A DNA stretch of 64,000 bases, taken from Candidatus Heimdallarchaeota archaeon (GTDB taxonomy: Archaea > Asgardarchaeota > Heimdallarchaeia > JABLTI01). Below, piece by piece: positions 1 to 64,000 of this stretch. Positions within the stretch are counted from its first letter, which is position 1. Every line of letters starts with the position of its first letter. The translations under genes were made by a program, and so were the position numbers. The notes under the pieces were generated by a model. That model did no database searches. It saw only the letters and a list, made by a program, of their open reading frames with translations, and was not told the origin of the DNA. The stretch lies in NCBI GenBank assembly GCA_018238155.1, contig JABCTZ010000025.1, positions 32,001-96,000 on the forward strand. The letters run 5' to 3'.

Positions 1-1533
1 GAAAATGGTTCACTGAATTTATTTGGGTATCACACAAGTATGGATTATAACGAAACCTTAGGTACAGGATTAAATGAATGGTATATGAAAGAAGGAACAA
101 AAATACTTCCTGCTGATTCTCAAGAGAGAGTAGAACATTATTGGGCATGGCAACAACATTTGATGGATAATCTTTTACCATGTTTACCTACTTTTTCTTC
201 GAAATCATATAGTGCTAATTGGGCAAATTTACAAGGATATAATTATACTGAAGGTCTTTTACAATCGTGGGGAAAAATGTCTTGGGATGGAACTCACACA
301 GGACAAGAAAATACAAGTGAAATAGTAATTGCTGATGCAGCATGGTCGGATTTAAGTCCATTTTTCCAAGATGATACTTCATCCTCATTCATAAGTTCAG
401 CAATTATGGATTCATTAATTCATTATGATTCAGATTTATCAGTTTGGTCAAATTTAGCAACTAGTTGGACACACATTTCTGACACACAAGTTAGAGTTAG
501 TCTACGAGAAGGTGTTAAGTGGCAAAATGATCCTGATGGAAATTTTACCAATGAATATTTTGATGCACGAGATGTCTATTTTAGTTATGATGTTTGGTCA
601 ACGTATAATTGGGATAGCAATAAATGGTTAGATCATATGGAAATAGTTGATGATTATACCATAGATTTCTTCATTGATGGTGATAGTGATGAACCCGGAG
701 CTCAACCTTCAACTTTATATCTGCCATCGTTTTCTGAGCTAATTTTGCCCGAACACTATCTTAATCAAACGCAATTGAGTAATGGAGTTACACCAGATAT
801 TTCTCATCCATCTTGGAATATCTTTGCTACAGAAGCATTTGGCACAGGATTGTTTTCATTAACTCACTTTGAAGAAGGCGAAGAAACTATTCTTACTGTT
901 AATCCTGATTGTTGGAGATTAAATACTTCGATAACAAGTGATCCAAATTTGAACTGGGAAGATCGTTTTGGCGATTTTTCTGGTGGTGTAAATCAATTGA
1001 GAATCAGAATTATTCCAAGTTCTCAAGAGTCTATTGCCGAATTAATAGCTGGTCGAGTTGATATTGAAGGAGTAACAATGGATAAAGATACACGAAATGA
1101 ATTAATCTTAAATCCCGATTTTAAAGTGCAAACTGTTATAAGCTCTTATTTTGCTTTTTTTGGTTACAATATGCGTCCTGCACGAGAGTATATTGGTAAT
1201 TCCAATCCAGCTCCAAATGACTCTTCATTATCAATTGGTTTAGCCATTAGAAAAGCAATAAGCTATGCTGTTAACCTTGAAGAAATGAATGAAATTATTC
1301 ACGAAGGAGAATATACTATTACTTATCATCCAATATATACTAAAATGGGTATTTGGTGCAATCCAAATATAATAAAGTATAAGCATGATTTAACTCAAGC
1401 AACAGAATATATGGTTATTGCTGGTTTTGGATCTGCACAAGGGGAAACAACAGCAACAGGAATAAATTGGTTCTACTCCCTTAGTGGTTTATTCTGTTTA
1501 TTAGGGATACTAATAATTTTCAGAAGGTCATGA
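1..1533 (+). CDS. ABC transporter substrate-binding protein, family 5 (OppA/DppA-like), circularly permuted, C-terminal membrane anchor; 5' partial
   Basis: Frame is open from base 1. Motifs LREGVKW..D, FGTGLF, GRVDI, IRKAISYAVN; hydrophobic C-terminus followed by RRS. Confidence 0.85.
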   Translation, partial: ENGSLNLFGYHTSMDYNETLGTGLNEWYMKEGTKILPADSQERVEHYWAWQQHLMDNLLPCLPTFSSKSYSANWANLQGYNYTEGLLQSWGKMSWDGTHTGQENTSEIVIADAAWSDLSPFFQDDTSSSFISSAIMDSLIHYDSDLSVWSNLATSWTHISDTQVRVSLREGVKWQNDPDGNFTNEYFDARDVYFSYDVWSTYNWDSNKWLDHMEIVDDYTIDFFIDGDSDEPGAQPSTLYLPSFSELILPEHYLNQTQLSNGVTPDISHPSWNIFATEAFGTGLFSLTHFEEGEETILTVNPDCWRLNTSITSDPNLNWEDRFGDFSGGVNQLRIRIIPSSQESIAELIAGRVDIEGVTMDKDTRNELILNPDFKVQTVISSYFAFFGYNMRPAREYIGNSNPAPNDSSLSIGLAIRKAISYAVNLEEMNEIIHEGEYTITYHPIYTKMGIWCNPNIIKYKHDLTQATEYMVIAGFGSAQGETTATGINWFYSLSGLFCLLGILIIFRRS

Positions 1534-1546
1534 AGATTTCACATCT

Positions 1547-1577
1547 AACGGGTTTCTAACAACCGTTCCTTTTTTTA
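1547..1577 (+). terminator. Putative terminator (hairpin + T tract)
   Basis: AACGGGTT...AACCGTT followed by CCTTTTTTT just after the stop. Confidence 0.5.
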
Positions 1578-1702
1578 TGGACAAATAGGATATTGTATTA
1601 TTTGTTTCATATTTCTTCTTTTATTTGCTATTTTGTGCTAAAATAATATTTATATTACAAAAAAAACGATTAGGCTTATTGAGTTAAATTGAGGAATTAA
1701 TT

Positions 1703-4195
1703 TTGAGAAACTTTAGAGTAAAAATAATAGAAATGGTAAGTATTGCATTGTTGATGCTTCTCGTAGTATCTGCTACGAGTTTTAAAGCATTAGGTTATTT
1801 AGGAAATAATCAATCTGCTTTTTCAATTAAAACAACCGGAAATGTTGTTGATGATTTTACTACAGATCTCTTCCGAGATGCATCTTCAGACGTTTTTGGT
1901 TGGGGAAGTGGAACATTAACAAATGAGCGAGACTTTTCTGTTACAGTTCTCGATTTCTATGACACAAAATATCCTGTAAGGGGTCTCGACGTGCAAGGAA
2001 GAAAAGCCTATGTTGTTCAATACAATAAATCTAGTTCTACAGATTCTGTAGGTTGTTTTAGTATTAATGATCCCACTGATATCCAATTATTAAGTACTAG
2101 AAATTCTTTATCTAAGTTGATGTCAATTGCTGTTGATGGAGATGTAATCTACGCAGGTAGAAGCCACGTAAATCAAATATTTAACACCTATAATGTAACA
2201 GATCCATTTAATTTAGGTGGAAGTAGTGCCTATTTAGACTTTGTAAATGGTATTGGTAATGTTACAGATATTGAACCTGATGGTCATTTTGTATATTATG
2301 TTCAATATGGAGACTCTATTGGTAAATCATTCCGCATAGTTGATGCAGCAGATCCAGACAATCTAATTGAGTATATACCAAATTGGAGTTCTGATAAAGC
2401 ATTGGGTTTAGACATTGTTGATCATCTAGCATTTATAGCTGCAAGTGATGATGGTTTCTATATCCTAAATAAGACGGACAAATATACTCCCATAGAACTG
2501 GACCATGTTAATCTTCAGGGCAACTGTACGGATGTTCTTGTTGAAGATAATATTGCTTATGTAACCCTAGGTATTGAAGGTATTGCTGTTCTTGATGTCT
2601 CAGATCCAACAAATGCCATTGTTATTGGCACAGTTAGTACTGGTGATTCTCTAACAAAGATGGCCTTACAAGGTAATACACTCTATGCAACTGCTGGTCT
2701 TGGTGGAGTAAAAGTTTTTGATGTTGCTGATCCAACGCATATCACTCTTGTGACAGGTATATCTATGCCATTTGCTTGGGACATTGACCTATATGGTGGT
2801 GTTGTAGTTGTAGGTTCAGAAGAAGGCATCCACACTTTCCAAATTGGAGAAGTAGATGATTTCTCTACAAGTTACTATGAAAATACTTTCGACGACCTAG
2901 AAGTTTGGGATGTTCGAGTAATTGGCGACATAGCATACATCGCTGGTGGTCCAGATGGTTTCTATACATTGAACGTTAGAGATCCAAATAATCCTATTCT
3001 CCTTGATCATATTGATACCGTTGATTCATTTCCTTTGAATAAAATCGATGTTGGAGGGCAATTCGCTTACTTAGTTGGTCCATGGAATTGCACTTCAATT
3101 GATATTCGTGATCCAACCAATTTAAAGATAATAGCTGATGGTTCAGGAAACTCTCTTGGAGATGTTTTTGTAAATGGAGAAATAATTTACATTTCATGGG
3201 AACAAGGTGGATACGCATGTCTTAATGTAACGTTTCCAAAGAACTTTCTAATCACACCTGCTTATGAATTAGATGAACCACACTTTGGAAGTAATATAAC
3301 ATCTCTCTGGGTTCAAGATTACAAAGTATATTCTGCCAATTATATTGGAGGTGGTGGTGGTGGATTATTCATAAATGATCAAAGAAATTTGAATAGTCAT
3401 CAGTTAATAAGTACATATATACATAGTGCTTACAATCTCGATCTAAAAGTTGATGGAGATCTCGCTTTTCTAGCAGATACCACTTGGTGTGTGGCAATCA
3501 ACGTGACTAATCCTAGCAACCCAACATTCATACAAGATCTTAGAGATAATGCAAATGCTTTGATAAAATCAAATTGTATTTGGAATTTTGGTCCTTATGT
3601 AATTACAGCTGGTCCAGATGGAGTATACCTTATTGAGACATCAGATTTTACTTCTCCTTTGGTTTCAACACAATATAATTATACTGCTGGTGCATTAGCA
3701 GTTACTTCTGCCGGTGATTTCACATATGTTGCAAACAAATCGAATTTAATTATCTTAAGACATTTCAAGAGCGCTGCAGACACTTATTTTGATACCAATA
3801 ATCTTGCTCAATCGAAATCAATATTCTCTATGACAAATAGTTCAATAAGTGCTGCGACTTTACTCGTTGATCTCTACAATCCATGTACTGATCCAACAGC
3901 CTTATCATTTGAGATGACAGCTGATGGAGTAAATTGGGAAACAGTTACACCAAACACCTTGCACAACTTTGACAACACAGGCTCGGATTTGCGTTGGCGT
4001 GCTGTCTTCAATGGTGCAACTGATAGAAGCCCTCACCTTTATCTAGTTGAAATCTCTTTTGAGTATAAGACTTCATTCCCTCTTAGTCTACTTTGGATTG
4101 GTATTATTGCTGGTGGTTGTCTACTATTAATCATCATAATCATTGTAGCTGTAGTAGCAATTTCGAAAAGTAAAAAGAAATCATCAACCAGATAA
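1703..4195 (+). CDS. LVIVD-repeat beta-propeller surface protein, copy 1
   Basis: Signal peptide, many (A/G)Y(V/I)...G(L/I)x(V/I)(L/F)DVSDPTN repeats, C-terminal TM helix + KSKKK. Confidence 0.85.
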   Translation: MRNFRVKIIEMVSIALLMLLVVSATSFKALGYLGNNQSAFSIKTTGNVVDDFTTDLFRDASSDVFGWGSGTLTNERDFSVTVLDFYDTKYPVRGLDVQGRKAYVVQYNKSSSTDSVGCFSINDPTDIQLLSTRNSLSKLMSIAVDGDVIYAGRSHVNQIFNTYNVTDPFNLGGSSAYLDFVNGIGNVTDIEPDGHFVYYVQYGDSIGKSFRIVDAADPDNLIEYIPNWSSDKALGLDIVDHLAFIAASDDGFYILNKTDKYTPIELDHVNLQGNCTDVLVEDNIAYVTLGIEGIAVLDVSDPTNAIVIGTVSTGDSLTKMALQGNTLYATAGLGGVKVFDVADPTHITLVTGISMPFAWDIDLYGGVVVVGSEEGIHTFQIGEVDDFSTSYYENTFDDLEVWDVRVIGDIAYIAGGPDGFYTLNVRDPNNPILLDHIDTVDSFPLNKIDVGGQFAYLVGPWNCTSIDIRDPTNLKIIADGSGNSLGDVFVNGEIIYISWEQGGYACLNVTFPKNFLITPAYELDEPHFGSNITSLWVQDYKVYSANYIGGGGGGLFINDQRNLNSHQLISTYIHSAYNLDLKVDGDLAFLADTTWCVAINVTNPSNPTFIQDLRDNANALIKSNCIWNFGPYVITAGPDGVYLIETSDFTSPLVSTQYNYTAGALAVTSAGDFTYVANKSNLIILRHFKSAADTYFDTNNLAQSKSIFSMTNSSISAATLLVDLYNPCTDPTALSFEMTADGVNWETVTPNTLHNFDNTGSDLRWRAVFNGATDRSPHLYLVEISFEYKTSFPLSLLWIGIIAGGCLLLIIIIIVAVVAISKSKKKSSTR

Positions 4196-4203
4196 ATCAA
4201 ACT

Positions 4204-4245
4204 TGGGACGAACATTTATTCGTCTCACATTTCTTCTTTTTCTTT
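4204..4245 (+). terminator. Putative terminator, repeated after both LVIVD genes (second copy about 6842-6880)
   Basis: TGGGACGA..TCGTCTCA stem followed by a T-rich tract; near-identical copy after 6833. Confidence 0.5.
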
Positions 4246-4319
4246 CTCTTTGTGCTAAAAAAATATTTATATAAGTAAAAAAAGAATTTATTTTTATAGG
4301 TTATTTTGAGGGTTAAATA

Positions 4320-6833
4320 TTGAATAAAATTAAGATAAAAATAACAGAGATTGTAAGTATATTTTTGTTGATGTTTCTTGTAACCTCTTCTACTTGTTAT
4401 CAAGTATCAAGTTATTTGGAAAATAATCAAACACCTTATACAATTAAAACAACCGGAAATGTTGTTGATGATTTTACAACAGATCTCTTCCGAGATGCTG
4501 CTTCAAACGTTTTTGGCTGGAAAAGTGGAACATTGACAAATGAAAGGAATTTCACTTGGGCAATTACTGATTTCTATCCAACTGATAATGAGATAAGAGA
4601 TTTGGTGGTTCAAGGAAGAAAAATTTATGCTACAGGTTATAATGACACCACCTCATTAAAGTCTGTTTTAGCTTTTGATATTAATGATCCTTTAAATATC
4701 AAGCTATTGAGCACAAGAACTTCAATGTCTGGTTTACAAGTAGCAGCTATTGATGGAGACATTTTTTATGGTGGCAAAATTCCTTCATCTATAACACCAA
4801 TTAGTGCTCTTGGTGTTTATAATGTCAGCAATCCCTACGATTTAAATGGACTTGGTGTGTATCTTGACGGAGTTTTTCCAGACGGACTTGTAACTGATAT
4901 TGCTTTTCAAGGTCACTTGGTCTATTATACATCCTTTAATGATACTATTAATAGATCATTCAGACTGGTTGATGTCAAAGATCCATATAGTCTTATTGCA
5001 ATCACACCAGAGTGGGTGAATAATAAAGCACTAGGTTTAGAAGTTGACCGTCATTTTGCTTATATTGCAGCAAGTGATGATGGATTCTATATTTTGAACG
5101 TTTCAAATAAAAACTTCCCCGTAGAGGTAGGTCATCTATCACTTTCAGGAAATGCTACTGATGTTCTATTAGATGGTACTGTTGCATATGTTACTTTGGG
5201 AGATGATGGTATAGCATCAGTTGATATCTCTGACCCTACAAATCCACAATTATTGGGAATAAACCAAATAGGTGGCTATTCTAGACATATGGCTTTACAA
5301 GGAAATACTTTATTTGTTTCAGGTGGTGCTGCTGGATTACGAGTCTTTGATGTTGTAGATCCTACACATATTAGCTTAGTACTTGAAGTTCCATTTCCAT
5401 TTGTTTGGGATGTTGAATTATTTGGCGATAAGGTTGTAATTGGAACAAGTGATGGGATACACATTCTTAGCATTGCAGCAGTTGGCGGTGGATTTACTGA
5501 TCTATCAAATACTGAAACAGTAAGCTTTGATACTGGTTATGATGTATTAGATGTTGAAGTTAAAGGCAACATAGCTTTCATTGCAGGTGGGTTAGATGGT
5601 TTATTCACTGTTGATGTGTGTGACCCTATGAATCCAGTTGTTTTGGATCGTTGGAATGCGACAGGTGCAAACTTCCGAAAATTAAATATTAATGGTCAAT
5701 TTGCTCATTGTGTTGACTATTTAGGTGCAGAATATATCTTTGATATTACAGATCCAAATAATATAGAGTTTGTTAGAATTATTACAGGAGTGTTAATGAC
5801 AGATGTTATGAGTATTGGAGGATTATCATTCCTATCTTTAAGAGATATGATTGCTATAGTTAATAATACGCTTCCCGCAGAAGCATTTTCTGTCGTAGAT
5901 ACTTATTCGATAGGTACAAATATCACTTGCATTTACGTCGTTGGTCGTTTACTCTTTATTGCAGAATATTTGAATGGCGCTTCTGGTTCTGGCTGGCATG
6001 TTTTTGATATACGAGATCCATGGAACATAAAACATATCTTTACAAAATCAGGAGTGACATCTTGGCATAATGAATTGGTTGTTGAAGGTGATATATTATA
6101 TACCGCAAATGGGCGATGGTTACATCTTTGGAATATCTCTGATCTAACAAGTGTTAGCTTGATTGATTATATCAATTATGGAGTAGGTAATATCGTAGTT
6201 TCAGACATCCAACCTTTTGGTACTAACATATACTTAGCAAAGAAGTCCTTTGGTGTAAACGTTGTTAACGCTACTGATGTTGCTAATCTCATTGAAGGGT
6301 CAACTTATGCTCCTGCAACTGGAGCGTTGAGTTTAGCTATTTCTGGGGACTTTTTGTATATTGCAAATAAGACCTCTCTCATTATTCAACGATTTTTCGA
6401 GAGTGCAGCAGATACCTATGTTAATACCAATAATCTTGCTCAATCGAAATCAATGTTCACCATGCCCAACGGTTCAATAAGTGCTGCAACTTTAAACATT
6501 GATCACTACAATCCAAGCAAAGATCCAACATCACTAACCTTTGAGATGACAGCTGACGGAGTAAATTGGGAAACAGTTACACCAAATACCTTGCACACCT
6601 TCACTAATACCGGAACAGATTTACGTTGGCGTGCTATTTTCAATGGTGCAGAAGATAGAAGCCCTCATCTTTATCAAGTTGAAATCACTTTTGAATTTGA
6701 GTATAAGACTTCATTCCCTCTTAGCCTACTTTGGATTGGTATTATTGCAGGTGGTGGTCTGGTGTTGATCATCATAATCATTGTAGCTGTAGTAGCAATT
6801 TCGAAAAGTAAAAAGAAATCATCAACCAGATAA
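4320..6833 (+). CDS. LVIVD-repeat beta-propeller surface protein, copy 2 (tandem paralog)
   Basis: Same architecture as 1703-4195; N- and C-terminal segments nearly identical. Confidence 0.85.
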   Translation: MNKIKIKITEIVSIFLLMFLVTSSTCYQVSSYLENNQTPYTIKTTGNVVDDFTTDLFRDAASNVFGWKSGTLTNERNFTWAITDFYPTDNEIRDLVVQGRKIYATGYNDTTSLKSVLAFDINDPLNIKLLSTRTSMSGLQVAAIDGDIFYGGKIPSSITPISALGVYNVSNPYDLNGLGVYLDGVFPDGLVTDIAFQGHLVYYTSFNDTINRSFRLVDVKDPYSLIAITPEWVNNKALGLEVDRHFAYIAASDDGFYILNVSNKNFPVEVGHLSLSGNATDVLLDGTVAYVTLGDDGIASVDISDPTNPQLLGINQIGGYSRHMALQGNTLFVSGGAAGLRVFDVVDPTHISLVLEVPFPFVWDVELFGDKVVIGTSDGIHILSIAAVGGGFTDLSNTETVSFDTGYDVLDVEVKGNIAFIAGGLDGLFTVDVCDPMNPVVLDRWNATGANFRKLNINGQFAHCVDYLGAEYIFDITDPNNIEFVRIITGVLMTDVMSIGGLSFLSLRDMIAIVNNTLPAEAFSVVDTYSIGTNITCIYVVGRLLFIAEYLNGASGSGWHVFDIRDPWNIKHIFTKSGVTSWHNELVVEGDILYTANGRWLHLWNISDLTSVSLIDYINYGVGNIVVSDIQPFGTNIYLAKKSFGVNVVNATDVANLIEGSTYAPATGALSLAISGDFLYIANKTSLIIQRFFESAADTYVNTNNLAQSKSMFTMPNGSISAATLNIDHYNPSKDPTSLTFEMTADGVNWETVTPNTLHTFTNTGTDLRWRAIFNGAEDRSPHLYQVEITFEFEYKTSFPLSLLWIGIIAGGGLVLIIIIIVAVVAISKSKKKSSTR

Positions 6834-7113
6834 ATCAAACTTGGGACGACTATTTATTCGTCTCTCATTTCTTCTTTTTTATTCTCAGCTGATTTTCAGA
6901 AAGTTAAAATCAGTAATTATTATTGATACAAGATTACATTCCAATCTAAATTTTCTAGGAGTTTCTAATGTAGTAAGTCTGGAATGTATTCATCTATTAC
7001 TTGTCTTTTTCTTTCAAATTCTGTAAGCTCACTTTTTCTCTTTCTTTTTGCTTGAACTTGATTTCTATGTCTTAAATGAGTGATTTCTCTACATTTCCTA
7101 ATTTTCTCAGCAC

Positions 7114-7332
7114 TTGAAAGTCATTGTTGTTGATTGTAGAGGACAAGGCAAAACTAATAATCCTAAAGATAAATTCCAATATCTCAATATGACAAAAGAT
7201 TTTGTTATACTAAGTGGTAATCTGGGATTAGAGAATCAATTGATAATTGGTTTAAGTGGTTGTGCTCAAATTGCTTCTATAAATAGCAATAAATTAGCCA
7301 AATTTACTACAAGCAATCAATATCATTACTAA
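7114..7332 (+). pseudogene. Alpha/beta hydrolase fragment
   Basis: VIVVDCRGQGKT (D-x-RG-x-G) and IIGLSGCAQIA (degenerate GxSxG); lacks both N- and C-terminal parts. Confidence 0.6.
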
Positions 7333-7418
7333 TTTTAAAGACAAAGTAAAAAAACAGAACATAATTTATACTAAAAGGAAAGAAAATCTGTGGAGAAGTC
7401 CACAGTATTACTCTTTTT

Positions 7419-8762
7419 CTATTTTCCACTTGAAAATTTAGTAGAACCTAAAAGGATCATAGGTGATTTCATTCCACCCTCAATAAGAAGGTCTTTCCCA
7501 ACTAATTTGATATTCTTCAGAACATCATAGACAGTTGTTCCAAGCATAGTATTCTTTATTGGGAATTTTATTTCGCCTTTTTCTACCCAGAATCCGACAT
7601 CTACTTGCTGACTAATATTTGTACCAGTCATAGCAAATACTGGGCTTTCCAGATAGATTCCTGTACCAAGTTCTGCAAAGAGCTCATCTTTTGATGCTGT
7701 ACCAGATTCAATTTGAATTTGTGTTAAACTTGGTTTTGGTATTCCGCCATATCCTTGCTTAGTAGCGCTTCCAGTATTTGGAATATCCAATTTCTTAGAA
7801 GTATAAACATCGCTCAGATAGGAAAGTAATGTTCCTTTATCTACAATAGAAATCTTTTGTGTTGCTGTGCCTTCGTCATCGAACCTTCGACTACTTGAAC
7901 CACCAGTTTGGAGTGGGTTATCAATAACAGTTAATTCCGGACTAGCTATTTCTTCTGCAAGTCTATCATTAAAGAAAGCGGTTCCTTGGATAATATTGTA
8001 AGCAGAAACACCTCGAGAGAGTATTCCACCAACAGTTTGGCGAGTAGCTCTTTTGTCAATTAAAAGAGGATATTCACCTGAATCAATTTTTTGTCCACCA
8101 AGGTTGTTTAGAGCTTTATCTGCAGCTTTATGACCTATTTCTGTTGGATCAATCTTCTTGAGTGAACGAGCGAAACCGTATTCATAACCAACACCAATAT
8201 CATCATCTTTGACTATTTTATTATTGATGAAAACAGTCATAACAGTACCATTTGTTTTAGCAAGAACACCATTTGAATTAACTATGACTTTGCTACCAAC
8301 AAATAATCCTACACTCCCACTTACATTCAAAGTAGCTTCTTTTTCTAGGGAAGCATTTAATGCTTGAATAGCAATTTCAACCAGTTTATCACTGCTTAGA
8401 GAGGCTAATTCTTTGTTGTATAACCCCTTAACTACCGGATAAGACGTAACCTTTGATGCAAAACCAATATTATCGGGATTTGGGCTAGACACTTTAGCTA
8501 AAGAAACAGCATCTTTTACCATTGCGTCCAATAAACTATCATCAAATTGAGTTGATGTACTTAGTCCAATTGCTTTGTTAATTAAAACACGCAATCCTAT
8601 ACCAGTTTGGCTTTTACTATTTGCTTTAACAATACTGGATTCTTCAAGGTTGATTGACATTTGTTTTCCTTGTATAAGGACCACTTCAGAATGTTCTGCA
8701 CCAAGTTTTTGAGCCATTTTATTTACTTTTTCAGCAAGAGCTACGATAGTATTATCAACCAT
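7419..8762 (-). CDS. pmbA: TldE/PmbA family protein
   Basis: GIGLRV, FDDEG, TGSA motifs; no HExxxH; directly follows tldD. Probable start ATG 8762. Confidence 0.9.
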   Translation of the reverse strand: MVDNTIVALAEKVNKMAQKLGAEHSEVVLIQGKQMSINLEESSIVKANSKSQTGIGLRVLINKAIGLSTSTQFDDSLLDAMVKDAVSLAKVSSPNPDNIGFASKVTSYPVVKGLYNKELASLSSDKLVEIAIQALNASLEKEATLNVSGSVGLFVGSKVIVNSNGVLAKTNGTVMTVFINNKIVKDDDIGVGYEYGFARSLKKIDPTEIGHKAADKALNNLGGQKIDSGEYPLLIDKRATRQTVGGILSRGVSAYNIIQGTAFFNDRLAEEIASPELTVIDNPLQTGGSSSRRFDDEGTATQKISIVDKGTLLSYLSDVYTSKKLDIPNTGSATKQGYGGIPKPSLTQIQIESGTASKDELFAELGTGIYLESPVFAMTGTNISQQVDVGFWVEKGEIKFPIKNTMLGTTVYDVLKNIKLVGKDLLIEGGMKSPMILLGSTKFSSGK

Positions 8763-8763
8763 T

Positions 8764-10155
8764 TTACCTTCCTCCAACAACTAGATCTTTTACTGCAAGT
8801 GCAGGACCACTACCTGTTACAGGCATCCATTGACCACTTTTACCACAAGAACCATTGAAAGCTGCTTGTTCTAGTTTTCCAACACCAATAGTATTAGTTA
8901 ATACTTCCATGATCATTCCGCTCATAGAAACGTTCTGAGTAATTGATTTTTGTTTGCCTTTTTCGATTATATAGCCATTTTGTGATGAGAACATAAACTG
9001 TCCCATAGCGGGGTTAACATAACCACCATAGGATTTTTCGAGGTACATTCCATCGCCAATGATTTCAAATAATTCTTCAAGGCTTTTATCACTACCTTCA
9101 ACAAAGGTGTTACCCATTCGGGCAAGAGGTGGAAATCGAAAGTCCATTGCTCTTCCAGAGCCGTTGGGTGTTTGTCCAAGTATTGTTGCTGTTTCTAGCG
9201 TGTGGAAAAATTCTTTTAGAATGCCTTTTTCAACCAATTTTCTTGGAACTGCTTTTGTTCCTTCTGAATCATAAGCAAAAGACCCTCGCAAACCTGGAAT
9301 GGTAGGATCATCTACAATGCTTATCTCTTCAACACCAACTTTAGTATTCAATTTGTCATGAAGAATAGATCTTTTAGTAATTATTCCATCTGCCTCACAA
9401 GCGTGGCCAAAAGCTTCGTGTACGAACACACCAACAAGACTTGGATCCATAACTAAATTCATTTTACCACTTTTTGGTTTATCTGCAGAAAGAAGGTCAA
9501 CAGCTTTTGTGCCAACTTCTTTTCCTATTTCATCTACATTGAAATCCATAATGGTTTTTATTCCAATAGATGAAGCAACATTTTCACCAACGTTCTGTTG
9601 TAAATTACCTTCTCGAGCAACAGCTCCTCCAGATAATCGAAAAACACCTGATTCAGTTGAAACATCTGTACCATTCGTTGAAATAATATCTTCAGAATTA
9701 ATTGTTTCTAAATAAATCGCTCGAGAAGTTGCTATTCTCTTATCTACCTCTCTAATTGTTTTTTCAAAATCTTGAGTGATTTTCATCTTCTCTTCAATAA
9801 AAATATCCTTTGGATTAAGATCAAAAGAAATTTTTGATTTTCCTTGAGTCGAGAATTCAGGATTTATTTTTCGAGGTTCTTTAACCTTTTCAGAGGCAAC
9901 TTTTGCCATTTTTACTGCTGTTTTCAAAGTTTGTGTTAGTGTATCCTTTGATATATCAGCAGTTGTCGCAAGACCCCATGCTCCTCCCACTAAAACCCGT
10001 ACTGCGGCTCCTCCCATTCTATTTGAGGTTACTTCTTCTGTAATTGCGTTTTTAACAATCATATTCAATGATTCTGAATGTTGGAAACGAATATCAGCAA
10101 AACCGCCCGTGCCAAGGTCTATTTCATCCAATATTTTTCGGGCATAATCCTTCAT
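8764..10155 (-). CDS. tldD: TldD family metalloprotease
   Basis: HEAFGHACEAD, YDSEG, RMGNT, CGKSGQ. Confidence 0.92.
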   Translation of the reverse strand: MKDYARKILDEIDLGTGGFADIRFQHSESLNMIVKNAITEEVTSNRMGGAAVRVLVGGAWGLATTADISKDTLTQTLKTAVKMAKVASEKVKEPRKINPEFSTQGKSKISFDLNPKDIFIEEKMKITQDFEKTIREVDKRIATSRAIYLETINSEDIISTNGTDVSTESGVFRLSGGAVAREGNLQQNVGENVASSIGIKTIMDFNVDEIGKEVGTKAVDLLSADKPKSGKMNLVMDPSLVGVFVHEAFGHACEADGIITKRSILHDKLNTKVGVEEISIVDDPTIPGLRGSFAYDSEGTKAVPRKLVEKGILKEFFHTLETATILGQTPNGSGRAMDFRFPPLARMGNTFVEGSDKSLEELFEIIGDGMYLEKSYGGYVNPAMGQFMFSSQNGYIIEKGKQKSITQNVSMSGMIMEVLTNTIGVGKLEQAAFNGSCGKSGQWMPVTGSGPALAVKDLVVGGR

Positions 10156-10371
10156 AATGGTATTGTCTTAAATTTTAGACATTAAAAATTATTCTACCAT
10201 TAGATTATATTCAATTTTAATCGATTCTCCAAAAAATTCCACTATTACACAAGTAAAATAACAGTCATAGCAACAACAACTACAACAAGAGTATCTAATT
10301 ATCTTCTAAAAAAATAAAATTGAAGATTAATTATCTGAAGCTATGAAAAGTAGTAAAAGGGTTTTTTCTTT

Positions 10372-10752
10372 TTACAACTTGAAATATTTCTCGAAAATTT
10401 CTGAAAGCTCGGCTAAAGTTTTGGTAGCACTAAACCTGTATTCTTTGTTAGCAGAGAAAATAGGTATTTTTCGTTTTTTTAATAAAATAAATGTGGGTAT
10501 GAATTTTATCTTATATTCTGCTTTTACTCTTTCTTTATCTTCTTCACAATCGATTTTGCCAAATGCTATCTGTCCATTGTATTTATCAGCTAATTCTTCG
10601 AAAATCGGAGCCATTTCTTTGCAAGGTTTACACCAATCAGCATAAAGATCTAGTACTACACAGTCGTTATTATTAATGAAAGCTTCAACATCATCTAACC
10701 CAAGTTTTGATACTTTACCATTTGTTTCAATTATATTAGTCAATATATTCAC
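10372..10752 (-). CDS. trxA: Thioredoxin
   Basis: DLYADWCKPCK and IPT cis-Pro motif. Confidence 0.88.
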   Translation of the reverse strand: MNILTNIIETNGKVSKLGLDDVEAFINNNDCVVLDLYADWCKPCKEMAPIFEELADKYNGQIAFGKIDCEEDKERVKAEYKIKFIPTFILLKKRKIPIFSANKEYRFSATKTLAELSEIFEKYFKL

Positions 10753-10899
10753 CTGTTATTTGTTTTTCTAATTGATAAGTCTCAAATTCGGACAAAAATA
10801 TAACTGTTATTGATTCGGCATATTTAGGTGAAAAACCTGTGTTGTTAGAGTAATGATTGCATTCTTATATTTTATTTCTCAAACAGAATTGGGATTAAG

Positions 10900-11562
10900 A
10901 TGACAAATGAAAATAACAATCTTACAGTTGCTGCTCCTGATAAATGGATGGCAGGATGGGATAAATATTTTGATAAATTATTAGAACAATCTGATGAAGA
11001 ATTGATGAATTTATCTGCAATTAGTCACCCGATTCAGTGTTTAGCTGCTCCAATACGTGGTAAAGCTAATGATATGAAAGGGCTTGATTTAGCTTGTGGC
11101 GCAGGATCAACAGCACTCTTTTTAGCCAAATTAGGTGTTCAAATGGAAGCAATTGATGCATTGACAAGTGCAATAACTATCGTTACTAAGCGTGCAAAAT
11201 TACTTGGATTAACTGATAAATTAAATATCTATCAAAAGGACATTGATGGTTGGGAGATAATGCCGGAAAGTTACGATATCATTATTGCTTCACAATGTTT
11301 ACAATATCTCTTCAATCGTGCAATACCAAGATTAACAGAATTTGCTGCTGCTGTAAAACCGGGTGGGTTTTTAGTTTTTAGCGGAAATATCCCTCCTCAT
11401 TTCAAATTGGAACCACCAATGAAGTTTATTTATCAAGAAGAGTTGGATGAAATATTCAAAGGATGGTTATATCATAGCAAAGGGACCGATGAACGTTTAT
11501 TACGCCCAAATGATCTCAGAGGTTACATCTGGCTAGTAGCGCAGAAGCCAGAAAAGGAGTAA
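10900..11562 (+). CDS. Class I SAM-dependent methyltransferase (TehB-like)
   Basis: LDLACGAG, YDIII, VKPGG. Confidence 0.85.
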   Translation: MTNENNNLTVAAPDKWMAGWDKYFDKLLEQSDEELMNLSAISHPIQCLAAPIRGKANDMKGLDLACGAGSTALFLAKLGVQMEAIDALTSAITIVTKRAKLLGLTDKLNIYQKDIDGWEIMPESYDIIIASQCLQYLFNRAIPRLTEFAAAVKPGGFLVFSGNIPPHFKLEPPMKFIYQEELDEIFKGWLYHSKGTDERLLRPNDLRGYIWLVAQKPEKE

Positions 11563-11644
11563 GTTAGAAATTTATCCTTTTCATCTTTTTTTAAAAAAGA
11601 TAGTTTAAATACTCTATCAACTTGATTATCTATTAGGGATTTTT

Positions 11645-12067
11645 TTGGAATTAGAAAAACTTATTGGAAAAATTGCTGCGACTAAAAATAGTAAAAGAAT
11701 CGGAAGAATAACTAGAATTGAACGATTACCACATCTTTTAACAAAGAAGACAGTTCCTTATGTTTTCATCTTTGTTCAACAATTTATGAAAAAGGATGCT
11801 TTGGTGCCATTACTCGCAGATAAAATACTAAAGGTAGAAGGGAATTATGTGTGGTTCGATATTTTGAAAAAAGACTTTGATAAAAAAGTAAAATTTCATC
11901 GACTGAAAAATCGAGGAAACTTTGCAGATCATGATAAATTTTTAGATTTTACTGCTAATGTAAGGAAAGAGTATTTAGCATTGAATATCAGTCCAGCTCT
12001 AAGAAAACAAGAAAGAAGAAGAGGAAAAAAAATTATTTTCGAATCCTGTTCTTTTTTGATTTCCTGA
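11645..12067 (+). CDS. Basic hypothetical protein, possible PRC-barrel fold
   Basis: LIGK...KRIGRI pattern and VP...I.KVEG are PRC-like; overlaps the convergent gene by 35 bp. Confidence 0.5.
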   Translation: MELEKLIGKIAATKNSKRIGRITRIERLPHLLTKKTVPYVFIFVQQFMKKDALVPLLADKILKVEGNYVWFDILKKDFDKKVKFHRLKNRGNFADHDKFLDFTANVRKEYLALNISPALRKQERRRGKKIIFESCSFLIS

Positions 12068-14507
12068 AATGTGTTTCTATAAAACCTGCTTGTAAACTTG
12101 ATAGTAAAAGTTGAATACCATCAGTTAATTCTAGCAATGTTTTACTTTCAAAATCTCTTTTTTGCAAGATTTGTATTTCCTCAAATAGTTCTGGGTGGAA
12201 TTGCAAAGCGTAATCTCTTTTTATCATATTTGTTTTAGGATTATAGTAATAAATGACCATGCCAGCTATTTCAGTTAAATAATCTCCATCTTTACTATCT
12301 GTGCAATAAAGAGTTGAGCTAGGTATTTCAAGACCAAATGGTAAAGATGTTAATTCTCGTAAATTCTCATTTTCAAATAGTATCTCGAAATTCCTTTGGG
12401 AAAAGTCAGCTATTTTTTTAAAGGTCCAATTGAAAAATAGCACTGCTTCTTCATTTACTTCATCACCGTGCAACATAATTATATCTAGAGTTTCTAATGA
12501 ATAAAGATCTTCTAGTATTCCAGTTTGAAATTTGGCTGTTTCGTGGTATTCATCAAGCAAAGGTTTTGGATTCTTAGAAGTATCAGGTTGGAATTTTACT
12601 AATTTTTTAAGCCCTACTTCTGGTAATTCATTTCTTTTTACTGCAAAATATTGCCCTTTCAAGCCTGTTGCAATGATTTCTTTATTTCGATTTTTAACAA
12701 TTAGTTTATTCCCTTGTGAGTTTATTTCGTCAATTATTTTCAAAAACTCTTCACTGGCAACGGTACTCTTTTTTAAGATTATTTTAGCAATTTTCTCTGC
12801 TTTTTTGCTTAATCCTAAAATATAATCCCTAAATGTTTCTGCTACACCTTGATGCCCTAAACAAATGAAAAGTGCGGGGTTGGACCCAGGTGTATTTCTA
12901 GCTAAAACAATTGAACGTAGCAAATGCAGATAGTCTTTTCTTTCAAAGTTCCCTTTAGAGATCTCGGTAAAACTTTGGCTATCATAGAGTGATTGTCTTC
13001 CTCCCTCAACGATAACATATCTAAATGATCGCAAAAACTCTCCTACTGATTCGCCAATACAATGTTCTTTGACTTTTTCGAGAAACTTACTATAATTCAT
13101 TTCAGATAATTCAAGTATAACTACATTCCAGTCAAGTATTTCCTTTGTAATTGTAGCAAAATTTTTTGATGCATCTATCAGCTCACCCCATTGGTTTGAG
13201 CCAATAACAGTGTCAGGTTTTAAAATAATGGCCCACTTGCTTCTTTGACTTGGTTTTTTGAAATGACTCTTGTATATTTTTTCAAATTCTTTTACAGACC
13301 TGATAACAATTTGTTGCGTTTCTTTTTTATTCAAAAATCGTTGGATTTTCTGCAATGAAAGTTCAAATGGTAAATTGAAGAAAGGATCTTTTAGTGGAAT
13401 AGAGTACCCTATTAGCTTTTCAAATTTCTTTCTACTAGAATTAGATCTAAAATCAACTCCTGCAAGAAAAGCTATTTTTATGAAAATATCCAAAGGGATT
13501 TTGATTTTCTTAGCGAATTTTTCTAGCTCGTTCTTATGTCCTAAAAGGAAGGAGAGTTTTATTTGACTATGTGCAATACTAAAATCACCTGATGGAATAG
13601 CTCCTTTCAGTATTGGTAACCAAGCGTTTTGGTAAACGAAATCTTGAGTGCCCAAAGGAGTTTGTGAAGATAAGATAACTATCTTACCATTTGTAATCGC
13701 TTGTTCTATTGCGGGTAAAGGTGAATAACCAGATTTGACATCAGTGTTTATTGTCCCACTTCCATAGGCATTCAAAATTATTCCATCAGCAGTTGCAAAT
13801 CTATTCTTGTAATCATCTTCGGTCATCATTGGTGTAGTATTGACCACAATTATCTTTGGATTAAATTTGGTATCACAATAAGTAGTAAATCCAGCATCTT
13901 GGCATTCTTTAGCAATTCTTTCACAAATAGCAAACCAAGAATCTAGAATTAGGTCAGAAGAATCTTTGGACATTAAAGAAATTGATTCAAATTCTTGGTA
14001 GAAATCAGAGAATTTTTGTGTAATATATTCTGAAATTAGATTGGCTGTTGGAGTTAACACTCCATCTTCATTGGGTTCAGATTCGATTGTTCCCCCAGTT
14101 CTAATAAGAAATAATTTATCCAATTTACGATTTAAATTCAAGGGAAAGGCTCTACCACGAATGAAAATTTCATCTGAAGTAATCCTCGCAAGCTCTTCTC
14201 CACGGAAAGCATCGGGCGACCACTTGTCAATTTTCCAGAGGTCATCTTGAAATGCAGCTTGACCATTATTGAATACTACGAAAATATTTGGTCCTGTAAG
14301 TTGTGTGAGTAATTTAATTGAATTCTCAACATTAGGATAGACATCAGAAGAAGAAAATTGCATGCTCAATGGCACTTGTGATCCGGTAATAGCTACATTT
14401 GCAGGTAGATTCTTGAGCGTATATCTAATTGCACTTAGTGCCCAGGACATAGAATCTGTTCCATGAGTTAAAAGAAAACCTATTTTTTTGGAGTATTTTC
14501 GCACCAT
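12033..14507 (-). CDS. Permuted asparaginase/glutaminase fused to a class I glutamine amidotransferase domain
   Basis: THGTDS, TGSQ, K..DAF, TGGTI, KDSS and YGSG asparaginase motifs; ICLGHQ, HGDEV and QFHPE GATase motifs. Probable start ATG 14507. Confidence 0.85.
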   Translation of the reverse strand: MVRKYSKKIGFLLTHGTDSMSWALSAIRYTLKNLPANVAITGSQVPLSMQFSSSDVYPNVENSIKLLTQLTGPNIFVVFNNGQAAFQDDLWKIDKWSPDAFRGEELARITSDEIFIRGRAFPLNLNRKLDKLFLIRTGGTIESEPNEDGVLTPTANLISEYITQKFSDFYQEFESISLMSKDSSDLILDSWFAICERIAKECQDAGFTTYCDTKFNPKIIVVNTTPMMTEDDYKNRFATADGIILNAYGSGTINTDVKSGYSPLPAIEQAITNGKIVILSSQTPLGTQDFVYQNAWLPILKGAIPSGDFSIAHSQIKLSFLLGHKNELEKFAKKIKIPLDIFIKIAFLAGVDFRSNSSRKKFEKLIGYSIPLKDPFFNLPFELSLQKIQRFLNKKETQQIVIRSVKEFEKIYKSHFKKPSQRSKWAIILKPDTVIGSNQWGELIDASKNFATITKEILDWNVVILELSEMNYSKFLEKVKEHCIGESVGEFLRSFRYVIVEGGRQSLYDSQSFTEISKGNFERKDYLHLLRSIVLARNTPGSNPALFICLGHQGVAETFRDYILGLSKKAEKIAKIILKKSTVASEEFLKIIDEINSQGNKLIVKNRNKEIIATGLKGQYFAVKRNELPEVGLKKLVKFQPDTSKNPKPLLDEYHETAKFQTGILEDLYSLETLDIIMLHGDEVNEEAVLFFNWTFKKIADFSQRNFEILFENENLRELTSLPFGLEIPSSTLYCTDSKDGDYLTEIAGMVIYYYNPKTNMIKRDYALQFHPELFEEIQILQKRDFESKTLLELTDGIQLLLSSLQAGFIETHFRKSKKNRIRK

Positions 14508-14586
14508 CTCGTTTGTCACATCCGTGTTCAATTAAAAAGAAACACATTTAGAAAATAACTATTCTATGGTTATTTACCTTTTTTAC

Positions 14587-15621
14587 TCACTTGCTGTTTT
14601 GGAAGACAAAAGCAATCAAATTAGCAACAATGTTTGCATAATAACTAGATGAAATAGTAATGTCCTCAGATCCATCTACACGACTAAAAGTCAGTTTGAC
14701 TGAACCTTTTTTATAAGCTATATTTTGAACAAATTTCACTGCACGAGCCCAGATCTTTCCATCTTCGGAACCAAAAAGAATTCTTGAATTTGTGATAAAA
14801 CAATCACAAGGAATAGTACAATTAAAAGCACCATCAACTTTTTCGATATTCCCCCAGAAGAGGATTTTCTCAGTTTTTGAATCAAAACCAGGAATAACAA
14901 TTTTAATACGATCTTCTAAATCGATTATGGATGTTTCACGAATAATTTTAACACCAGTATCACTTCTTGCTCTTGTTTCCAAAGCAGGAAGCTTCTTAGT
15001 TATTTCTAACAATTCTTGCAACAATCTGTCTGAGAATCTAATCATTGTTTGAGATCCATTTGATCCTTTAATAAACAAAGCATCTTTTATCCCTAAAATA
15101 AGTGCTATTGGTTTATCGTTAGAAATGGTATGAATATTACATTTTTTCTTTGATAAAACATCTCGTAAATCATCAGAGATTTCTAAGTTGTTATCTATCC
15201 AAGCTTCCGGAAATTCATTATCTCCAATTATTGAAGAAATTGAACTAAAATTATTGAAAATCATAATAGGTGATACGTTGCTCTTCTGCGTAGACTTTTC
15301 CTGTAATCTAGAAATTCCTTTTTTAACACCTTTTATTGTAGAAACAATTGAATCAATTGCATTGTCAATGGTATTCTCTGGGGGAAGAGCTCTGAAGAGC
15401 ATTCCTTTTTCTATTGGAACTTTTGCTATAAATCCAAGCTCTATTAAACTATCTAGAACAGAATAAACTTTAGCTCGTGGTACTCCAGATTCCTTTGCAA
15501 TCAAATAAGCAGTAGCTTCACCTAAGACAAAGCTAGCAATGTATACTTGTGCTTGATATCTTTGCAATCCTATCTGTGTTAAACCATCAATTAGCTTATC
15601 GTCTATTTGCATAGCAATCAC
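14587..15621 (-). CDS. TrmB family transcriptional regulator with C-terminal PH/GRAM-like domain
   Basis: GL..YQAQVY...IAKESGVPRAKVYSVLDSL..LGF...FRALPP is a TrmB wHTH; C-terminal CFITNSRILF. Confidence 0.85.
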   Translation of the reverse strand: MIAMQIDDKLIDGLTQIGLQRYQAQVYIASFVLGEATAYLIAKESGVPRAKVYSVLDSLIELGFIAKVPIEKGMLFRALPPENTIDNAIDSIVSTIKGVKKGISRLQEKSTQKSNVSPIMIFNNFSSISSIIGDNEFPEAWIDNNLEISDDLRDVLSKKKCNIHTISNDKPIALILGIKDALFIKGSNGSQTMIRFSDRLLQELLEITKKLPALETRARSDTGVKIIRETSIIDLEDRIKIVIPGFDSKTEKILFWGNIEKVDGAFNCTIPCDCFITNSRILFGSEDGKIWARAVKFVQNIAYKKGSVKLTFSRVDGSEDITISSSYYANIVANLIAFVFQNSK

Positions 15622-15692
15622 TTCGAATTTAGTATTTTATGTAAAATAATTTGCTCTTATAACTAATTAATAGTTTGAAAAGATTTATTAAG

Positions 15693-15712
15693 GTTACTAC
15701 TCGAGTAGTAAC
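15693..15712. promoter_or_regulatory. Perfect 20-bp palindrome GTTACTACTCGAGTAGTAAC, candidate TrmB operator
   Basis: Perfect inverted repeat just downstream of a BRE/TATA-like GAAAAGATTTATTAA, between the divergent trmB-like and membrane protein genes. Confidence 0.7.
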
Positions 15713-15755
15713 TAATAACCTTTTGAGTTAAGAAAAAAATGGAGTTAGAAAATCA

Positions 15756-16520
15756 GTGATGAAAAAAAGAACTAAAAATAAACAATTCATAAATGGTTTC
15801 ACAATAATAATGTTTATTTTCTCAATTCTATTTGCTTTCCCTACAATAATTGAAGGGATAAATGTAAAAGTAAACTATCAAAGTTACATTGGAAGTAATG
15901 AAAATATCGCTCCTGGATCTTACAAAGTTGTGAAATTCGATTTAAAGAATAGTTATAGATTCAAGTTAATTGTTAGAGGTGAAAATTCAACAGGAACTAA
16001 TTCTACATCTAATGGTGATCATTATTATCTTGATTATAATCAAGTTCCAGTTGTTTTTGCATTACTAGCAGAAAATGAATTTTTAGATTGGCATAATTCT
16101 GGTGAGAATATACCAAATATAATCAATTCAACATATAGTTATACTGGAGAATTTATAAATTTAGAGAATATTGGGATCAAAGAAGAAAGTGATTATTATT
16201 TCATATTCTTTAATGCCAATCCATATGCAATTGATATTCATATAGATTTACAGATAACCCCTTGGGGTCATATACTAGCAACAAGTATAGTTGGTTTTGG
16301 TTTCTCAATATGTTTCTTAGCTTTACTAACAAAAATAGGTTTCACAATCTTTTATACAGTATACACAAAAGATAAACCAAAAATACTTACAGTTCAATCA
16401 CAAGGCAAAACTGAAGCAGTTTTACAACCAGAAAAAGAAGAAAGTTTTTGTGTTTCTTGTGGTGCACCAACAACAAAAAAAGATGGTCGTTATTGTCCAA
16501 ATTGTGGTTCATCAACATGA
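15756..16520 (+). CDS. Membrane protein with extracellular beta domain and C-terminal zinc ribbon
   Basis: N-terminal TM, YYFIFFN beta strand, second TM, FCVSCG...YCPNCG. Confidence 0.75.
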   Translation: MMKKRTKNKQFINGFTIIMFIFSILFAFPTIIEGINVKVNYQSYIGSNENIAPGSYKVVKFDLKNSYRFKLIVRGENSTGTNSTSNGDHYYLDYNQVPVVFALLAENEFLDWHNSGENIPNIINSTYSYTGEFINLENIGIKEESDYYFIFFNANPYAIDIHIDLQITPWGHILATSIVGFGFSICFLALLTKIGFTIFYTVYTKDKPKILTVQSQGKTEAVLQPEKEESFCVSCGAPTTKKDGRYCPNCGSST

Positions 16521-16679
16521 GCATCAAAATATAACACTTCAAACTAGAAATAATCCTCTAAACAAAAATAGAAATCTCCTCAAAAATCAAAGAGATGAGA
16601 AAACATCATCACCTAAAACGCATCATGTAAGGTTTGGTTTGCAATAGCTTTTCCTTATCTGATGTTCTCATTTCAAACA

Positions 16680-17063
16680 TTATATCTTTTTAGAAGAAAA
16701 TTCTTTGACTGCTTCAACTAAATCATCAAGATTTGATTTGCTGATAAATTTTACTGCTCCTGCTTGAAGGCATTTATCTTCATCTATAAGAAAACCAGAA
16801 CCTGAAACACAAATTATTGGTGTTTGTATATCTTTTTCACGTATCATAGTTACAGCTTCATGACCAAATAGCTGTGGAAGAGAATTATCACAAATGATTA
16901 TATCCCAATTTTTCTCAGAATTCAAAAGTTCTATTAATTTGATCTTACTATCAGCCCAATCATAATCTGAATTAGAAAACACTTGTTTAATATAATGAAA
17001 CATTAGGATAACGTCATCCTCTGAGTCTTCAATAAATAAGATATTTCTGAGCTCATTCATCAT
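16680..17063 (-). CDS. Single-domain response regulator
   Basis: ILFIEDSEDD, DIIICD, PIICVSG, FISK. Confidence 0.9.
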   Translation of the reverse strand: MMNELRNILFIEDSEDDVILMFHYIKQVFSNSDYDWADSKIKLIELLNSEKNWDIIICDNSLPQLFGHEAVTMIREKDIQTPIICVSGSGFLIDEDKCLQAGAVKFISKSNLDDLVEAVKEFSSKKI

Positions 17064-17521
17064 TTATCACAAGTTAATTTTGCTGTTTGATTTAACACTA
17101 ACCAATATAGACCAAGTTGTTTCACAGCCTCGATAAACTGATCAAAATCAACAGGTTTTGATATAAACGAGTTCGCTCCTAAACAATAACTTTTAACGAC
17201 ATCGTTTTCTTCTTTAGAAGTAGTTAAAATTACAACTGGAAGTTGTTTTGTTCTAGGGTCTTCTCGAATTCTTTTCAATACTTGCAACCCATCTAGTTTT
17301 GGCATTTTAAGATCAAGTAAAACTAATTCAGGCAAGATATTTCTATCTCGATCTTTATATTTGCCTTGTGCAAAAAGAAAGTTTATTGCTTCTTCCCCAT
17401 CTCTTACTACAATAAGTTCATTTAATACATTGCTTTTTTTAAATGCCCTTTGAGTTAATAATACATCATCAGGATTATCTTCAGCAAGTAGAATCATTTT
17501 TTTCATCTCTATTTTCTCCAT
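17060..17521 (-). CDS. Response regulator (Rcp1-like)
   Basis: ILLAEDNPDD, LLDLKMPKLDG, LTTS, GANSFISKP, YWL. Confidence 0.92.
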   Translation of the reverse strand: MEKIEMKKMILLAEDNPDDVLLTQRAFKKSNVLNELIVVRDGEEAINFLFAQGKYKDRDRNILPELVLLDLKMPKLDGLQVLKRIREDPRTKQLPVVILTTSKEENDVVKSYCLGANSFISKPVDFDQFIEAVKQLGLYWLVLNQTAKLTCDK

Positions 17522-17851
17522 TTTTAGTGATGTGCTTATAGTAATTTTTTGGTAAACAGTTCTTTCTTCCTAAAAATTATGTTCATTTTTTTAATGATTA
17601 ATATTGAAGTTTAATGTTTACTATAAAACTTTCCGTTTAGGAATGCAGCTATTTTTATTGAAAAACAATATATTTTATGATAGAAATTTAAAGAAACAAA
17701 TATAATTTAAATAGAAAAATGATTTTTTCTAAAATTTGAATCAGATTTTTTTAATGAATGCATGGATATTTGATAATATATGAGTGGTACTTTTCTTTTT
17801 AATTTAGAGTGAAAATAGTTATTTTGAGGATTAAACGGTAGGTTTAGATAA

Positions 17852-18907
17852 TTGATTGCTGCAGAAATTGAAACCTTTAAGGGTTTTATGGAAATTGAAC
17901 AAAGATCTCCGCATACTATAAGGCAATATATTGATATTCTTAGTTGGTTTGAAAAATTCCTAATTGAATCAAATATTGAATTCTGTCAATTAACAGAAAA
18001 TGATATAGTAAAGTTCCAACTATGGCTCAAGAAAAAGAAAGCAACAAAAGAATTCGTTAAACTTTACAAAAGAAAACCATCAGAACAGGAAGTACTACAA
18101 TTCTCTCGAGAGACCACCCTTCATGGAAAGAGTGTTTATAAGTATCTTTCAGCGATTAGAAAATTCTTAGAGGTAAATGAACAACAATTAAACTGGACTA
18201 AAATACCTACACCAAAATTTGATGATAATTTTAATCCTGATGTTCTAACTACAGATGAAATAACAAAAATAGTCGATACCGCAACAAAATACTGTACGTT
18301 TCAGCATTCAACTGTTACAGAAGAAAATTGTCTAAAATGTAAGAAATATCGACAACCAAAAAGCGAAAAAGCTGCTTTACAGAGAAAATACCCTAATGTT
18401 TGTTTTTATTTTGAAGGATTAAAATTCAATGCAATGTTCCGTATAGCATATGAAGCAGCTTTACGTACGGATGAGCTCTGTAACCTCAAAATAAAACATC
18501 TAGATCTTAACAAAAAAGAAGTTTTTATTGAAAAGCCTTTGAAGCATTCTCAACCTCAAGCAATTCCTCTTTCAAAGAGCTTAGTGAGAATTTTAGAACA
18601 ATATCTCGCTAAAAGAAAAGGTGCAACAGAGGGTGAAGAGTTTTTATTCCCAACAAAAATGGGTAAAAAATATCATCCGAATAATTTTGCTACACATATC
18701 TTTCGACCAATAGCCCGATTTGCCGGTTTTGATATTAGATACTATACTTTGAGGCATAGCAGAGCAACAAATCTATTAAAACAAGGTTTGGAAATTGGTT
18801 GGGTGCGAAGAATTACACGGCACAAAAACATCAACAATGTATTGAAATATATTCATTTATCTTCAGATGACATTCGTGAAGAAATGGAAAAAAGAAAGAT
18901 TCTTTGA
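17852..18907 (+). CDS. Tyrosine recombinase/integrase (XerA/XerD-like) with Cys-rich insertion
   Basis: SPHTIRQY, ALRTDEL (catalytic R), YTLRHSRAT, TRHKN, KYIH (catalytic Y). Confidence 0.9.
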   Translation: MIAAEIETFKGFMEIEQRSPHTIRQYIDILSWFEKFLIESNIEFCQLTENDIVKFQLWLKKKKATKEFVKLYKRKPSEQEVLQFSRETTLHGKSVYKYLSAIRKFLEVNEQQLNWTKIPTPKFDDNFNPDVLTTDEITKIVDTATKYCTFQHSTVTEENCLKCKKYRQPKSEKAALQRKYPNVCFYFEGLKFNAMFRIAYEAALRTDELCNLKIKHLDLNKKEVFIEKPLKHSQPQAIPLSKSLVRILEQYLAKRKGATEGEEFLFPTKMGKKYHPNNFATHIFRPIARFAGFDIRYYTLRHSRATNLLKQGLEIGWVRRITRHKNINNVLKYIHLSSDDIREEMEKRKIL

Positions 18908-18953
18908 TTTCATAAGCTGATTGTTGTAATTGAATCAACTTCATCAATGAATG

Positions 18954-19331
18954 CTACTCTTTTATGACAATTGTTTCCCATGCTATGGCTAATTTCTGTA
19001 ATGCATTCGAGAAAAAAACTGATGGGCAGTAAACATTATCCTTTTCATCAAATAGAACCATACCTCTAGTAACAAGTTTATTTAGTATCCGATAATAACT
19101 TGCCTTTGATATATATTCTCGATTTCTCATATATAGATCATACATTTTATCTTTAGTAATTGTTTGATTTCCTGATGTTAGTGTTTTTAGAATCATAATT
19201 GTTAAGCCATATTCTGGTGAATTTCTATCACCAGTAGAAATCAAAGCAGTTATTTCTTCTAATTCCATATTCGATGTAAGTTCTTCATAATTAAATACAA
19301 TTTTACCTTTCTTGCTCATAAGAAACACCAA
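18954..19331 (-). CDS. Winged-helix DNA-binding protein
   Basis: ISKASYYRILNKLVTRGMV wHTH signature; convergent with the integrase. Confidence 0.7.
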   Translation of the reverse strand: MVFLMSKKGKIVFNYEELTSNMELEEITALISTGDRNSPEYGLTIMILKTLTSGNQTITKDKMYDLYMRNREYISKASYYRILNKLVTRGMVLFDEKDNVYCPSVFFSNALQKLAIAWETIVIKE

Positions 19332-19334
19332 CTC

Positions 19335-19354
19335 AGTCTTATAAAAATAAGACT
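19335..19354. promoter_or_regulatory. Palindrome AGTCTTAT-AAAA-ATAAGACT upstream of the wHTH gene
   Basis: Perfect 8-4-8 inverted repeat directly before the start. Confidence 0.55.
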
Positions 19355-19407
19355 TTAAATTTTTTCCTAAAAAACAGGTTTGTCTTTGAAATATTGGATA
19401 AAGAAAT

Positions 19408-22400
19408 CTATTTTTGATTTTTAGTATTTAACTTAAAGGAAATTGTTGCACCCTTATTGACTTTTCCATCTCCCCAAACTTGACCATTATGTCGACTGAT
19501 AATTCTTTGAACAATAGCCAAACCGACACCAGTACCAGTAAACTCATCAAATTGGTGAAGTCTCTGAAATAATGTAAAAAGTTTATCAGAATAAGACATT
19601 TCAAATCCTGCGCCATTATCTTGAATATAGTAAATTGTTTCTTTATCAATTATCTTTGAACCAAATTTAATTTTAGCATTGGCTTTTTTTGACGTGAATT
19701 TCCAAGCATTTCCTAGAAGATTTTCTAATACAGTTCGCATTAAAACGGGATCACAAAATGCAGTAATATTTCTCTCAATTTTTACTGTGACTTTTCTATT
19801 TGGATTTTGATTTTTGTGGCTTTCAATAATACTCTCTGCAATTTCACTCAAGTTTATCTCCTTAAAAGAAATAGCTACATTGGTTATTCTTGATAAAGCT
19901 AAAATATCATCAATTAAATTGCCCATTTTAATACTGGCCTTTCGAATTCTATGAAGGTAATTTTTCCCTTCATCATCTAAATTCTCTGCAAAATCCTCTA
20001 ATAATGCTTGACTAAAACCATTTATACTCCGTAAAGGTGATCGTAAATCATGAGAAATGGAATATGAAAAAGCTTCCAATTCTTTATTCATACGTTCAAG
20101 TTGTTCAGTTCGTTCAGCTACACGATGTTCAAGTTCTTCATTCAATTTCTTAAGTTCATCTTGAGCAAGCTTTCTCTCTGTAATATCATTACATGCCATG
20201 AAAACTGTTCTTGAATTATCATCCAAGAATTCCATAAATAAACTATATCTGATATACTTCCTTTCACCATTTTTTTGAATAATCCAATATTCGAAATTTG
20301 AATTACTGATCTGATTTGTAATTATATTTTGCAATTCTTCTCTAAATTCTTTAATGCTCACAGGATCAACAAAATCAAAAGGACCACTTTTATAGAACTC
20401 TTCTAAAGGCAAACCATAGATCTGAGCAATTTGTTCATTAGCATAGATCATCTGATTATTCTCAATAATAGTGATGCCATCTAATATTGTATCAACAGTC
20501 CTCTTAAACCTCTGTTGACTAGATTCTAATTGTTCTAAAACTCTGATATGTTCAATTGCAGAAGCAAAAATATCAATTATTGACTCAAAAGATTTAATAT
20601 CATATTCATTTAGTCTAGTTTCCTTTTTGGAACCAATTTGAATTGTACCTAGAAGCTCATTTTTAGAATTTAAAATAGGATAGAAAATATAAACAATATA
20701 CTTGTGATTTTTTATCAATTTGTTTTCCTTGATGATTGGGTCATTTTGTGCATCCAAAGAAAATAATTTTACTTTTTCACGAATAAATCTCGCTACAGGA
20801 AAATTTGACTCTTTTATATTTATAGGCAATAACAAATAATACTCGGAATCAGGTATCCCATATATCGAAAGTGCTTCCAATAATCCTGTATTCTCATCAC
20901 AACATCTTATTGTCCCCGCTTGAAGGTCAAAGATTTTAATTATCCCTTCTAACACTTGTTGACTCATCTCTTTAACATTGACATTGTTTGCAGTTGCTTC
21001 AGATATTATTGTTAATAATTTTCTTTCACGTTCTAGTGCAAATTGAACTTGTTTTTCCTTCGTGATTTCAATCATCATGGCACCGAAGAGAAAATCATTC
21101 TCTATCTGAATTGGAGTGAGATTTATTTGTGCCCATTTGTTGTTTCCAGTCTTTGTTTCTACTTCAAATTCATAAACAATTTCTCCTTGTGTAGAAGAAA
21201 TGTTAGTAAAATTTATTGCTTCCAGAAAGTCAGAAAATTGATTTGGATGAATTTTCTTGAAAAATTCACTTATTGATAAATTTAAAATCTCATCTAATGA
21301 ATATTCAGAAATTTCCTCTGCTCTTTTATTTGCAAAAAGAATTTTACCTGTAGAATTAAAGAGAAATACTCCAGCAAGTGATTGTTCTGCAAAAGCTCTG
21401 AATTTCTGCTCAGTTTCTTTTCGGGCTTCATCAATATGAAATTTTTCTATAATATTAGCTATTGTTCTAGCAATTGTTTCAAATACAGTTTGGTATTCAT
21501 CTGACATTTCTAATTCTTTCATTGAACCAAATTGGAATATGCCTAACAAATCACCATTTGCTTTTAACATAGGCCAAGTAATAATAGCTTTCACATTAAA
21601 TTTGTGTATCATTGTCATACTTTTACTATCTAGCTTTAATTGTTTGACATCCGGAGCAAAAATAGCTTTTTTTGTACGAGCTACATAGGTATTCGTGTAA
21701 ACAGGATTGTCAATTGATATTGGATTTAATTCATAATTAAGAAAATTCTCCGCTTTTATATTTCTAATTGGTATCAACATTCTAGTTTCTTCATCATATA
21801 ATCTTATAATTCCATAATTAAAACCAAGTGCTTCAGATATATCATTAGCAATTAAAACACACAATTCCGATACAGTAGTTGCAACTGTTGTAGCTTTAGT
21901 AATAATCCGAAAAGCTTTACGTTCATTGTTTAGTGAATCTTGAGCTATTTTCCGTTTCGTTATATCTAAAACTATTCCATGATAATTGACAATATTCCTT
22001 TGATTGTCTCTTTTTATGGAAGTAAAATCAAGTGTCCAGCGAACTTTGCCTGATTTTGTTAATATTCTATATTCTTGTGTGTAGTTGAGACATTTTGAAT
22101 CTTGACTATATTTCTCTACTTCATCATCTACTCTTTTAATATCATCAGGATGGATAATATCACAATAAGAAATATCTCCAGAGTAGAAATCTTCAGGAGA
22201 GTAACCAAAAATTTCGATGTTATCAGAAACATATTCAACTGGTGAACCAATTTCATTTTTCCAAAGAAAGACAATTGCAGGACTTAGATTAATAATTTTA
22301 TTGAGTTCTTTTTGTTCTTGAGATGTTTTTTCAAGCAATAGTTCTATATTATATCTTTCTAAAATTGTTCGGAGCATCAATATTATTGATTCGATGAAAG

Positions 22401-23319
22401 TCCTATCATTTTCACTAAATTCTTTGGTTCTTTCTGAAGATAATTGTAGTATTCCGAACAACTTCATGTTTTTATCAAAAATAGGATATGAAATTAGTGA
22501 ACGAATATTGTATGATTCAAATTTTGACCAAAATTGTTTAAGCGTTTGTATTGTAAAAATATCTTCAGCAAATATAGGTTCTTTATGTTTAACAACATAA
22601 TTTACAAAGTTGTCAGGTTCTTCTGTAGAAATTGAGAATTTATCACCCTCTTTTGTAACAAGAGAACCAGCTGTAGCAATTCTATCAAATGTTTTTTCTT
22701 CTTCATTATGGAGTATTAAAGACCCAAAATCAAAATGTAACTTTTCCAATAAATTTTTTAGTACCTCTGCAGTATATTCAGCTATATCTTGCTTTGGAAT
22801 TGCTGTTACTGCTAGATTTTGCAAAATTTCTCTTTCGAGTTCAAGTTCTTTTTCTGCAAGTTTCCTTTGTGTTACATCTCTAATAGAGCTTTGGATAATC
22901 TTCTTGGTAGTTGTAGGATCATCAAAAATTGACAAATTAATTTCTGTGTGAATCAATTCACCGGATTTTTTTTGAAAAATGTTTTCATAAATTGGCAGTT
23001 TTTTTCCTGACTTTAGCTCAGAAAATTTGCTAGTTATATCATTATTCTCTGATTTAGCAAATAATTCTCTTACTTTTTTCGAGTACAATTCTTCTAAACT
23101 ATAACCTAAAAGTTCTGTTGCCTTCTTATTAATTAAAATAAACCGTTCACTCTCAGCATCGATCCAAAAAATTGCATCATTAGTCATTTCAAAGAGAGCT
23201 TCAAACCGAATTTTTATTGTTTTTGTTTCATTAGATTCATCATCTGAAATAACAATTTGTGCCCCAAAATGAGTTTTTGTTTTATTCTCTTCTTTTTTGT
23301 TTAATTTCTTATCAGGCAC
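19408..23319 (-). CDS. Multi-sensor histidine kinase (PAS-GAF-PAS-GAF-PAS-GAF-PAS-HisKA-HATPase, Cph1-like kinase core)
   Basis: SHDLRSPL H-box, NAWKF, DNGAGF, GTGVGLA; IHPDD and RDVTQRK PAS/PAC motifs. Confidence 0.93.
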   Translation of the reverse strand: MPDKKLNKKEENKTKTHFGAQIVISDDESNETKTIKIRFEALFEMTNDAIFWIDAESERFILINKKATELLGYSLEELYSKKVRELFAKSENNDITSKFSELKSGKKLPIYENIFQKKSGELIHTEINLSIFDDPTTTKKIIQSSIRDVTQRKLAEKELELEREILQNLAVTAIPKQDIAEYTAEVLKNLLEKLHFDFGSLILHNEEEKTFDRIATAGSLVTKEGDKFSISTEEPDNFVNYVVKHKEPIFAEDIFTIQTLKQFWSKFESYNIRSLISYPIFDKNMKLFGILQLSSERTKEFSENDRTFIESIILMLRTILERYNIELLLEKTSQEQKELNKIINLSPAIVFLWKNEIGSPVEYVSDNIEIFGYSPEDFYSGDISYCDIIHPDDIKRVDDEVEKYSQDSKCLNYTQEYRILTKSGKVRWTLDFTSIKRDNQRNIVNYHGIVLDITKRKIAQDSLNNERKAFRIITKATTVATTVSELCVLIANDISEALGFNYGIIRLYDEETRMLIPIRNIKAENFLNYELNPISIDNPVYTNTYVARTKKAIFAPDVKQLKLDSKSMTMIHKFNVKAIITWPMLKANGDLLGIFQFGSMKELEMSDEYQTVFETIARTIANIIEKFHIDEARKETEQKFRAFAEQSLAGVFLFNSTGKILFANKRAEEISEYSLDEILNLSISEFFKKIHPNQFSDFLEAINFTNISSTQGEIVYEFEVETKTGNNKWAQINLTPIQIENDFLFGAMMIEITKEKQVQFALERERKLLTIISEATANNVNVKEMSQQVLEGIIKIFDLQAGTIRCCDENTGLLEALSIYGIPDSEYYLLLPINIKESNFPVARFIREKVKLFSLDAQNDPIIKENKLIKNHKYIVYIFYPILNSKNELLGTIQIGSKKETRLNEYDIKSFESIIDIFASAIEHIRVLEQLESSQQRFKRTVDTILDGITIIENNQMIYANEQIAQIYGLPLEEFYKSGPFDFVDPVSIKEFREELQNIITNQISNSNFEYWIIQKNGERKYIRYSLFMEFLDDNSRTVFMACNDITERKLAQDELKKLNEELEHRVAERTEQLERMNKELEAFSYSISHDLRSPLRSINGFSQALLEDFAENLDDEGKNYLHRIRKASIKMGNLIDDILALSRITNVAISFKEINLSEIAESIIESHKNQNPNRKVTVKIERNITAFCDPVLMRTVLENLLGNAWKFTSKKANAKIKFGSKIIDKETIYYIQDNGAGFEMSYSDKLFTLFQRLHQFDEFTGTGVGLAIVQRIISRHNGQVWGDGKVNKGATISFKLNTKNQK

Positions 23320-23565
23320 TCTTTATACTTCCATTACGATATTATTTCATTTATACTAATTAGATATATAATAATGTTGGATTAAATACTGAGAATCATT
23401 TATACAAACGCATAGCTTCCTATTAAAGATTATTAAGTCAAAAATTGAGATTTTATTGCGAAAAAGGATTTATCTAATTCCACACCAAGGTTACTCTTCT
23501 GAAAATTGATACTCATTGCTATCTATTTTTTCTTTGTTAAACAAATTGGAAAAAAAATTCTCCAA

Positions 23566-24105
23566 CTAGTTCTCTTCTTCACATGTTGAATACAAGAGTA
23601 ACCTGGATTCACCATCTGTTTTGTTTAAAACTAAACCATGAAACATGAAAGTATTTGATACTATTCTAGTTTCAGGACTAACTTCTTGTAATAATTTATC
23701 TTCTAATTTATTATTCGTGCTTTGTAAAAGATAACAAAATATAACATCAGCATCACTCAAATCTTGTTTGAAGAAGTCACCATAAATTATTCGTATCTTC
23801 TTTCGCAAACCTAAGATTGTTATAAGAAATTGGCACCATAAGAAACGCATTAAATCAATTTCAATACCAACAGACCGAGCACCAAATTTACGAGTAGCTA
23901 TAATTAATACTCGTCCATCACCACACCCTAAATCGTAGACCAATTCACCTGGTTGTACATTTGCTATTTCAAGCATTTGTTGAATTTTTTTCCTTTTAGT
24001 TGGTAACCAAGGTGCACCCTTAATAGTTGGAAAAGAAACAGTGAAAACAATCATGAAACCAGTAATAATGATACCCAATAGTATTAATGGTGTAATATCA
24101 GTCAT
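23566..24105 (-). CDS. Membrane-anchored SAM methyltransferase, FAM173/aKMT-like lysine methyltransferase
   Basis: N-terminal TM, GAPWLPT, YDLGCGDGR, VGIEID, ADVIFCYL, RIVSNTF. Confidence 0.8.
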   Translation of the reverse strand: MTDITPLILLGIIITGFMIVFTVSFPTIKGAPWLPTKRKKIQQMLEIANVQPGELVYDLGCGDGRVLIIATRKFGARSVGIEIDLMRFLWCQFLITILGLRKKIRIIYGDFFKQDLSDADVIFCYLLQSTNNKLEDKLLQEVSPETRIVSNTFMFHGLVLNKTDGESRLLLYSTCEEEN

Positions 24106-24384
24106 TTAAGTTCACGAAATTCTATTGTATATTTGCAATTCTTTAGCTGAAATATAAGATTTAGCAAAGGAAAATTCTTAATTATCCTTTTACATTTTTG
24201 GATACAAATCAAAATTCTTTTCCTCTATCAATATAGAAATAATTTCAATCTTATATCACAATTTTAATTCAAAATAAACACTTTCTTGTTTCAATAAAAA
24301 TTGTAGAATACTTTAAAATCTTAATTAATTTTTAGTTCTATAATGGCAAAGTCTTAGTAAATAAACAAAATGAGGTAGTCAATT

Positions 24385-25473
24385 ATGTCTTTAGATGATG
24401 ATTATTTAATTGAGCGATTTACTCTAAAAGATTCAGATATTGGTACACTTGCGAAATTATTAACAGGTGCATTTCAAGAAGATGAAGTGGCAAAAAAAGA
24501 GGGGGCTGTTGCAGATCTCCAAGATGAAAATTTCAAACTAATCTTTGGTGCTCCATCAGTAGATAAAGAAATTTTTATTCGAGCAATATATAAACCTACT
24601 AACGAAATAGTTGGATTCCTTGGATCAATTCATAAGAGCTTATCAATTGATGGTAAAATCTACAAAGTTTCCTTACCAGCTTGGTTATCTGTTCATCACG
24701 AACATAGAAGAAAAGGTTTAGCAACTTTTTTGGGGACCAAATTAGTGGAAGTAATTAGAGAAAAAGGATATGATGCAAGTGTCTTCTTTCACGATGCAAG
24801 TCAACATGGTAAAGTAGCATCAGCTGCAGTTGCTCGTAACGCAGGAATTCCAATGATAGAATTAGCAATGATGAATAAATTCATTGTAAGAGGTTATGAT
24901 GTCGATGAAGCTGCAAAAGCACTTAAAACAAACTGGATACAAAAACTCTTTTTTAAATCAAAAGAACGAATTGGTAAAGTAAAGAGCAATAAAGTTCGAC
25001 TTTACAAACCAGAAGACATTGATAAAATCTTTGAGCTCTCAACAGAACTTTCTAAGAAAAATCAAATAAGTATAATACAAGTACATGAAGATTTGAAATG
25101 GAAATTAGCTGATCCTCAAGTATTGTGTGTAGTTTATGAAGATGAAAATGGAGAAGCTAAAGGATTTATTAATGCCTGGGAGTTTCTCTTGTCAGGTTTT
25201 GGCAATAATGTCAAGTTTGGATGGTTAGATACTATCCACACATACAATCTAACAAATCAAGAAGTTAAAGATCTAGCCAATTTTCTTGGACTTGAAGCAA
25301 CTAAACGTGGTTGGAAAGGATTACAAACACCGTATATACCCTATTTTAATTCTAAACCATTTAGACAAGTCAACTTCATCTTCTTCCCAAAGAAAGTTGG
25401 TTTATATCTAGCAAATATCAATAATATTCCAATTCCAGAGAAAATTGAATCAGTGTATTTTGAATGGAGATGA
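24385..25473 (+). CDS. Tandem-GNAT acyltransferase, N-myristoyltransferase-like
   Basis: LSVHHEHRRKGLA acyl-CoA motif; second GNAT begins VRLYKPED; collinear resemblance to NMT. Confidence 0.75.
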   Translation: MSLDDDYLIERFTLKDSDIGTLAKLLTGAFQEDEVAKKEGAVADLQDENFKLIFGAPSVDKEIFIRAIYKPTNEIVGFLGSIHKSLSIDGKIYKVSLPAWLSVHHEHRRKGLATFLGTKLVEVIREKGYDASVFFHDASQHGKVASAAVARNAGIPMIELAMMNKFIVRGYDVDEAAKALKTNWIQKLFFKSKERIGKVKSNKVRLYKPEDIDKIFELSTELSKKNQISIIQVHEDLKWKLADPQVLCVVYEDENGEAKGFINAWEFLLSGFGNNVKFGWLDTIHTYNLTNQEVKDLANFLGLEATKRGWKGLQTPYIPYFNSKPFRQVNFIFFPKKVGLYLANINNIPIPEKIESVYFEWR

Positions 25474-25580
25474 AAAAAATGATTGTAAAAAAGGGAGAGT
25501 AATTCTCTCTTCTTTATCAAAGAATTCTGTTGAATAATTTGTTAATTATAGCAAGCTGTTCAATAATTACTTAATCAAAA

Positions 25581-26729
25581 TCAAGAATATTTCTTTGTTT
25601 TTAGAGTGACAGTGAAGATTGTTCCGGTCGTTTTTGATGATTCAAAAGTCACTTTTCCATTTAGATATTCTTCAACAAGAATTTTAACACTGTATGTGCC
25701 TAATCCGCGACCAACACCCTTAGTTGAAAAAGACCGTTGGAATATTTGACTTTTAATTTCCTCATTCATAACAAAATTATTCTTCACCCAGTATGCTATG
25801 CCATCTTTTGTTTCTTTACAACCTATATGAACTATTTCATTTTCTTTACTTGCTTCTAAAGCATTTGTTAGTAAATTGAACAATACTCGTCGCATTAACC
25901 TTGGATCAGTTGTTATTTCTTTCTTTACACATGTTTCATCATGAATAATTTGTTTATTTTGTGAAATATCTAATGGAAGAATAGAATTTATTGTTGAATT
26001 TATTAGCTCAATCGTTTGAGTCTTAACAAATTTGATTTCTAATTCATTGCGTTCCATTCTTAATAGATCTCTTTGAACAGCTACTTCCTCAATAATAATT
26101 GCTATTTGATTTTTTAGTTTTTGAAAAAGTCTTTTTTGTTCGTTATTTAATCCTTCTTGTGGAAAAAGATCAGCTCTAGACTCAAGAGACCAAGTTGAAT
26201 TTATTAAATCATGAATAAAAATTCTTTCCAACTGCTCTTGTTTTTTCAGAGTTCCAATATCAGTCATAACAACCAGAGTAAATTTCTGACCCTCATAATC
26301 GAAAGGACTTGCTTTTACGTTTAAATTTAAGGCGGTAATTTTGCCATTTACAGAAGAAGTAATTCTAGATTCACTTTCTACTGTAGTATTGGTATTTTGA
26401 CTTGTATATACAGCATATAATGCATCACAATATTTACAATTTCGTCCAGTACCACAACCATTTTTTGTATCATTAGCATGGATACAATGAATCAATTCCC
26501 CTGGTCTTTGCCCTATTGCTTCTTGAAAATCATTTAAACCTACTTTATCAACAAAAATATCGTTTGCATAAATTACTTGTCGATGTTCATTAACAACAGC
26601 AACCATATTTGATAGTGAATTTAGAATTTTGGCAGCGTACGCTAAATTAATAATTTTATTAGATTGTCGTGTAACATCTTCTTTACTTAACCTTTCTGGG
26701 GATGCAAAGAATGTTTCTTTGGGGGACAT
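25581..26729 (-). CDS. Sensor histidine kinase with Cys-rich PAS-like domain
   Basis: CIHA..GCGTGRNCKYC, FIHDLIN, NLLTNALEA, FSTKGVGRGLGTY. Confidence 0.88.
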   Translation of the reverse strand: MSPKETFFASPERLSKEDVTRQSNKIINLAYAAKILNSLSNMVAVVNEHRQVIYANDIFVDKVGLNDFQEAIGQRPGELIHCIHANDTKNGCGTGRNCKYCDALYAVYTSQNTNTTVESESRITSSVNGKITALNLNVKASPFDYEGQKFTLVVMTDIGTLKKQEQLERIFIHDLINSTWSLESRADLFPQEGLNNEQKRLFQKLKNQIAIIIEEVAVQRDLLRMERNELEIKFVKTQTIELINSTINSILPLDISQNKQIIHDETCVKKEITTDPRLMRRVLFNLLTNALEASKENEIVHIGCKETKDGIAYWVKNNFVMNEEIKSQIFQRSFSTKGVGRGLGTYSVKILVEEYLNGKVTFESSKTTGTIFTVTLKTKKYS

Positions 26730-26853
26730 TAAATTACTCCTTGTTCAGTGCAAACCCACAATGATTTCCTTTACGAATCTCAATCATTTAATAATATATG
26801 AATGTATAAACTTACTTGTTTTTACAAAAGAAAGTATAATCAATAGATTAATT

Positions 26854-27504
26854 TTATAAAGTAGAATATTTTTCATTAAAAATTTTGAGGAAAGGTATTT
26901 GATTTTCTTTAAGAATTGTTTTAACTTCACCAATTTTCAATGCTCCAATGTAGATTTTAGCCATTTTTTCAATTATTATAGCAATTTTGATACAATAGTC
27001 ATAGGACGAACCTACAACAACAACTCCATGATTAGCAATAATAACGCTATTTTGTTTTTTCATTGTGCGGAGTATTTCATTAGATAAATCCTCACTACCA
27101 GCTAGACAATAATTTGTACAACCAACACTACCGCCCAAAAAAATAACCATTTCTTCTATAATAACAGGTAAATCATAGTGAAGAATTCCAAGTGTTGAAG
27201 CAAATTGAGAATGTGTGTGAATTATACACTTAACTATTGGTCTCTGTAGGTAAATTGATCTATGCATGCGAAATTCACTGGAAGGTCTAGATTGGTTTTT
27301 AAAAACAGTATCATCTAATCCCATATGTACCATATTATTGGTTTTAAGATCAGTATAATCATTACCTGCAGGAGTAATAATCATTTCATTCTTTTCAGGC
27401 ACTCTTATAGAAATATTTCCTTCTCCTAATATTACTAAATTTTGTTTGTATATTTCTTTACAAATTTTTACTAATTCTTGTTTCAATTTATGAATTTCAG
27501 TCAT
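26854..27504 (-). CDS. Class II aldolase/adducin family (L-fuculose-phosphate aldolase-like)
   Basis: EGNIS, PSSEFRMH, IIHTHS, ANHG; true start ATG 27504. Confidence 0.88.
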   Translation of the reverse strand: MTEIHKLKQELVKICKEIYKQNLVILGEGNISIRVPEKNEMIITPAGNDYTDLKTNNMVHMGLDDTVFKNQSRPSSEFRMHRSIYLQRPIVKCIIHTHSQFASTLGILHYDLPVIIEEMVIFLGGSVGCTNYCLAGSEDLSNEILRTMKKQNSVIIANHGVVVVGSSYDYCIKIAIIIEKMAKIYIGALKIGEVKTILKENQIPFLKIFNEKYSTL

Positions 27505-27532
27505 ACAAATACAACCAAATAAGTACTTTAGG

Positions 27533-28354
27533 TTAGTCTTCAGCAGGATAACTATTTGTAACAGCAGCAAGAGCATTGCAAAGAGTATTATACAAATTTG
27601 CTGATAAGCGACGATACAGATCATAATCATTAACTTGAGAAACATCTGTGAATGATCCCATACCACCGAAAACCCATGCATGATCAATGGTAGCCATAAC
27701 TTGTTTTGCTTCCAAACCAAAACAATCAGCTGGAAAGTAATTTTCATCAACTAATTTTGAAACATCTTCTATAGATAGAATTTCAAGTGCTTTTTGGAAA
27801 ACACTGGTCCAATTTTTCAATTTATTTTCTTTTGTAAAACTAATCAAATCAGTTAAAATTTCGTTGAGATAGAGTTTTGTAGTTTTTAATGAAGGAAATT
27901 TCAATAAATCAAAACTTGTATCTTTAAGTATTAAATGATAATAGTTTATTGCGTCTCCGTATTCTGCTTGAGTATAATTTGTCCAAAGATCATATGAGTT
28001 TTGTTTCTTAGCAATAACATTCCACTTACCTACTTTCTTCCCTTTTGTAGCTTCAAGATGATCCTTACTAAACATATTTTCGGGCATTTGATAGGTTAGA
28101 AATAAACGACTGACATTGTTCTTTTTCAAAAACTTAAACCAGTCATTTGGATTTTGAGCTAAAAGCACTCTCTGAGCTACTGGCTCAAGTTGAGCAACTT
28201 TGCTAACAAATTTAATATTTTTGTAACCATATCCTGCGGGATGGCTCTTATCAAAAGATACTTTCTTATCGTTCAAATAAGCATTAGCATATGCTGTTAA
28301 TGCAACAATTTGTAAATCTCCAGTGTACATATCAAAAGTATTGACAGTTGACAT
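27533..28354 (-). CDS. Conserved hypothetical protein (VFGGMGS motif)
   Basis: Long ORF; C-terminal WVFGGMGSFTD motif. Confidence 0.7.
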   Translation of the reverse strand: MSTVNTFDMYTGDLQIVALTAYANAYLNDKKVSFDKSHPAGYGYKNIKFVSKVAQLEPVAQRVLLAQNPNDWFKFLKKNNVSRLFLTYQMPENMFSKDHLEATKGKKVGKWNVIAKKQNSYDLWTNYTQAEYGDAINYYHLILKDTSFDLLKFPSLKTTKLYLNEILTDLISFTKENKLKNWTSVFQKALEILSIEDVSKLVDENYFPADCFGLEAKQVMATIDHAWVFGGMGSFTDVSQVNDYDLYRRLSANLYNTLCNALAAVTNSYPAED

Positions 28355-28454
28355 TTTATACTTTGCCTATATCATAGTCAAAAATTAGTCTTAATTAATG
28401 AAAATAAATAAAAAATAGGAACAAAAATTGATTAATGGACTGTTTTGTTTCAAT

Positions 28455-28937
28455 TTAATTTTCAGTGATGATAACAATATAGAATATTTCATTGTCAACT
28501 GTTATTGGACTGGCAATTATCTGTAAATCTAAAGCAACAAGTTTACCATCCATATTTATAGTTATCTTTGCATTACTCTCTTGTTTGCGTCCCGTTTTTT
28601 GTGTTTTCAATAATACTAGAACAGCACCACAATGTTTACATTCTTTCCCTGTTCCACAACCATTTGCATTATCTAAAGAGTTAACGCAAGTTAGAAGTTC
28701 TCCAGGTCTTTGCCCCAAACTGTCTTCGAATTTATTCACACAAATTGCTGTGATAAACGCTTCATTAGCAAAAATGACTTGTCTTTGTTTGTTTAATATA
28801 GCAATCATATTTGGTAAAAGTTGTAAAATTGGTAATAAGTTTCGTAAGCCTAAAATCTTTATCGTTTGTAGATATACTTCTCCATCTGATAACCTATCAG
28901 CAGGAGCAAAATCTGTTTTGGTATTTTTTGAGACCAT
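28455..28937 (-). CDS. Stand-alone Cys-rich PAS-like domain, paralog of the N-terminus of 25581-26729
   Basis: FAPADRLS, RQVIFAN, GQRPGELL.C, GCGTGKECKHC. Confidence 0.75.
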   Translation of the reverse strand: MVSKNTKTDFAPADRLSDGEVYLQTIKILGLRNLLPILQLLPNMIAILNKQRQVIFANEAFITAICVNKFEDSLGQRPGELLTCVNSLDNANGCGTGKECKHCGAVLVLLKTQKTGRKQESNAKITINMDGKLVALDLQIIASPITVDNEIFYIVIITEN

Positions 28938-29207
28938 TTTTACTAATTCCTAATTGCTTTAAGTGATTGAATATATTACAATTTTACTATATTAAAATTC
29001 ATTGATTAATAATTTATAGTACTCGACAAATTATCTATAAAAAGGAAAAAAAAATGGAAAAAAAGGCCTTTTCTCAAAAACATTGTCTAGAACTTTAGCG
29101 TAAAATAATTTCACCAAAAATTTTTATAAAAAAAAATGAGATTGAGAGAGGAATTCCTCTCACTAGATTTTATAGTTTAACATAATTAGCTATTCTGAAA
29201 TAGCTGA

Positions 29208-38982: not shown

Positions 38983-39723
38983 TTGATTTTAAACATGATG
39001 ATTAAAATGATTGCAACAGAAGATTGGTGGAACGTATTAATTAATTTCAATGAATCCATAATGCCTTTTCAATTTATTTGGGCAGGGATTGCTCTAATAT
39101 TGACGATTTGGTTTTTCATTAAACCCGGAAAAATAACTAACATATTGTTAAAAGTATATTTTATGCTCAGTTTTGCTTTTATTTCAATTATGTTTTTTGC
39201 TATTAAAGGGCAAGAATTACCTGCTTTTGTCGGACAAACTATTTGTTTTGGTAGTCTAGCAATTTTATTTGCTTTAGATTTGAAATTGAACAAACTTCAA
39301 TTTATTATGCCTGAAAAATTGATCCCTAAAATAGTAATGATGATTTCTACAGTACTGGTTTTTCTATATCCTGTTGTTGGAATGTTATCAGGGCATGTAT
39401 ATCCTAGAATGATCATTCTTGGTACTTTTCCTTGTCCAACAGTTGCTTTAGCAATAATTTTTACCACAGCAAGTTTATCAAAAATAGAAATTAAATGGCA
39501 AAGTATTGGTTTATTTGCAATATGGCTACTACTGTTAATTTGGGCAATACCTTTTCCAATTGCTATTCAAATACCACAGTTTGGTGCTTATGAAGATATC
39601 ATTATGTTACTTATAGGCATATATGGATTAACCATGCTAATTGTGACTGTTATAAAAAAGAGCATAGAAATACGAAAAGAAAAACAATTACTAGATTCAG
39701 AAGGAATTACTATAAAAAGCTAA
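38983..39723 (+). CDS. Integral membrane protein (DUF6064-like)
   Basis: FNESIMPFQ, YP..G...GH.YP, FPCPT, YED motifs; multiple TMs. Confidence 0.7.
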   Translation: MILNMMIKMIATEDWWNVLINFNESIMPFQFIWAGIALILTIWFFIKPGKITNILLKVYFMLSFAFISIMFFAIKGQELPAFVGQTICFGSLAILFALDLKLNKLQFIMPEKLIPKIVMMISTVLVFLYPVVGMLSGHVYPRMIILGTFPCPTVALAIIFTTASLSKIEIKWQSIGLFAIWLLLLIWAIPFPIAIQIPQFGAYEDIIMLLIGIYGLTMLIVTVIKKSIEIRKEKQLLDSEGITIKS

Positions 39724-39933
39724 TAATTCCTTTAGCATTTTTTTACTAGAACATTTTAGCTGAAAGAATGATATAATTTGAAACTTTTAGTTTAGTTCAA
39801 GATAGAAATGAATGTATGCTTTTTGAAAATTATTTTCGACTTCATTCTAATTTTTATTGAATCAAAAAACAGACAAAATTCAAATAATAAAAAAAATTGG
39901 AATTGTTGATATTCCAATAAGGTTTCACAATAA

Positions 39934-40680
39934 CTAAGCAAATTTTTGAAGCATTTCTTTTACTTTGCTCTCTAATTTATCTTTATGAGTCATAACGAAG
40001 CGACATTCTTTGTCACCTTTTGCTCGACAAGAAATTTCTTTTGCATCAAGTTCTATTCCAAAGCTTTCGCTACACCAACCAGAAGAATAACCTGCATTCA
40101 TAACACAGACAGGAATTGGAGATTTCGGACCTTTCAAGACAATAAAAGAATCTGCTTCAAAAGATCTTGGATGTGTATACATCAAAAAGTAATCTTCATC
40201 AGGACTTGGTTTTGAATCAGCATCAATATCTACATTTGCCCAACCTGTAAAAGCAAAATGTACAGGACCTGCCGATAGTTTTTCTATAGGGTTATCTAAC
40301 CCCATTGAGAAATGGAATTTTCGAGCATCAGCTTGACCTAGAGCTTTAGCAAGATTATAAATCACATTAATTATATGAGGATCATTCAGTCCTTCTTCTA
40401 AATCCATCATCTCAGCCAATGCTTCTGGAAAACTTATTCTCATAGATGCCGCTCTAACAAGTATATATCGTTCACCACCAATGAGAATTCGCCCATTTGC
40501 TGGATCCCAGTTCATAGTTTCAAAATATTTTGAAACTTTTTTTTCAGCAGCAAGGAATAACGGTTTCATCTCTTTAGGTGCTTTTACAGATTGAATTTCT
40601 CCTTCCTTAAATGGAAATGAGGGTTTTGCCGCTTCAATTTGATCATCTTCTTTTTTTTTTCTAAACCATCGCATCATCAT
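39934..40680 (-). CDS. Stand-alone XylR-N/V4R domain protein
   Basis: GERYILVRA, GPVHFAFTGW, SFEA, CVMNAGYSSGW, EISCRAKGDKECRF. Confidence 0.85.
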   Translation of the reverse strand: MMMRWFRKKKEDDQIEAAKPSFPFKEGEIQSVKAPKEMKPLFLAAEKKVSKYFETMNWDPANGRILIGGERYILVRAASMRISFPEALAEMMDLEEGLNDPHIINVIYNLAKALGQADARKFHFSMGLDNPIEKLSAGPVHFAFTGWANVDIDADSKPSPDEDYFLMYTHPRSFEADSFIVLKGPKSPIPVCVMNAGYSSGWCSESFGIELDAKEISCRAKGDKECRFVMTHKDKLESKVKEMLQKFA

Positions 40681-40693
40681 TTTTTTCCTCGTA

Positions 40694-41392
40694 TCAATTA
40701 TAGGGTGATTTTAATTTACTAAACATATTTTTCATATCTGTAACCTCTATCTCTTGATCTTTATATCCCAAGATGTTGAATTTTGAATCTAAATAAACAG
40801 TAAAAGCATGTTCGCAGATTTCATGCTCAAATATTTGATGTTCTATGAATTTTAATCCTTTAGCTACCGTGGGAATTTCGATTTCCTTCTTCTTAGAACA
40901 AAATGGACAAATTATTCTGATATAATCCTTTCCTTTGGGAGTTTTTTGATTCTTTTTGCTAAAGAGTTTTGAACGTATAATATCATATTTCTCTGAAATA
41001 ACTAGTGGAAATTTACTTGTTTGAATGTGTTCAAGCTTTATAGTTGCACTTATGCTTTTTAGAGATCGGGCTAATGTAGTTGCATTCTCGTATACTAATG
41101 CTCGGTTTTTCAATTCGAATGCAGTTATTATCGAGCATTGCCTGAATCCACCGCGAGCTTTCGAATCTTTAATTGGAAATAAGTAAGCCATTGTGATAAT
41201 CTTCTCTTTAAGAAAGGGTATAATAGATTCTCCACGAAGATTTTCTTCTTTACTGTCTGAACTAAATGACAAAACACCAAGCATAACTTTCATAGTCAAT
41301 TTCTTACTTAGCGTTTCACTAAGATTTATGTTATAAACTGGGATTGGACCAACCTTTTCATCTAATACACCTACACACATGCCTTGAATCAA
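40694..41392 (-). CDS. uDENN/longin-like protein with C-terminal zinc ribbon
   Basis: GVLDEKVGPIPV (FD..GP-like), D..ARGG motif, CPFC...H..C.H.F..YLD. Confidence 0.6.
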   Translation of the reverse strand: MIQGMCVGVLDEKVGPIPVYNINLSETLSKKLTMKVMLGVLSFSSDSKEENLRGESIIPFLKEKIITMAYLFPIKDSKARGGFRQCSIITAFELKNRALVYENATTLARSLKSISATIKLEHIQTSKFPLVISEKYDIIRSKLFSKKNQKTPKGKDYIRIICPFCSKKKEIEIPTVAKGLKFIEHQIFEHEICEHAFTVYLDSKFNILGYKDQEIEVTDMKNMFSKLKSPYN

Positions 41393-41639
41393 TAAAGATC
41401 ACCAATAGGAATATATCTTCTTTTATTATTTATTGCATTTAACCTAGCAAGTTATAAGGTTTCTTCTGCTACATATTTATAAGAAGTGTTTTTTAAAAAG
41501 AATTCTCTTCAAAAAAGAAAACTCTTAAATTGGGCTCTTAGTTTTGATTTTGTTTTTCCAGAGAAGTGTTCCTAAAAGTAGAACAGATTTAATTAATTAA
41601 TTGAAATTGTTAAGGTTAGTGAAACAAAATCAACAAATT

Positions 41640-43835
41640 CTAATTATTTGCAGACACACTTGATGTAAATAGATTTTTTACAAAAAACACTAAGTTTTGT
41701 TCTGTCAAAGGATCGACTGATTCTCCTTTCTGACTTTGTTCTAGTATCGTATTCCATAATTCAGGTAATTGGTTTTGAAGAGAAGTAATTATGGTCTCTA
41801 ATTTTTCAAGAGCAGTATATGATTGTCCATCAAAGACATAGCAAAAACTCAAATCATTAAATGATTTCAGAATAACAAGAAGATCACGATACAAAATTCT
41901 TTGCAATGGTTTTTTACCTTTAGGTGTATCTTTAAGTATATTTGAAATTGATAAAGTAAATTCTTCAATAATCATATCATTATGCTTTATTTTTTCTTGT
42001 AAGAAAGTTTGATGGTAGATTGGAATTCCCGTAGGATTGAATATGATTAGCATAACGGGTTTTTCTACTGGTAAATCTTCAGCGTCAATGTAATTTTGCT
42101 TAATCTTTTTAATAATATTTTCAAACCCACTCCTTTCTACACGGTTTGCTAAGGAAAGGTCTTTCTTTGTTGTTAATTCAATAGCTTGTGAATCTCTTAA
42201 CATTATATCAAATTCATTTGAGATGGTCATTGCTAGTCTTTTGAACCCTTTTTCTTCCGCTATTTGTTGAGCTTGAGTAAACATATGGTGAGCTTTAACA
42301 ATATCTAACTCAATTAATGCAAGATAAGCTAATAACCAATTAGCTTGTGCGATAAGCCATAATGATTCTTGTTTACTTGCCATCTCATAAAGTAGATACA
42401 AATATTTTTTCATTTCAGTGAAAGATTCTTCATTGCTGTTCTTTCGAATCTGATTTAATAATATATCACATAGATTTAGCAGAACATCACCATAAATTTC
42501 AATGTTGATTATTTTTTCTTCAGCTATCTGCTTTAGTATATTCAATGCTCTTTCTAAATCTTGTTCATTTCTTTTGAATTTTAAAACCAAGGCTTCTGCT
42601 ACTCTTGACCAAAGATTAATGTTATCATTCGTTTTCTTTTTGTTTAGTTTTTGTAGTTGCTTCAAATATTGTTGAGCATTTTCTAAATCATTATCAAAGA
42701 TTGAAACTGATATAATATTATATAATATCATTCCTATAGAATTTTCAACGTTCAATTTCTTCGTAATCTCTAATGCCTTATAGAAATACACAAAAGCTAA
42801 ATCATAGTCTCCTTTTTGTGAATAAACAGAACCCAATCTATCCAAATGATAAGCAACATTTCGTTTAATGTCTAATTCTTCAAAAATCCTTAAACTATAA
42901 TCAAAGGATGCTAAAGATAAATCAAGATTACCACGTAACCTATGAATCAAAGCAATATTAGATACTAAAGAACCAATCAATCCTTTATTATCTATTTCTT
43001 TGAAGAAATCTAGTGATTTGTTTAGAAATTTCAATGCAGAACTAAACTCTCCAGATAAATAGTATATCAAACCTTGAAGAAGATTAACTTGCCCTAAGAG
43101 ATTTTTATTTTCGGTATTTTTAAGAATCTTGAAGACTTTATCAATATACAAAGAAGCCTCTTTTAATTCAGAATTTCTTAAGAAAGTATTTGAAAATCCT
43201 AAAAGAGTTCCACTAAGAACTTCTCTATTTCCAATCTTTTCTTGAATCTTTATAGCATCAAGAATAATTGACCTGCCATCCTTGTCACCTTTCACAAAAG
43301 AGGCATAGCCAAGTCTAAACAATACTTCAGCAATTTTTTCTTCATTACCTTGTTGCTGAAAAAAGGTCAAACTTTTTTGAAAGTTTTCAATAGCCTTGTC
43401 CATTTCATTTCTTCGCATTTGAAAGAGACCAACTAATTTATTATACTCAGCTCTTCGTTTCTGGCTAGCTATTCCCGTCTTTTCATGTATTGTTTCTAGT
43501 TGTTCCTCAATTTGCTTAAGAATTGAAGCAAATTCCCCTGTTTGTCCCAATTCATTTTTGACTTCCCCTTCTATTTGTAATGAATCAATAATTAGTAAAC
43601 TATCATCCAGTACTTCACTTAAGATCAAAGATTTATTTGCCAATGTTAGACATGTTGTATAATCTGCAATATAAAAGTGAATCTTTGACTTTCTTAGTAA
43701 CAACTCTATTTGAAAAGGGGTACCCATATCACTTTCGCTTAGATATTCATCAATGATTTCTAATCCTTCTCGATAATTTCCTTTTGTAAGCAACTTATCT
43801 ATTTCTTCTAATTTAGCTGATTCTTTTTTAAACAA
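41640..43835 (-). CDS. TPR protein with C-terminal longin-like domain, copy 1
   Basis: Multiple TPRs (NIALIHRLRGNLDLSL, LGSVYSQKGDYDLA); C-terminal MLIIFNPTGIPIY...FCYVFDGQSY. Confidence 0.85.
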   Translation of the reverse strand: MFKKESAKLEEIDKLLTKGNYREGLEIIDEYLSESDMGTPFQIELLLRKSKIHFYIADYTTCLTLANKSLILSEVLDDSLLIIDSLQIEGEVKNELGQTGEFASILKQIEEQLETIHEKTGIASQKRRAEYNKLVGLFQMRRNEMDKAIENFQKSLTFFQQQGNEEKIAEVLFRLGYASFVKGDKDGRSIILDAIKIQEKIGNREVLSGTLLGFSNTFLRNSELKEASLYIDKVFKILKNTENKNLLGQVNLLQGLIYYLSGEFSSALKFLNKSLDFFKEIDNKGLIGSLVSNIALIHRLRGNLDLSLASFDYSLRIFEELDIKRNVAYHLDRLGSVYSQKGDYDLAFVYFYKALEITKKLNVENSIGMILYNIISVSIFDNDLENAQQYLKQLQKLNKKKTNDNINLWSRVAEALVLKFKRNEQDLERALNILKQIAEEKIINIEIYGDVLLNLCDILLNQIRKNSNEESFTEMKKYLYLLYEMASKQESLWLIAQANWLLAYLALIELDIVKAHHMFTQAQQIAEEKGFKRLAMTISNEFDIMLRDSQAIELTTKKDLSLANRVERSGFENIIKKIKQNYIDAEDLPVEKPVMLIIFNPTGIPIYHQTFLQEKIKHNDMIIEEFTLSISNILKDTPKGKKPLQRILYRDLLVILKSFNDLSFCYVFDGQSYTALEKLETIITSLQNQLPELWNTILEQSQKGESVDPLTEQNLVFFVKNLFTSSVSANN

Positions 43836-44102
43836 AGTTAGAACACATCTTTGATGATTTTAGGATTAAATTCTTCTAAATCGGCAAATCTATTTTAAAT
43901 TATTAAGATATAACAATCAATTTTTTATAAAAAGAATTTGGTTTGTTAAAATAAGTCAAATTTCTTAAAAGATCTTAACATTCAAACACTTTTTTTGGTA
44001 ATCATAAAATAAAATAAGTAAAGATAGAATGGAAGAATTTTTCAGATTGTTTTATTCATTCCTCAATAAAAAAAATGCTAATTAGTTGTCTATGATCCAG
44101 TC

Positions 44103-44272
44103 AATGTTGTAAAATGTACAATCAGAAATGTAAAGACACTACAATCAGCAGGTATGAAAAGGTTATCCGAAATCTTTATTGAAAATCTCTCGAATAATGC
44201 AGCAATACCATCATACCAAACGAGTGATAAAAATCTTAGATATAAAACAAGAAAATACATGTGAAAAACTAT
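44103..44272 (-). pseudogene. Decayed copy of the 3' part of the phytol/dolichol kinase-like gene, with an internal deletion
   Basis: Matches about 46886-46987 joined to 47189-47252 at the AAAGCAGCAAT microhomology. Confidence 0.85.
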
Positions 44273-44325
44273 GAAATTGATTATTTAGATAACAGAAATG
44301 AATCATAAATAAGAAACTATCAAAT

Positions 44326-46518
44326 TTATGTTGCCAGTAAACCTGTTGTGAAAAGATCGTTAATGAAGAGCATTAAATTCCGCTCTGTCAATTGATCTAC
44401 AAATTTCCCTTTTTTACTTTGAAGAACAATCTTATCCCACAATTTTGGCGACTGGTTTTGAAGAGATGTTATAATAATTTCTAATCGCTCAAGAGCTGTA
44501 TATGATTGTCCATCAAAAACATAACAAAAACTAAGATCATCAAATGATTTCAAGATAACAAGAAGTTCTCGATACAAAATTCTTTGTAAGGGTTTTTTAC
44601 CTTTAGGTGTATCTTTAAGTATATTTGAAATTGATGAAGAAAACTCATCAATAATCATACCATTGTGCTTTATTTTTCCTTGTAAGAAAGTTTGATGGTA
44701 AATTAGACGTCCTTTAGAATTGAAAATACAAAGCATTATAGGTTTTTCTTCACGAAAATCATCTTCATCAACGATATTCTGTTTAATCTTTTTAATAACA
44801 TTTTCAAACCCACTCCTTTCTACACGCTCTGCTAAGGAAAGATCTTGCTTTGTTTTAAGCTCGTTATCACCTGATTTTCTTATCATTTTATCAAATTCGT
44901 TTGAAATATTCATAGCTAATCTCTTAAATCCTTTTTCTTCCGCAATTTGCTGAGCTTGAGTAAACATAGACAGAGCTTTAACCATATCTAATTCAATTAA
45001 TGCAAGATAACCCAATAGCCAATTAGATTGTGCAACAAGCCAAAACGAATCTTGTTTCTTGGCCATTTCATACAGTTGAGTCAAGTATTTCCTTATTTCA
45101 GTCAGATATACTTCTTGATTCTTTTTTCTAAGCAAATCCAATAATATATCACATAGATTAAGCAGAACTTCACCATAAATATCAATTTTAGGTTTATCTT
45201 CGTCGGCAATTTTCTTCAAAATAGTAAAAGCACGTTCAACATCATGATCATTTTTTTGTGATTTTAAGACCAGAGCTTCTGATATTCTAGTCCAAAGATC
45301 TATTCTTTTGTTTGAAGTCTCGTTATTAATTTCTTTTAATTCCACTAAATATTGTTGAGCATTTTCTAAATCATCATCATAAATTGAAACTGAGATAACA
45401 TTAGATAATATTTTTGCTTTTGCTATTTCAATATTTAGTTCTTTATATTTCTCTAGAGACTTAAAATAATAAACTAAAGCTAAATCAAGCTCTCCTTTTC
45501 GTGCATAAACAGAACCCAATTTGTCTAAATGATAAGCGATATTTTGTTGATTGTTTAATTCTTCGAAAATTAACAAGCTTTGTTTAAAAGAAGCCAATGA
45601 TAAATCTAGCTCACCTCGCAAATTATGAATTGAACCAATATTGGAAATTAGTGAACCAATTAATTTTTTATTTTCGATTTTTCTAAAAAAAGCTAGTGAT
45701 CTATTTAGAAATTTCAGAGCTAAACTGAATTCTCCTTTTCCGTAGTACAACAATCCTTGATAATTGTTAGCCATTCCCAAGAGATATCTATTTTCTGATT
45801 TTTCTAGAAGTTTGAAAATTTTCTCAAGAATTAAAAAGGCTTGTTTTCGATCGCCACTTCTTAAATATCTTACAACAAGCAACAAATAGCTTCTGCATAG
45901 AGCTTCTTTATTACCATTTTTTTCTTGTATTTCTATTGAATCAAAAATTATTAATGCATTTTCCTTTTCACCAATATTGGAGTACAGATATCCAAGTCTA
46001 CTCATTACTTCTGCAATTTTATCTTGCATATTAAGCTGCTTAAAAATGGTCAAACTTTTTTGAAGTTCTGCAATTGCTTTCTGTAGATTACTTATTTGCT
46101 GTTGATACATACCACATAATTTGTGATATTCAGCTTTTTGTATTTGTACTGCAGACTTTTTCTCTTCTTGTTTTACTTTTAGTTGTTCTTCAATTTGCTT
46201 AAGAACATAGAAAAGTTCATTTATTTGACCTAATTCAACATAGATTTCACCTTGAATTTCTAATGAAGTAATAATTAGTAAACTATCATCTATCGCTTTA
46301 CTCAGAATCAATGATTTTGATGCTAATGCCAATGATGATGTATAATCAGATAAGAACAGGAGAAATTTGGATTTTCTTAATAATAATTCAATATAAAAAA
46401 GAGTTTGTTTGTTGCTTTTGTTGATGTATTTGTCAATAATATTCAATCCTTCTTTATAGTTACCATTCGTAAGATACTTTTCTATTTCTATCAATATACT
46501 ATGTTCATCTTGAATCAA
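44326..46518 (-). CDS. TPR protein with C-terminal longin-like domain, copy 2 (tandem paralog)
   Basis: Collinear with 41640-43835, with many identical blocks. Confidence 0.85.
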   Translation of the reverse strand: MIQDEHSILIEIEKYLTNGNYKEGLNIIDKYINKSNKQTLFYIELLLRKSKFLLFLSDYTSSLALASKSLILSKAIDDSLLIITSLEIQGEIYVELGQINELFYVLKQIEEQLKVKQEEKKSAVQIQKAEYHKLCGMYQQQISNLQKAIAELQKSLTIFKQLNMQDKIAEVMSRLGYLYSNIGEKENALIIFDSIEIQEKNGNKEALCRSYLLLVVRYLRSGDRKQAFLILEKIFKLLEKSENRYLLGMANNYQGLLYYGKGEFSLALKFLNRSLAFFRKIENKKLIGSLISNIGSIHNLRGELDLSLASFKQSLLIFEELNNQQNIAYHLDKLGSVYARKGELDLALVYYFKSLEKYKELNIEIAKAKILSNVISVSIYDDDLENAQQYLVELKEINNETSNKRIDLWTRISEALVLKSQKNDHDVERAFTILKKIADEDKPKIDIYGEVLLNLCDILLDLLRKKNQEVYLTEIRKYLTQLYEMAKKQDSFWLVAQSNWLLGYLALIELDMVKALSMFTQAQQIAEEKGFKRLAMNISNEFDKMIRKSGDNELKTKQDLSLAERVERSGFENVIKKIKQNIVDEDDFREEKPIMLCIFNSKGRLIYHQTFLQGKIKHNGMIIDEFSSSISNILKDTPKGKKPLQRILYRELLVILKSFDDLSFCYVFDGQSYTALERLEIIITSLQNQSPKLWDKIVLQSKKGKFVDQLTERNLMLFINDLFTTGLLAT

Positions 46519-46870
46519 ATTTATAACCTATCTTTTAAACATTTAAAGATTGAATTTCGCACTGACAAAATTATCATAGATTACTGAATTATTATCTATT
46601 ATTTTTTATAAAAGACTTTGGTTTTGGAATCTATAGACAAAGTCTTCACAAAAATCTACCATTTAGATATTTCTAACTCAATTTGTAGAATATTCTTGAA
46701 ATATTGAATATCAAATAGAAGTGATTTGGAGTTTAATAAATTCTACAAAATAAAAGTTTAAATTTAATTCCTCCTATAAATTTTTAACAAAAAAGAAGGA
46801 ACAAGAATCTCCTGTTCATTTGATGATTTTTCCTCAACTTTTTCCATTATTCATTTCAAAAAAATAGAAC

Positions 46871-47509
46871 CTACATTCCTGCTAGGGTTGTAAAATGAAT
46901 GATTAGAAATGTAAAGACACTACAAGCAGCGGGAATGAAAAGATTATCCGTGCCCTTTATTGAAAATGTCTCGAATAAAGCAGCAATTAGAGAGGCTGTT
47001 CCTGCGAGGAAAAAGATAATCCAAATTTTAAGTTCATAAAAGTAGAAATGTACAATTAAGCATGAAACAAGAAGTATCACAAAAGAAGCTATGAAACCTG
47101 AAAGAATACCTAACCAACTTTTTTGATTGCCAAAAATAGTCATTTTTTTCTCATCTGGAACAAATTTAATGCCAATAAAAGCAGCAATACCATCATACCA
47201 AACGAGTGGTAAAAATCCTAGATATAATACAAGAGGATACATATGAAAAACTAAAACAATCCAAGTTAATGAAATAGCATAGAAAATTGTTCCTAACTTT
47301 TGCCCGTCCTCATAGGATCCAAGACGCATTTTTTCAATTGGTGAAAGTGGACCTGTAAGCCAATTAAGGGGGATAAATAGAGCTGGAATTAAACCAGCAT
47401 AGAAACCATAATCAAATAAGAAAGGAGTAAGAAAAATGATATTTCCAACACTAATATGGATAAGTTTTCTCGAAATAACATCTCTGATGTTAAATTTTCT
47501 TTCTAGAAC
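46871..47509 (-). pseudogene. Phytol/dolichol kinase-like (CTP-dependent polyprenol kinase) membrane protein, apparently 5'-truncated
   Basis: Frame extends upstream of ATG 47329 through SRKLIHISVG to a TAG at 47510-47512 with no start codon; KSWLG and DNLFIP motifs. Confidence 0.7.
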
Positions 47510-47840
47510 CTAGTTATTTATTTAATCTTAGTGTATATTGCACATGACTTATATTTTCAAATAGTTGTTTTGATCTTCTTTCAATTTTAGTTTATGAGTA
47601 AAAGGATTGATATTTAATTCACGGAATTTTAGATACAAAAATAGAATATAAAGTAAATCAAATATTAAACAACCAATACCTAGAAACTTATAAAAAGGTC
47701 ATTTTGATAGTCATAGACATTCATGAACATAAGGATCTTTGGACCTAAAGTTCCGAGCATTTTAGCTGAAGCAATATAGAGTCACAATTATAATTGAAGG
47801 AATTAGTTGAATGAAATTCTATTATTGAGATTTGATAATT

Positions 47841-48270
47841 ATGGATGAAAAAACTTGTATTTTTTTGTAAGATAGTTAGAAAAGAAACATACGCAGCTAT
47901 TCTTTATGAAGATGAAGATATATTGGCATTCATGGATATAAAACCGATCAATGAGGGACATGCTTTGATCATTCCTAAGAAACATGCTGTTTTAGTTGAA
48001 GAATTAGATAATGAATTATATCTGAAGCTATTTCCAATTGCTAGTAAAATTGCAAAAAGAATTAGAGATGTAATTCCTGAAACAACAGCGTTTAATTATT
48101 TTATAGCTGATGGAAAAGATGCAGGACAAGAAGTGTTTCATGTTCACCTTCATATTATTCCTCGAAAACCGAATGATGGTTTTGGTTTTACTTTCGAAGA
48201 AGAATATTATAATCGATTATTATCCAAAAAAGAACGTGAAAAGATAAGAGATAAAATTATCCCTATATAG
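47841..48270 (+). CDS. HIT family nucleotide hydrolase, with an extra T in the 47860-47866 run
   Basis: AFMDIKP..GHAL.IPK.H, AGQEVFHVHLHIIPR; removing one T restores MDEKTCIFCKIV. Confidence 0.85.
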
Positions 48271-48343
48271 ACTGCTGAAAAACTTTCATTAATAAACCAA
48301 TTACTCTAATAATCAATAAATGAATTTAACATTGGTGGCATAA

Positions 48344-49177
48344 GTGGACATTGTTGTACTAGATGTTGTAATTCCAGTTTCAGTAACAATATTTCTTACA
48401 TTAATCCATTTTGTGGGTGAAAAAATAAGTTCGCGATTGCATAAATGGCACTTTCAACTCGAGAGTTTAGGAGCAGGGTTAATGGTAGGCATTCTCTTTT
48501 TAGAGTTGTTTCCTCAAATTTCGATTGGAGCAATTGTATTGGATTTTTACATCTACATTCCATTGCTAACTGGCTTTGTTATAATTGCGCTTATTGAAAA
48601 AATTGTTTATAAAAAAATGCTAAAAGAGGATACTATAACCAATAATAGATTATCACAAATTGACAAGGAAGTGAATAACGAAACAACCTCAGATTCAAGT
48701 GTCGAACACGAAAGCGACATTATGGAACTCGTTTGTATAATCCCAGAACAAAATGCTATTTTTGAAGCAATTGCTTTAGTTACTCATAGTTTAATGATTG
48801 GTATATTAGTTGCTTTGGTTTTTTCTGAATATCCTCTTGAAGTAAGTTTCATAATAATGATTCCTTTTGTCATTCGAGCTTTTACCGTTGCTTTCTCTGC
48901 AGAACAAATCATGGAAGATTTAAATAAAAAACCGGAAAAAATATTTCGCATTCTAGGTGTTATAACTCCATCTTTAGGAGCTTTAGCGGGAGTATTTCTT
49001 GTTTTTAATCAAATAACCTTTTTTATTATCTTTGCTTTTGCTCTAGGTTTGGTTCTTTTCACCGTCATTCGAGATATGATCCCTCTCGGTAAAAAAGGGA
49101 AACCAATGTTCTTTCTTATCGGAGTTATCTTTACTGTTGGAATTTTCCTTCTGAATGAACTTGTACTTTTACATTAA
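48344..49177 (+). CDS. ZIP-like metal transporter / membrane protein
   Basis: LGAGLMVGILFLELFP, HSLMIG, GLVLFTVIRDMIP. Confidence 0.7.
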   Translation: MDIVVLDVVIPVSVTIFLTLIHFVGEKISSRLHKWHFQLESLGAGLMVGILFLELFPQISIGAIVLDFYIYIPLLTGFVIIALIEKIVYKKMLKEDTITNNRLSQIDKEVNNETTSDSSVEHESDIMELVCIIPEQNAIFEAIALVTHSLMIGILVALVFSEYPLEVSFIIMIPFVIRAFTVAFSAEQIMEDLNKKPEKIFRILGVITPSLGALAGVFLVFNQITFFIIFAFALGLVLFTVIRDMIPLGKKGKPMFFLIGVIFTVGIFLLNELVLLH

Positions 49178-49204
49178 GAGAAAAACTAAACCTCTCCTAT
49201 TCTT

Positions 49205-49999
49205 TTATCTTTTTTTTCTTTTAGAGAACATTTTCTTGTAAATAGTGATTCTGAGTTTTCGAGGAAGGTTTCGAGCAAAGAAAGCTAAGAATTTATTTCT
49301 AAAACCAGGAATACTGTAGATCTTGCCTTTTTTCAAATCTTTTAAGGAGGTGCCTACAACCTTCTCAGCAGTCATGAATTTTCTCTTATAAACAGGATGA
49401 TCAGAACCATACCCCAATTTCTTATGAAAGTCAGTTATGGTAAAACCTGGGCAAAGAGCTTGAATCTTTATACCCTTATCTCGTAATGAAAAATCAAGCG
49501 ACTCTGAGAAGTAGTTTAGGAAAACTTTTGTGGCACTGTACATGGCACTTGGACTAGGTGTAAATGATGCAAGTGATGAAACATTAATAATAACACCTTT
49601 TCCTTTTGCAAGCAAACCAGGTATAATCGCATGAGTCAGTTTAAGGGTAGCGATGTTATGGACCTGAACCATATTGACATGATTTTCGATCGCAACTTTA
49701 TGGAATGATCTACTCTCTCCACCGAAACCGGCATTATTCACAAGTATTTCTAAGTTGGGAGAATTCCTTATTCGTGCCTCTGCTAGCTTTAGTTCATTTT
49801 CCTTTCCAAGATCAATTAACATATAATCAGCATTAATTCCATTTTCTTCTGTAAGTTCTTTGCAAAGCTCTTCAAGAAGATTTTCTCTTCGACCTATAAG
49901 AATTAAATCATAACCATCGTTTGCAAATCTTCGGGCAAAGGCAGCACCTATTCCACTTGATGCTCCTGTTATTAGTGCTTTTGCTCTGCTTTTGGTCAT
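49205..49999 (-). CDS. Short-chain dehydrogenase/reductase
   Basis: TGASSGIG, NNAG, YSATK, LCPG. Confidence 0.92.
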   Translation of the reverse strand: MTKSRAKALITGASSGIGAAFARRFANDGYDLILIGRRENLLEELCKELTEENGINADYMLIDLGKENELKLAEARIRNSPNLEILVNNAGFGGESRSFHKVAIENHVNMVQVHNIATLKLTHAIIPGLLAKGKGVIINVSSLASFTPSPSAMYSATKVFLNYFSESLDFSLRDKGIKIQALCPGFTITDFHKKLGYGSDHPVYKRKFMTAEKVVGTSLKDLKKGKIYSIPGFRNKFLAFFARNLPRKLRITIYKKMFSKRKKR

Positions 50000-50055
50000 A
50001 GTAAATCAAGAAAAACATACTGCTTGTGCTTAAGAGGTTTCTTGTCTCAAAGATA

Positions 50056-50127
50056 ATGTTCTTAGTTATTGGAGTTGCCTTTACTATTGGGGTTTACTTT
50101 CTGAATAAACTTATGTCTGTTCAATAA
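50056..50127 (+). pseudogene. 3' remnant of a second ZIP-like transporter allele
   Basis: MFLVIGVAFTIGVYFLNKLMSVQ* aligns gap-free with MFFLIGVIFTVGIFLLNELVLLH* (49106-49177). Confidence 0.8.
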
Positions 50128-50132
50128 AAAAA

Positions 50133-50390
50133 TTATCCCCCAACATCTTTTCTTTCTAGAACAACAATTCCTATTATTAGGAGGATTACAGTGATCAAAA
50201 TCATTACTATCAACGAAATCAATGGGTGAATATAATTGGTTTCAGTTAGTAGGGAAGTTAAATTATTTTCAGTATCATTTGCTCCTAGGAATGCTGAGAT
50301 ATCTGTAAATTGATTTACATATGTTTAAAAAAAAACCTAAATTCTGTTGGAAGGATGGTATTGGTTGAAATCCGAATGGTTTTAAGAATA
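50133..50390 (-). pseudogene. 3' remnant of a second ABC permease allele
   Basis: Diverged direct repeat of about 52879-53140, ending ...GIVVLERKDVGG*. Confidence 0.9.
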
Positions 50391-50960
50391 GGAGGAATAT
50401 ATACTGATAAGGTAATCAAATATAATTGTAAAATATTTATCAATTATTTCAGAGAATCTCTTAAACGATTTACTATTGAGAAGGAAAAACTCACTATATT
50501 TTTTCTTTAATTTAGCTTCAATGTTTAAAGAAAGAATTCTTTTATTGAAGCTTTCATTCATCATTAATATGATCTTTTCAATAGCTTTTATAGATGCTTT
50601 AGATCTAATAGCTATATAATCTAAAAGAGAGTATTTCATTTTGTAATATTTTTTCCTATCCTTAGTTTTCTTAACGATTTCAACAGTATCTAACTTTACA
50701 AGTTTTGATAATACTTCTGAGACGGTACTTCTGCCATAATTAGTAAACTTGATCAAGTAATCTTGAGTAACTGGATTTGGTTCAATCATTAATGTCTGTG
50801 TAATTGCTGTCAATTCTCTACTTCTAACATAGATTGATTGAGAGTCTATTGCACGTTTCACAAAATCTTGTTTTATCTTATATAAAGAGTCATTTTCAAT
50901 GGATTGGTTTTTTGTTAACTTTTTTTGGATAAAAGTTTCAAAGTCAATTTCAGATCCCAT
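50382..50960 (-). CDS. GbsR/MarR-like wHTH transcriptional regulator
   Basis: VTQDYLIKFTNYGRSTVSEVLSKL...DRKKYY; probable start ATG 50960. Confidence 0.7.
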   Translation of the reverse strand: MGSEIDFETFIQKKLTKNQSIENDSLYKIKQDFVKRAIDSQSIYVRSRELTAITQTLMIEPNPVTQDYLIKFTNYGRSTVSEVLSKLVKLDTVEIVKKTKDRKKYYKMKYSLLDYIAIRSKASIKAIEKIILMMNESFNKRILSLNIEAKLKKKYSEFFLLNSKSFKRFSEIIDKYFTIIFDYLISIYSSYS

Positions 50961-51083
50961 GTTTTCATTTGCAAGTGTTAGAATATAATTGGGATTTAAC
51001 AGATATTTATATTCATGAACATTACAATAAAAAATAGATGCTAGAAATAGAGAGAGTATCACAAAAATTTAGGAGAAATCGTA

Positions 51084-52019
51084 TTGAGTAAGACCATTCA
51101 AAATATCATTCTGAATGTTTCAAATATAACTAAAATTTATGGAAGAGATATTTCCATAGGAAAAAGGACTATTAGAAAACGAGTTGTTGGAGCAGAGAAT
51201 GTTTCCTTTGATGTAATGAAAGGAGAAATCTTTGGCTTCCTGGGACCAAATGGTTCTGGAAAAACAACAACTATTAGATCTATTCTTGACTATTTACATA
51301 TTCAAGAAGGCGAGATAACTGTCTTTGGCTTAGATCATCATAAAGATGCATTAAAAATTAGAAAGAGAATTGGCTATGTTTCTGGTGATATGGCACTCTA
51401 TGAAAATTTCACAGGTTTGGAATTGATAAATTATTTTAACAAACTAAGAAAACATGATGAAGAATTCTTAGTAGAATTAAAGTCAATATTCACTGTTGAT
51501 TTAGATAGAAAAGTAAGGACTCTTTCTAAGGGTAACAGACAACAGATTGGTTTAATTCTTGCTTTAGCTTCTAAACCAGAATTCCTAATTTTGGATGAAC
51601 CATCATCAGGATTAGACCCACTAATAACAGCACAATTTCATCGACTATTGAAACGATTAAAGACAGAGGGAACTACCATATTCCTAAGTTCACATGATCT
51701 TTCTGAAGTGCAAAGTATCTGTGACCGCGTGGGTATTATAAAAGATGGAAAGATTATTCTCGTTGAAGAAATGGAAAGCTTACGGTTGAAATTCTTACAG
51801 ATTGTCGATGTAACATTTTTAGATAAGACACCATCAAAGGATGAATTATTAACTTTAGAAAATGTCCTCGAGATTAAAGAAAGAAACACACATCGTTATA
51901 ATTTACGAATAAAGGAGGATGTGAATGAGATTATTCAATTTCTTTCAACATACTCAATAAGTAGATTGGAAATAAAAGATGCTTCTCTGGAAGAAATTTT
52001 TCTACATTATTATGAATAG
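51084..52019 (+). CDS. ABC-2 exporter ATP-binding protein
   Basis: GPNGSGKTT, LSKGNRQ, LILDEP, SSH. Confidence 0.93.
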   Translation: MSKTIQNIILNVSNITKIYGRDISIGKRTIRKRVVGAENVSFDVMKGEIFGFLGPNGSGKTTTIRSILDYLHIQEGEITVFGLDHHKDALKIRKRIGYVSGDMALYENFTGLELINYFNKLRKHDEEFLVELKSIFTVDLDRKVRTLSKGNRQQIGLILALASKPEFLILDEPSSGLDPLITAQFHRLLKRLKTEGTTIFLSSHDLSEVQSICDRVGIIKDGKIILVEEMESLRLKFLQIVDVTFLDKTPSKDELLTLENVLEIKERNTHRYNLRIKEDVNEIIQFLSTYSISRLEIKDASLEEIFLHYYE

Positions 52020-52031
52020 GAGGACAAAAAA

Positions 52032-52832
52032 ATGGTACATATTCTATTAAAAAATATGAAAAAGAGTATATTGTCAGGTATTCTACCGCCTTTAATTATT
52101 GTTCTCATGATAATAATGATTTCTGGCATATGGCCTTCAGTAAAGGTTCATATGGCAACCTTTGCAGACATATTAGAAAATCCTGTTTATGAAGCAATGC
52201 TAGGACAATTAGGATTAGCTGATATCAGTACATTTCAAGGATTCTTGAGTATCGAAATTTTTACTATGTTAGAGATGACTATGATTTTCATCACAATGCT
52301 CATACCCGCAAGGATGATTACATCAGAAGTCGATAAAAGAACATTAGATATTACAATAAGTTACCCAATTACTCGTTGGCGATTAATCCTTGAGAAATTT
52401 GGTGCCTATCTAATCTACAATCTTCTCTATCCTATATTATTGATAACTACAACAATAATTGCCAATGAGATTTTGAATGAAGATATTAATTATACCCTTC
52501 TATCATATGCTGCAATTGGCTCATGGTTACTCTTCTTCGCTTTAGGTGCTATCTCATTACTTTGTGGAGCAGTTTTTCTCGAAGGCAAAAAAGCTATCGC
52601 AGCTGCCGCTGGAATAATTTTAGGTATGTGGGTACTAGTAAGATTTAGCGGATTTGTTGAAGAATTAGATTTCCTCAAATACATGTCACTTTTCCATTAT
52701 CTAAATGCGGCAGTAATATTCAATGCCGGTAAAATGCCATTAGATGAACTCTTCATTGTAATAGGTGTCGGTTTGGCAGCATTAATCAGTGCGTTAATTA
52801 TTTTTGAAAAGAGGGAATTAACTATCGTCTAA
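52032..52832 (+). CDS. ABC-2 exporter permease
   Basis: EVDKRTLD...PITRWRLILEK; about six TMs; FEKREL. Confidence 0.88.
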   Translation: MVHILLKNMKKSILSGILPPLIIVLMIIMISGIWPSVKVHMATFADILENPVYEAMLGQLGLADISTFQGFLSIEIFTMLEMTMIFITMLIPARMITSEVDKRTLDITISYPITRWRLILEKFGAYLIYNLLYPILLITTTIIANEILNEDINYTLLSYAAIGSWLLFFALGAISLLCGAVFLEGKKAIAAAAGIILGMWVLVRFSGFVEELDFLKYMSLFHYLNAAVIFNAGKMPLDELFIVIGVGLAALISALIIFEKRELTIV

Positions 52833-52878
52833 TTCTCTTCTTTGCTTCTTTTTATAATTACATTTAATAAAAAAGAAA

Positions 52879-53958
52879 TTATCCCCCAACATCTTTTCTT
52901 TCTAGAACAACAATTCCTATGACTAAGAGGACAATAGTAATCACAATTAATACTGTCAACGAAATCAATGGGTGAATATAATTAGTTTCAGCTAATAAGA
53001 ATGTTAAATTATTTTCAACATCGTTTGCTCCGAGGAACGCTGAGATATCAGTAAATTGATTCACATACGTTCCAAAGAATAAGCCAAAATTTTGTTGGAA
53101 GAATGGTGTTGGTTGAAATCCAAATGGTTTTAAAAATAAGATGAAAATTGTGCTTAAATTATATCCAAGATCAATTATGTAGAGAGACCACGTTTCATAA
53201 TATCCTGGAAGAGCTAATCGTAATAGTATTCCAACAAAATAAATCACTATTATTGCTAACATTATAAATACAACGTTGATAACAACTTTCTTGTTTATAA
53301 TTGACATGAAACCCATTATAAAACCAATAATTGCAATCATCATTAAAGCATACAAATAAATTGGAACAAGATAGAGCAATGATTGTAGAAACACATCAAA
53401 TGAGACTTGGAAAACTGTGCATGGTATTACAAGTCCGAGGAACAATGAAAATAGTTGTAGGATTGCCATATTGACGAAATAACCTACAAATTTACCAAAG
53501 AATATAGTCGATCTTCTTATTGGTTTAGTCATTAGAAAAATCAATGTTCCACTATTCTCTTCTCCTGAAATAAATGTTGAAGCTGACAAACCACAGAAGA
53601 GAAATAGAAGTATTCCTGCATTCCAAAAGAATGCGTAAAATGCGAAATGGCTCACAATAGTTGTAACTTGAAAATTAATATTCAAATCTGATAATGGAAC
53701 AATCAAATTTTCGGCAGTCACATTAGAGAAAATAAATGGAAAAATGATTGAGAGAATAACATAAACAATTACTCGAGTCGCTCCAAACATCTCTATAAAT
53801 GTTTTTTTGAAAATCATGAACATACCAAAGTATACTTTATTGTCTCGAGGAAGTTTCTCAGTTTCTTTCTTTTCCTTTATCTTCTTAGGTTTTTCACCAA
53901 TTATTGTTGGTTCAATGGTCAATGGTTTCTTTTCAGGTTGTGGTAAAGGCATTTCCAT
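52879..53958 (-). CDS. ABC-2 exporter permease
   Basis: EENSGTLIFLMTKPIRRSTIFFGK; ERKDV. Confidence 0.88.
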   Translation of the reverse strand: MEMPLPQPEKKPLTIEPTIIGEKPKKIKEKKETEKLPRDNKVYFGMFMIFKKTFIEMFGATRVIVYVILSIIFPFIFSNVTAENLIVPLSDLNINFQVTTIVSHFAFYAFFWNAGILLFLFCGLSASTFISGEENSGTLIFLMTKPIRRSTIFFGKFVGYFVNMAILQLFSLFLGLVIPCTVFQVSFDVFLQSLLYLVPIYLYALMMIAIIGFIMGFMSIINKKVVINVVFIMLAIIVIYFVGILLRLALPGYYETWSLYIIDLGYNLSTIFILFLKPFGFQPTPFFQQNFGLFFGTYVNQFTDISAFLGANDVENNLTFLLAETNYIHPLISLTVLIVITIVLLVIGIVVLERKDVGG

Positions 53959-53962
53959 ATGA

Positions 53963-55063
53963 TCATCCCCTCCTCACTCTCTTTAACAAGCCACCTTGCT
54001 CAATCTGTTGCTCATACAACAGCTCTTCCTCGTAGAGAAATTCTGAACCATATCGCTTCGAGATAACATTAATGAACACTTCTTCTAGAGTTACTTCAAT
54101 GGGAGAAAAGCGTCTAAGTTCAGAGCCATTCCTTTGAAGAATTTCAGGCAGTTGGACATATACGTAATCAATGAAATCACTTTGAAAGATAATAGTATCA
54201 TTTGAATCAAGATATATTTTTGTTGCAACTCCAAGGCTAGATAAATCTTCTATCACTTGTTTTGCATTAGAACATTCCAAAGCATATTCTCCTGTTGAAA
54301 ATTCTTTCCGCATTTCAGCTAATGTAGTAGTTAAACCAATTTTTCCTTTTACAATAATAGTAACTCGAGATACTAGTTTTTCGATTTCGGTGAGAATATG
54401 TCCACTTACAAAAACACTTGTACCTAACATACCTGCTAATTCTTTGATAGTATTGACTAATTTAAAGCGTGATTCAGGATCGAGTCCTGCAGTACTTTCA
54501 TCAAGAACAGCTAAACGTGGATGATGCATTAATGCTTGCGCAACGGCAAGTTTTGCTTTCATACCCGTCGAGAATTTTGCCGGATGCCGGAAACCATGTT
54601 TAGTCATTTCTAGAATATGTAGGAATTCCTTTGCTCGTTCTTTTGCAAGAGTTTTCTGCATACCAGTAAGTCGTCCCATATAAATTAAATAATCATAAGC
54701 AGTCATAGATTTCCAAAAGTTAGGATTGGCTATTGCTACTCCTATCAGTTTATTTGCTGCAGGTGTTCCAATTGGTTTACCAAAAATGTATCCTTTGCCA
54801 CTTGTTGGTCTGTATGTTCCGGCAATCATTAACATTGAAGTGGTTTTTCCAGCACCATTTGGTCCTAAATAACCATGGACTTCTCCCTCCTTGACAGATA
54901 TATTAATCCCATCAACTGCTTTTACTTGGTTATATCCCTTACCAAAGTATTTCTTTAAATTAATAGTTTGGATAGCCAAATTTTCATCTATTTCAATTTC
55001 TTGTTCTTCAATTTCATCTTGTACTACCGGGAGGTTCTTAGATTGATCTGTGGTCAAATTCAT
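53963..55063 (-). CDS. ABC-2 exporter ATP-binding protein
   Basis: GPNGAGKTT, FSTGM, VLDESTAGLDP, SGH. Confidence 0.92.
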   Translation of the reverse strand: MNLTTDQSKNLPVVQDEIEEQEIEIDENLAIQTINLKKYFGKGYNQVKAVDGINISVKEGEVHGYLGPNGAGKTTSMLMIAGTYRPTSGKGYIFGKPIGTPAANKLIGVAIANPNFWKSMTAYDYLIYMGRLTGMQKTLAKERAKEFLHILEMTKHGFRHPAKFSTGMKAKLAVAQALMHHPRLAVLDESTAGLDPESRFKLVNTIKELAGMLGTSVFVSGHILTEIEKLVSRVTIIVKGKIGLTTTLAEMRKEFSTGEYALECSNAKQVIEDLSSLGVATKIYLDSNDTIIFQSDFIDYVYVQLPEILQRNGSELRRFSPIEVTLEEVFINVISKRYGSEFLYEEELLYEQQIEQGGLLKRVRRG

Positions 55064-58000
55064 TTACTGTTCACCCTCCATTTCTAGAGATGGACCAAAG
55101 TCAGCTAAATTATCTTTTGGTCTTACTTTGACAAAAATCTTCAACCCAACAAAAGTGAAGACAATTACGCTTATTGCAATCCAAAGAATGACTACTCCAC
55201 CACCTTTTTCATTAACTACCACAAGTGAAGCATAAGCACTAATTCCATTACGATCAGTAATAGCAACAGAGACATTATGTTCACCATTGCTTAGATAAAT
55301 AGTTACTTCAGATTCAAAAGTAAAGGCAATTTCTGTTCCACTAAGAAATATTTGAGAATAGACTTCTTGTGCAGAAGTTTCCCAAAATAATTGGAACTTG
55401 CCACTATGTTCTGGTTGTATTTCTATATCAAAAAAATCAATTGAAAAATGGTTATTTATCGCTCTAAGTCTTCCAAAATTATCTAGAAAAACAATGTTCC
55501 CTTTCAGTGTTCCATTTAATTCAGAAGGCAAAAATGCAGACATAACTAATCCGTCAATTTTTTTCCAAATTAGACCGGTATCACTATCTATAATAATTGA
55601 AGAAAAGTCTCCTGTTGGAGTAAGAAGAGTCATCAAAATATCTTCTTTGTTATTTCCAGAAACATCACCAAGATTTTTCATAAAAGCCGCAGGCATAATT
55701 GTAGGATGAGAAAACTCTTCTTTGAGAACAGGAACAAAGCTATAACTGGTTTCCACTGTTGCAATTGATTTTGATACATCAATTAATTCTAAAGTCATTC
55801 CTTGAGCGATTTCATCCGTTCCACCACCTTGATTGACTGACCATGCGAAAAGTAGCTCTGGAATAGAATCACCATTTATGTCTGAAATGTAATCAGTAAA
55901 TTCAGTTATCCCTGCTTTCTTAAATTGATCCATATAATAAAATCCATTGTCAAAATTCGCTTTATTAACAAAATACAAGCTTAGGAATGTTCCATCTGAA
56001 CCATCAATAATATAGTACCCTCGTGAAAGGGAATTTGCATCACCACTACTCCAAGGAACAAAAGCTATGTGATCTCTTATTCCATCATTATTGAAATCAA
56101 CTTGGTATAATTCCAAATTTAAGTCATTGATGTTTCCTTTGATGTCATATACAATTATTCCTGTTTCCAAATCAAAAATCGAAATTAGCATTTGTTCATT
56201 TTGATTTCTATTTAATGCCAATATTGTTTCATTGTGGGTTTCTTCCATATGGAAAATGAAATTTTCTTCATCTATCCAACCATCTGTATTTTGCCAATTC
56301 CAATGTAGAGAAGAAAAATTCGTTGAATCTACTAAGACTACGCGATTATCACCAATTATTAGGATGTCCTCAGATGAATTACCAACTAAATCACCTATAT
56401 TATAGATAACACCTCTATGTGGAAGCCAATTTCTATAATGAGGATCAAAAATATCTGTTTCTCGAGTAAGATTCCAAAGATAATTACCATCTAGACCACT
56501 ATGACAATATAAGTAACCATTTTGACCTGTAACAAGAATATCCTGAAGTCCGTCTGAATTTTGATCTTCAACAGGTGCAATTGAAATTATTTTCAATTGA
56601 TCAGGATTATACACCCAATTAGGATCAGTGGCTGTGGTTTCCCAAACAATGGAACCATTAAAACCATTAAGCAACAGAACTTTTGAAATGTTTTGGAGCA
56701 AGTATGTTTGCGTAGAAGTTTCTCTTTGTGCTAACCACAAATCTGGAATGCCATCTCCAGTTATATCATCAGCTAATTCTACTTGGCTGTATCCACCACT
56801 TAATAATAGTTGATCTTCCATAGTCATTTCATGATTCCAAATTGTTTCTCCAGTTGAGCCGTCCACGACAGCTAATTTCGTTATCGTATAACGATTTGTT
56901 TGCCAATTATCTAGATAATGAATACTTTTACGAAGAAAGTCATTAGTTGAATCATTATTTATATCATAAAAAATTTCCATTTGTTCTTGAGCAGAAATAG
57001 TTAAACGCCAAACTAATTCTCCGGTTTCTCCATTAAGAGCAAAAAGACCGTATCCTGCAAGAAAAATAAGAACTTCAGATTCAAGTGAACCTGTAATATT
57101 GTTAATAGAAAAAGCATAGTTGCCTGTAAAAGGATAATTGCTTCCTTGACTTTCCGAACCAGAATTCAAATCAAAATTCAAACTGTTAGTAAATGCTGAA
57201 ATTTCCCACTGATCAATTAATGTGTTATTTTCTAAAGAATAGATATCAATTAGAAAAGTGTTTGTGGTATTTTCAACTCCTGTAGGTATGATTAATTTTG
57301 TAAAACTACCATTACCATCTTGTGAGCTATGTGATGTAACAGATCTTACTTTATCAATATCAATAGAAGATAAACTCCATAATACATTCATTTCATTTTG
57401 CTCAATATCTATAACTGATACAGTACTATTTCCGAACGTTCCTGTTCCACGCCCTAAGGTAAGAATTTGAGTGTCAGAGGAGAGAGAATCTAATTCAAAA
57501 ACCATTACATTATAGAAAGTTTCAGAACCAAAATAGGCTATGTTATGAGTCGTTCCTGTTATTGAAAATGCTTTAACTTCATCAAGTAATTTTCCATTAG
57601 TAATATCGTATATTGAAACATAACCTGATTCACTTGAAATTATAACATCCTCTTTATTATCACCATTAAAATCTTCAAGTATCATTACATCATACACATT
57701 TTGATCTATTGTAATAGTAGTGCCTTGCTCTGTATTTGTATATTGAAGTGATTCAGTAGCTTGTATGGTCCAGATTTTATTACCATTTTTTCCTGAAACA
57801 ACTAGTAATTCTCCATCTTGCGTTCCAAAGATGACTTCATTTATGCCGTCTGAATCTAAGTCATCAGCTAATAAATCAAGTGACCATATATCATCTGACC
57901 CACTTGCGGACCACAAAAGAGAACCATCAATAGCATCTAATGCATAAACAGTATTATACGACGAAATCAAAACGTCATCTAACCCGTCACTCGTCAAATC

Positions 58001-58558
58001 CTCTATTTGTAAACCATTCCAAGACCGAGTTTCTTTTTCTGTAAAACCAATTCCATCGACAAAGACTGTAACTGTAGGACGGAATGACCAGATTTTTTCT
58101 CCGGAAAAACCATCAATTAATTCAGTATTATTAAAATCTTGAGTATCGACTGTGATTAGTACATCTCTGATGTTATCATTTGTAACATCGCTTAATGGTG
58201 TAATACTTAGAATTGCTCCTGGAGTAGAAATAAACCAAAAAATTGTTCCTAATTCAATATTGATTTTGGAAAGACCAATGTTGGAACCCATGTAGAGAAT
58301 TTCCTCAGAACCAACTCCATTAATCGAATCTAAAACTGGTCGACAAGTAGTATCATCAGGCAAACCTGAAAAGGATGACCATATTTCACCATCATTTGGA
58401 TCAGAAGTTGCAGTAAGCGATGGCAAAGAGGGGTTTACAGAAAGAGCATTTGAAGTGGAAATTTTACTGGTAGACATTGTTGTACTAACTAAAAATGAAA
58501 TAAAAGGAGTTGCTAATAGTATAAATAAAAGAGTGATTGTTTTTTCCTTTCGGAGCAT
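55064..58558 (-). CDS. Large surface protein with FG-GAP/PQQ-like beta-propeller repeats and C-terminal TM anchor
   Basis: Repeated DxxxDGxxD loops (DLTSDGLDD, DFNGDNKED, DITGDGIPD, DINGDSIPE) and DGxTGExxW; probable start ATG 58558. Confidence 0.82.
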   Translation of the reverse strand: MLRKEKTITLLFILLATPFISFLVSTTMSTSKISTSNALSVNPSLPSLTATSDPNDGEIWSSFSGLPDDTTCRPVLDSINGVGSEEILYMGSNIGLSKINIELGTIFWFISTPGAILSITPLSDVTNDNIRDVLITVDTQDFNNTELIDGFSGEKIWSFRPTVTVFVDGIGFTEKETRSWNGLQIEDLTSDGLDDVLISSYNTVYALDAIDGSLLWSASGSDDIWSLDLLADDLDSDGINEVIFGTQDGELLVVSGKNGNKIWTIQATESLQYTNTEQGTTITIDQNVYDVMILEDFNGDNKEDVIISSESGYVSIYDITNGKLLDEVKAFSITGTTHNIAYFGSETFYNVMVFELDSLSSDTQILTLGRGTGTFGNSTVSVIDIEQNEMNVLWSLSSIDIDKVRSVTSHSSQDGNGSFTKLIIPTGVENTTNTFLIDIYSLENNTLIDQWEISAFTNSLNFDLNSGSESQGSNYPFTGNYAFSINNITGSLESEVLIFLAGYGLFALNGETGELVWRLTISAQEQMEIFYDINNDSTNDFLRKSIHYLDNWQTNRYTITKLAVVDGSTGETIWNHEMTMEDQLLLSGGYSQVELADDITGDGIPDLWLAQRETSTQTYLLQNISKVLLLNGFNGSIVWETTATDPNWVYNPDQLKIISIAPVEDQNSDGLQDILVTGQNGYLYCHSGLDGNYLWNLTRETDIFDPHYRNWLPHRGVIYNIGDLVGNSSEDILIIGDNRVVLVDSTNFSSLHWNWQNTDGWIDEENFIFHMEETHNETILALNRNQNEQMLISIFDLETGIIVYDIKGNINDLNLELYQVDFNNDGIRDHIAFVPWSSGDANSLSRGYYIIDGSDGTFLSLYFVNKANFDNGFYYMDQFKKAGITEFTDYISDINGDSIPELLFAWSVNQGGGTDEIAQGMTLELIDVSKSIATVETSYSFVPVLKEEFSHPTIMPAAFMKNLGDVSGNNKEDILMTLLTPTGDFSSIIIDSDTGLIWKKIDGLVMSAFLPSELNGTLKGNIVFLDNFGRLRAINNHFSIDFFDIEIQPEHSGKFQLFWETSAQEVYSQIFLSGTEIAFTFESEVTIYLSNGEHNVSVAITDRNGISAYASLVVVNEKGGGVVILWIAISVIVFTFVGLKIFVKVRPKDNLADFGPSLEMEGEQ

Positions 58559-58763
58559 AAAGGTAACACCAACTGATATAGAAGAGATAATTTCCATTGG
58601 ATATACAACAGATATTTCCCCTCGAGATAATAATGAAATATACAAATCATATTTAAAAACAATTAAGATAGAGGCAAGAGAGAGAAAAAAAATTAAAGCA
58701 ACAAAAGTTTCAAAATATTTGATTTCGCTCCAGTCAGAAAGTAACTATCTCTTCTCCATTCAT

Positions 58764-59789
58764 TCATCCATTTCGCTCTAGTGAATGTTTCGTGAATTTT
58801 TTCCAAGCTTTAGTTATCTCTTTTCGATGATTTTTCAAACCTGTGGGTAACTTATCAATATCTAATTGAAGACTCTCCCATTGGATATTCATAGAAGACC
58901 TTGTGGTGAGCTTCTGTTTTGTTTTCTTTGTGAATGATGAGAGGTCGGCACCAGTAACACGTTTCTTATGAAGGTAAATCTTGTATAAATTCGAGCATTT
59001 TACAAGTGGAGAGAGATCAATAGAAACAATTTGATTCTTAGCTAAGTAAATCTCTTCTAGCGCGATGCAATTTGCAAGCGGTGAGAAATCAACTGAAGTA
59101 AGCCGATTAATAGCAAGGTCTAGGTCTTTTAATGCAATACAATTTGCGAGGGGTGAGAGGTCGATAGAGGTAAGTAGATTATCATCAAGGTCGAGATTTG
59201 TTAATACAATGCAATCTGCGAGAGGTGTGAGGTCAATAGATTCAAGCTGATTTTCAGAAAGGCAGAGCTCTTCTAGTTTTGTGCATTTTGCGAGGGGTGA
59301 GATATCAAGCTCTGTAAGCCGATTTTCATTAAGGAAGATTTCCTTTAATTCCGTGCAATTTGCGAGTGGCGAGAGATCAATAGATGTAAACAAATTATCG
59401 TGAAGATAGAGCTCTTCTAGTTTTGTACACTTTGCAAGTGGTGACAGATCAAGCTCAGTAAGCAGATTCCCTGAAAAAAAGGGTGTTCCAATAACGAGTA
59501 TTTGTAGGTTGATGCATTTTGCGAGTGGAGAAAGGTCGAGCTCAGTAAGCTGATTCTCATCGAGAGCAAGTCTTTGTAATTTTGTGCACTTTGCAAGTGG
59601 AGAGAGGTCAATTTCAGCAAGCTGATTGGTTGAAATGTCGAGCTCTTGAAGATTTGTGCATTGTGCGAGTGGTGATAAATCCACAGTGACAAGCTCACTA
59701 TTGTTTAGAGCGACCTCTTCTGTATCTGAACTAAAATTACTTGTGAATTGTTTCCCATAGGAATCAGTTCCCTTAATTACTACTGTCAT
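58764..59789 (-). CDS. Leucine-rich repeat protein (about 10 x 24-aa repeats)
   Basis: Consensus LTxIDLSPLAxCxxLxxLxLxxNx. Confidence 0.92.
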   Translation of the reverse strand: MTVVIKGTDSYGKQFTSNFSSDTEEVALNNSELVTVDLSPLAQCTNLQELDISTNQLAEIDLSPLAKCTKLQRLALDENQLTELDLSPLAKCINLQILVIGTPFFSGNLLTELDLSPLAKCTKLEELYLHDNLFTSIDLSPLANCTELKEIFLNENRLTELDISPLAKCTKLEELCLSENQLESIDLTPLADCIVLTNLDLDDNLLTSIDLSPLANCIALKDLDLAINRLTSVDFSPLANCIALEEIYLAKNQIVSIDLSPLVKCSNLYKIYLHKKRVTGADLSSFTKKTKQKLTTRSSMNIQWESLQLDIDKLPTGLKNHRKEITKAWKKFTKHSLERNG

Positions 59790-59926
59790 TTTACAATCAT
59801 CTCAAACAGATTTTATTTGCAATTAATACTTAACACTATTTCGTTGGTAATAAAAAGGATATCCAAACGAGATAAAAACGAAATATTATTAGTTAATAAA
59901 ATAAAAAAAAGAGAGTGAGAGAAAAC

Positions 59927-60889
59927 TCACTTATTTCGTTTTACTCGTGCAATAACAGCAATTAATCCTATAGCCGGAATAATCGCTAGCAAAGCAAAAT
60001 TTCCAGTTAAAGATTTAAGAGAACCAAGAATCATCGTTGAAGTTATTGTAACATGCGTAATAAGATCATCATAAGTAGATTGAGTATCTACTTTATAGAC
60101 TGCTTTTTGTAACACTCCACCCTCAGAGTACGAAAATTCAAGTGAGGTTGTATAAATATCAAAGAGATAATTATTATCATATCCTGCTGTAGAATTGTAT
60201 GTTTGATCATATATTTTTCCAGTGAAATCAAATTTAATGGAAAATTTAGTGGTTGTATCAGTGAATTTGGTTATAGATTTATTTAAATTATTTTTTACTC
60301 CTTGAATATTTATCATAGAAGAATTTCCAAAGACATCGCTCAAAGTATAATTATAGAGAATAGGTTCATATGGATCAGATACTGTATCAACAATTTCTGA
60401 TAGATTGAATAATTCAGCAAAACCAGTATTTATTTCTGCCCAATCAGATTCGATTAATACAAATGGTTCAATGTAAAAACCAAATTCATACAATACTGTT
60501 TGATTAGTTTCATAATTCCAATCGAATTCAACATTCATTGAAGTATCTAAAGGTAGATTATCCTCAACAAACTCATCTGCACCATAATTAAGATTTTCAC
60601 GTAGAAGAGTAGTTGTTGTATCTGAGACATAAGCATCATACTCTTTATCTATTGTATCAATTGCTGTAAGATTATATTTAATCTCAGTGTCAAATTCCAT
60701 TTTGTTATAAGAACTTACACCTTCTTTACTATTAATTTTCTCAGTTTCAACTATATATTGTTCAGACCAAATGAAAATCTCACCTGCATTCCATTCGCGA
60801 GTAGCTGCATTGCCACTTGAAATATTGGAGAATAGAAGCGTGAAAGCAATCATATTCAACATCAAAATAATTTGTAATTTTCGATTCAT
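59927..60889 (-). CDS. Secreted beta-rich protein with C-terminal TM anchor
   Basis: Signal peptide, YSEGGVL motif, TM + RVKRNK; probable start ATG 60889. Confidence 0.7.
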   Translation of the reverse strand: MNRKLQIILMLNMIAFTLLFSNISSGNAATREWNAGEIFIWSEQYIVETEKINSKEGVSSYNKMEFDTEIKYNLTAIDTIDKEYDAYVSDTTTTLLRENLNYGADEFVEDNLPLDTSMNVEFDWNYETNQTVLYEFGFYIEPFVLIESDWAEINTGFAELFNLSEIVDTVSDPYEPILYNYTLSDVFGNSSMINIQGVKNNLNKSITKFTDTTTKFSIKFDFTGKIYDQTYNSTAGYDNNYLFDIYTTSLEFSYSEGGVLQKAVYKVDTQSTYDDLITHVTITSTMILGSLKSLTGNFALLAIIPAIGLIAVIARVKRNK

Positions 60890-61256
60890 GAGATACACTC
60901 CTCAATACAATAACAGAAGAGAATGTCTATTTAAAGACTTTCCAAACTAAATAATAAAAAGACCTCAAAACTCCTAAACGATTTGAATAAGTTTTGTATT
61001 CATTAAAAATAGTTTGTTTTTAATTTCAAACATTGAAAAAATTCTAAGTTAAACCAAATGAAAACATTCTAAATAATAACAAGGGATGAATTACCGTTCC
61101 TTTTTTGATTGCTAGAATAACATTAATTCATATTGAGATTAATTTCATACAAGGAATAAAAAAAAATTTCAATTTTATTAATAACTCACTTAATTATTCA
61201 TATTAAGAAAAAAAGATTAAAAGAGATTATGATTAATGTGGAAGATATAATCTCTC

Positions 61257-63044
61257 TTATTTTCTTCTTTTTAGGAAGAATACTTGGGTCGCTCCAGTCA
61301 GAGCGAGGATACTCAAAACAATACCTAATCCAATGCCACCAGTTTTTGTAATAGTAACATCGAAGCCAGCATCTTTCATATGTTGTAAAGCTAAGTCAAT
61401 ATTGAATTCGTAGAATGGTAAATCTTCGTCAAAACCAACAGAGGCTTTAGGCCAGTGAGTTACTCCAGGAATACCTAAACCTTCGAGGATTTCTTCACAG
61501 ATGATTTCACGAGGAATCATATGACTAATTGCTTTGCGAACATGTTTGCCTGATTCTGCACCTGCAATTGGGCAAAGACTTCCAGTACCAAGATAGGAAT
61601 GATACATATTGATAGCCATTTCTTGGTTTCCAGGATCATCAACTAAAGTATAGGTTGCACTTGCAATATTCATTTCACTGATCATTGCTTTGAAGTTGTA
61701 ATCTACCATATCAATTACACCAGATGCAAGAGCTGATAATCCACCTTCTTTTGAACCGTAGAACTCAAAGAAAACATCGTCAAATTTTGGATCTGCACCA
61801 TACCAGTCTGCAAAATATTCATTGCTCTTTAGATGGATAACTTGGTTTGTTGGGTCATAATCATGTAAGTAATATGGTCCAGAACCAACAAAATTCTCTG
61901 GATGGTCTACAGCCCATGAAACAGCTTGTGCAGCATGATCTGCAGGAGCAATAGAACCCCAAATGTGTTCTGGGAGTAAATAGCCGGCTAAATTGCTTTC
62001 TTGGAAAACGTATGTACGTAAGAATTCGATTGTAAATTCAGTGTCACTGATTTTGGTAATAGAGCTATTGTCCCAGTAAAGGGTATTAAATGAATAAGTA
62101 GTGTGTCCCAATGATGCGGTAACGCCCAACTTATAAGAATAGATAACATCATCAACTGTGATAGCTGTACCATCAGACCATTTGGCATCAGGATTAATGT
62201 TAACTGAATAAGTTAAACCATCTGTGCTGCTAAAATCAGTAGCAATTCTAGGACCGTATGCGTAATTATTTGTTGGATCTCTTTGGATCAATCCATTGTA
62301 GATTTGTGTTAGCCATTGAGCGTCATAAACTGATTCATATAATAATGGATGGAAGTCTTCAAAGTCTGCGGGAGTAGCATAATGAAATTCTGTTTCACCG
62401 GCAATTTCCCATTTTTCCATTGGTTGGTACTCTGAAGCCCAGAGAAGTGGATCCCAACCGCTTAAATCTTCTGTGTGTGGGAAGAGGGAAGTTTCGTACA
62501 CTATTGCAATACTTGGTTGATCTTCAAGAAGTAAAGCTTGGATTTCTTTTGCATAATCCATTCTGTCCGCAAAAACGAATGCTTGAGAATAGTTGCCGAT
62601 AAGATTATCCATTTCTGTGTTTTCGTATTGGTAAAAATTATCACCTGAAGGGGTTAAGCCATCAGATGTAAAAACTCCTTGTGGATCAAAATCAAGTCCC
62701 CAACCGTTTCCTACAAATAAAATGTCAAATCCGCCCTCGGCATAATTTGGCACTGGATAAGGTCCTGGGTGTCCCCAAGTTCGAGGACTTATTTGTGCCC
62801 ATCCGGTGTGGTCAAAAACATCTATTTCAATACCAATCTTAGGTAGTTGTTCTACCATGAGAGTTGCCCATTGATTTCTCGCTGGATTGGTATTTGGCGC
62901 TAAAATACTGATACTAAAGAATGGTCCTGGATTAGCTGCTTGTGTTTGAGTGGTCAAAAATGGTGTTACACTTAAACATAATAAAATTGCTAAGGGAAGG
63001 ATCATTCGTTTTATATCTGTCTTGATTAGTTTTATTTTTTTCAC
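61257..63044 (-). CDS. ABC substrate-binding protein, family 5, circularly permuted, C-terminal TM anchor
   Basis: KIGIEID, DRMDY..IQ..L.EDQP come before DGLTY..KWSDG, GSGPY, VRKAIS; start uncertain (GTG 63044 or ATG 63005). Confidence 0.88.
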   Translation of the reverse strand: MKKIKLIKTDIKRMILPLAILLCLSVTPFLTTQTQAANPGPFFSISILAPNTNPARNQWATLMVEQLPKIGIEIDVFDHTGWAQISPRTWGHPGPYPVPNYAEGGFDILFVGNGWGLDFDPQGVFTSDGLTPSGDNFYQYENTEMDNLIGNYSQAFVFADRMDYAKEIQALLLEDQPSIAIVYETSLFPHTEDLSGWDPLLWASEYQPMEKWEIAGETEFHYATPADFEDFHPLLYESVYDAQWLTQIYNGLIQRDPTNNYAYGPRIATDFSSTDGLTYSVNINPDAKWSDGTAITVDDVIYSYKLGVTASLGHTTYSFNTLYWDNSSITKISDTEFTIEFLRTYVFQESNLAGYLLPEHIWGSIAPADHAAQAVSWAVDHPENFVGSGPYYLHDYDPTNQVIHLKSNEYFADWYGADPKFDDVFFEFYGSKEGGLSALASGVIDMVDYNFKAMISEMNIASATYTLVDDPGNQEMAINMYHSYLGTGSLCPIAGAESGKHVRKAISHMIPREIICEEILEGLGIPGVTHWPKASVGFDEDLPFYEFNIDLALQHMKDAGFDVTITKTGGIGLGIVLSILALTGATQVFFLKRRK

Positions 63045-63446
63045 CCTAATAATAGTCTTGGTCTCATGACCAGAGGTTCTCATGTAGAGAACCATAGAAG
63101 GTATTCTCATATAGATATTTAAATGTGTTACACAAATCTGAGAATAAATGGACAAATATTTGAGAATAGAATTCCCACAATATTGAGAAATGTCTGATTC
63201 GTTATAAAGAAAACTCTTCTTTTTTTGAAAAAAAGCTCATTTAAAGATTAAACATTTAAGTTCAAATTGATACACTGCATAAAAACAAATAGCAGTTAAG
63301 TATTGATAATTTTAAGTTTCAAAAAAACGCTCTTAACATCAAGAAATTGGTGATATTAGAGCGGTATTTCTAGAGAGAAAAGAAGATTTAATTATTTAAG
63401 CAGAAATTTAAACAAAGTACTCAGTTGAAACTTTGGAGTTCATTTA

Positions 63447-64000
63447 ATGGAATCACAAGATTTAGTTACGTTTAAACCAACAATTATTAAAATGGTTGAT
63501 GCAAAAACATTTGGTGCTTTTACGGATGAACACCTGACGGCAGTACTGGGTTTTCTCAGAATTTCGAATTCAATGACTATAACCGATTTGGCTTTGGCGT
63601 TTAAGAATCAAGGGATTATCAAATCAGAATCTACAATTTACAGGTACATTCAAAAATTAATTGAAAAAGATTTAGTAACGAAATCGGGTAAACGTATTAC
63701 AAGTACAAGTCCTGAAGAAGTTAGAAGTGAAACGCTCTATTGTCGTACTGCCCGTGTTTTTATTGAAAAGTCAAGCATTTTAGACCTTGTTGAAGATCAA
63801 CAGGATATATCGTGCAATATTTGTAATTTAAGTGCACAATTATTACAACAGCTTTTCTCTAAAAACAATTTATCCTCAAAATGTTTTTCCAGAATAATTG
63901 GCAAAATAGAACATCAGAGGATTAAACTATTTACTAAATTAATAGAGACTGCTGATCAATCCGTTCTTGATCAATTTGATGATATTAGCTTTGAACAAGT
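63447..64000 (+). CDS. Winged-helix (ArsR-like) transcriptional regulator, 3' partial
   Basis: Manual translation MESQDLVTFKP...KSESTIYRYIQKLIEKDLV..SGKRI...ETLYCRTARVF; runs off the window. Confidence 0.8.
   Translation, partial: MESQDLVTFKPTIIKMVDAKTFGAFTDEHLTAVLGFLRISNSMTITDLALAFKNQGIIKSESTIYRYIQKLIEKDLVTKSGKRITSTSPEEVRSETLYCRTARVFIEKSSILDLVEDQQDISCNICNLSAQLLQQLFSKNNLSSKCFSRIIGKIEHQRIKLFTKLIETADQSVLDQFDDISFEQ

What the first reader, a model, noticed from the sequence alone, without database searches (positions are those of the whole stretch)
12033..14507. Internally permuted asparaginase fused to a class I glutamine amidotransferase
Seen: the canonical asparaginase/GatD order is TGGTI, DSS, HGTD, TGSQ, K..DAF, then the C-domain. 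Here the protein starts with THGTDS-TGSQ-K..DAF, then TGGTI-KDSS, then the C-domain (YGSG...SSQ). The catalytic domain is circularly permuted with both Thr, the Asp and the Lys retained. The C-terminal half carries an intact Cys-His-Glu GATase triad (ICLGHQ, QFHPE) with large insertions. Two mechanistically different amidases in one chain is an architecture I do not recognise. Possible roles (inference): dual Asn/Gln ammonia supply, or beta-aspartyl/gamma-glutamyl isopeptide recycling; it is next to a TrmB regulator and near TldDE.
Basis: partly seen in the sequence, partly recalled or inferred. Interest (0 to 1): 0.78.

Follow-up and report, generated by a model that had tools for sequence, protein, structure and literature searches.

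The report
Permuted asparaginase fused to amidotransferase-like domain
An Asgard (Heimdall-group) archaeon encodes a conserved 824-residue enzyme in which an asparaginase-type domain has its two halves in swapped order and is fused to a second, cysteine-based amide-cleaving domain. I found no description of either the swap or the fusion, and its substrate is unknown.

Summary
The gene at 12033-14507 (-) encodes a class-1 (type I/GatD-like) asparaginase module with a circularly permuted N-domain. The HGTD...Lys half comes first, then the TGGT...DSS half, then the normal C-domain. A helical extension follows, then a divergent class-I glutamine-amidotransferase (GATase) fold with an intact Cys-His-Glu set and about 180 inserted residues.

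- **Not a misassembly.** All 35 relatives compared, from independent assemblies, keep the permuted order. They include about 815-aa Heimdall proteins, about 740-840-aa divergent fused proteins, and bacterial receiver-domain fusions.
- **Catalytic residues kept.** Thr25, Asp26, Lys100, Thr/Ser145 and Asp190-Ser-Ser are invariant.
- **Structure.** A 70-sequence AlphaFold model (pLDDT 92) matches asparaginases at Z 23, but only from their residue ~74 onward. It matches stand-alone GATases and gamma-glutamyl peptidases at Z 16.
- **Dimer.** A homodimer prediction places motifs from both permuted halves in one pocket.

I found no paper or curated family describing this. My best reading is a dimeric enzyme with two independent amide-hydrolysing sites. 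The substrate is unknown and gene context gives no clue beyond a lineage-restricted TrmB-type regulator. I rate it a new variant of known kinds, of moderate to high interest. The scan holds a duplicate first-reader note on this same stretch (e1-5497131).

The parts
12033..14507 (-). Whole gene. The ATG at 14505-14507 is the probable start and gives 824 aa; an in-frame TTG at 14529-14531 would give 832 aa. Residue numbers in this report count from the TTG.
   Evidence: ORF list and translation. All homologs start at the residue aligned with M9. Codons checked.
14148..14492 (-). Segment A, residues 14-128. It corresponds to the second half of a canonical asparaginase N-domain and carries HGTD (T25, D26), TGSQ and the catalytic Lys100.
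   Evidence: Pfam profile positions 71-185. Matches 4q0m residues 66-166. VIA-align model 14.. pairs with chain 74...
13884..14123 (-). Segment B, residues 137-216. It corresponds to the first half of a canonical N-domain, moved behind segment A. It carries the TGGT nucleophile strand (T145, T148, family-specific E150), the hairpin loop and DSS (D190-S192).
   Evidence: Matches 4q0m residues 3-70. PF00710 profile 1-75, E 1.2e-6. Secondary-structure order in the model. Invariance.
13497..13874 (-). Asparaginase C-terminal domain, residues 220-345, in its normal position.
   Evidence: PF17763, E 3.8e-12, residues 227-340. VIA-align against 4nje_B: Z 14.1, rmsd 1.9 A.
13326..13496 (-). Helical extension and linker, residues 346-402. 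It is also conserved in the receiver-fused bacterial relatives, so it belongs to the permuted-asparaginase module.
   Evidence: Alignments. Helices 347-356, 364-374 and 389-400 in the model.
12072..13325 (-). Divergent class-I GATase-like domain, residues 403-820. It has E509-G-G, Cys557, His560, His779 and Glu781, plus roughly 180 residues of mostly helical insertions (about 578-609, 656-676 and 694-728).
   Evidence: Pfam GATase hits in 14 of 15 family members. VIA-align Z 16.5/16.2/16.1 covering the whole reference domains. Residue conservation.
14587..15621 (-). TrmB-family HTH regulator directly upstream on the same strand, 55 bases away. It is the probable local regulator of the gene.
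   Evidence: PF01978, E 6e-16. The pair is kept in 7 Heimdall loci but not in more distant Asgard carriers.

Best explanation
The gene encodes a cytoplasmic, probably dimeric enzyme with two separate amide-hydrolysing active sites.

**Site 1** is a class-1 (type I/GatD-like) asparaginase/glutaminase centre built from a circularly permuted N-domain. Thr145 on the relocated TGGT strand is the nucleophile. It is helped by the Thr25-Asp26-Lys100 triad and the Asp190-Ser-Ser substrate-binding motif. As in ordinary asparaginases, the pocket is closed by C-domain loops of the second subunit.

**Site 2** is a class-I GATase-type Cys557-His779-Glu781 centre. It would cleave a glutamine-type or gamma-glutamyl amide through a thioester intermediate.

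The two modules are separate evolutionary units that also occur apart, so I take them to act as independent hydrolases on Asn/Gln or small beta-aspartyl/gamma-glutamyl amides, releasing ammonia or an amine. In this lineage a TrmB-family regulator probably controls the gene.

**Shown:** the motif order, the folds, residue conservation and family distribution. **Inferred:** catalytic activity, the dimer, independence of the sites, substrate class and regulation.
For: **Permutation**
- HMMER and Pfam give the swapped order.
- The order is identical in 15 Heimdall homologs at 53-88% identity, 10 divergent fused proteins at 27-37% and receiver-fused or solo forms at 35-41%.

**Catalytic set**
- Thr25, Asp26, Lys100, Thr/Ser145, Thr148 and Asp190-Ser-Ser are invariant in 35 sequences; a 36th, N-terminally truncated one (P0037) keeps all it covers.
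- The E-G-G, Cys557 and His560 positions are kept in about 94% or more of 60 C-domains. His779-Pro-Glu781 is kept in all but one.

**Fold**
- The model has pLDDT 92.1 and pTM 0.82.
- It matches Thermococcus kodakarensis asparaginase 5ot0 at Z 23.0, rmsd 2.5 A, 241 residues aligned, model 14-367 to chain 74-328. GatD 1zq1 aligns from its residue 167. A sequential aligner can find no partner for chain residues 1-73, which is what a permutation predicts.
- The model's secondary-structure elements are in exactly the rotated order.
- The GATase part matches 3l7n at Z 16.5 (204 of 234 residues), 1o1y at Z 16.2, Arabidopsis gamma-glutamyl peptidase 1 (9k7i) at Z 16.1 (215 of 245), and PabA 8rp0 at Z 15.4 (186 of 188).

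**Dimer**
- Two copies of residues 9-400 score 0.83 against a best control of 0.00. That mark was reached by 20 of 30 proteins solved as pairs of one chain and by 1 of 23 solved as single chains.
- The runs agree in at least 98% of contacts, and partner pLDDT is at least 87.
- The interface joins T25-S27, K100-S105 and K189-L196 of one copy to loops 254-264 and 289-297 of the other. Motifs from both permuted halves therefore sit in one pocket.
- Asparaginase dimers have been solved, so this pass may come from memory. It shows likeness, not binding.

**Independence of the modules**
- Stand-alone C-domain proteins exist.
- Asgard genomes that carry only the stand-alone form showed no permuted asparaginase.
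Against: - No activity data exist for any member.
- The flexible-loop Tyr of classical asparaginases is not conserved. A family-specific Glu150 follows TGGTI instead, so the chemistry or substrate may differ from Asn hydrolysis.
- The high pTM of 0.82 for a two-module chain hints at a fixed inter-domain arrangement, which would also fit coupled sites.
- Five relatives lack the Cys. Three of them (P0062, P0068, P0092) are from the fused lineage, and two of those (P0068, P0092) keep every asparaginase residue; P0062 is a fragment that lacks the N-domain. Two (P0085, P0086) are stand-alone C-domains. The C-domain's catalysis may therefore be dispensable.
- This protein scores below Pfam's GATase threshold (15.6-18.4 bits against 22.8).
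- I could not superpose residues 137-216 on canonical residues 1-73, because model coordinates are not exposed.
- No conserved neighbour points to a substrate.
Confidence: 0.6

Rival explanations
1. The two sites act in sequence on one conjugate. The Cys-His-Glu domain would work as a gamma-glutamyl peptidase (peptidase C26/GGP type), removing a gamma-glutamyl group. The Thr site would then cleave a beta-aspartyl or amide bond of the product, or the order would be reversed. This amounts to recycling of an isopeptide or a gamma-glutamyl-capped metabolite.
For: - The closest structural neighbours of the C-domain include stand-alone GATase-like proteins and Arabidopsis gamma-glutamyl peptidase 1 (Z 16.1), SpuA (Z 13.1) and gamma-glutamyl hydrolase (Z 13.3).
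- I found no synthase partner domain or subunit.
- The fusion is rigid by model confidence (pTM 0.82).
- One relative, P0053, shows a weak Peptidase_C26 hit.
Against: - Z-scores for peptidase-type and amidotransferase-type GATases differ by less than 1 to 3, so they do not separate the two types.
- The modules occur apart in many genomes.
- No conserved neighbour names a conjugate.
Confidence: 0.15
2. Only the asparaginase module is the working enzyme. The GATase-like domain would be a sensor or regulatory module, for instance one that binds glutamine. It would play the role that the receiver domain plays in the bacterial relatives.
For: - The permuted module is the constant part, while its partners vary: an N-terminal receiver domain, a C-terminal GATase-like domain, or none.
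- Three members of the fused lineage (P0068, P0092 and the fragment P0062) have lost the Cys. The two complete ones keep every asparaginase residue.
Against: - Cys557, His560, the E-G-G motif and His-Pro-Glu are kept in about 94% or more of 60 C-domains, down to about 20-30% identity. The stand-alone proteins, which have nothing to regulate in cis, keep them too.
- That pattern is what selection on catalysis would produce.
Confidence: 0.14
3. The sites are chemically coupled. Ammonia from the Cys site, or its gamma-glutamyl thioester, would be passed to the acyl-threonine intermediate of the asparaginase site. The result would be an ATP-independent amide transfer such as Gln + Asp <-> Glu + Asn.
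For: - Class-I GATases normally feed ammonia to a fused or bound acceptor domain (established knowledge).
- The only other domain in the chain is the asparaginase module.
- High pTM suggests a fixed arrangement.
- Fused proteins have K438-P-D440 where stand-alone ones have E-x-W. This may mark a fusion-specific interface.
Against: - No tunnel or interface could be examined.
- No ATP-binding or substrate-activating domain is present.
- Forming an acyl-enzyme from a carboxylate is unfavourable (established chemistry).
- The modules live apart in many genomes.
Confidence: 0.07
4. The feature is an artefact: a misassembly, a chimeric contig, or a decayed GatD paralog.
For: - The genome is a 46-contig MAG with about 6% contamination.
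- One relative locus (L017) shows a break in the frame near residue 146.
Against: - The same order and length appear in more than 35 proteins from JGI, ENA, NCBI and Logan assemblies.
- The frame is open over 832 codons.
- Catalytic residues are invariant.
- The model is confident.
- The genome separately carries two full GatD genes.
Confidence: 0.01

Closest known systems
Class-1 L-asparaginases of type I (archaeal/cytosolic: Pyrococcus furiosus 4q0m, Thermococcus kodakarensis 5ot0, E. coli AnsA 2p2d; Pfam PF00710 + PF17763; TIGR00519)
   Same: - The two-domain alpha/beta fold matches at Z 23, rmsd 2.5 A.
- The TGGT, DSS, HGTD and catalytic Lys motifs are all retained.
- The predicted dimer has its active site between the N-domain of one chain and the C-domain of the other.
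   Different: - The N-domain is circularly permuted: canonical residues ~74-185 come before ~1-73.
- There is no conserved flexible-loop Tyr, and Glu150 follows TGGTI.
- There is an extra helical extension of about 55 residues, fused to a second catalytic domain.
- The protein scores far below the family cut-off: 79 bits against 260 for TIGR00519.
GatD, the asparaginase-like glutaminase subunit of archaeal Glu-tRNA(Gln) amidotransferase GatDE (1zq1, 2d6f; TIGR02153)
   Same: - It has the same asparaginase-type fold and catalytic residues (Z 22.1 and 20.9).
- It is a precedent for this fold acting as an ammonia-producing module.
   Different: - This protein lacks the GatD N-terminal domain.
- It scores 70-74 bits against cut-offs of 310-324.
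- It is permuted.
- The genome already holds two genuine GatD genes that score above 500 bits.
- I saw no GatE partner next to it.
Stand-alone class-I glutamine amidotransferase-like proteins and gamma-glutamyl peptidases (SMU.1228c 3l7n, TM1158 1o1y, Arabidopsis GGP1 9k7i, SpuA 7d50; Pfam PF00117/PF07722)
   Same: - The whole GATase fold is covered: 204 of 234 and 215 of 245 residues aligned, Z about 16.
- The nucleophile-elbow Cys sits in an I-C-L-G-H-Q motif, with a Q-F-H-P-E His/Glu motif and a G-G oxyanion motif.
   Different: - About 180 extra residues are inserted, mostly helical.
- Sequence similarity is only marginal: Pfam 15.6-18.4 bits, hhalign E 0.0012.
- Its own family is small, with 113 representatives among 1.84 billion proteins.
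- It is fused to an asparaginase module.
CTP synthase and GMP synthase (GATase domain fused to an acceptor domain)
   Same: The GATase domain lies C-terminal to another alpha/beta domain. Foldseek and VIA-align both match the GATase part, at Z 14.2 for 7dpt and Z 14.7 for 2ywb.
   Different: No ATP-dependent synthetase domain is present here. The N-terminal partner is itself a hydrolase.

Membership tests
Class-1 (bacterial/archaeal type I) L-asparaginase, PF00710 + PF17763 | Nucleophile Thr in the TGGT(I) motif | tested here: met
   T145-G-G-T148-I is present. Position 145 is Thr in 32 and Ser in 3 of the 35 permuted sequences scored.
Class-1 (bacterial/archaeal type I) L-asparaginase, PF00710 + PF17763 | Second triad, Thr-Asp (HGTD) plus Lys | tested here: met
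   T25, D26 and K100 are invariant. K100 aligns with the catalytic Lys region of 4q0m.
Class-1 (bacterial/archaeal type I) L-asparaginase, PF00710 + PF17763 | DSS substrate-binding motif | tested here: met
   D190-S191-S192 are invariant.
Class-1 (bacterial/archaeal type I) L-asparaginase, PF00710 + PF17763 | Canonical linear order: TGGT, DSS, HGTD, Lys, C-domain | tested here: not met
   The order here is HGTD, Lys, TGGT, DSS, C-domain. All relatives keep this order.
Class-1 (bacterial/archaeal type I) L-asparaginase, PF00710 + PF17763 | Two-domain alpha/beta fold | tested here: met
   Z 23.0, rmsd 2.5 A, 241 residues aligned to 5ot0. I could not superpose the relocated segment itself.
Class-1 (bacterial/archaeal type I) L-asparaginase, PF00710 + PF17763 | Flexible-loop Tyr that assists the nucleophile | tested here: inconclusive
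   No conserved Tyr lies in the loop after TGGTI, residues 150-165. Glu150 is conserved there instead. Any functional replacement is untested.
Class-1 (bacterial/archaeal type I) L-asparaginase, PF00710 + PF17763 | Intimate dimer with the active site at the N/C' interface | tested here: met
   This is a prediction only. The score is 0.83 against a best control of 0.00. The mark was reached by 20 of 30 proteins solved as pairs of one chain and by 1 of 23 solved as single chains. The pass may come from memory of solved asparaginase dimers.
Class-1 (bacterial/archaeal type I) L-asparaginase, PF00710 + PF17763 | Hydrolysis of L-Asn (or L-Gln) | not testable with these tools
   This needs an enzyme assay.
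GatD (TIGR02153 / NF003217) | Score above the equivalog cut-off, GatD N-terminal domain, GatE partner | tested here: not met
   The protein scores 70-74 bits against cut-offs of 310-324. It has no N-terminal extension. No GatE gene lies nearby. Two true GatD genes sit elsewhere in the genome.
Class-I glutamine amidotransferase (PF00117) | GATase alpha/beta fold | tested here: met
   Z 16.5 (3l7n), 16.2 (1o1y) and 15.4 (PabA), each covering 87-99% of the reference chain.
Class-I glutamine amidotransferase (PF00117) | Cys-His-Glu triad in the G-x-C-x-G and H-P-E motifs, plus a G-G oxyanion motif | tested here: met
   C557, H779, E781 and G510-G511 are present. They are kept in about 94% or more of 60 C-domains. 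hhalign pairs E-G-G and C557 with the S-G-G and Cys of this genome's own GuaA-type GATase. Triad geometry was not inspected.
Class-I glutamine amidotransferase (PF00117) | Pfam gathering threshold | tested here: not met
   This protein scores 15.6-18.4 bits against 22.8. Of the family members scanned, 14 of 15 hit at sub-threshold E-values, and some stand-alone relatives pass, such as P0053 at 28.7 bits.
Class-I glutamine amidotransferase (PF00117) | Partner synthase domain or subunit that accepts ammonia | tested here: inconclusive
   There is none in the chain. No conserved neighbour appeared in the loci examined. A partner encoded elsewhere is not excluded.
Peptidase C26 / gamma-glutamyl peptidase (PF07722) | Same fold and triad, with hydrolysis of gamma-glutamyl amides and no synthase partner | tested here: inconclusive
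   GGP1 matches at Z 16.1, SpuA at 13.1 and gamma-glutamyl hydrolase at 13.3. These Z-scores do not separate them from amidotransferases. PF07722 is hit weakly, by one member only.

The most novel reading that the evidence does not exclude
The fusion is a cofactor-free transamidase. The GATase-type site would deliver ammonia (or a gamma-glutamyl group) through a fixed inter-domain path to the acyl-threonine intermediate of the permuted asparaginase site. That would move an amide between Gln and an Asp-type carboxylate without ATP. On this reading, the permutation exists to bring the Thr145 strand next to the second domain.
Probability: 0.07. Interest if true: 0.85.

Novelty: new variant of a known kind. 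Interest (0 to 1): 0.6.

Why it matters
**A new natural form of a heavily studied fold.**
- Class-1 asparaginases are antileukaemic drugs and food enzymes, and their classification was revisited as recently as 2026. Neither that database paper nor the 2021 structural review mentions a permuted form.
- A natural, widely conserved circular permutation that keeps every catalytic residue shows the fold tolerates new termini at the strand before HGTD. That offers a ready scaffold for engineering.
- It also means annotation pipelines that expect the canonical order will under-score these proteins. Here they score 79 bits against a 260-bit cut-off.

**Two unexplored groups of enzymes.**
- The same module recurs as the output of a bacterial receiver domain and fused to a cysteine amidase. 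This points to a regulated, still unknown amide-cleaving function.
- The C-domain defines a small, distinct branch of GATase-like proteins. By the Atlas feature search, most named members are cyanobacterial, and none that I found is characterised.

**Asgard biology.** The distribution is patchy: 13 of 301 genomes sampled, and nested among bacterial-looking relatives. This suggests acquisition by gene transfer rather than an ancestral trait linked to eukaryote origins.

Tried and rejected
- **First AlphaFold run.** With 15 close homologs the model gave pLDDT 30-60 over the permuted N-domain. I replaced it with a 70-sequence run.
- **PDB sequence search.** The C-terminal half alone gave only a chance hit at E 0.2.
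- **Profile comparison.** Comparing the C-domain with this genome's own canonical GATases gave only a short local match: E 0.0012, probability 18.8%, 47 columns. It pairs the motifs usefully but is weak as a homology test.
- **Search for a functional partner by gene context.**
  - The TrmB / 254-aa membrane zinc-ribbon gene / methyltransferase synteny holds in 7 Heimdall loci. It is lost in more distant Asgard carriers.
  - The divergent fused proteins sit in unrelated contexts.
  - The receiver-fused form lies next to a Peptidase_S51 gene in one organism but not in two others.
  - Unannotated neighbours of the receiver-fused genes are not hidden C-domain homologs.
  - One cyanobacterial stand-alone C-domain gene lies beside a PGM1-type ATP-grasp gene and an aminotransferase gene. 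I did not test this further.
- **Split-gene idea.** I asked whether stand-alone C-domain genes are halves of a split gene next to a permuted asparaginase. They are not in the loci read. Three Asgard genomes carrying the stand-alone form showed no permuted asparaginase, though they are only 80-83% complete.
- **Other fusion partners.** A search for further partners among longer proteins returned only the known fused family.
- **Literature.** Searches for permuted asparaginases, asparaginase-GATase fusions and receiver-asparaginase proteins found only engineered permutations of the unrelated Ntn-type enzymes.
- **Misassembly** is rejected (see rival explanations).


Full report
**What is in the sequence**

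A single ORF lies on the minus strand at 12033..14531, counted from a TTG. The ATG at 14505-14507 (residue 9) is where every homolog begins. Residue numbers below count from the TTG. Only 55 bases separate the ORF from the upstream TrmB-family gene at 14587-15621. No N-terminal piece can be missing.

**Is the permuted order real and significant?**

Three scorings by profile or sequence agree.
- Pfam PF00710 matches residues 11-122 to profile positions 71-185 of 193, at E 8.3e-22.
- phmmer against solved asparaginases pairs query 7-111 with Pyrococcus furiosus 4q0m residues 66-166. It pairs query 139-208 with residues 3-70 (weak on its own) and query 219-339 with residues 195-313.
- A six-frame PF00710 scan of the whole genome finds profile 50-185 (E 8.4e-15) lying 5' of profile 1-75 (E 1.2e-6) inside this gene.

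The same genome, 4.08 Mb in 46 contigs and about 91% complete, has two canonical genes. Both score as true GatD, at 546 and 511 bits against a cut-off of 310. The permuted gene is therefore an additional, distinct member.

**Not an assembly artefact: a conserved family**
- Twenty-four close relatives of about 815 aa turned up, at 54-88% identity where full-length. All are labelled Heimdall, Gerd, Thor or 'Asgard group' MAGs, from JGI, ENA, NCBI and Logan.
- Seven named Heimdallarchaeota contigs carry the gene.
- An exhaustive profile search with the C-terminal half found only 113 representatives at E <= 0.001 among 1.84 billion proteins.
  - Ten of these are 740-840-aa proteins at 27-37% identity. 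Each begins with the same permuted asparaginase, with Pfam positions ~79-170 at residues ~5-100.
  - Many others are stand-alone C-domain proteins of 350-500 aa.
- A second branch consists of bacterial proteins of about 543 aa. They carry an N-terminal receiver domain followed by the permuted module.
- The 402-aa Bacteroidota cluster that is the nearest Atlas neighbour may be a solo form. I did not check this.
- I rotated the sequences back computationally for alignment. In the resulting tree, all 35 permuted sequences form one clade (100/100) separate from five canonical ones. This is consistent with a single permutation event, though the outgroup is small.

**Catalytic residues**

Across 70 aligned sequences:
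- Thr25, Asp26, Lys100, Thr148 and Asp190-Ser-Ser are invariant in the 35 permuted modules scored (a 36th, N-terminally truncated, keeps all it covers). Position 145 is Thr in 32 and Ser in 3.
- In the 60 C-domains, E-G-G (509-511), Cys557 and His560 are kept in about 94% or more. His779-Pro-Glu781 is kept in all but one.
- Cys557 is missing in five relatives. Two of them are complete fused proteins (P0068, P0092), which still keep every asparaginase residue. A third, P0062, is a fragment of the fused lineage that lacks the N-domain.

A family-specific Glu150 follows TGGTI, and no loop Tyr is conserved. This is a difference from textbook asparaginases.

**Structure**
- A first model built from 15 close homologs was poor over the N-domain.
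- A second, built from 70 diverse sequences, reached mean pLDDT 92.1 and pTM 0.82.
- Its secondary-structure elements run in this order:
  - HGTD strand, helix, TGSQ strand, helix, and the strands bearing Lys100;
  - then the TGGT strand, hairpin, helix, DSS strand and helix;
  - then the C-domain.
  This is the canonical order rotated.
- VIA-align gives Z 23.0, rmsd 2.5 A and 241 aligned residues, model 14-367 to chain 74-328 of the Thermococcus kodakarensis enzyme. GatD 1zq1 aligns only from its residue 167. A sequential aligner thus finds partners for the second half of the N-domain and for the C-domain, but none for canonical residues 1-73. That is what a permutation predicts.
- I could not superpose the relocated segment directly, because model coordinates are not exposed.
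- Indirect evidence comes from a homodimer prediction of residues 9-400.
  - It scores 0.83 against a best control of 0.00.
  - That mark was reached by 20 of 30 proteins solved as pairs of one chain and by 1 of 23 solved as single chains.
  - The runs agree in at least 98% of contacts, and partner pLDDT is at least 87.
  - Thr260 of one copy touches both Asp26 (segment A) and Ser192 (segment B) of the other. The two halves therefore meet in one pocket closed by the partner's C-domain, as in the 'intimate dimer' of class-1 asparaginases.
  - Such dimers have been solved, so the pass shows likeness, not proof.

**The C-terminal half**
- Residues ~403-820 match complete class-I GATase domains:
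  - 3l7n at Z 16.5 (204 of 234 residues aligned);
  - 1o1y at Z 16.2;
  - Arabidopsis gamma-glutamyl peptidase 1 at Z 16.1 (215 of 245);
  - PabA at Z 15.4 (186 of 188);
  - the GATase domains of GMP and CTP synthases at Z 14-15.
- About 180 residues of the span, mostly helical, are insertions.
- Sequence similarity is marginal. Pfam GATase scores 15.6-18.4 bits against a threshold of 22.8. Of the family members scanned, 14 of 15 hit it, and some stand-alone relatives pass.
- hhalign pairs E-G-G and Cys557 with the S-G-G and Cys of this genome's own GuaA-type domain.
- The nearest Atlas clusters are cyanobacterial 'hypothetical proteins' of about 465 aa.

**Context and distribution**
- In seven Heimdall loci the arrangement is kept: a divergent 254-aa membrane/zinc-ribbon gene, then TrmB, then this gene, then a convergent methyltransferase.
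- More distant Asgard carriers at 33-36% identity lack the TrmB neighbour.
- The divergent fused genes, the receiver-fused genes and the stand-alone genes sit in unrelated contexts.
- Within the phylum the C-domain was found in 13 of 301 sampled genomes:
  - 7 of 10 in the window's own family;
  - 3 of 19 in a family that has only the stand-alone form;
  - single genomes in two other families.
- The three stand-alone carriers showed no permuted asparaginase, though they are only 80-83% complete.
- The two modules are therefore independent units, fused in one lineage and patchily distributed.

**How it most likely works**

Shown: the motif order, the folds, residue conservation and family distribution. 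Inferred: everything that follows.

My best reading, at about 0.6, is a dimeric enzyme with two independent hydrolytic sites.
- The first is a Thr145-based asparaginase/glutaminase-type site completed by the partner subunit.
- The second is a Cys557-His779-Glu781 site that cleaves a glutamine-type or gamma-glutamyl amide through a thioester.
- In this lineage the gene is probably controlled by the adjacent TrmB-family regulator.

The rivals are:
- sequential action on one gamma-glutamyl/beta-aspartyl conjugate (0.15);
- a regulatory, non-catalytic role for the C-domain, analogous to the receiver domain of the bacterial relatives (0.14);
- chemically coupled sites performing ATP-free amide transfer (0.07);
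- an artefact (0.01).

The substrate cannot be named from the evidence available.

**Comparison with what is known, and novelty**

The protein works like a class-1 type I asparaginase joined to a stand-alone-type class-I GATase or gamma-glutamyl peptidase. It fails the canonical-order criterion and the curated cut-offs of TIGR00519, GatD and PF00117. It therefore belongs to both superfamilies but to no described family.

Literature searches found only engineered permutations of the unrelated Ntn-type enzymes. I found nothing on asparaginase-GATase or receiver-asparaginase proteins. The 2021 structural review and the 2026 Asparaginase Database paper do not mention permutation. I class it as a new variant of known kinds, with interest about 0.6.

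Noticed in passing
L002:8001-9635 and L022:6001-7635 (proteins P0025, P0030): Gram-negative bacteria encode proteins of about 543 aa with a response-regulator receiver domain fused in front of the same permuted asparaginase module. I found no description of this output domain for two-component signalling. In one organism the gene lies divergent to a Peptidase_S51 gene, but not in two others.
   Followed up: partly
L005:7001-8377 and L006:6532-7908 (protein P0049): A stand-alone copy of the GATase-like domain (458 aa) in a cyanobacterium-like context. It lies divergent to a PGM1-type ATP-grasp ligase gene and an aminotransferase gene. The Atlas lists clusters of 267 and 677 such cyanobacterial 'hypothetical proteins'.
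   Followed up: partly
L008:973-2364 (-) and L009:1162-2637 (+) (own genome, contigs C41 and C20): The genome carries two full-length GatD paralogs, both well above the GatD equivalog cut-off. I did not look for a GatE partner for each.
   Followed up: no
L017:8001-10408: In one Heimdallarchaeota MAG (JAHLVW010000062.1) the homolog aligns in two pieces that break at about residue 146, inside the TGGT motif. This may be a frameshift or a sequencing error. A same-genus genome (G259) also shows two stops inside its C-domain match.
   Followed up: no
window 11645-12067 (+): A 140-aa ORF converges on the gene and overlaps its last 35 bases. It has no Pfam match and no tblastn match in any of the seven related loci, so it is probably not a gene.
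   Followed up: partly
window 15756-16520 (+): A 254-aa protein with an N-terminal membrane segment and a C-terminal zinc ribbon lies divergent from the TrmB gene. It is kept at that position in all seven Heimdall loci at 26-57% identity. Its function is unknown.
   Followed up: partly
window 40-6833 (+): Three large tandem ORFs of 497, 830 and 837 aa. An earlier first-reader note of this scan (e1-5497130) calls them circularly permuted family-5 solute-binding proteins. I did not examine them.
   Followed up: no

What the first reader, a model, noticed from the sequence alone, without database searches (positions are those of the whole stretch)
24385..25473. Candidate archaeal N-myristoyltransferase-like protein
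Seen: a 362-aa double-GNAT protein. By eye it is collinear with eukaryotic NMT as I recall it: EIVGFLGSIH...WLSVHHEHRRKGLATFL versus KLVGFISAIP...FLCVHKKLRSKRVAPVL; VRLYKPEDIDKIFEL..VYEDENGEAKGFI versus LRPMETKDIPVVHQL..VVENANGEVTDFL; NSKPFRQVNF...GLYLAN versus NKTFLEKLKF...YYLYN. It also ends in a short C-terminal strand; in NMT the C-terminal carboxylate is the catalytic base. NMT is generally regarded as a eukaryotic hallmark that targets Arf GTPases and others to membranes. Inference: a possible ancestor of protein N-acylation.
Basis: partly seen in the sequence, partly recalled or inferred. Interest (0 to 1): 0.85.

Follow-up and report, generated by a model that had tools for sequence, protein, structure and literature searches.

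The report
Asgard archaeal N-myristoyltransferase-like acyltransferase
An Asgard archaeon encodes a well-conserved enzyme that is a true distant relative of the eukaryotic protein-lipidating enzyme N-myristoyltransferase and shares its unusual active-site layout, but it lacks the parts that recognise N-terminal glycine, and its substrate and its place in the origin of the eukaryotic enzyme remain open.

Summary
Window 24385-25473 (+) is an intact 362-aa tandem-GNAT gene.

The likeness to NMT is computed, not only recalled:
- Pfam NMT_N scores above its cut-off.
- All 35 PDB matches of the family profile are NMTs (best E 1.7e-12).
- The AF2 model (pLDDT 93.9) matches NMTs at Z 31-33, against 23 or less for Eis, Fem, HisAT and other tandem GNATs.
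- The last residue, R362, superposes on the catalytic C-terminus of every NMT. 85 of 87 family members end at that exact position.

It is not a canonical NMT:
- There is no Pfam NMT_C match.
- The N-terminal B'A' region is absent.
- The Gly2-pocket residues (Y180, Y192, N246, T282) are replaced.

The family occurs in 52 of 400 Asgard genomes sampled, in a few lineages. These include the cultivated Lokiarchaeum ossiferum. An Arf-rich sister family lacks it.

It is one clade of a wider prokaryotic NMT-like superfamily, and bacterial and euryarchaeal clades score closer to NMT. In a joint tree, an Asgard + eukaryote grouping is neither recovered nor rejected (p-AU 0.42).

A 2025 paper already noted "NMT-type" folds in archaea.

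Verdict: a real, uncharacterised NMT-type N-acyltransferase, with ancestry to eukaryotic NMT unproven. The scan flagged this same stretch in overlapping windows.

The parts
24372..24376 (+). Shine-Dalgarno-like GAGGT, 8 nt upstream of the start codon
   Evidence: Read directly from the sequence. Supports the ATG at 24385 as the start.
24385..25473 (+). Complete CDS of the NMT-like tandem-GNAT acyltransferase (362 aa plus TGA stop). Monocistronic, flanked by genes on the minus strand.
   Evidence: 82 homologues at 36-88% identity over full length.
24385..24894 (+). N-terminal GNAT domain (about residues 1-170), the predicted acyl-CoA-binding half
   Evidence: Pfam Acetyltransf_9 (E 8e-10) and NMT_N PF01233 (27.1 bits, cut-off 25). 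Secondary structure. HMMER alignment to P. vivax NMT.
24682..24687 (+). W100-L101, the counterpart of the NMT oxyanion-hole beta-bulge (HsNMT1 F247-L248)
   Evidence: Alignments. W in 78/87 and L in 69/87 family members. The role in NMT is described in PMC7048800.
24706..24723 (+). R108-R-K-G-L-A113, the classical GNAT motif A (pyrophosphate-binding loop), aligned to NMT R-S-K-R-L-A
   Evidence: G111 is present in 83/87 members. The assignment as motif A rests on general knowledge of GNATs.
24982..25419 (+). Second GNAT domain (about residues 200-345). Very highly conserved (G260, G271, G279, W280, G309, W310, Q314, P316, P319, Y320, F331) and the presumed acceptor-binding half.
   Evidence: Collinear with the NMT C-terminal domain, but no Pfam NMT_C hit.
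25420..25470 (+). C-terminal tail (residues 346-362) ending Y358-F-E-W361-R362. R362 is the counterpart of NMT's catalytic C-terminal residue.
   Evidence: Model residue 362 aligns to the last residue of Hs, Sc, Af, Pv, Lm and Ca NMTs, and 359 aligns to 493 in the deltaC3 structures. 85/87 members end at this column with Arg, while N-terminal leads vary from 4 to 35 aa.

Best explanation
The gene encodes an active acyl-CoA-dependent N-acyltransferase built like N-myristoyltransferase. The N-terminal GNAT half binds the acyl-CoA and polarises the thioester in a beta-bulge oxyanion hole (W100-L101). A second GNAT half, inserted before the last strand, forms the acceptor site. The polypeptide ends at a fixed position, so its terminal carboxylate (R362) reaches the catalytic centre, where in NMT it acts as the general base.

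It is a true but remote homologue of eukaryotic NMT. It belongs to an Asgard-restricted clade within a broader, uncharacterised prokaryotic NMT-like superfamily.

Because the Gly2-recognition residues and the N-terminal B'A' region are missing, it most likely acylates a specific, conserved primary amine. I favour a protein or peptide N-terminus, with a specificity and possibly an acyl length different from eukaryotic NMT.

Shown here: gene integrity, conservation, homology, fold and the register of the C-terminus. Inferred: catalysis through the C-terminal carboxylate, the nature of the acceptor and the acyl donor.
For: - Pfam NMT_N is above its cut-off in both genomic copies.
- The family profile hits only NMTs in PDB: 35 sequences, best E 1.7e-12, aligned over profile positions 17-267.
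- The AF2 model has pLDDT 93.9.
- The Foldseek top 50 are all NMT, at E about 1e-22 and TM about 0.77.
- VIA-align Z is 31-33 with rmsd 2.6-3.0 over 331-337 residues, against Z 23 or less for every other tandem GNAT.
- The C-terminal register is exact: residue 362 aligns to Hs496, Sc455, Af492, Pv410, Lm421 and Ca451, and 359 aligns to 493 in the deltaC3 structures.
- 85/87 members end at the same column with Arg, while N-termini vary. 28 positions are at least 97% conserved, many in the second domain.
- The oxyanion-bulge residues and G142 (Hs G284) are retained.
- Full-length collinearity with 20 canonical NMTs.
- The NMT mechanism is taken from PMC7048800.
Against: - No Pfam NMT_C match, even at E<=10.
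- The 'strictly conserved' NMT pocket-1 residues are replaced: Y180 to F (85/87), Y192 to F/L, N246 to S/A/C. T282 maps to Q140 by HMMER or to F134 by MAFFT.
- About 45 N-terminal core residues of NMT are absent, and a segment of about 20 residues that NMT lacks is present; it spans the helix at 142-153 in the model.
- A conserved H/E pair at residues 136-137 at the end of strand 5 could serve as a conventional GNAT base instead of the C-terminus. This is my inference.
- I had no model coordinates, so neither the acyl pocket nor the distance from the carboxylate to the thioester could be measured.
- No biochemistry exists for any member.
Confidence: 0.6

Rival explanations
1. It is a bona fide Gly-specific protein N-myristoyl (fatty acyl) transferase that lipidates Gly2 proteins such as Arf-like GTPases after Met removal. 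On this reading it is a functional orthologue and direct forerunner of eukaryotic NMT.
For: - NMT fold, oxyanion bulge and C-terminal register.
- The genome encodes about 14 strong Arf-family GTPases.
- One Arf paralogue has a Gly2 start conserved in all 5 f1 genomes checked, across 2 genera (MG[IF]L[SA][KR]LF). The start is unambiguous in four of them.
- Two FadD-like long-chain acyl-CoA ligases are present.
- Every family with the gene also has Arf.
- Asgard + eukaryote monophyly is not rejected (p-AU 0.42).
Against: - The Gly2-pocket residues are not conserved and the B'A' region is absent.
- Gly at position 2 is not enriched: 3.2-3.8% of predicted starts against 5.9% Gly overall.
- Most Arf paralogues start M-S-F.
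- The Gly2 Arf N-termini do not fit the eukaryotic NMT consensus, and that paralogue is confined to f1, while the enzyme also occurs in f3, f19 and f21.
- Arf-rich f6 (22/22) and f20 (84/135) have no member.
- Published work finds Asgard Arfs bind membranes without myristoylation and carry no predicted sites (PMC11914678).
- No acyl-CoA dehydrogenase was found in the genome.
- The ML tree does not place the family next to eukaryotes.
Confidence: 0.13
2. It acylates a small molecule or a lipid head-group amine rather than a protein, as do other tandem GNATs (HisAT/NAT16, GLYAT, MshD, Eis, the clavulanate-pathway enzyme). The NMT-like layout would then be an ancestral scaffold used for metabolite or membrane-lipid modification.
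For: - Most characterised prokaryotic tandem GNATs act on small molecules (named in PMC12219266; structures listed).
- HisAT accepts long acyl-CoAs and shares the overall layout.
- Lipid-related neighbours occur in single cases: LPG_synthase_TM next to an A5-group member, and CDP-alcohol phosphatidyltransferase directly downstream in L. ossiferum.
- The peptide-recognition residues of NMT are not conserved.
Against: - The structural and profile similarity is specifically to NMT and clearly lower to every small-molecule tandem GNAT.
- HisAT-type enzymes end right after the last strand and use a beta-hairpin Trp. This family instead has the extended NMT-type C-terminal tail.
- No biosynthetic or lipid operon is conserved across lineages.
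Confidence: 0.22
3. It is an ordinary N-acetyltransferase that uses acetyl-CoA, for example a protein N-terminal or lysine acetyltransferase, and merely retains the NMT-like tandem scaffold.
For: - A classical GNAT motif A (R-R-K-G-L-A) is kept, unlike the NMT motif.
- Pfam Acetyltransf_9 and Acetyltransf_1 score as well as or better than NMT_N.
- The GNAT helix that NMT has lost is retained.
- No beta-oxidation dehydrogenase was found.
- Most Arf paralogues start M-S-F, a typical acetylation-type N-terminus. This last point is my own inference.
Against: - Acyl length cannot be read from sequence.
- FadD-like ligases exist in the genome.
- This reading overlaps with the best explanation, which leaves the donor open.
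Confidence: 0.05

Closest known systems
Eukaryotic glycylpeptide N-tetradecanoyltransferase (NMT; EC 2.3.1.97; Pfam PF01233 + PF02799; e.g. HsNMT1 5O9S, ScNmt1p 2P6E)
   Same: - Tandem-GNAT fold, collinear over the whole length (Z 31-33).
- An aromatic-Leu beta-bulge at the oxyanion hole.
- A conserved Gly at the Hs G284 position.
- A polypeptide end superposed on the catalytic C-terminal carboxylate with exact register.
- NMT_N scores above the Pfam cut-off.
   Different: - 14-18% identity, and no NMT_C Pfam match.
- Lacks the ribosome-binding extension and about 45 residues of the core N-terminus, including the B'A' loop; the alignment starts at Hs residue 150.
- Keeps a segment of about 20 residues, spanning a helix, that NMT has lost.
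- Y180, Y192, N246 and T282 are not conserved.
- Classical motif A with Gly.
- The terminal residue is an invariant Arg preceded by Trp.
- Substrate and acyl donor are unknown.
Other prokaryotic NMT-like tandem GNATs (uncharacterised): Nitrospinota-type (A4), a euryarchaeal contig type (A5), Thermoplasmata-type (A6) and A7. Archaeal and bacterial 'NMT-type' AlphaFold models are noted in PMC12219266.
   Same: - About 345-410 aa, the same domain order and the same retained helix.
- A fixed C-terminus, Y-x-[DE]-x-[R/K/L/I/M]-COOH.
- Pfam NMT_N matches in 22/33.
- The Asgard clade groups with A6 in the ML tree at 95/86.
   Different: - The Asgard clade is a separate, tightly conserved group on a long stem of 1.7 changes per site, with its own signature (…PYIPYF…, terminal W-R).
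- A4 and A5 are more NMT-like in sequence: 74 and 70 bits against 50.5. A4 keeps the RFDYS motif, and some A2 members hit NMT_C.
Mycobacterial Eis, MAB_4324, MshD, the clavulanate-pathway tandem GNAT, HisAT/NAT16 and FemA/FemX
   Same: Two GNAT-type domains in one chain, with the N-terminal domain likely the active one, as in Eis and HisAT.
   Different: - Clearly weaker structural match: Z 23.2, 21.1, 15.3, 19.0, 15.3 and 13.5, with higher rmsd.
- None appears in the family-profile search of PDB at E<=0.01.
- HisAT-type proteins end at the last strand and use a hairpin Trp.
- Eis has a third domain. That last point is from my own knowledge.

Membership tests
Eukaryotic NMT (PF01233 + PF02799) | Tandem-GNAT fold with NMT as the best structural match over the full length | tested here: met
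   Foldseek top 50 are all NMT. VIA-align Z 31.6/29.8 against 23.2 or less for others among 48,161 representatives. Z 31-33, 331-337 residues aligned, rmsd 2.6-3.0.
Eukaryotic NMT (PF01233 + PF02799) | Pfam NMT N-terminal domain above the gathering score | tested here: met
   27.1 bits against a cut-off of 25. Six-frame genome search gives 31.6 bits here and 33 bits for the second copy.
Eukaryotic NMT (PF01233 + PF02799) | Pfam NMT C-terminal domain (PF02799) | tested here: not met
   No PF02799 match at E<=10. Canonical NMTs score 240-275 bits.
Eukaryotic NMT (PF01233 + PF02799) | Oxyanion-hole beta-bulge (Hs F247-L248 backbone amides) | tested here: met
   W100-L101 align to F-L in the HMMER and MAFFT alignments. 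Conserved in 78/87 and 69/87 members. The geometry itself was not measured.
Eukaryotic NMT (PF01233 + PF02799) | C-terminal carboxylate placed in the active site (catalytic base, Hs Q496) | tested here: met
   On a predicted model, residue 362 aligns to the last residue of six NMT species, and 359 aligns to 493 in the deltaC3 structures. 85/87 members end at this column. The catalytic role is not testable here.
Eukaryotic NMT (PF01233 + PF02799) | Strictly conserved Gly2-pocket and water-network residues Y180, Y192, N246 and T282 (PMC7048800) | tested here: not met
   Mapped to F30 (85/87 F), L45 (F/L), A99 (S/A/C/G), and Q140 (HMMER) or F134 (MAFFT).
Eukaryotic NMT (PF01233 + PF02799) | N-terminal core region with the B'A' loop (Hs about 105-149) that stabilises the closed Ab-loop | tested here: not met
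   The structural alignment starts at Hs150, Sc73 and Pv65. The FWxTQPVP… segment has no counterpart.
Eukaryotic NMT (PF01233 + PF02799) | Deep acyl pocket and specificity for myristoyl-CoA | not testable with these tools
The genome has two FadD-like ligases but no detected acyl-CoA dehydrogenase.
Eukaryotic NMT (PF01233 + PF02799) | A set of Gly2 substrate proteins (e.g. Arf) | tested here: inconclusive
   Gly2 is not enriched, on crude start calls with no control genome. One Arf paralogue has a conserved Gly2 in family f1, while most Arfs have Ser2.
Eukaryotic NMT (PF01233 + PF02799) | Phylogenetic placement as the nearest sister of eukaryotic NMTs | tested here: inconclusive
   The careful ML tree gives Asgard + A6 at 95/86, with eukaryotes attached to an unresolved hub at 36/44. 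A constrained Asgard + eukaryote tree is only 2.4 lnL worse, p-AU 0.42. Both groups sit on long branches.
Prokaryotic NMT-like tandem GNATs (uncharacterised superfamily) | About 350-aa tandem GNAT, NMT_N-type N-domain, retained GNAT helix, and a fixed C-terminus four residues after a conserved Tyr | tested here: met
   The Asgard clade is monophyletic at 100/100.
Eis / Fem / MshD / HisAT-type tandem GNATs | Best structural or profile match to these families | tested here: not met
   Z 13.5-23.2, that is 8-18 units below NMT. None appears among the 35 PDB profile hits at E<=0.01.

The most novel reading that the evidence does not exclude
Asgard archaea possess a working NMT-type enzyme that acylates, possibly fatty-acylates, the N-termini of membrane-switch proteins such as Arf-like GTPases. 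The conserved MG[IF]L..LF paralogue in this lineage is the prime candidate. If so, enzyme-catalysed N-terminal protein acylation for membrane targeting predates eukaryotes, and eukaryotic NMT descends from this archaeal lineage.
Probability: 0.12. Interest if true: 0.92.

Novelty: new variant of a known kind. Interest (0 to 1): 0.6.

Why it matters
NMT-catalysed N-myristoylation is treated as a eukaryote-specific way to put Arf GTPases and many other proteins on membranes, and its origin is unknown.

This work shows that a conserved Asgard protein family is a real homologue carrying NMT's most peculiar feature, the chain terminus used as part of the active site. It also shows what is missing: the Gly2 pocket, the B'A' region and the NMT_C signature.

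The family is present in the cultivated Ca. Lokiarchaeum ossiferum (UYP48153.1, annotated only as hypothetical). So the question 'did protein N-terminal acylation or lipidation exist before eukaryotes?' becomes directly testable by enzymology and chemical proteomics.

The work also tempers the evolutionary claim. The same scaffold exists in bacteria and other archaea, some of them closer to NMT in sequence, and the phylogeny is unresolved.

Tried and rejected
- **Homology searches for eukaryotic NMT ids.** Two profile searches with the search for homologous proteins (A3 and A8) returned only prokaryotic proteins, because candidates are chosen by shared words. I solved this instead by fishing canonical NMT ORFs from metagenome contigs with the back-translated motif E[IV]NFLCVHK.
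- **The search for related loci with A2** failed because no stretch was conserved enough.
- **Gene neighbourhoods.** 13 short loci and 21 loci of 13 kb showed no operon conserved across lineages. The one recurrent 'cluster' is a generic class-I methyltransferase domain. A Ras-family GTPase lies directly upstream in two Loki genomes, but they start MTASK and MVARA, so there is no Gly2.
- **Proteome-wide Met-Gly scan** with a home-made gene caller: Gly2 3.2-3.8%, 126 MG starts, 26 fitting the PS00008-like pattern. There was no control genome and the start calls are crude, so this is inconclusive.
- **Sequencing runs:** no RNA holder listed.
- **G015 inverted segment:** no convincing inverted repeats flank it.
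- **Complex prediction (enzyme with Arf N-terminus)** was not run. Enzyme-substrate pairs rarely pass, and a docked amphipathic helix would be ambiguous.
- **Pocket volume and the carboxylate-to-thioester distance** could not be measured, because model coordinates are not exposed.
- **Eis, Fem or lipid-acyltransferase placement** was considered and rejected on structural and profile grounds.
Full report
**1. The observation**

A GAGGT motif lies 8 nt upstream of the start. The gene stands alone on the plus strand between minus-strand genes. Upstream and divergent is a small membrane-anchored methyltransferase; downstream and convergent is a histidine kinase. The window is about 30% G+C. The genome is 4.08 Mb in 46 contigs and 90.7% complete.

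**2. Is it NMT-like? Sequence evidence**

Pfam gives generic GNAT families, and also NMT_N (PF01233) at 27.1 bits, above its 25-bit cut-off. There is no NMT_C match.

A single-sequence phmmer against PDB finds Plasmodium NMT at E 8e-5, aligned over residues 56-291, which spans both halves of the protein.

The protein has 82 close full-length relatives at 36-88% identity. Almost all are 360-365 aa, come from Heimdall-, Loki-, Thor- and Gerd-archaeal MAGs, and are annotated only as 'GNAT family N-acetyltransferase' or hypothetical. A profile of 36 of them hits 35 distinct PDB sequences at E<=0.01. Every one of those is an N-myristoyltransferase, the best at E 1.7e-12.

**3. Structure**

An AlphaFold2 model built on that alignment is confident: pLDDT 93.9, pTM 0.90.

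- Foldseek's top 50 PDB hits are all NMTs, at E about 1e-22 and TM about 0.77.
- A search against 48,161 representative chains that does not depend on Foldseek puts yeast NMT at Z 31.6 and Cryptosporidium NMT at Z 29.8.
- The next matches are MAB_4324 (23.2), Eis (21.1), the clavulanate-pathway tandem GNAT (19.0), MshD and HisAT (15.3) and FemX/FemA (13.5).

**4. The C-terminus**

In the second-look alignment, model residues 1-362 align to:

| NMT | Aligned range |
|---|---|
| HsNMT1 | 150-496 |
| AfNMT | 117-492 |
| ScNMT | 73-455 |
| PvNMT | 65-410 |
| LmNMT | 50-421 |
| CaNMT | 77-451 |

In each case the alignment runs to the enzyme's own last residue. In the two HsNMT1 deltaC3 structures, which end at 493, the alignment ends at model residue 359. 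The register is therefore exact, and R362 is the counterpart of Gln496. The carboxylate of Gln496 is the catalytic base (PMC7048800).

Independently, 85 of 87 full-length family members end at exactly this column with Arg, preceded by Trp in 83 of 87. Their N-terminal leads vary from 4 to 35 residues. A frozen chain end is what one expects if the terminus itself is functional.

More distant prokaryotic relatives also end a fixed four residues after a conserved Tyr: Y-x-[DE]-x-[R/K/L/I/M].

**5. What is not NMT-like**

PMC7048800 defines pocket 1, which holds Gly2, by Tyr180, Tyr192, Asn246, Thr282, Leu495 and the Gln496 carboxylate. The oxyanion hole is formed by Phe247 and Leu248. The H-bond network residues are described as strictly conserved. 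I mapped these through the HMMER alignment and a MAFFT alignment with 20 real NMTs, then counted them over 87 members:

| HsNMT1 residue | Asgard family |
|---|---|
| F247 / L248 | W100 / L101, kept |
| G284 | G142, invariant |
| Y180 | F (85/87) |
| Y192 | F or L |
| N246 | S, A or C |
| E244 | I, L or V |
| T282 | Q140 (HMMER) or F134 (MAFFT), not conserved either way |

Further differences:
- The first roughly 45 residues of the NMT core (FWxTQPVP…, including the B'A' loop) are absent.
- A segment of about 20 residues that NMT has lost is retained in all prokaryotic groups. In the model it spans the helix at 142-153.
- Motif A is the classical R-R-K-G-L-A.
- A conserved H/E pair at 136-137, at the end of strand 5, could act as a conventional GNAT base. 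This is my inference.

The protein is therefore NMT-type in architecture but should not be filed as a glycylpeptide N-myristoyltransferase.

**6. Distribution**

The genome has a second copy at C21:48993-50066, 363 aa and 48% identical, which also ends …FDWR. It lies next to a PA0069/Rv2578c-like radical-SAM gene and an ABC ATPase, and this synteny recurs within the genus.

Among 400 genomes sampled from the phylum, 52 have a match, concentrated in a few families: f1 11/11, f3 26/31, f19 10/14, f21 2/4. Two large families have none: f20 0/135 and f6 0/22. A broad-profile re-search of the class found only weak GNAT-core hits in f4-f7.

An exact-sequence look-up shows members in Ca. Lokiarchaeum ossiferum B-35 (UYP48153.1, 'hypothetical protein NEF87_004438') and in Ca. 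Harpocratesius repetitus.

**7. Wider family and phylogeny**

An exhaustive representative search found about 35 more distant proteins of 330-410 aa. Of the 33 scanned against Pfam, 22 hit NMT_N and 12 hit NMT_C weakly. They form several clades:
- A4 has relatives in a Nitrospinota bacterium and in Hoeflea.
- An A5 member lies beside a PGF-CTERM protein on what looks like a euryarchaeal contig.
- A6 includes a Thermoplasmata MAG.

Small profiles of these clades match solved NMTs as well as or better than the 36-sequence Asgard profile does:

| Profile | Best score vs any NMT | vs HsNMT1 |
|---|---|---|
| A4 | 73.8 bits | 63 |
| A5 | 69.9 bits | 65 |
| A6 | 52 bits | about 29 |
| A7 | 43.7 bits | about 32 |
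| A1 (Asgard) | 50.5 bits | 29.5 |

For a joint tree I recovered canonical NMT ORFs from metagenome contigs using the motif E[IV]NFLCVHK. Six that I checked score 238-275 bits on both Pfam NMT domains. The careful ML tree has 59 sequences and uses LG+C20+F+G4:
- Canonical NMTs form a 100/100 group on a branch of about 2.9 changes per site, attached to an unresolved hub (36/44).
- The Asgard clade is 100/100 on a 1.7 stem and pairs with A6 at 95/86.
- Constraining Asgard + eukaryotes costs only 2.4 lnL (p-AU 0.42; against the quick tree the constrained tree was even better).

With two long branches the data cannot decide. Asgard ancestry of NMT is neither supported nor excluded.

**8. Substrate clues**

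No neighbourhood is conserved across lineages.

Gly at position 2 is not enriched in a crude gene call: 3.2-3.8% against 5.9% Gly overall.

The genome has about 14 strong Arf-family genes. Most start M-S-F-[LI]-x-x-L-F. One paralogue starts MGILSKLFRKF. Its orthologues in five other f1 genomes, across two genera, all keep Gly2 (MGILSKLF, MGFLAKLFGK, MGFLARLFGK). In four of them the upstream stop is only 2-4 codons away, so the start is unambiguous.

This is an attractive candidate, with four caveats:
- These N-termini do not fit the eukaryotic NMT consensus.
- The paralogue is confined to f1, while the enzyme is not.
- Arf-rich f6 (22/22) and f20 (84/135) lack the enzyme.
- Published experiments found that Asgard Arfs bind membranes without myristoylation (PMC11914678; bioRxiv 2024.02.28.582541).

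On the donor side, two FadD-like ligases are present, but no acyl-CoA dehydrogenase was detected.

**9. Prior knowledge**

No paper in the library links NMT to Asgard archaea.

[quoted passage not shown] It reported such NMT-type structures in archaea and bacteria. Its list includes a Thorarchaeota protein and a Euryarchaeota protein, with no biochemistry and an explicit caution about function. I could not verify whether that Thorarchaeota entry belongs to this family.

So the existence of prokaryotic NMT-type folds is known. New here are the Asgard clade, its exact C-terminal register, its missing Gly2 pocket, its distribution and its unresolved relation to NMT.

**10. Verdict**

This is a real, strongly conserved, uncharacterised NMT-type tandem-GNAT N-acyltransferase. 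Homology and architecture are well supported. Catalysis through the C-terminal carboxylate is plausible. The acceptor and the acyl donor are unknown. The 'ancestor of eukaryotic N-myristoylation' reading is possible but unproven.

Noticed in passing
G000:C21:48993-50066 (-) = L001:760-1851: A second copy of the NMT-like gene in the same genome: 363 aa, 48% identical, ending …VYFDWR. It lies between a PA0069/Rv2578c-like radical-SAM gene and an ABC ATPase. This arrangement recurs in 5-6 genomes of the genus, and some genomes there carry 3-5 copies, including a tandem pair (G081:C78).
   Followed up: partly
G000:C17:62400-62915 (-) = L158:138-722; orthologues L174-L178: An Arf-family GTPase paralogue with a Gly2 N-terminus (MG[IF]L[SA][KR]LF…) conserved in family f1 across two genera. 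Most other Arf paralogues in f1, f3 and f6 start M-S-F. It resembles eukaryotic Arf N-termini but does not fit the NMT substrate consensus.
   Followed up: partly
L035 (G015:C1:1011617-1012690) and G016:C1:1138313-1141232: In two closed genomes of the same class the NMT-like gene is disrupted. In G016 it is split by about 1.8 kb. In G015 a middle piece of about 234 bp (residues about 64-141) reads on the opposite strand. No clear flanking inverted repeats were found.
   Followed up: partly
L020 (Ca. Lokiarchaeum ossiferum, G137:C1:5192909-5206000): A Ras-family small GTPase, the NMT-like gene and a CDP-alcohol phosphatidyltransferase lie head to tail on one strand. The GTPase neighbour recurs in L022. 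Neither GTPase has Gly2.
   Followed up: partly
window 23566-24105 (-): A 179-aa class-I methyltransferase with an N-terminal hydrophobic segment, divergent from the NMT-like gene. It weakly matches archaeal protein-lysine N-methyltransferase (NF041081, 96 bits against a cut-off of 200). It is shared as a neighbour only with the closest relative, L004.
   Followed up: partly
L018:5001-7621: A distant NMT-like gene of the A5 group (P0115) lies directly upstream of an LPG_synthase_TM (MprF-type membrane domain) gene, near a PGF-CTERM protein. This could hint at a lipid-related role for that clade.
   Followed up: no
whole genome G000: No acyl-CoA dehydrogenase (PF00441) was detected in the 90.7%-complete genome, yet two FadD-like long-chain acyl-CoA ligases are present (C20:56124-57314 and C15:450408-451598).
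   Followed up: partly
G023:C68:46998-47576, G032:C134:20777-21355, G038:C95:38495-39070: A further, more distant tandem-GNAT-like ORF of 370-426 aa in family f3 matches the first about 210 positions of the broad NMT-like profile at E 1e-13 to 1e-15. It was not characterised.
   Followed up: no

Follow-up and report, generated by a model that had tools for sequence, protein, structure and literature searches.

Two gene insertions bounded by diverged gene-tail copies at a convergent gene junction of a Heimdall-group archaeon

The stretch of DNA analyzed here (the window, 64,000 nt) comes from a metagenome-assembled genome (MAG) of a Heimdall-group (Asgard) archaeon, GCA_018238155.1, of 4.08 Mb (completeness 90.7%, contamination 5.9%). 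Two small gene insertions lie between a ZIP-like gene and a convergent ABC-2 permease gene, and each is bounded by a diverged second copy of a gene tail. The features of the locus, with positions counted from the first letter of the window, are as follows.

48344..49177, plus strand: intact ZIP-like membrane-protein gene, 277 aa (an ORF; family not established)
49105..49185, plus strand: repeat copy A, the last 23 ZIP-like codons, the stop and 8 nt of the old intergenic spacer (from the alignment)
49186..50054, minus strand: SDR insert, with the SDR gene at 49205-49999, ~17 nt downstream of it and ~55 nt upstream
50055..50132, plus strand: repeat copy B, a ZIP-like tail remnant of 23 codons, open, with its stop at 50125-50127, plus a 5-nt spacer
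50133..50400, minus strand: permease remnant R, the last ~89 codons of an ABC-2 permease allele, frameshifted
50130..50174 (= 52876-52920): 45-nt block identical in both permease tails, their longest identical run
50382..51062, minus strand: truncated wHTH regulator ORF, 226 aa (weak MarR_2/TrmB/HTH_27 matches)
50400..50415: J1, a junction without homology between permease-internal sequence (~270 nt from the stop) and the regulator 3' end
51084-52019, plus strand: intact ABC ATPase, 311 aa (Pfam ABC_tran)
52032-52832, plus strand: intact exporter ABC-2 permease, 266 aa (Pfam ABC2_membrane_2)
52842..52878: 37-nt spacer, from the end of cassette homology (52841) to the permease stop
52879..53958, minus strand: intact ABC-2 permease gene, 359 aa (Pfam ABC2_membrane_2; synteny in all relatives)
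Cassette unit, 2,746 nt: remnant R, the doubly truncated wHTH regulator, the intact ABC exporter and the 37-nt spacer

The ZIP-like gene comes after a HIT gene (47845-48270) and has orthologues in 9 of the 11 genomes of the family. The first-pass annotation called it a ZIP gene. Membership in the ZIP metal transporter family (PF02535) is not supported: no Pfam match even at E<=10 and no NCBIfam match was obtained for 48344-49177, and what remains is a weak atlas lead (score 0.88 to an Asgard cluster with PF02535 in 19% of its members). The permease stands at the end of an operon that also encodes an ABC ATPase (53963-55063) and a beta-propeller protein of 1193 aa (55064-58645). The SDR gene is recognized by Pfam (adh_short, 3.8e-41), and an SDR locus elsewhere in the genome of the relative G006 (C150) shows homology spanning window positions 49188-49985.

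The cassette has lost parts of its regulator at both ends. The stop codon of the regulator (50382) does lie inside the permease remnant, as first described, but the ORF is a fragment and not a whole gene, corresponding to the C-terminal half (domain) of a two-domain family of 348-402 aa. Relative to G006, ~600 nt are deleted at 50998-51004, and with them the N-terminal domain and some of the divergent intergenic sequence; about 6 codons are lost at J1. At this junction permease homology stops at ~50400-50406, and homology to the G006 regulator is detected from 50415 in nucleotides and from ~50407-50409 in protein. Exact-protein look-ups of the regulator with two start choices gave no match, and J1 is therefore without an independent assembly. 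The exporter pair (51084..52832) is full length compared to homologues of 68%–80% amino acid identity, which sit in other genomic contexts; G006 and four metagenomic contigs carry the cassette at unrelated loci. A donor with the exporter convergent on a permease was not found; the closest exporter homologues (79%–80% amino acid identity) adjoin a FAD oxidoreductase, GATase or TPR gene, and a metagenome scan with the permease as query returned only three distant loci (53%–61%). Homology of the cassette to G006 ends 9 nt past the exporter stop. By eye, against the junction of the metagenomic contig L060, the last ~20 nt of the spacer beyond it resemble the end of the ZIP-like gene and the old spacer. 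This similarity is suggestive only (p=0.07), and the spacer was not accepted as a third ZIP remnant.

No integrase, transposase or Cas1 domain is found in the ORFs of either unit, where Pfam detects SDR, weak wHTH, ABC_tran and ABC2_membrane only. A search for features of transposons, IS elements or casposons gave no inverted repeats at the insert ends and no transposase domain, in agreement with the first description of the inserts; the duplications measure 81 and 280 nt. The sole tyrosine recombinase on the contig is ~30 kb away. In the whole genome, Pfam identifies one canonical Cas1 (contig C15) and two tyrosine recombinases, none of them adjacent to the locus.

Both second tail copies proposed from the initial inspection were recovered, with matches far stronger than chance would give. 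Copy B, first placed at 50056-50127, matches copy A at 58/78 positions without gaps (50055-50132 versus 49105-49182), and the next best 78-nt match to the ZIP-like tail in the whole window, both strands, is 42/78. For the permease, where a second allele had been assigned to 50133-50390, the segment 50123-50400 aligns to 52869-53148 with 85% identity over 280 nt (E=4.5e-86), and these are the only two places in the 4.08-Mb genome with this sequence. Remnant R carries a frameshift that had not been described, a single 2-nt deletion in a 9-nt homopolymer at about 50328-50337. The stop codons of the two remnants (50125-50127 and 50133-50135) indeed face each other 5 nt apart. A simple tandem duplication is rejected, since the remnants keep the facing arrangement of the original junction and do not follow one another in tandem order.

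In relatives the junction is observed in empty and in intermediate states. The ZIP-like gene is directly convergent on the permease in G008 and G006, with 13 nt between the stops, and in L060, a related metagenomic contig of a sister species, with 9 nt. Window positions 50055-50400 align to the empty junction of L060 as one colinear block (83%, 352 nt). Three pieces of the window, 47861-49185, 50055-50400 and 52869-55406, each align to this empty locus, and the first alignment stops exactly at 49185, the end of copy A. The sister species G009 contains the SDR gene only, in the order HIT-ZIP-SDR-permease. Other cargo at the junction includes a small Zn-ribbon ORF in G003/G002 and an unannotated minus-strand gene in G005; in L062, an LVIVD gene adjoins the permease. 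These comparisons support the convergent ZIP-like/permease junction as the ancestral state, and the earlier proposal that it survives in the middle of the locus is borne out by the block shared with L060.

The first-pass annotation regarded the copies on both sides as once functional alleles with mostly synonymous or conservative differences, as opposed to a fresh duplication, and named position-neutral substitution as the pattern that would speak against this. The view stands for the permease and not for the ZIP-like gene. Between R and the intact permease tail, dS is 0.48, dN is 0.08 and omega is 0.17. The branch of R itself has 13 synonymous and 11 nonsynonymous codon changes against a neutral expectation of 5.2/18.1 (P=0.0002), so that the position-neutral pattern of a tandem duplication with decay is not seen for the permease. 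Third positions differ at 20 of 89 sites between R and the intact tail, which is as many as between species of the clade (18-26). These data support the interpretation that the permease tails are distinct species-level alleles that were once functional and were shaped by purifying selection; the values of dS and omega likewise support an origin of one of the two tails in another species. Copy B of the ZIP-like tail differs at 18-21 positions from each intact allele of the clade, and the intact alleles differ mutually by 5-6. Its omega is 1.6, with 2 synonymous and 12 nonsynonymous codons versus 2.9/10.7 expected under neutrality, which fits neutral change and plain decay. As no trace of selection is present, duplication and decay explains the ZIP-like remnant.

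R falls in a clade of 100% bootstrap with the intact copy, G009, L060 and L062 and is nearest to none of them. The allele tree is a star of five alleles with only 35%–64% support for the internal branches, and therefore does not tell which permease tail is resident. Outgroup-polarized sites are only 9:5:4, with the intact tail grouping with G009 at 9 and R with G009 at 4. Sliding identity of the intact permease to G009 shows no break at the 3' end, where the tail is ordinarily similar. Along the gene, similarity is mosaic across three sister species, from which it follows that allelic recombination occurs here. The proposed foreign origin of the intact 3' ends is not shown by these data: the intact permease lacks a mosaic break relative to G009, and in the conspecific contig L073 an identical intact tail occurs although the cassette is missing.

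Because the SDR insert is common to G009, the SDR event is judged to be older than, and separate from, the cassette event. The ZIP remnant of G009 resembles the intact allele type significantly (p about 0.001-0.005), and its likeness to copy B is nonsignificant; the two remnants are thus taken to be orthologous from their position and from a few shared states noted by eye.

The cassette is polymorphic within the species. L073 (GCA_018238085.1) is 100% identical to window positions 47915-50132 and 52876-53949, and exactly the 2,746 nt between are missing, the intact permease tail being joined directly to the ZIP-like remnant. The intact tails of L073 and of the present genome (G000) are identical. 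The breakpoint falls within the 45-nt block, an identical run with P=0.018 when the 41 mismatches are placed uniformly. A second assembly, L063 (GCA_018238125.1), contains the ABC exporter, the spacer and the permease at 100% identity, and J1 and the join between the ZIP-like and permease remnants have one MAG contig as their sole support. In principle, the L073 junction could be produced by collapse of a short-k assembler across the 45-nt repeat.

The reading that we favor, with a probability of about 0.55, is that the junction was filled twice by DNA carrying the 3' end of the adjoining gene and recombining through that homology, the second time as a Campbell-type, polymorphic cassette. The gap of 9-13 nt between the convergent genes of this heimdallarchaeial genus would be a permissive insertion site, filled in this genome on two occasions by DNA with a copy of the tail of the neighboring gene. 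Since entry would have been through gene-tail homology, each insert would be bounded by a direct repeat of a gene tail. The older event, shared with G009, would have added the single SDR gene, bounded by the 81-nt ZIP-like repeat, after which the displaced ZIP-like copy may have drifted neutrally. The later event would have added the 2,746-nt unit, bringing a 270-nt fragment of the permease allele of another species, and would still be polymorphic. Gain or loss of the unit probably took place by a crossover in the 45-nt block, which is the only long identical stretch and lies at the very 3' end of the permease. For a unit without an integrase, this would amount to Campbell-type insertion or excision by homologous recombination, through a circular or one-ended intermediate. 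The unit itself may go back to an illegitimate join, at J1, of a permease-internal site to the regulator 3' end; this could have taken place in the present lineage or in a congeneric donor. L073 fits a remnant that came with the cassette at least as well as it fits a foreign intact end followed by a later deletion. Judging from the frameshift in R and the two truncations of the regulator, the unit has existed for some time, and this is hard to square with a very recent gain when the flanks are 100% identical to those of L073; if L073 had recently lost the unit, the polymorphism would be explained equally well. As to direction, therefore, both gain and loss are compatible with the favored reading, and R is only the presumptive foreign tail.

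The combination of gene, cargo and diverged tail copy recurs in this genome with ordinary cargo, at ppdK, at a racemase/RNA ligase locus and at others. Downstream of ppdK, at distances of 17 and 20 kb, lie two diverged copies of its tail of about 300 nt. At the racemase locus, identity to G009 is 88.5% for the orphan tail, only 77.4% for the intact tail and 83%–87% for the remainder of the gene; on these identities, the intact end is the foreign one there, and polarity differs between the tail-repeat loci of the genome. After removal by hand of multicopy families and paralog pairs, the orphan lies downstream of the gene in 15/17 pairs. The unfiltered count is 24/40 (p=0.27), and a genome-wide bias in direction is therefore not claimed. 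Two papers on Asgard mobile elements (PMC8813620, PMC11529989) make no mention of direct repeats, attachment sites or target site duplication.

An origin of the structure in the assembly, as a chimeric contig in which two co-occurring strains or species were joined via the shared 45-mer, is very improbable. The MAG does have the contamination given above, and cassette-less and cassette-bearing forms both occur in MAGs with adjacent accession numbers. However, a misjoin at the 45-mer could account for neither J1 nor the regulator fusion nor the frameshift in the remnant; L063 contains the same exporter-permease junction, and the remnant sequence is single copy in the genome. We give equally little weight to duplication of the gene ends in situ at insertion (as a long target duplication or by templated repair), followed by decay and, for the permease, by later allelic replacement of the live gene. 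The neutral pattern of the ZIP-like remnant and the mosaic permease would agree with such a course of events; the synonymous bias on R's own branch would not, as replacement of the other copy could not yield it, and neither does the identity of the intact tails in L073 and the present genome.

Homology-facilitated illegitimate recombination (HFIR) with the polarity of the first-pass annotation is a more serious alternative, which we nonetheless consider unlikely. Here a linear donor with regulator, exporter and permease, anchored through homology within the resident permease, would have replaced the 3' end of that gene with the donor allele and joined illegitimately at its far end at J1; R would be the resident tail and L073 the product of a later deletion between the tails. 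The racemase locus is a clear case of this polarity in the same genome. The third-position distance of R to G009, about 0.30 with decay allowed for, is within the genome-typical 0.27 +/- 0.056, R is contiguous with the resident ZIP-like remnant, and deletion between direct repeats is mechanistically easy. Against this, the intact permease shows no similarity break to G009 at its 3' end and groups with G009 slightly more than R does, two events are needed to explain L073, and natural transformation is not known to occur in Asgard archaea. Less likely again is site-specific, target-restoring integration by a recombinase acting in trans, in which the gene tails would be the att sites of decayed or nonautonomous integrative elements. 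The tail copies of ppdK resemble the present locus in repeat length and divergence, the breakpoint lies in a discrete identical core and an empty form exists. Yet neither unit encodes an integrase, Cas1 or transposase domain, the few recombinases of the genome are not adjacent, and the cargo consists of ordinary chromosomal genes that are found at other loci in relatives. In addition, polarity varies by locus, as expected for crossovers anywhere in a homology tract and not at a fixed core.

Insertion bounded by gene tails is a mechanism already known from bacteria, of which this locus is a clean natural example. In prophage e14 or phage 21 of E. coli (at icd) and in islands at the tails of tRNA or tmRNA genes, site-specific integration into a gene 3' end restores the target; such elements bring an integrase of their own, and recombination takes place at a fixed core. 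Analogous to these, two diverged tail copies flank the insert, the gene is intact, the displaced tail is a pseudogene at the far end and relatives have empty sites (G008, G006 and L060); the direct repeats contain an identical core of 45 nt and L073 is without precisely the unit. The present units differ from them in having no integrase gene, in their cargo (a single SDR gene or a single exporter cassette) and in a polarity that changes from locus to locus within the genome. HFIR occurs in transformable bacteria (de Vries & Wackernagel 2002; Prudhomme et al. 2002; Meier & Wackernagel 2003; cited via PMC5361080). It was demonstrated in experiments in which competent bacteria took up linear DNA. 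The present locus shares with HFIR a one-sided homology anchor to the resident gene (the 280-nt permease repeat at 85% with its 45-nt block, and the 81-nt ZIP-like repeat), a small insert and no integrase or transposase, and J1, narrowed to 50400-50415 and without extended homology, is a candidate for the end that is joined illegitimately. In contrast to those experiments, the host is an uncultured Asgard archaeon, and donor sequence up to the gene end, a feature of HFIR encountered at the racemase locus, is not evident in the intact permease. The same source (PMC5361080) describes arrays of displaced C-terminal ends in Rhs, CDI and T6SS effector-immunity loci (Jackson 2009; Poole 2011; Kirchberger 2017), for which HFIR was proposed as the mechanism. 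There too, recombination with the incoming module takes place where the resident gene is conserved, and the displaced 3' end stays downstream as an orphan. Those tips are alternative toxin domains under diversifying selection that come with immunity genes, whereas here the copies are orthologous alleles of ordinary transporters and the orphans are decaying. A further parallel is ppdK in the same genome, with gene, cargo and diverged tail copy and a similar repeat length. The units described here are of 0.9 and 2.7 kb, contain ordinary genes only and approach from both genes of a convergent pair.

A wider interpretation is offered tentatively, and we hold it to be rather unlikely: Heimdallarchaeia may routinely swap operon-sized cassettes of ordinary genes without an integrase, with a copy of the upstream gene's 3' end traveling along as portable homology, and the many orphan tails of this genome may be the footprint of a general, homology-anchored gene flow between Asgard species. 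A circle would be released by recombination between two tails and would enter the genome of a related cell by recombination with the orthologous tail there. Gene gain in Asgard archaea bears on how the archaeal ancestor of eukaryotes built a large, mixed gene set. The locus is a concrete and datable trace of congeneric gene gain with no mobile-element enzyme in the insert, and it allows an empty site, an intermediate state and a polymorphism within the species to be compared. If the pattern of orphan tails holds genome-wide, recombination through short, diverged homology would be a regular route of operon transfer in these organisms.

The locus lies on contig C8 (the window is C8:32001-96000) of a metagenome-assembled genome (MAG) of 4.08 Mb in 46 contigs, with a completeness of 90.7% and a contamination of 5.9%. 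Public records assign close homologues of the encoded proteins to Candidatus Heimdallarchaeota, which makes the host an Asgard archaeon. The genes around the junction are arranged as follows (positions in the window).

47845-48270, plus strand: HIT gene
48344-49177, plus strand: 277-aa membrane protein, "ZIP" in the first-pass annotation
49205-49999, minus strand: SDR
50382-51062, minus strand: wHTH-like ORF, the fragment of a regulator
51084-52019, plus strand: ABC ATPase of the exporter
52032-52832, plus strand: ABC-2 permease of the exporter
52879-53958, minus strand: PERM, a second ABC-2 permease, followed on the same strand by its own ATPase and a 1193-aa protein

The name ZIP found no support in Pfam or NCBIfam, and an atlas search gave a weak lead only; it serves here as a label. 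Second copies of the 3′ ends of ZIP and PERM lie between the SDR and the exporter. The PERM tail at 52869-53148 recurs at 50123-50400 with 85% identity over 280 nt and one 2-nt homopolymer deletion, and its sequence is present at just these two places genome-wide. The ZIP tail at 49105-49182 is matched by 50055-50132 (remnant B) at 58 of 78 positions, compared with 42 of 78 for the runner-up among ungapped matches on both strands of the window. The stop codons of the two remnants are separated by 5 nt. Window 50055-50400 aligns in one piece (83%) to a public contig from the same clade (L060), spanning the ZIP/PERM junction, which is empty there; the two genes of L060 match 47861-49185 and 52869-55406 in the same comparison. 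The fossil convergent junction proposed in the first-pass annotation is therefore real.

Relatives in which ZIP converges directly on the permease, as this proposal implies, were indeed found among the members of the genus compared, every one of them a MAG. The junction is empty in G008 and G006 (13 nt from stop to stop) and in L060 (9 nt). G004 has a 100-nt spacer; in G003 and G002 the junction measures 338 nt and contains a small zinc-ribbon ORF, and in G005 an unannotated gene on the minus strand lies in a junction of ∼880 nt. In G009, the closest species representative, only the SDR is present, and in another public contig of the clade (L062) an LVIVD gene adjoins PERM. The ZIP/PERM junction is a hot spot for small insertions. 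The ORF in G003 and G002 (loci L020 and L022) is conserved, ∼65 aa long, rich in Cys-X-X-Cys and zinc-ribbon-like. The left flank is variable too, synteny with G009 ending just upstream of the HIT gene. The present genome, G009 and L060 are roughly equidistant, at 85%–88% nucleotide identity.

The SDR has a locus elsewhere in G006 where homology covers 49188-49985, and the L060 alignment stops at 49185, which together place the SDR insert at 49186-50054. It is bounded by an 81-nt repeat consisting of the ZIP tail and 8 nt of spacer, and it is shared with G009, where the ZIP remnant in this position has decayed further. Over the short sequence available (72 nt), remnant B differs from each intact clade allele at 18–21 positions, whereas the intact alleles differ among themselves at 5–6. 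Of its changed codons, 2 are synonymous and 12 non-synonymous, where neutrality predicts 2.9 and 10.7 (omega 1.6). Nothing requires remnant B to have been a functional foreign allele, as first suggested; a tail duplicated when the SDR inserted, and decaying since, would suffice.

The PERM tails are of a different nature. Over about 270 nt, a short sequence for such tests, the two copies give dS 0.48, dN 0.08 and omega 0.17, and the remnant's own branch carries 13 synonymous and 11 non-synonymous codon changes compared with a neutral 5.2 and 18.1 (P = 0.0002). Third-position differences between the copies (20 of 89) are at the level seen between clade species (18–26). Duplication in situ followed by decay is therefore rejected for PERM, and here the suggestion of two once-functional alleles, not a fresh duplication, stands: one PERM tail derives from a different congeneric species. 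A well-supported clade unites all five PERM-tail alleles known; support for its internal branches is low, and outgroup-polarised sites favour grouping the intact tail with G009 only 9:5:4. The third-position distance between the intact tail and G009 is 0.23, against a genome-typical 0.27 ± 0.056, and no break in similarity was seen along intact PERM in comparison with G009.

The exporter cassette recurs at another locus of G006, with homology over 50415-50997 and 51005-52841. The regulator of the relatives is a two-domain protein of 348–402 aa; here ∼600 nt are deleted, and with them its first domain and some of the divergent intergenic region. The scar lies at 50998-51004; the divergent promoter region is largely gone along with the first wHTH domain, while the ∼80 nt preceding the ABC ATPase are still conserved with G006. 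At the other end, the regulator frame runs on into the PERM remnant in place of its own last ∼6 codons. Both transporter genes of the exporter are full length, and expression of the exporter may now proceed in the absence of the regulator. Both PERM copies have a T run just past the stop on the minus strand, of the kind that serves in archaeal termination; the PERM remnant would thus supply the regulator fragment with a stop codon and a predicted terminator. The closest exporter homologues, at 79%–80% amino acid identity, sit in unrelated contexts, and no donor with the exporter adjoining a PERM gene was found among the homologues examined.

The unit is polymorphic within the species. A second assembly (L073, GCA_018238085.1) is identical to 47915-50132, covering ZIP, the SDR and remnant B with its spacer, and then runs on as 52876-53949 with zero mismatches. 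It lacks exactly 2,746 nt, comprising the PERM remnant, regulator fragment, exporter and spacer, and its breakpoint falls in a 45-nt stretch (50130-50174 = 52876-52920), the only long one over which the two repeat copies are identical (P = 0.018). The unit has therefore been gained or lost through recombination between the two PERM tails. A third assembly (L063, GCA_018238125.1) contains the exporter, spacer and PERM at 100% identity. Farther left, L073 has 11 mismatches in 70 nt (47322-47392) at its contig end and a 1-nt indel at window position 47860. The indel falls in the HIT gene, for which the predicted product is 112 aa in L073 and 141 aa here.

A frameshifted remnant and a doubly truncated regulator point to a unit that predates this polymorphism. 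Either L073 would have lost the unit recently, or the present genome would have received it ready-made from a donor of the same architecture. The first-pass annotation had taken the intact 3′ end as foreign and the remnant as the resident tail, which at PERM is possible only if L073 is a secondary deletion. At the racemase gene on contig C20, this polarity is real. There, identity to G009 is 88.5% for the orphan tail, 77.4% for the intact tail and 83%–87% for the remaining gene, and the site is empty in G009 (C20:37312-39605, L079, versus L089). The foreign part of the intact gene is its last ∼300 nt, behind which lie a single RNA-ligase gene and then the displaced native tail: a clean 3′-end replacement with cargo. 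At a third locus, on contig C44, the polarity is reversed relative to the racemase, as may also hold at PERM.

The best-supported reading is that the incoming DNA brought a copy of the target's tail and that integration ran through this homology. The join between the PERM remnant and the regulator fragment (50400-50415), the structure of which comes from one MAG contig, shows no extended homology and would have been made without it as the unit originally came together. Such units may also be moved by a recombinase that acts in trans. Polarity that varies between loci fits crossovers at varying points of a homology tract better than the fixed core of a site-specific enzyme. The genome's best tyrosine-recombinase (Phage_integrase) match is a 351-aa ORF (window 18428-18862; C8:50428-50862), which may be the chromosomal XerA, not an element integrase.

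Similar arrangements occur elsewhere in the genome. A rough self-comparison gave 40 pairs of an ORF tail and an orphan diverged copy within 40 kb, and most of the 17 pairs kept by hand have omega 0.07–0.3 and dS 0.3–1.8. Example loci, with orphan tails 2–20 kb from the intact gene, are these.

C16:11266-16986
C39:26061-31020
C44:50343-52874
C20:133379-141151
C19:18169-38696

On C19, the last ∼300 nt of ppdK recur downstream as two diverged copies, at distances of 17 and 20 kb. Ordinary genes lie between the tails, among them RNA ligase, a MacB-type exporter accompanied by a TetR regulator, a leuABCD-like operon, ABC exporters with regulators and formamidase; Pfam detected no integrase in this cargo. 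The orphan lies downstream of the gene in 15 of the 17 hand-filtered pairs, compared with a non-significant 24 of 40 before filtering, and several targets belong to tandem paralog families; the census is therefore a lead, not a result. The orphan tail within 41658-47329 is a product of ordinary segmental duplication, not an insertion scar. A TPR gene of ∼2.3 kb was duplicated in tandem there (41658-43944 and 44341-46624, 73%), together with two 3′ pieces of a neighbouring 152-aa gene (44106-44206 and 44196-44271, matching 46887-46987 and 47178-47253 at 86%–91%).

Judged by the features tested, the PERM locus belongs neither to the transposons nor to the integrase elements. Parallels to the process are homology-facilitated illegitimate recombination, target-restoring integration at gene tails, and the displacement of C termini put forward for Rhs, CDI and T6SS loci (PMC5361080). 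As a single locus, it is a further example of an already known process in an unusual host.
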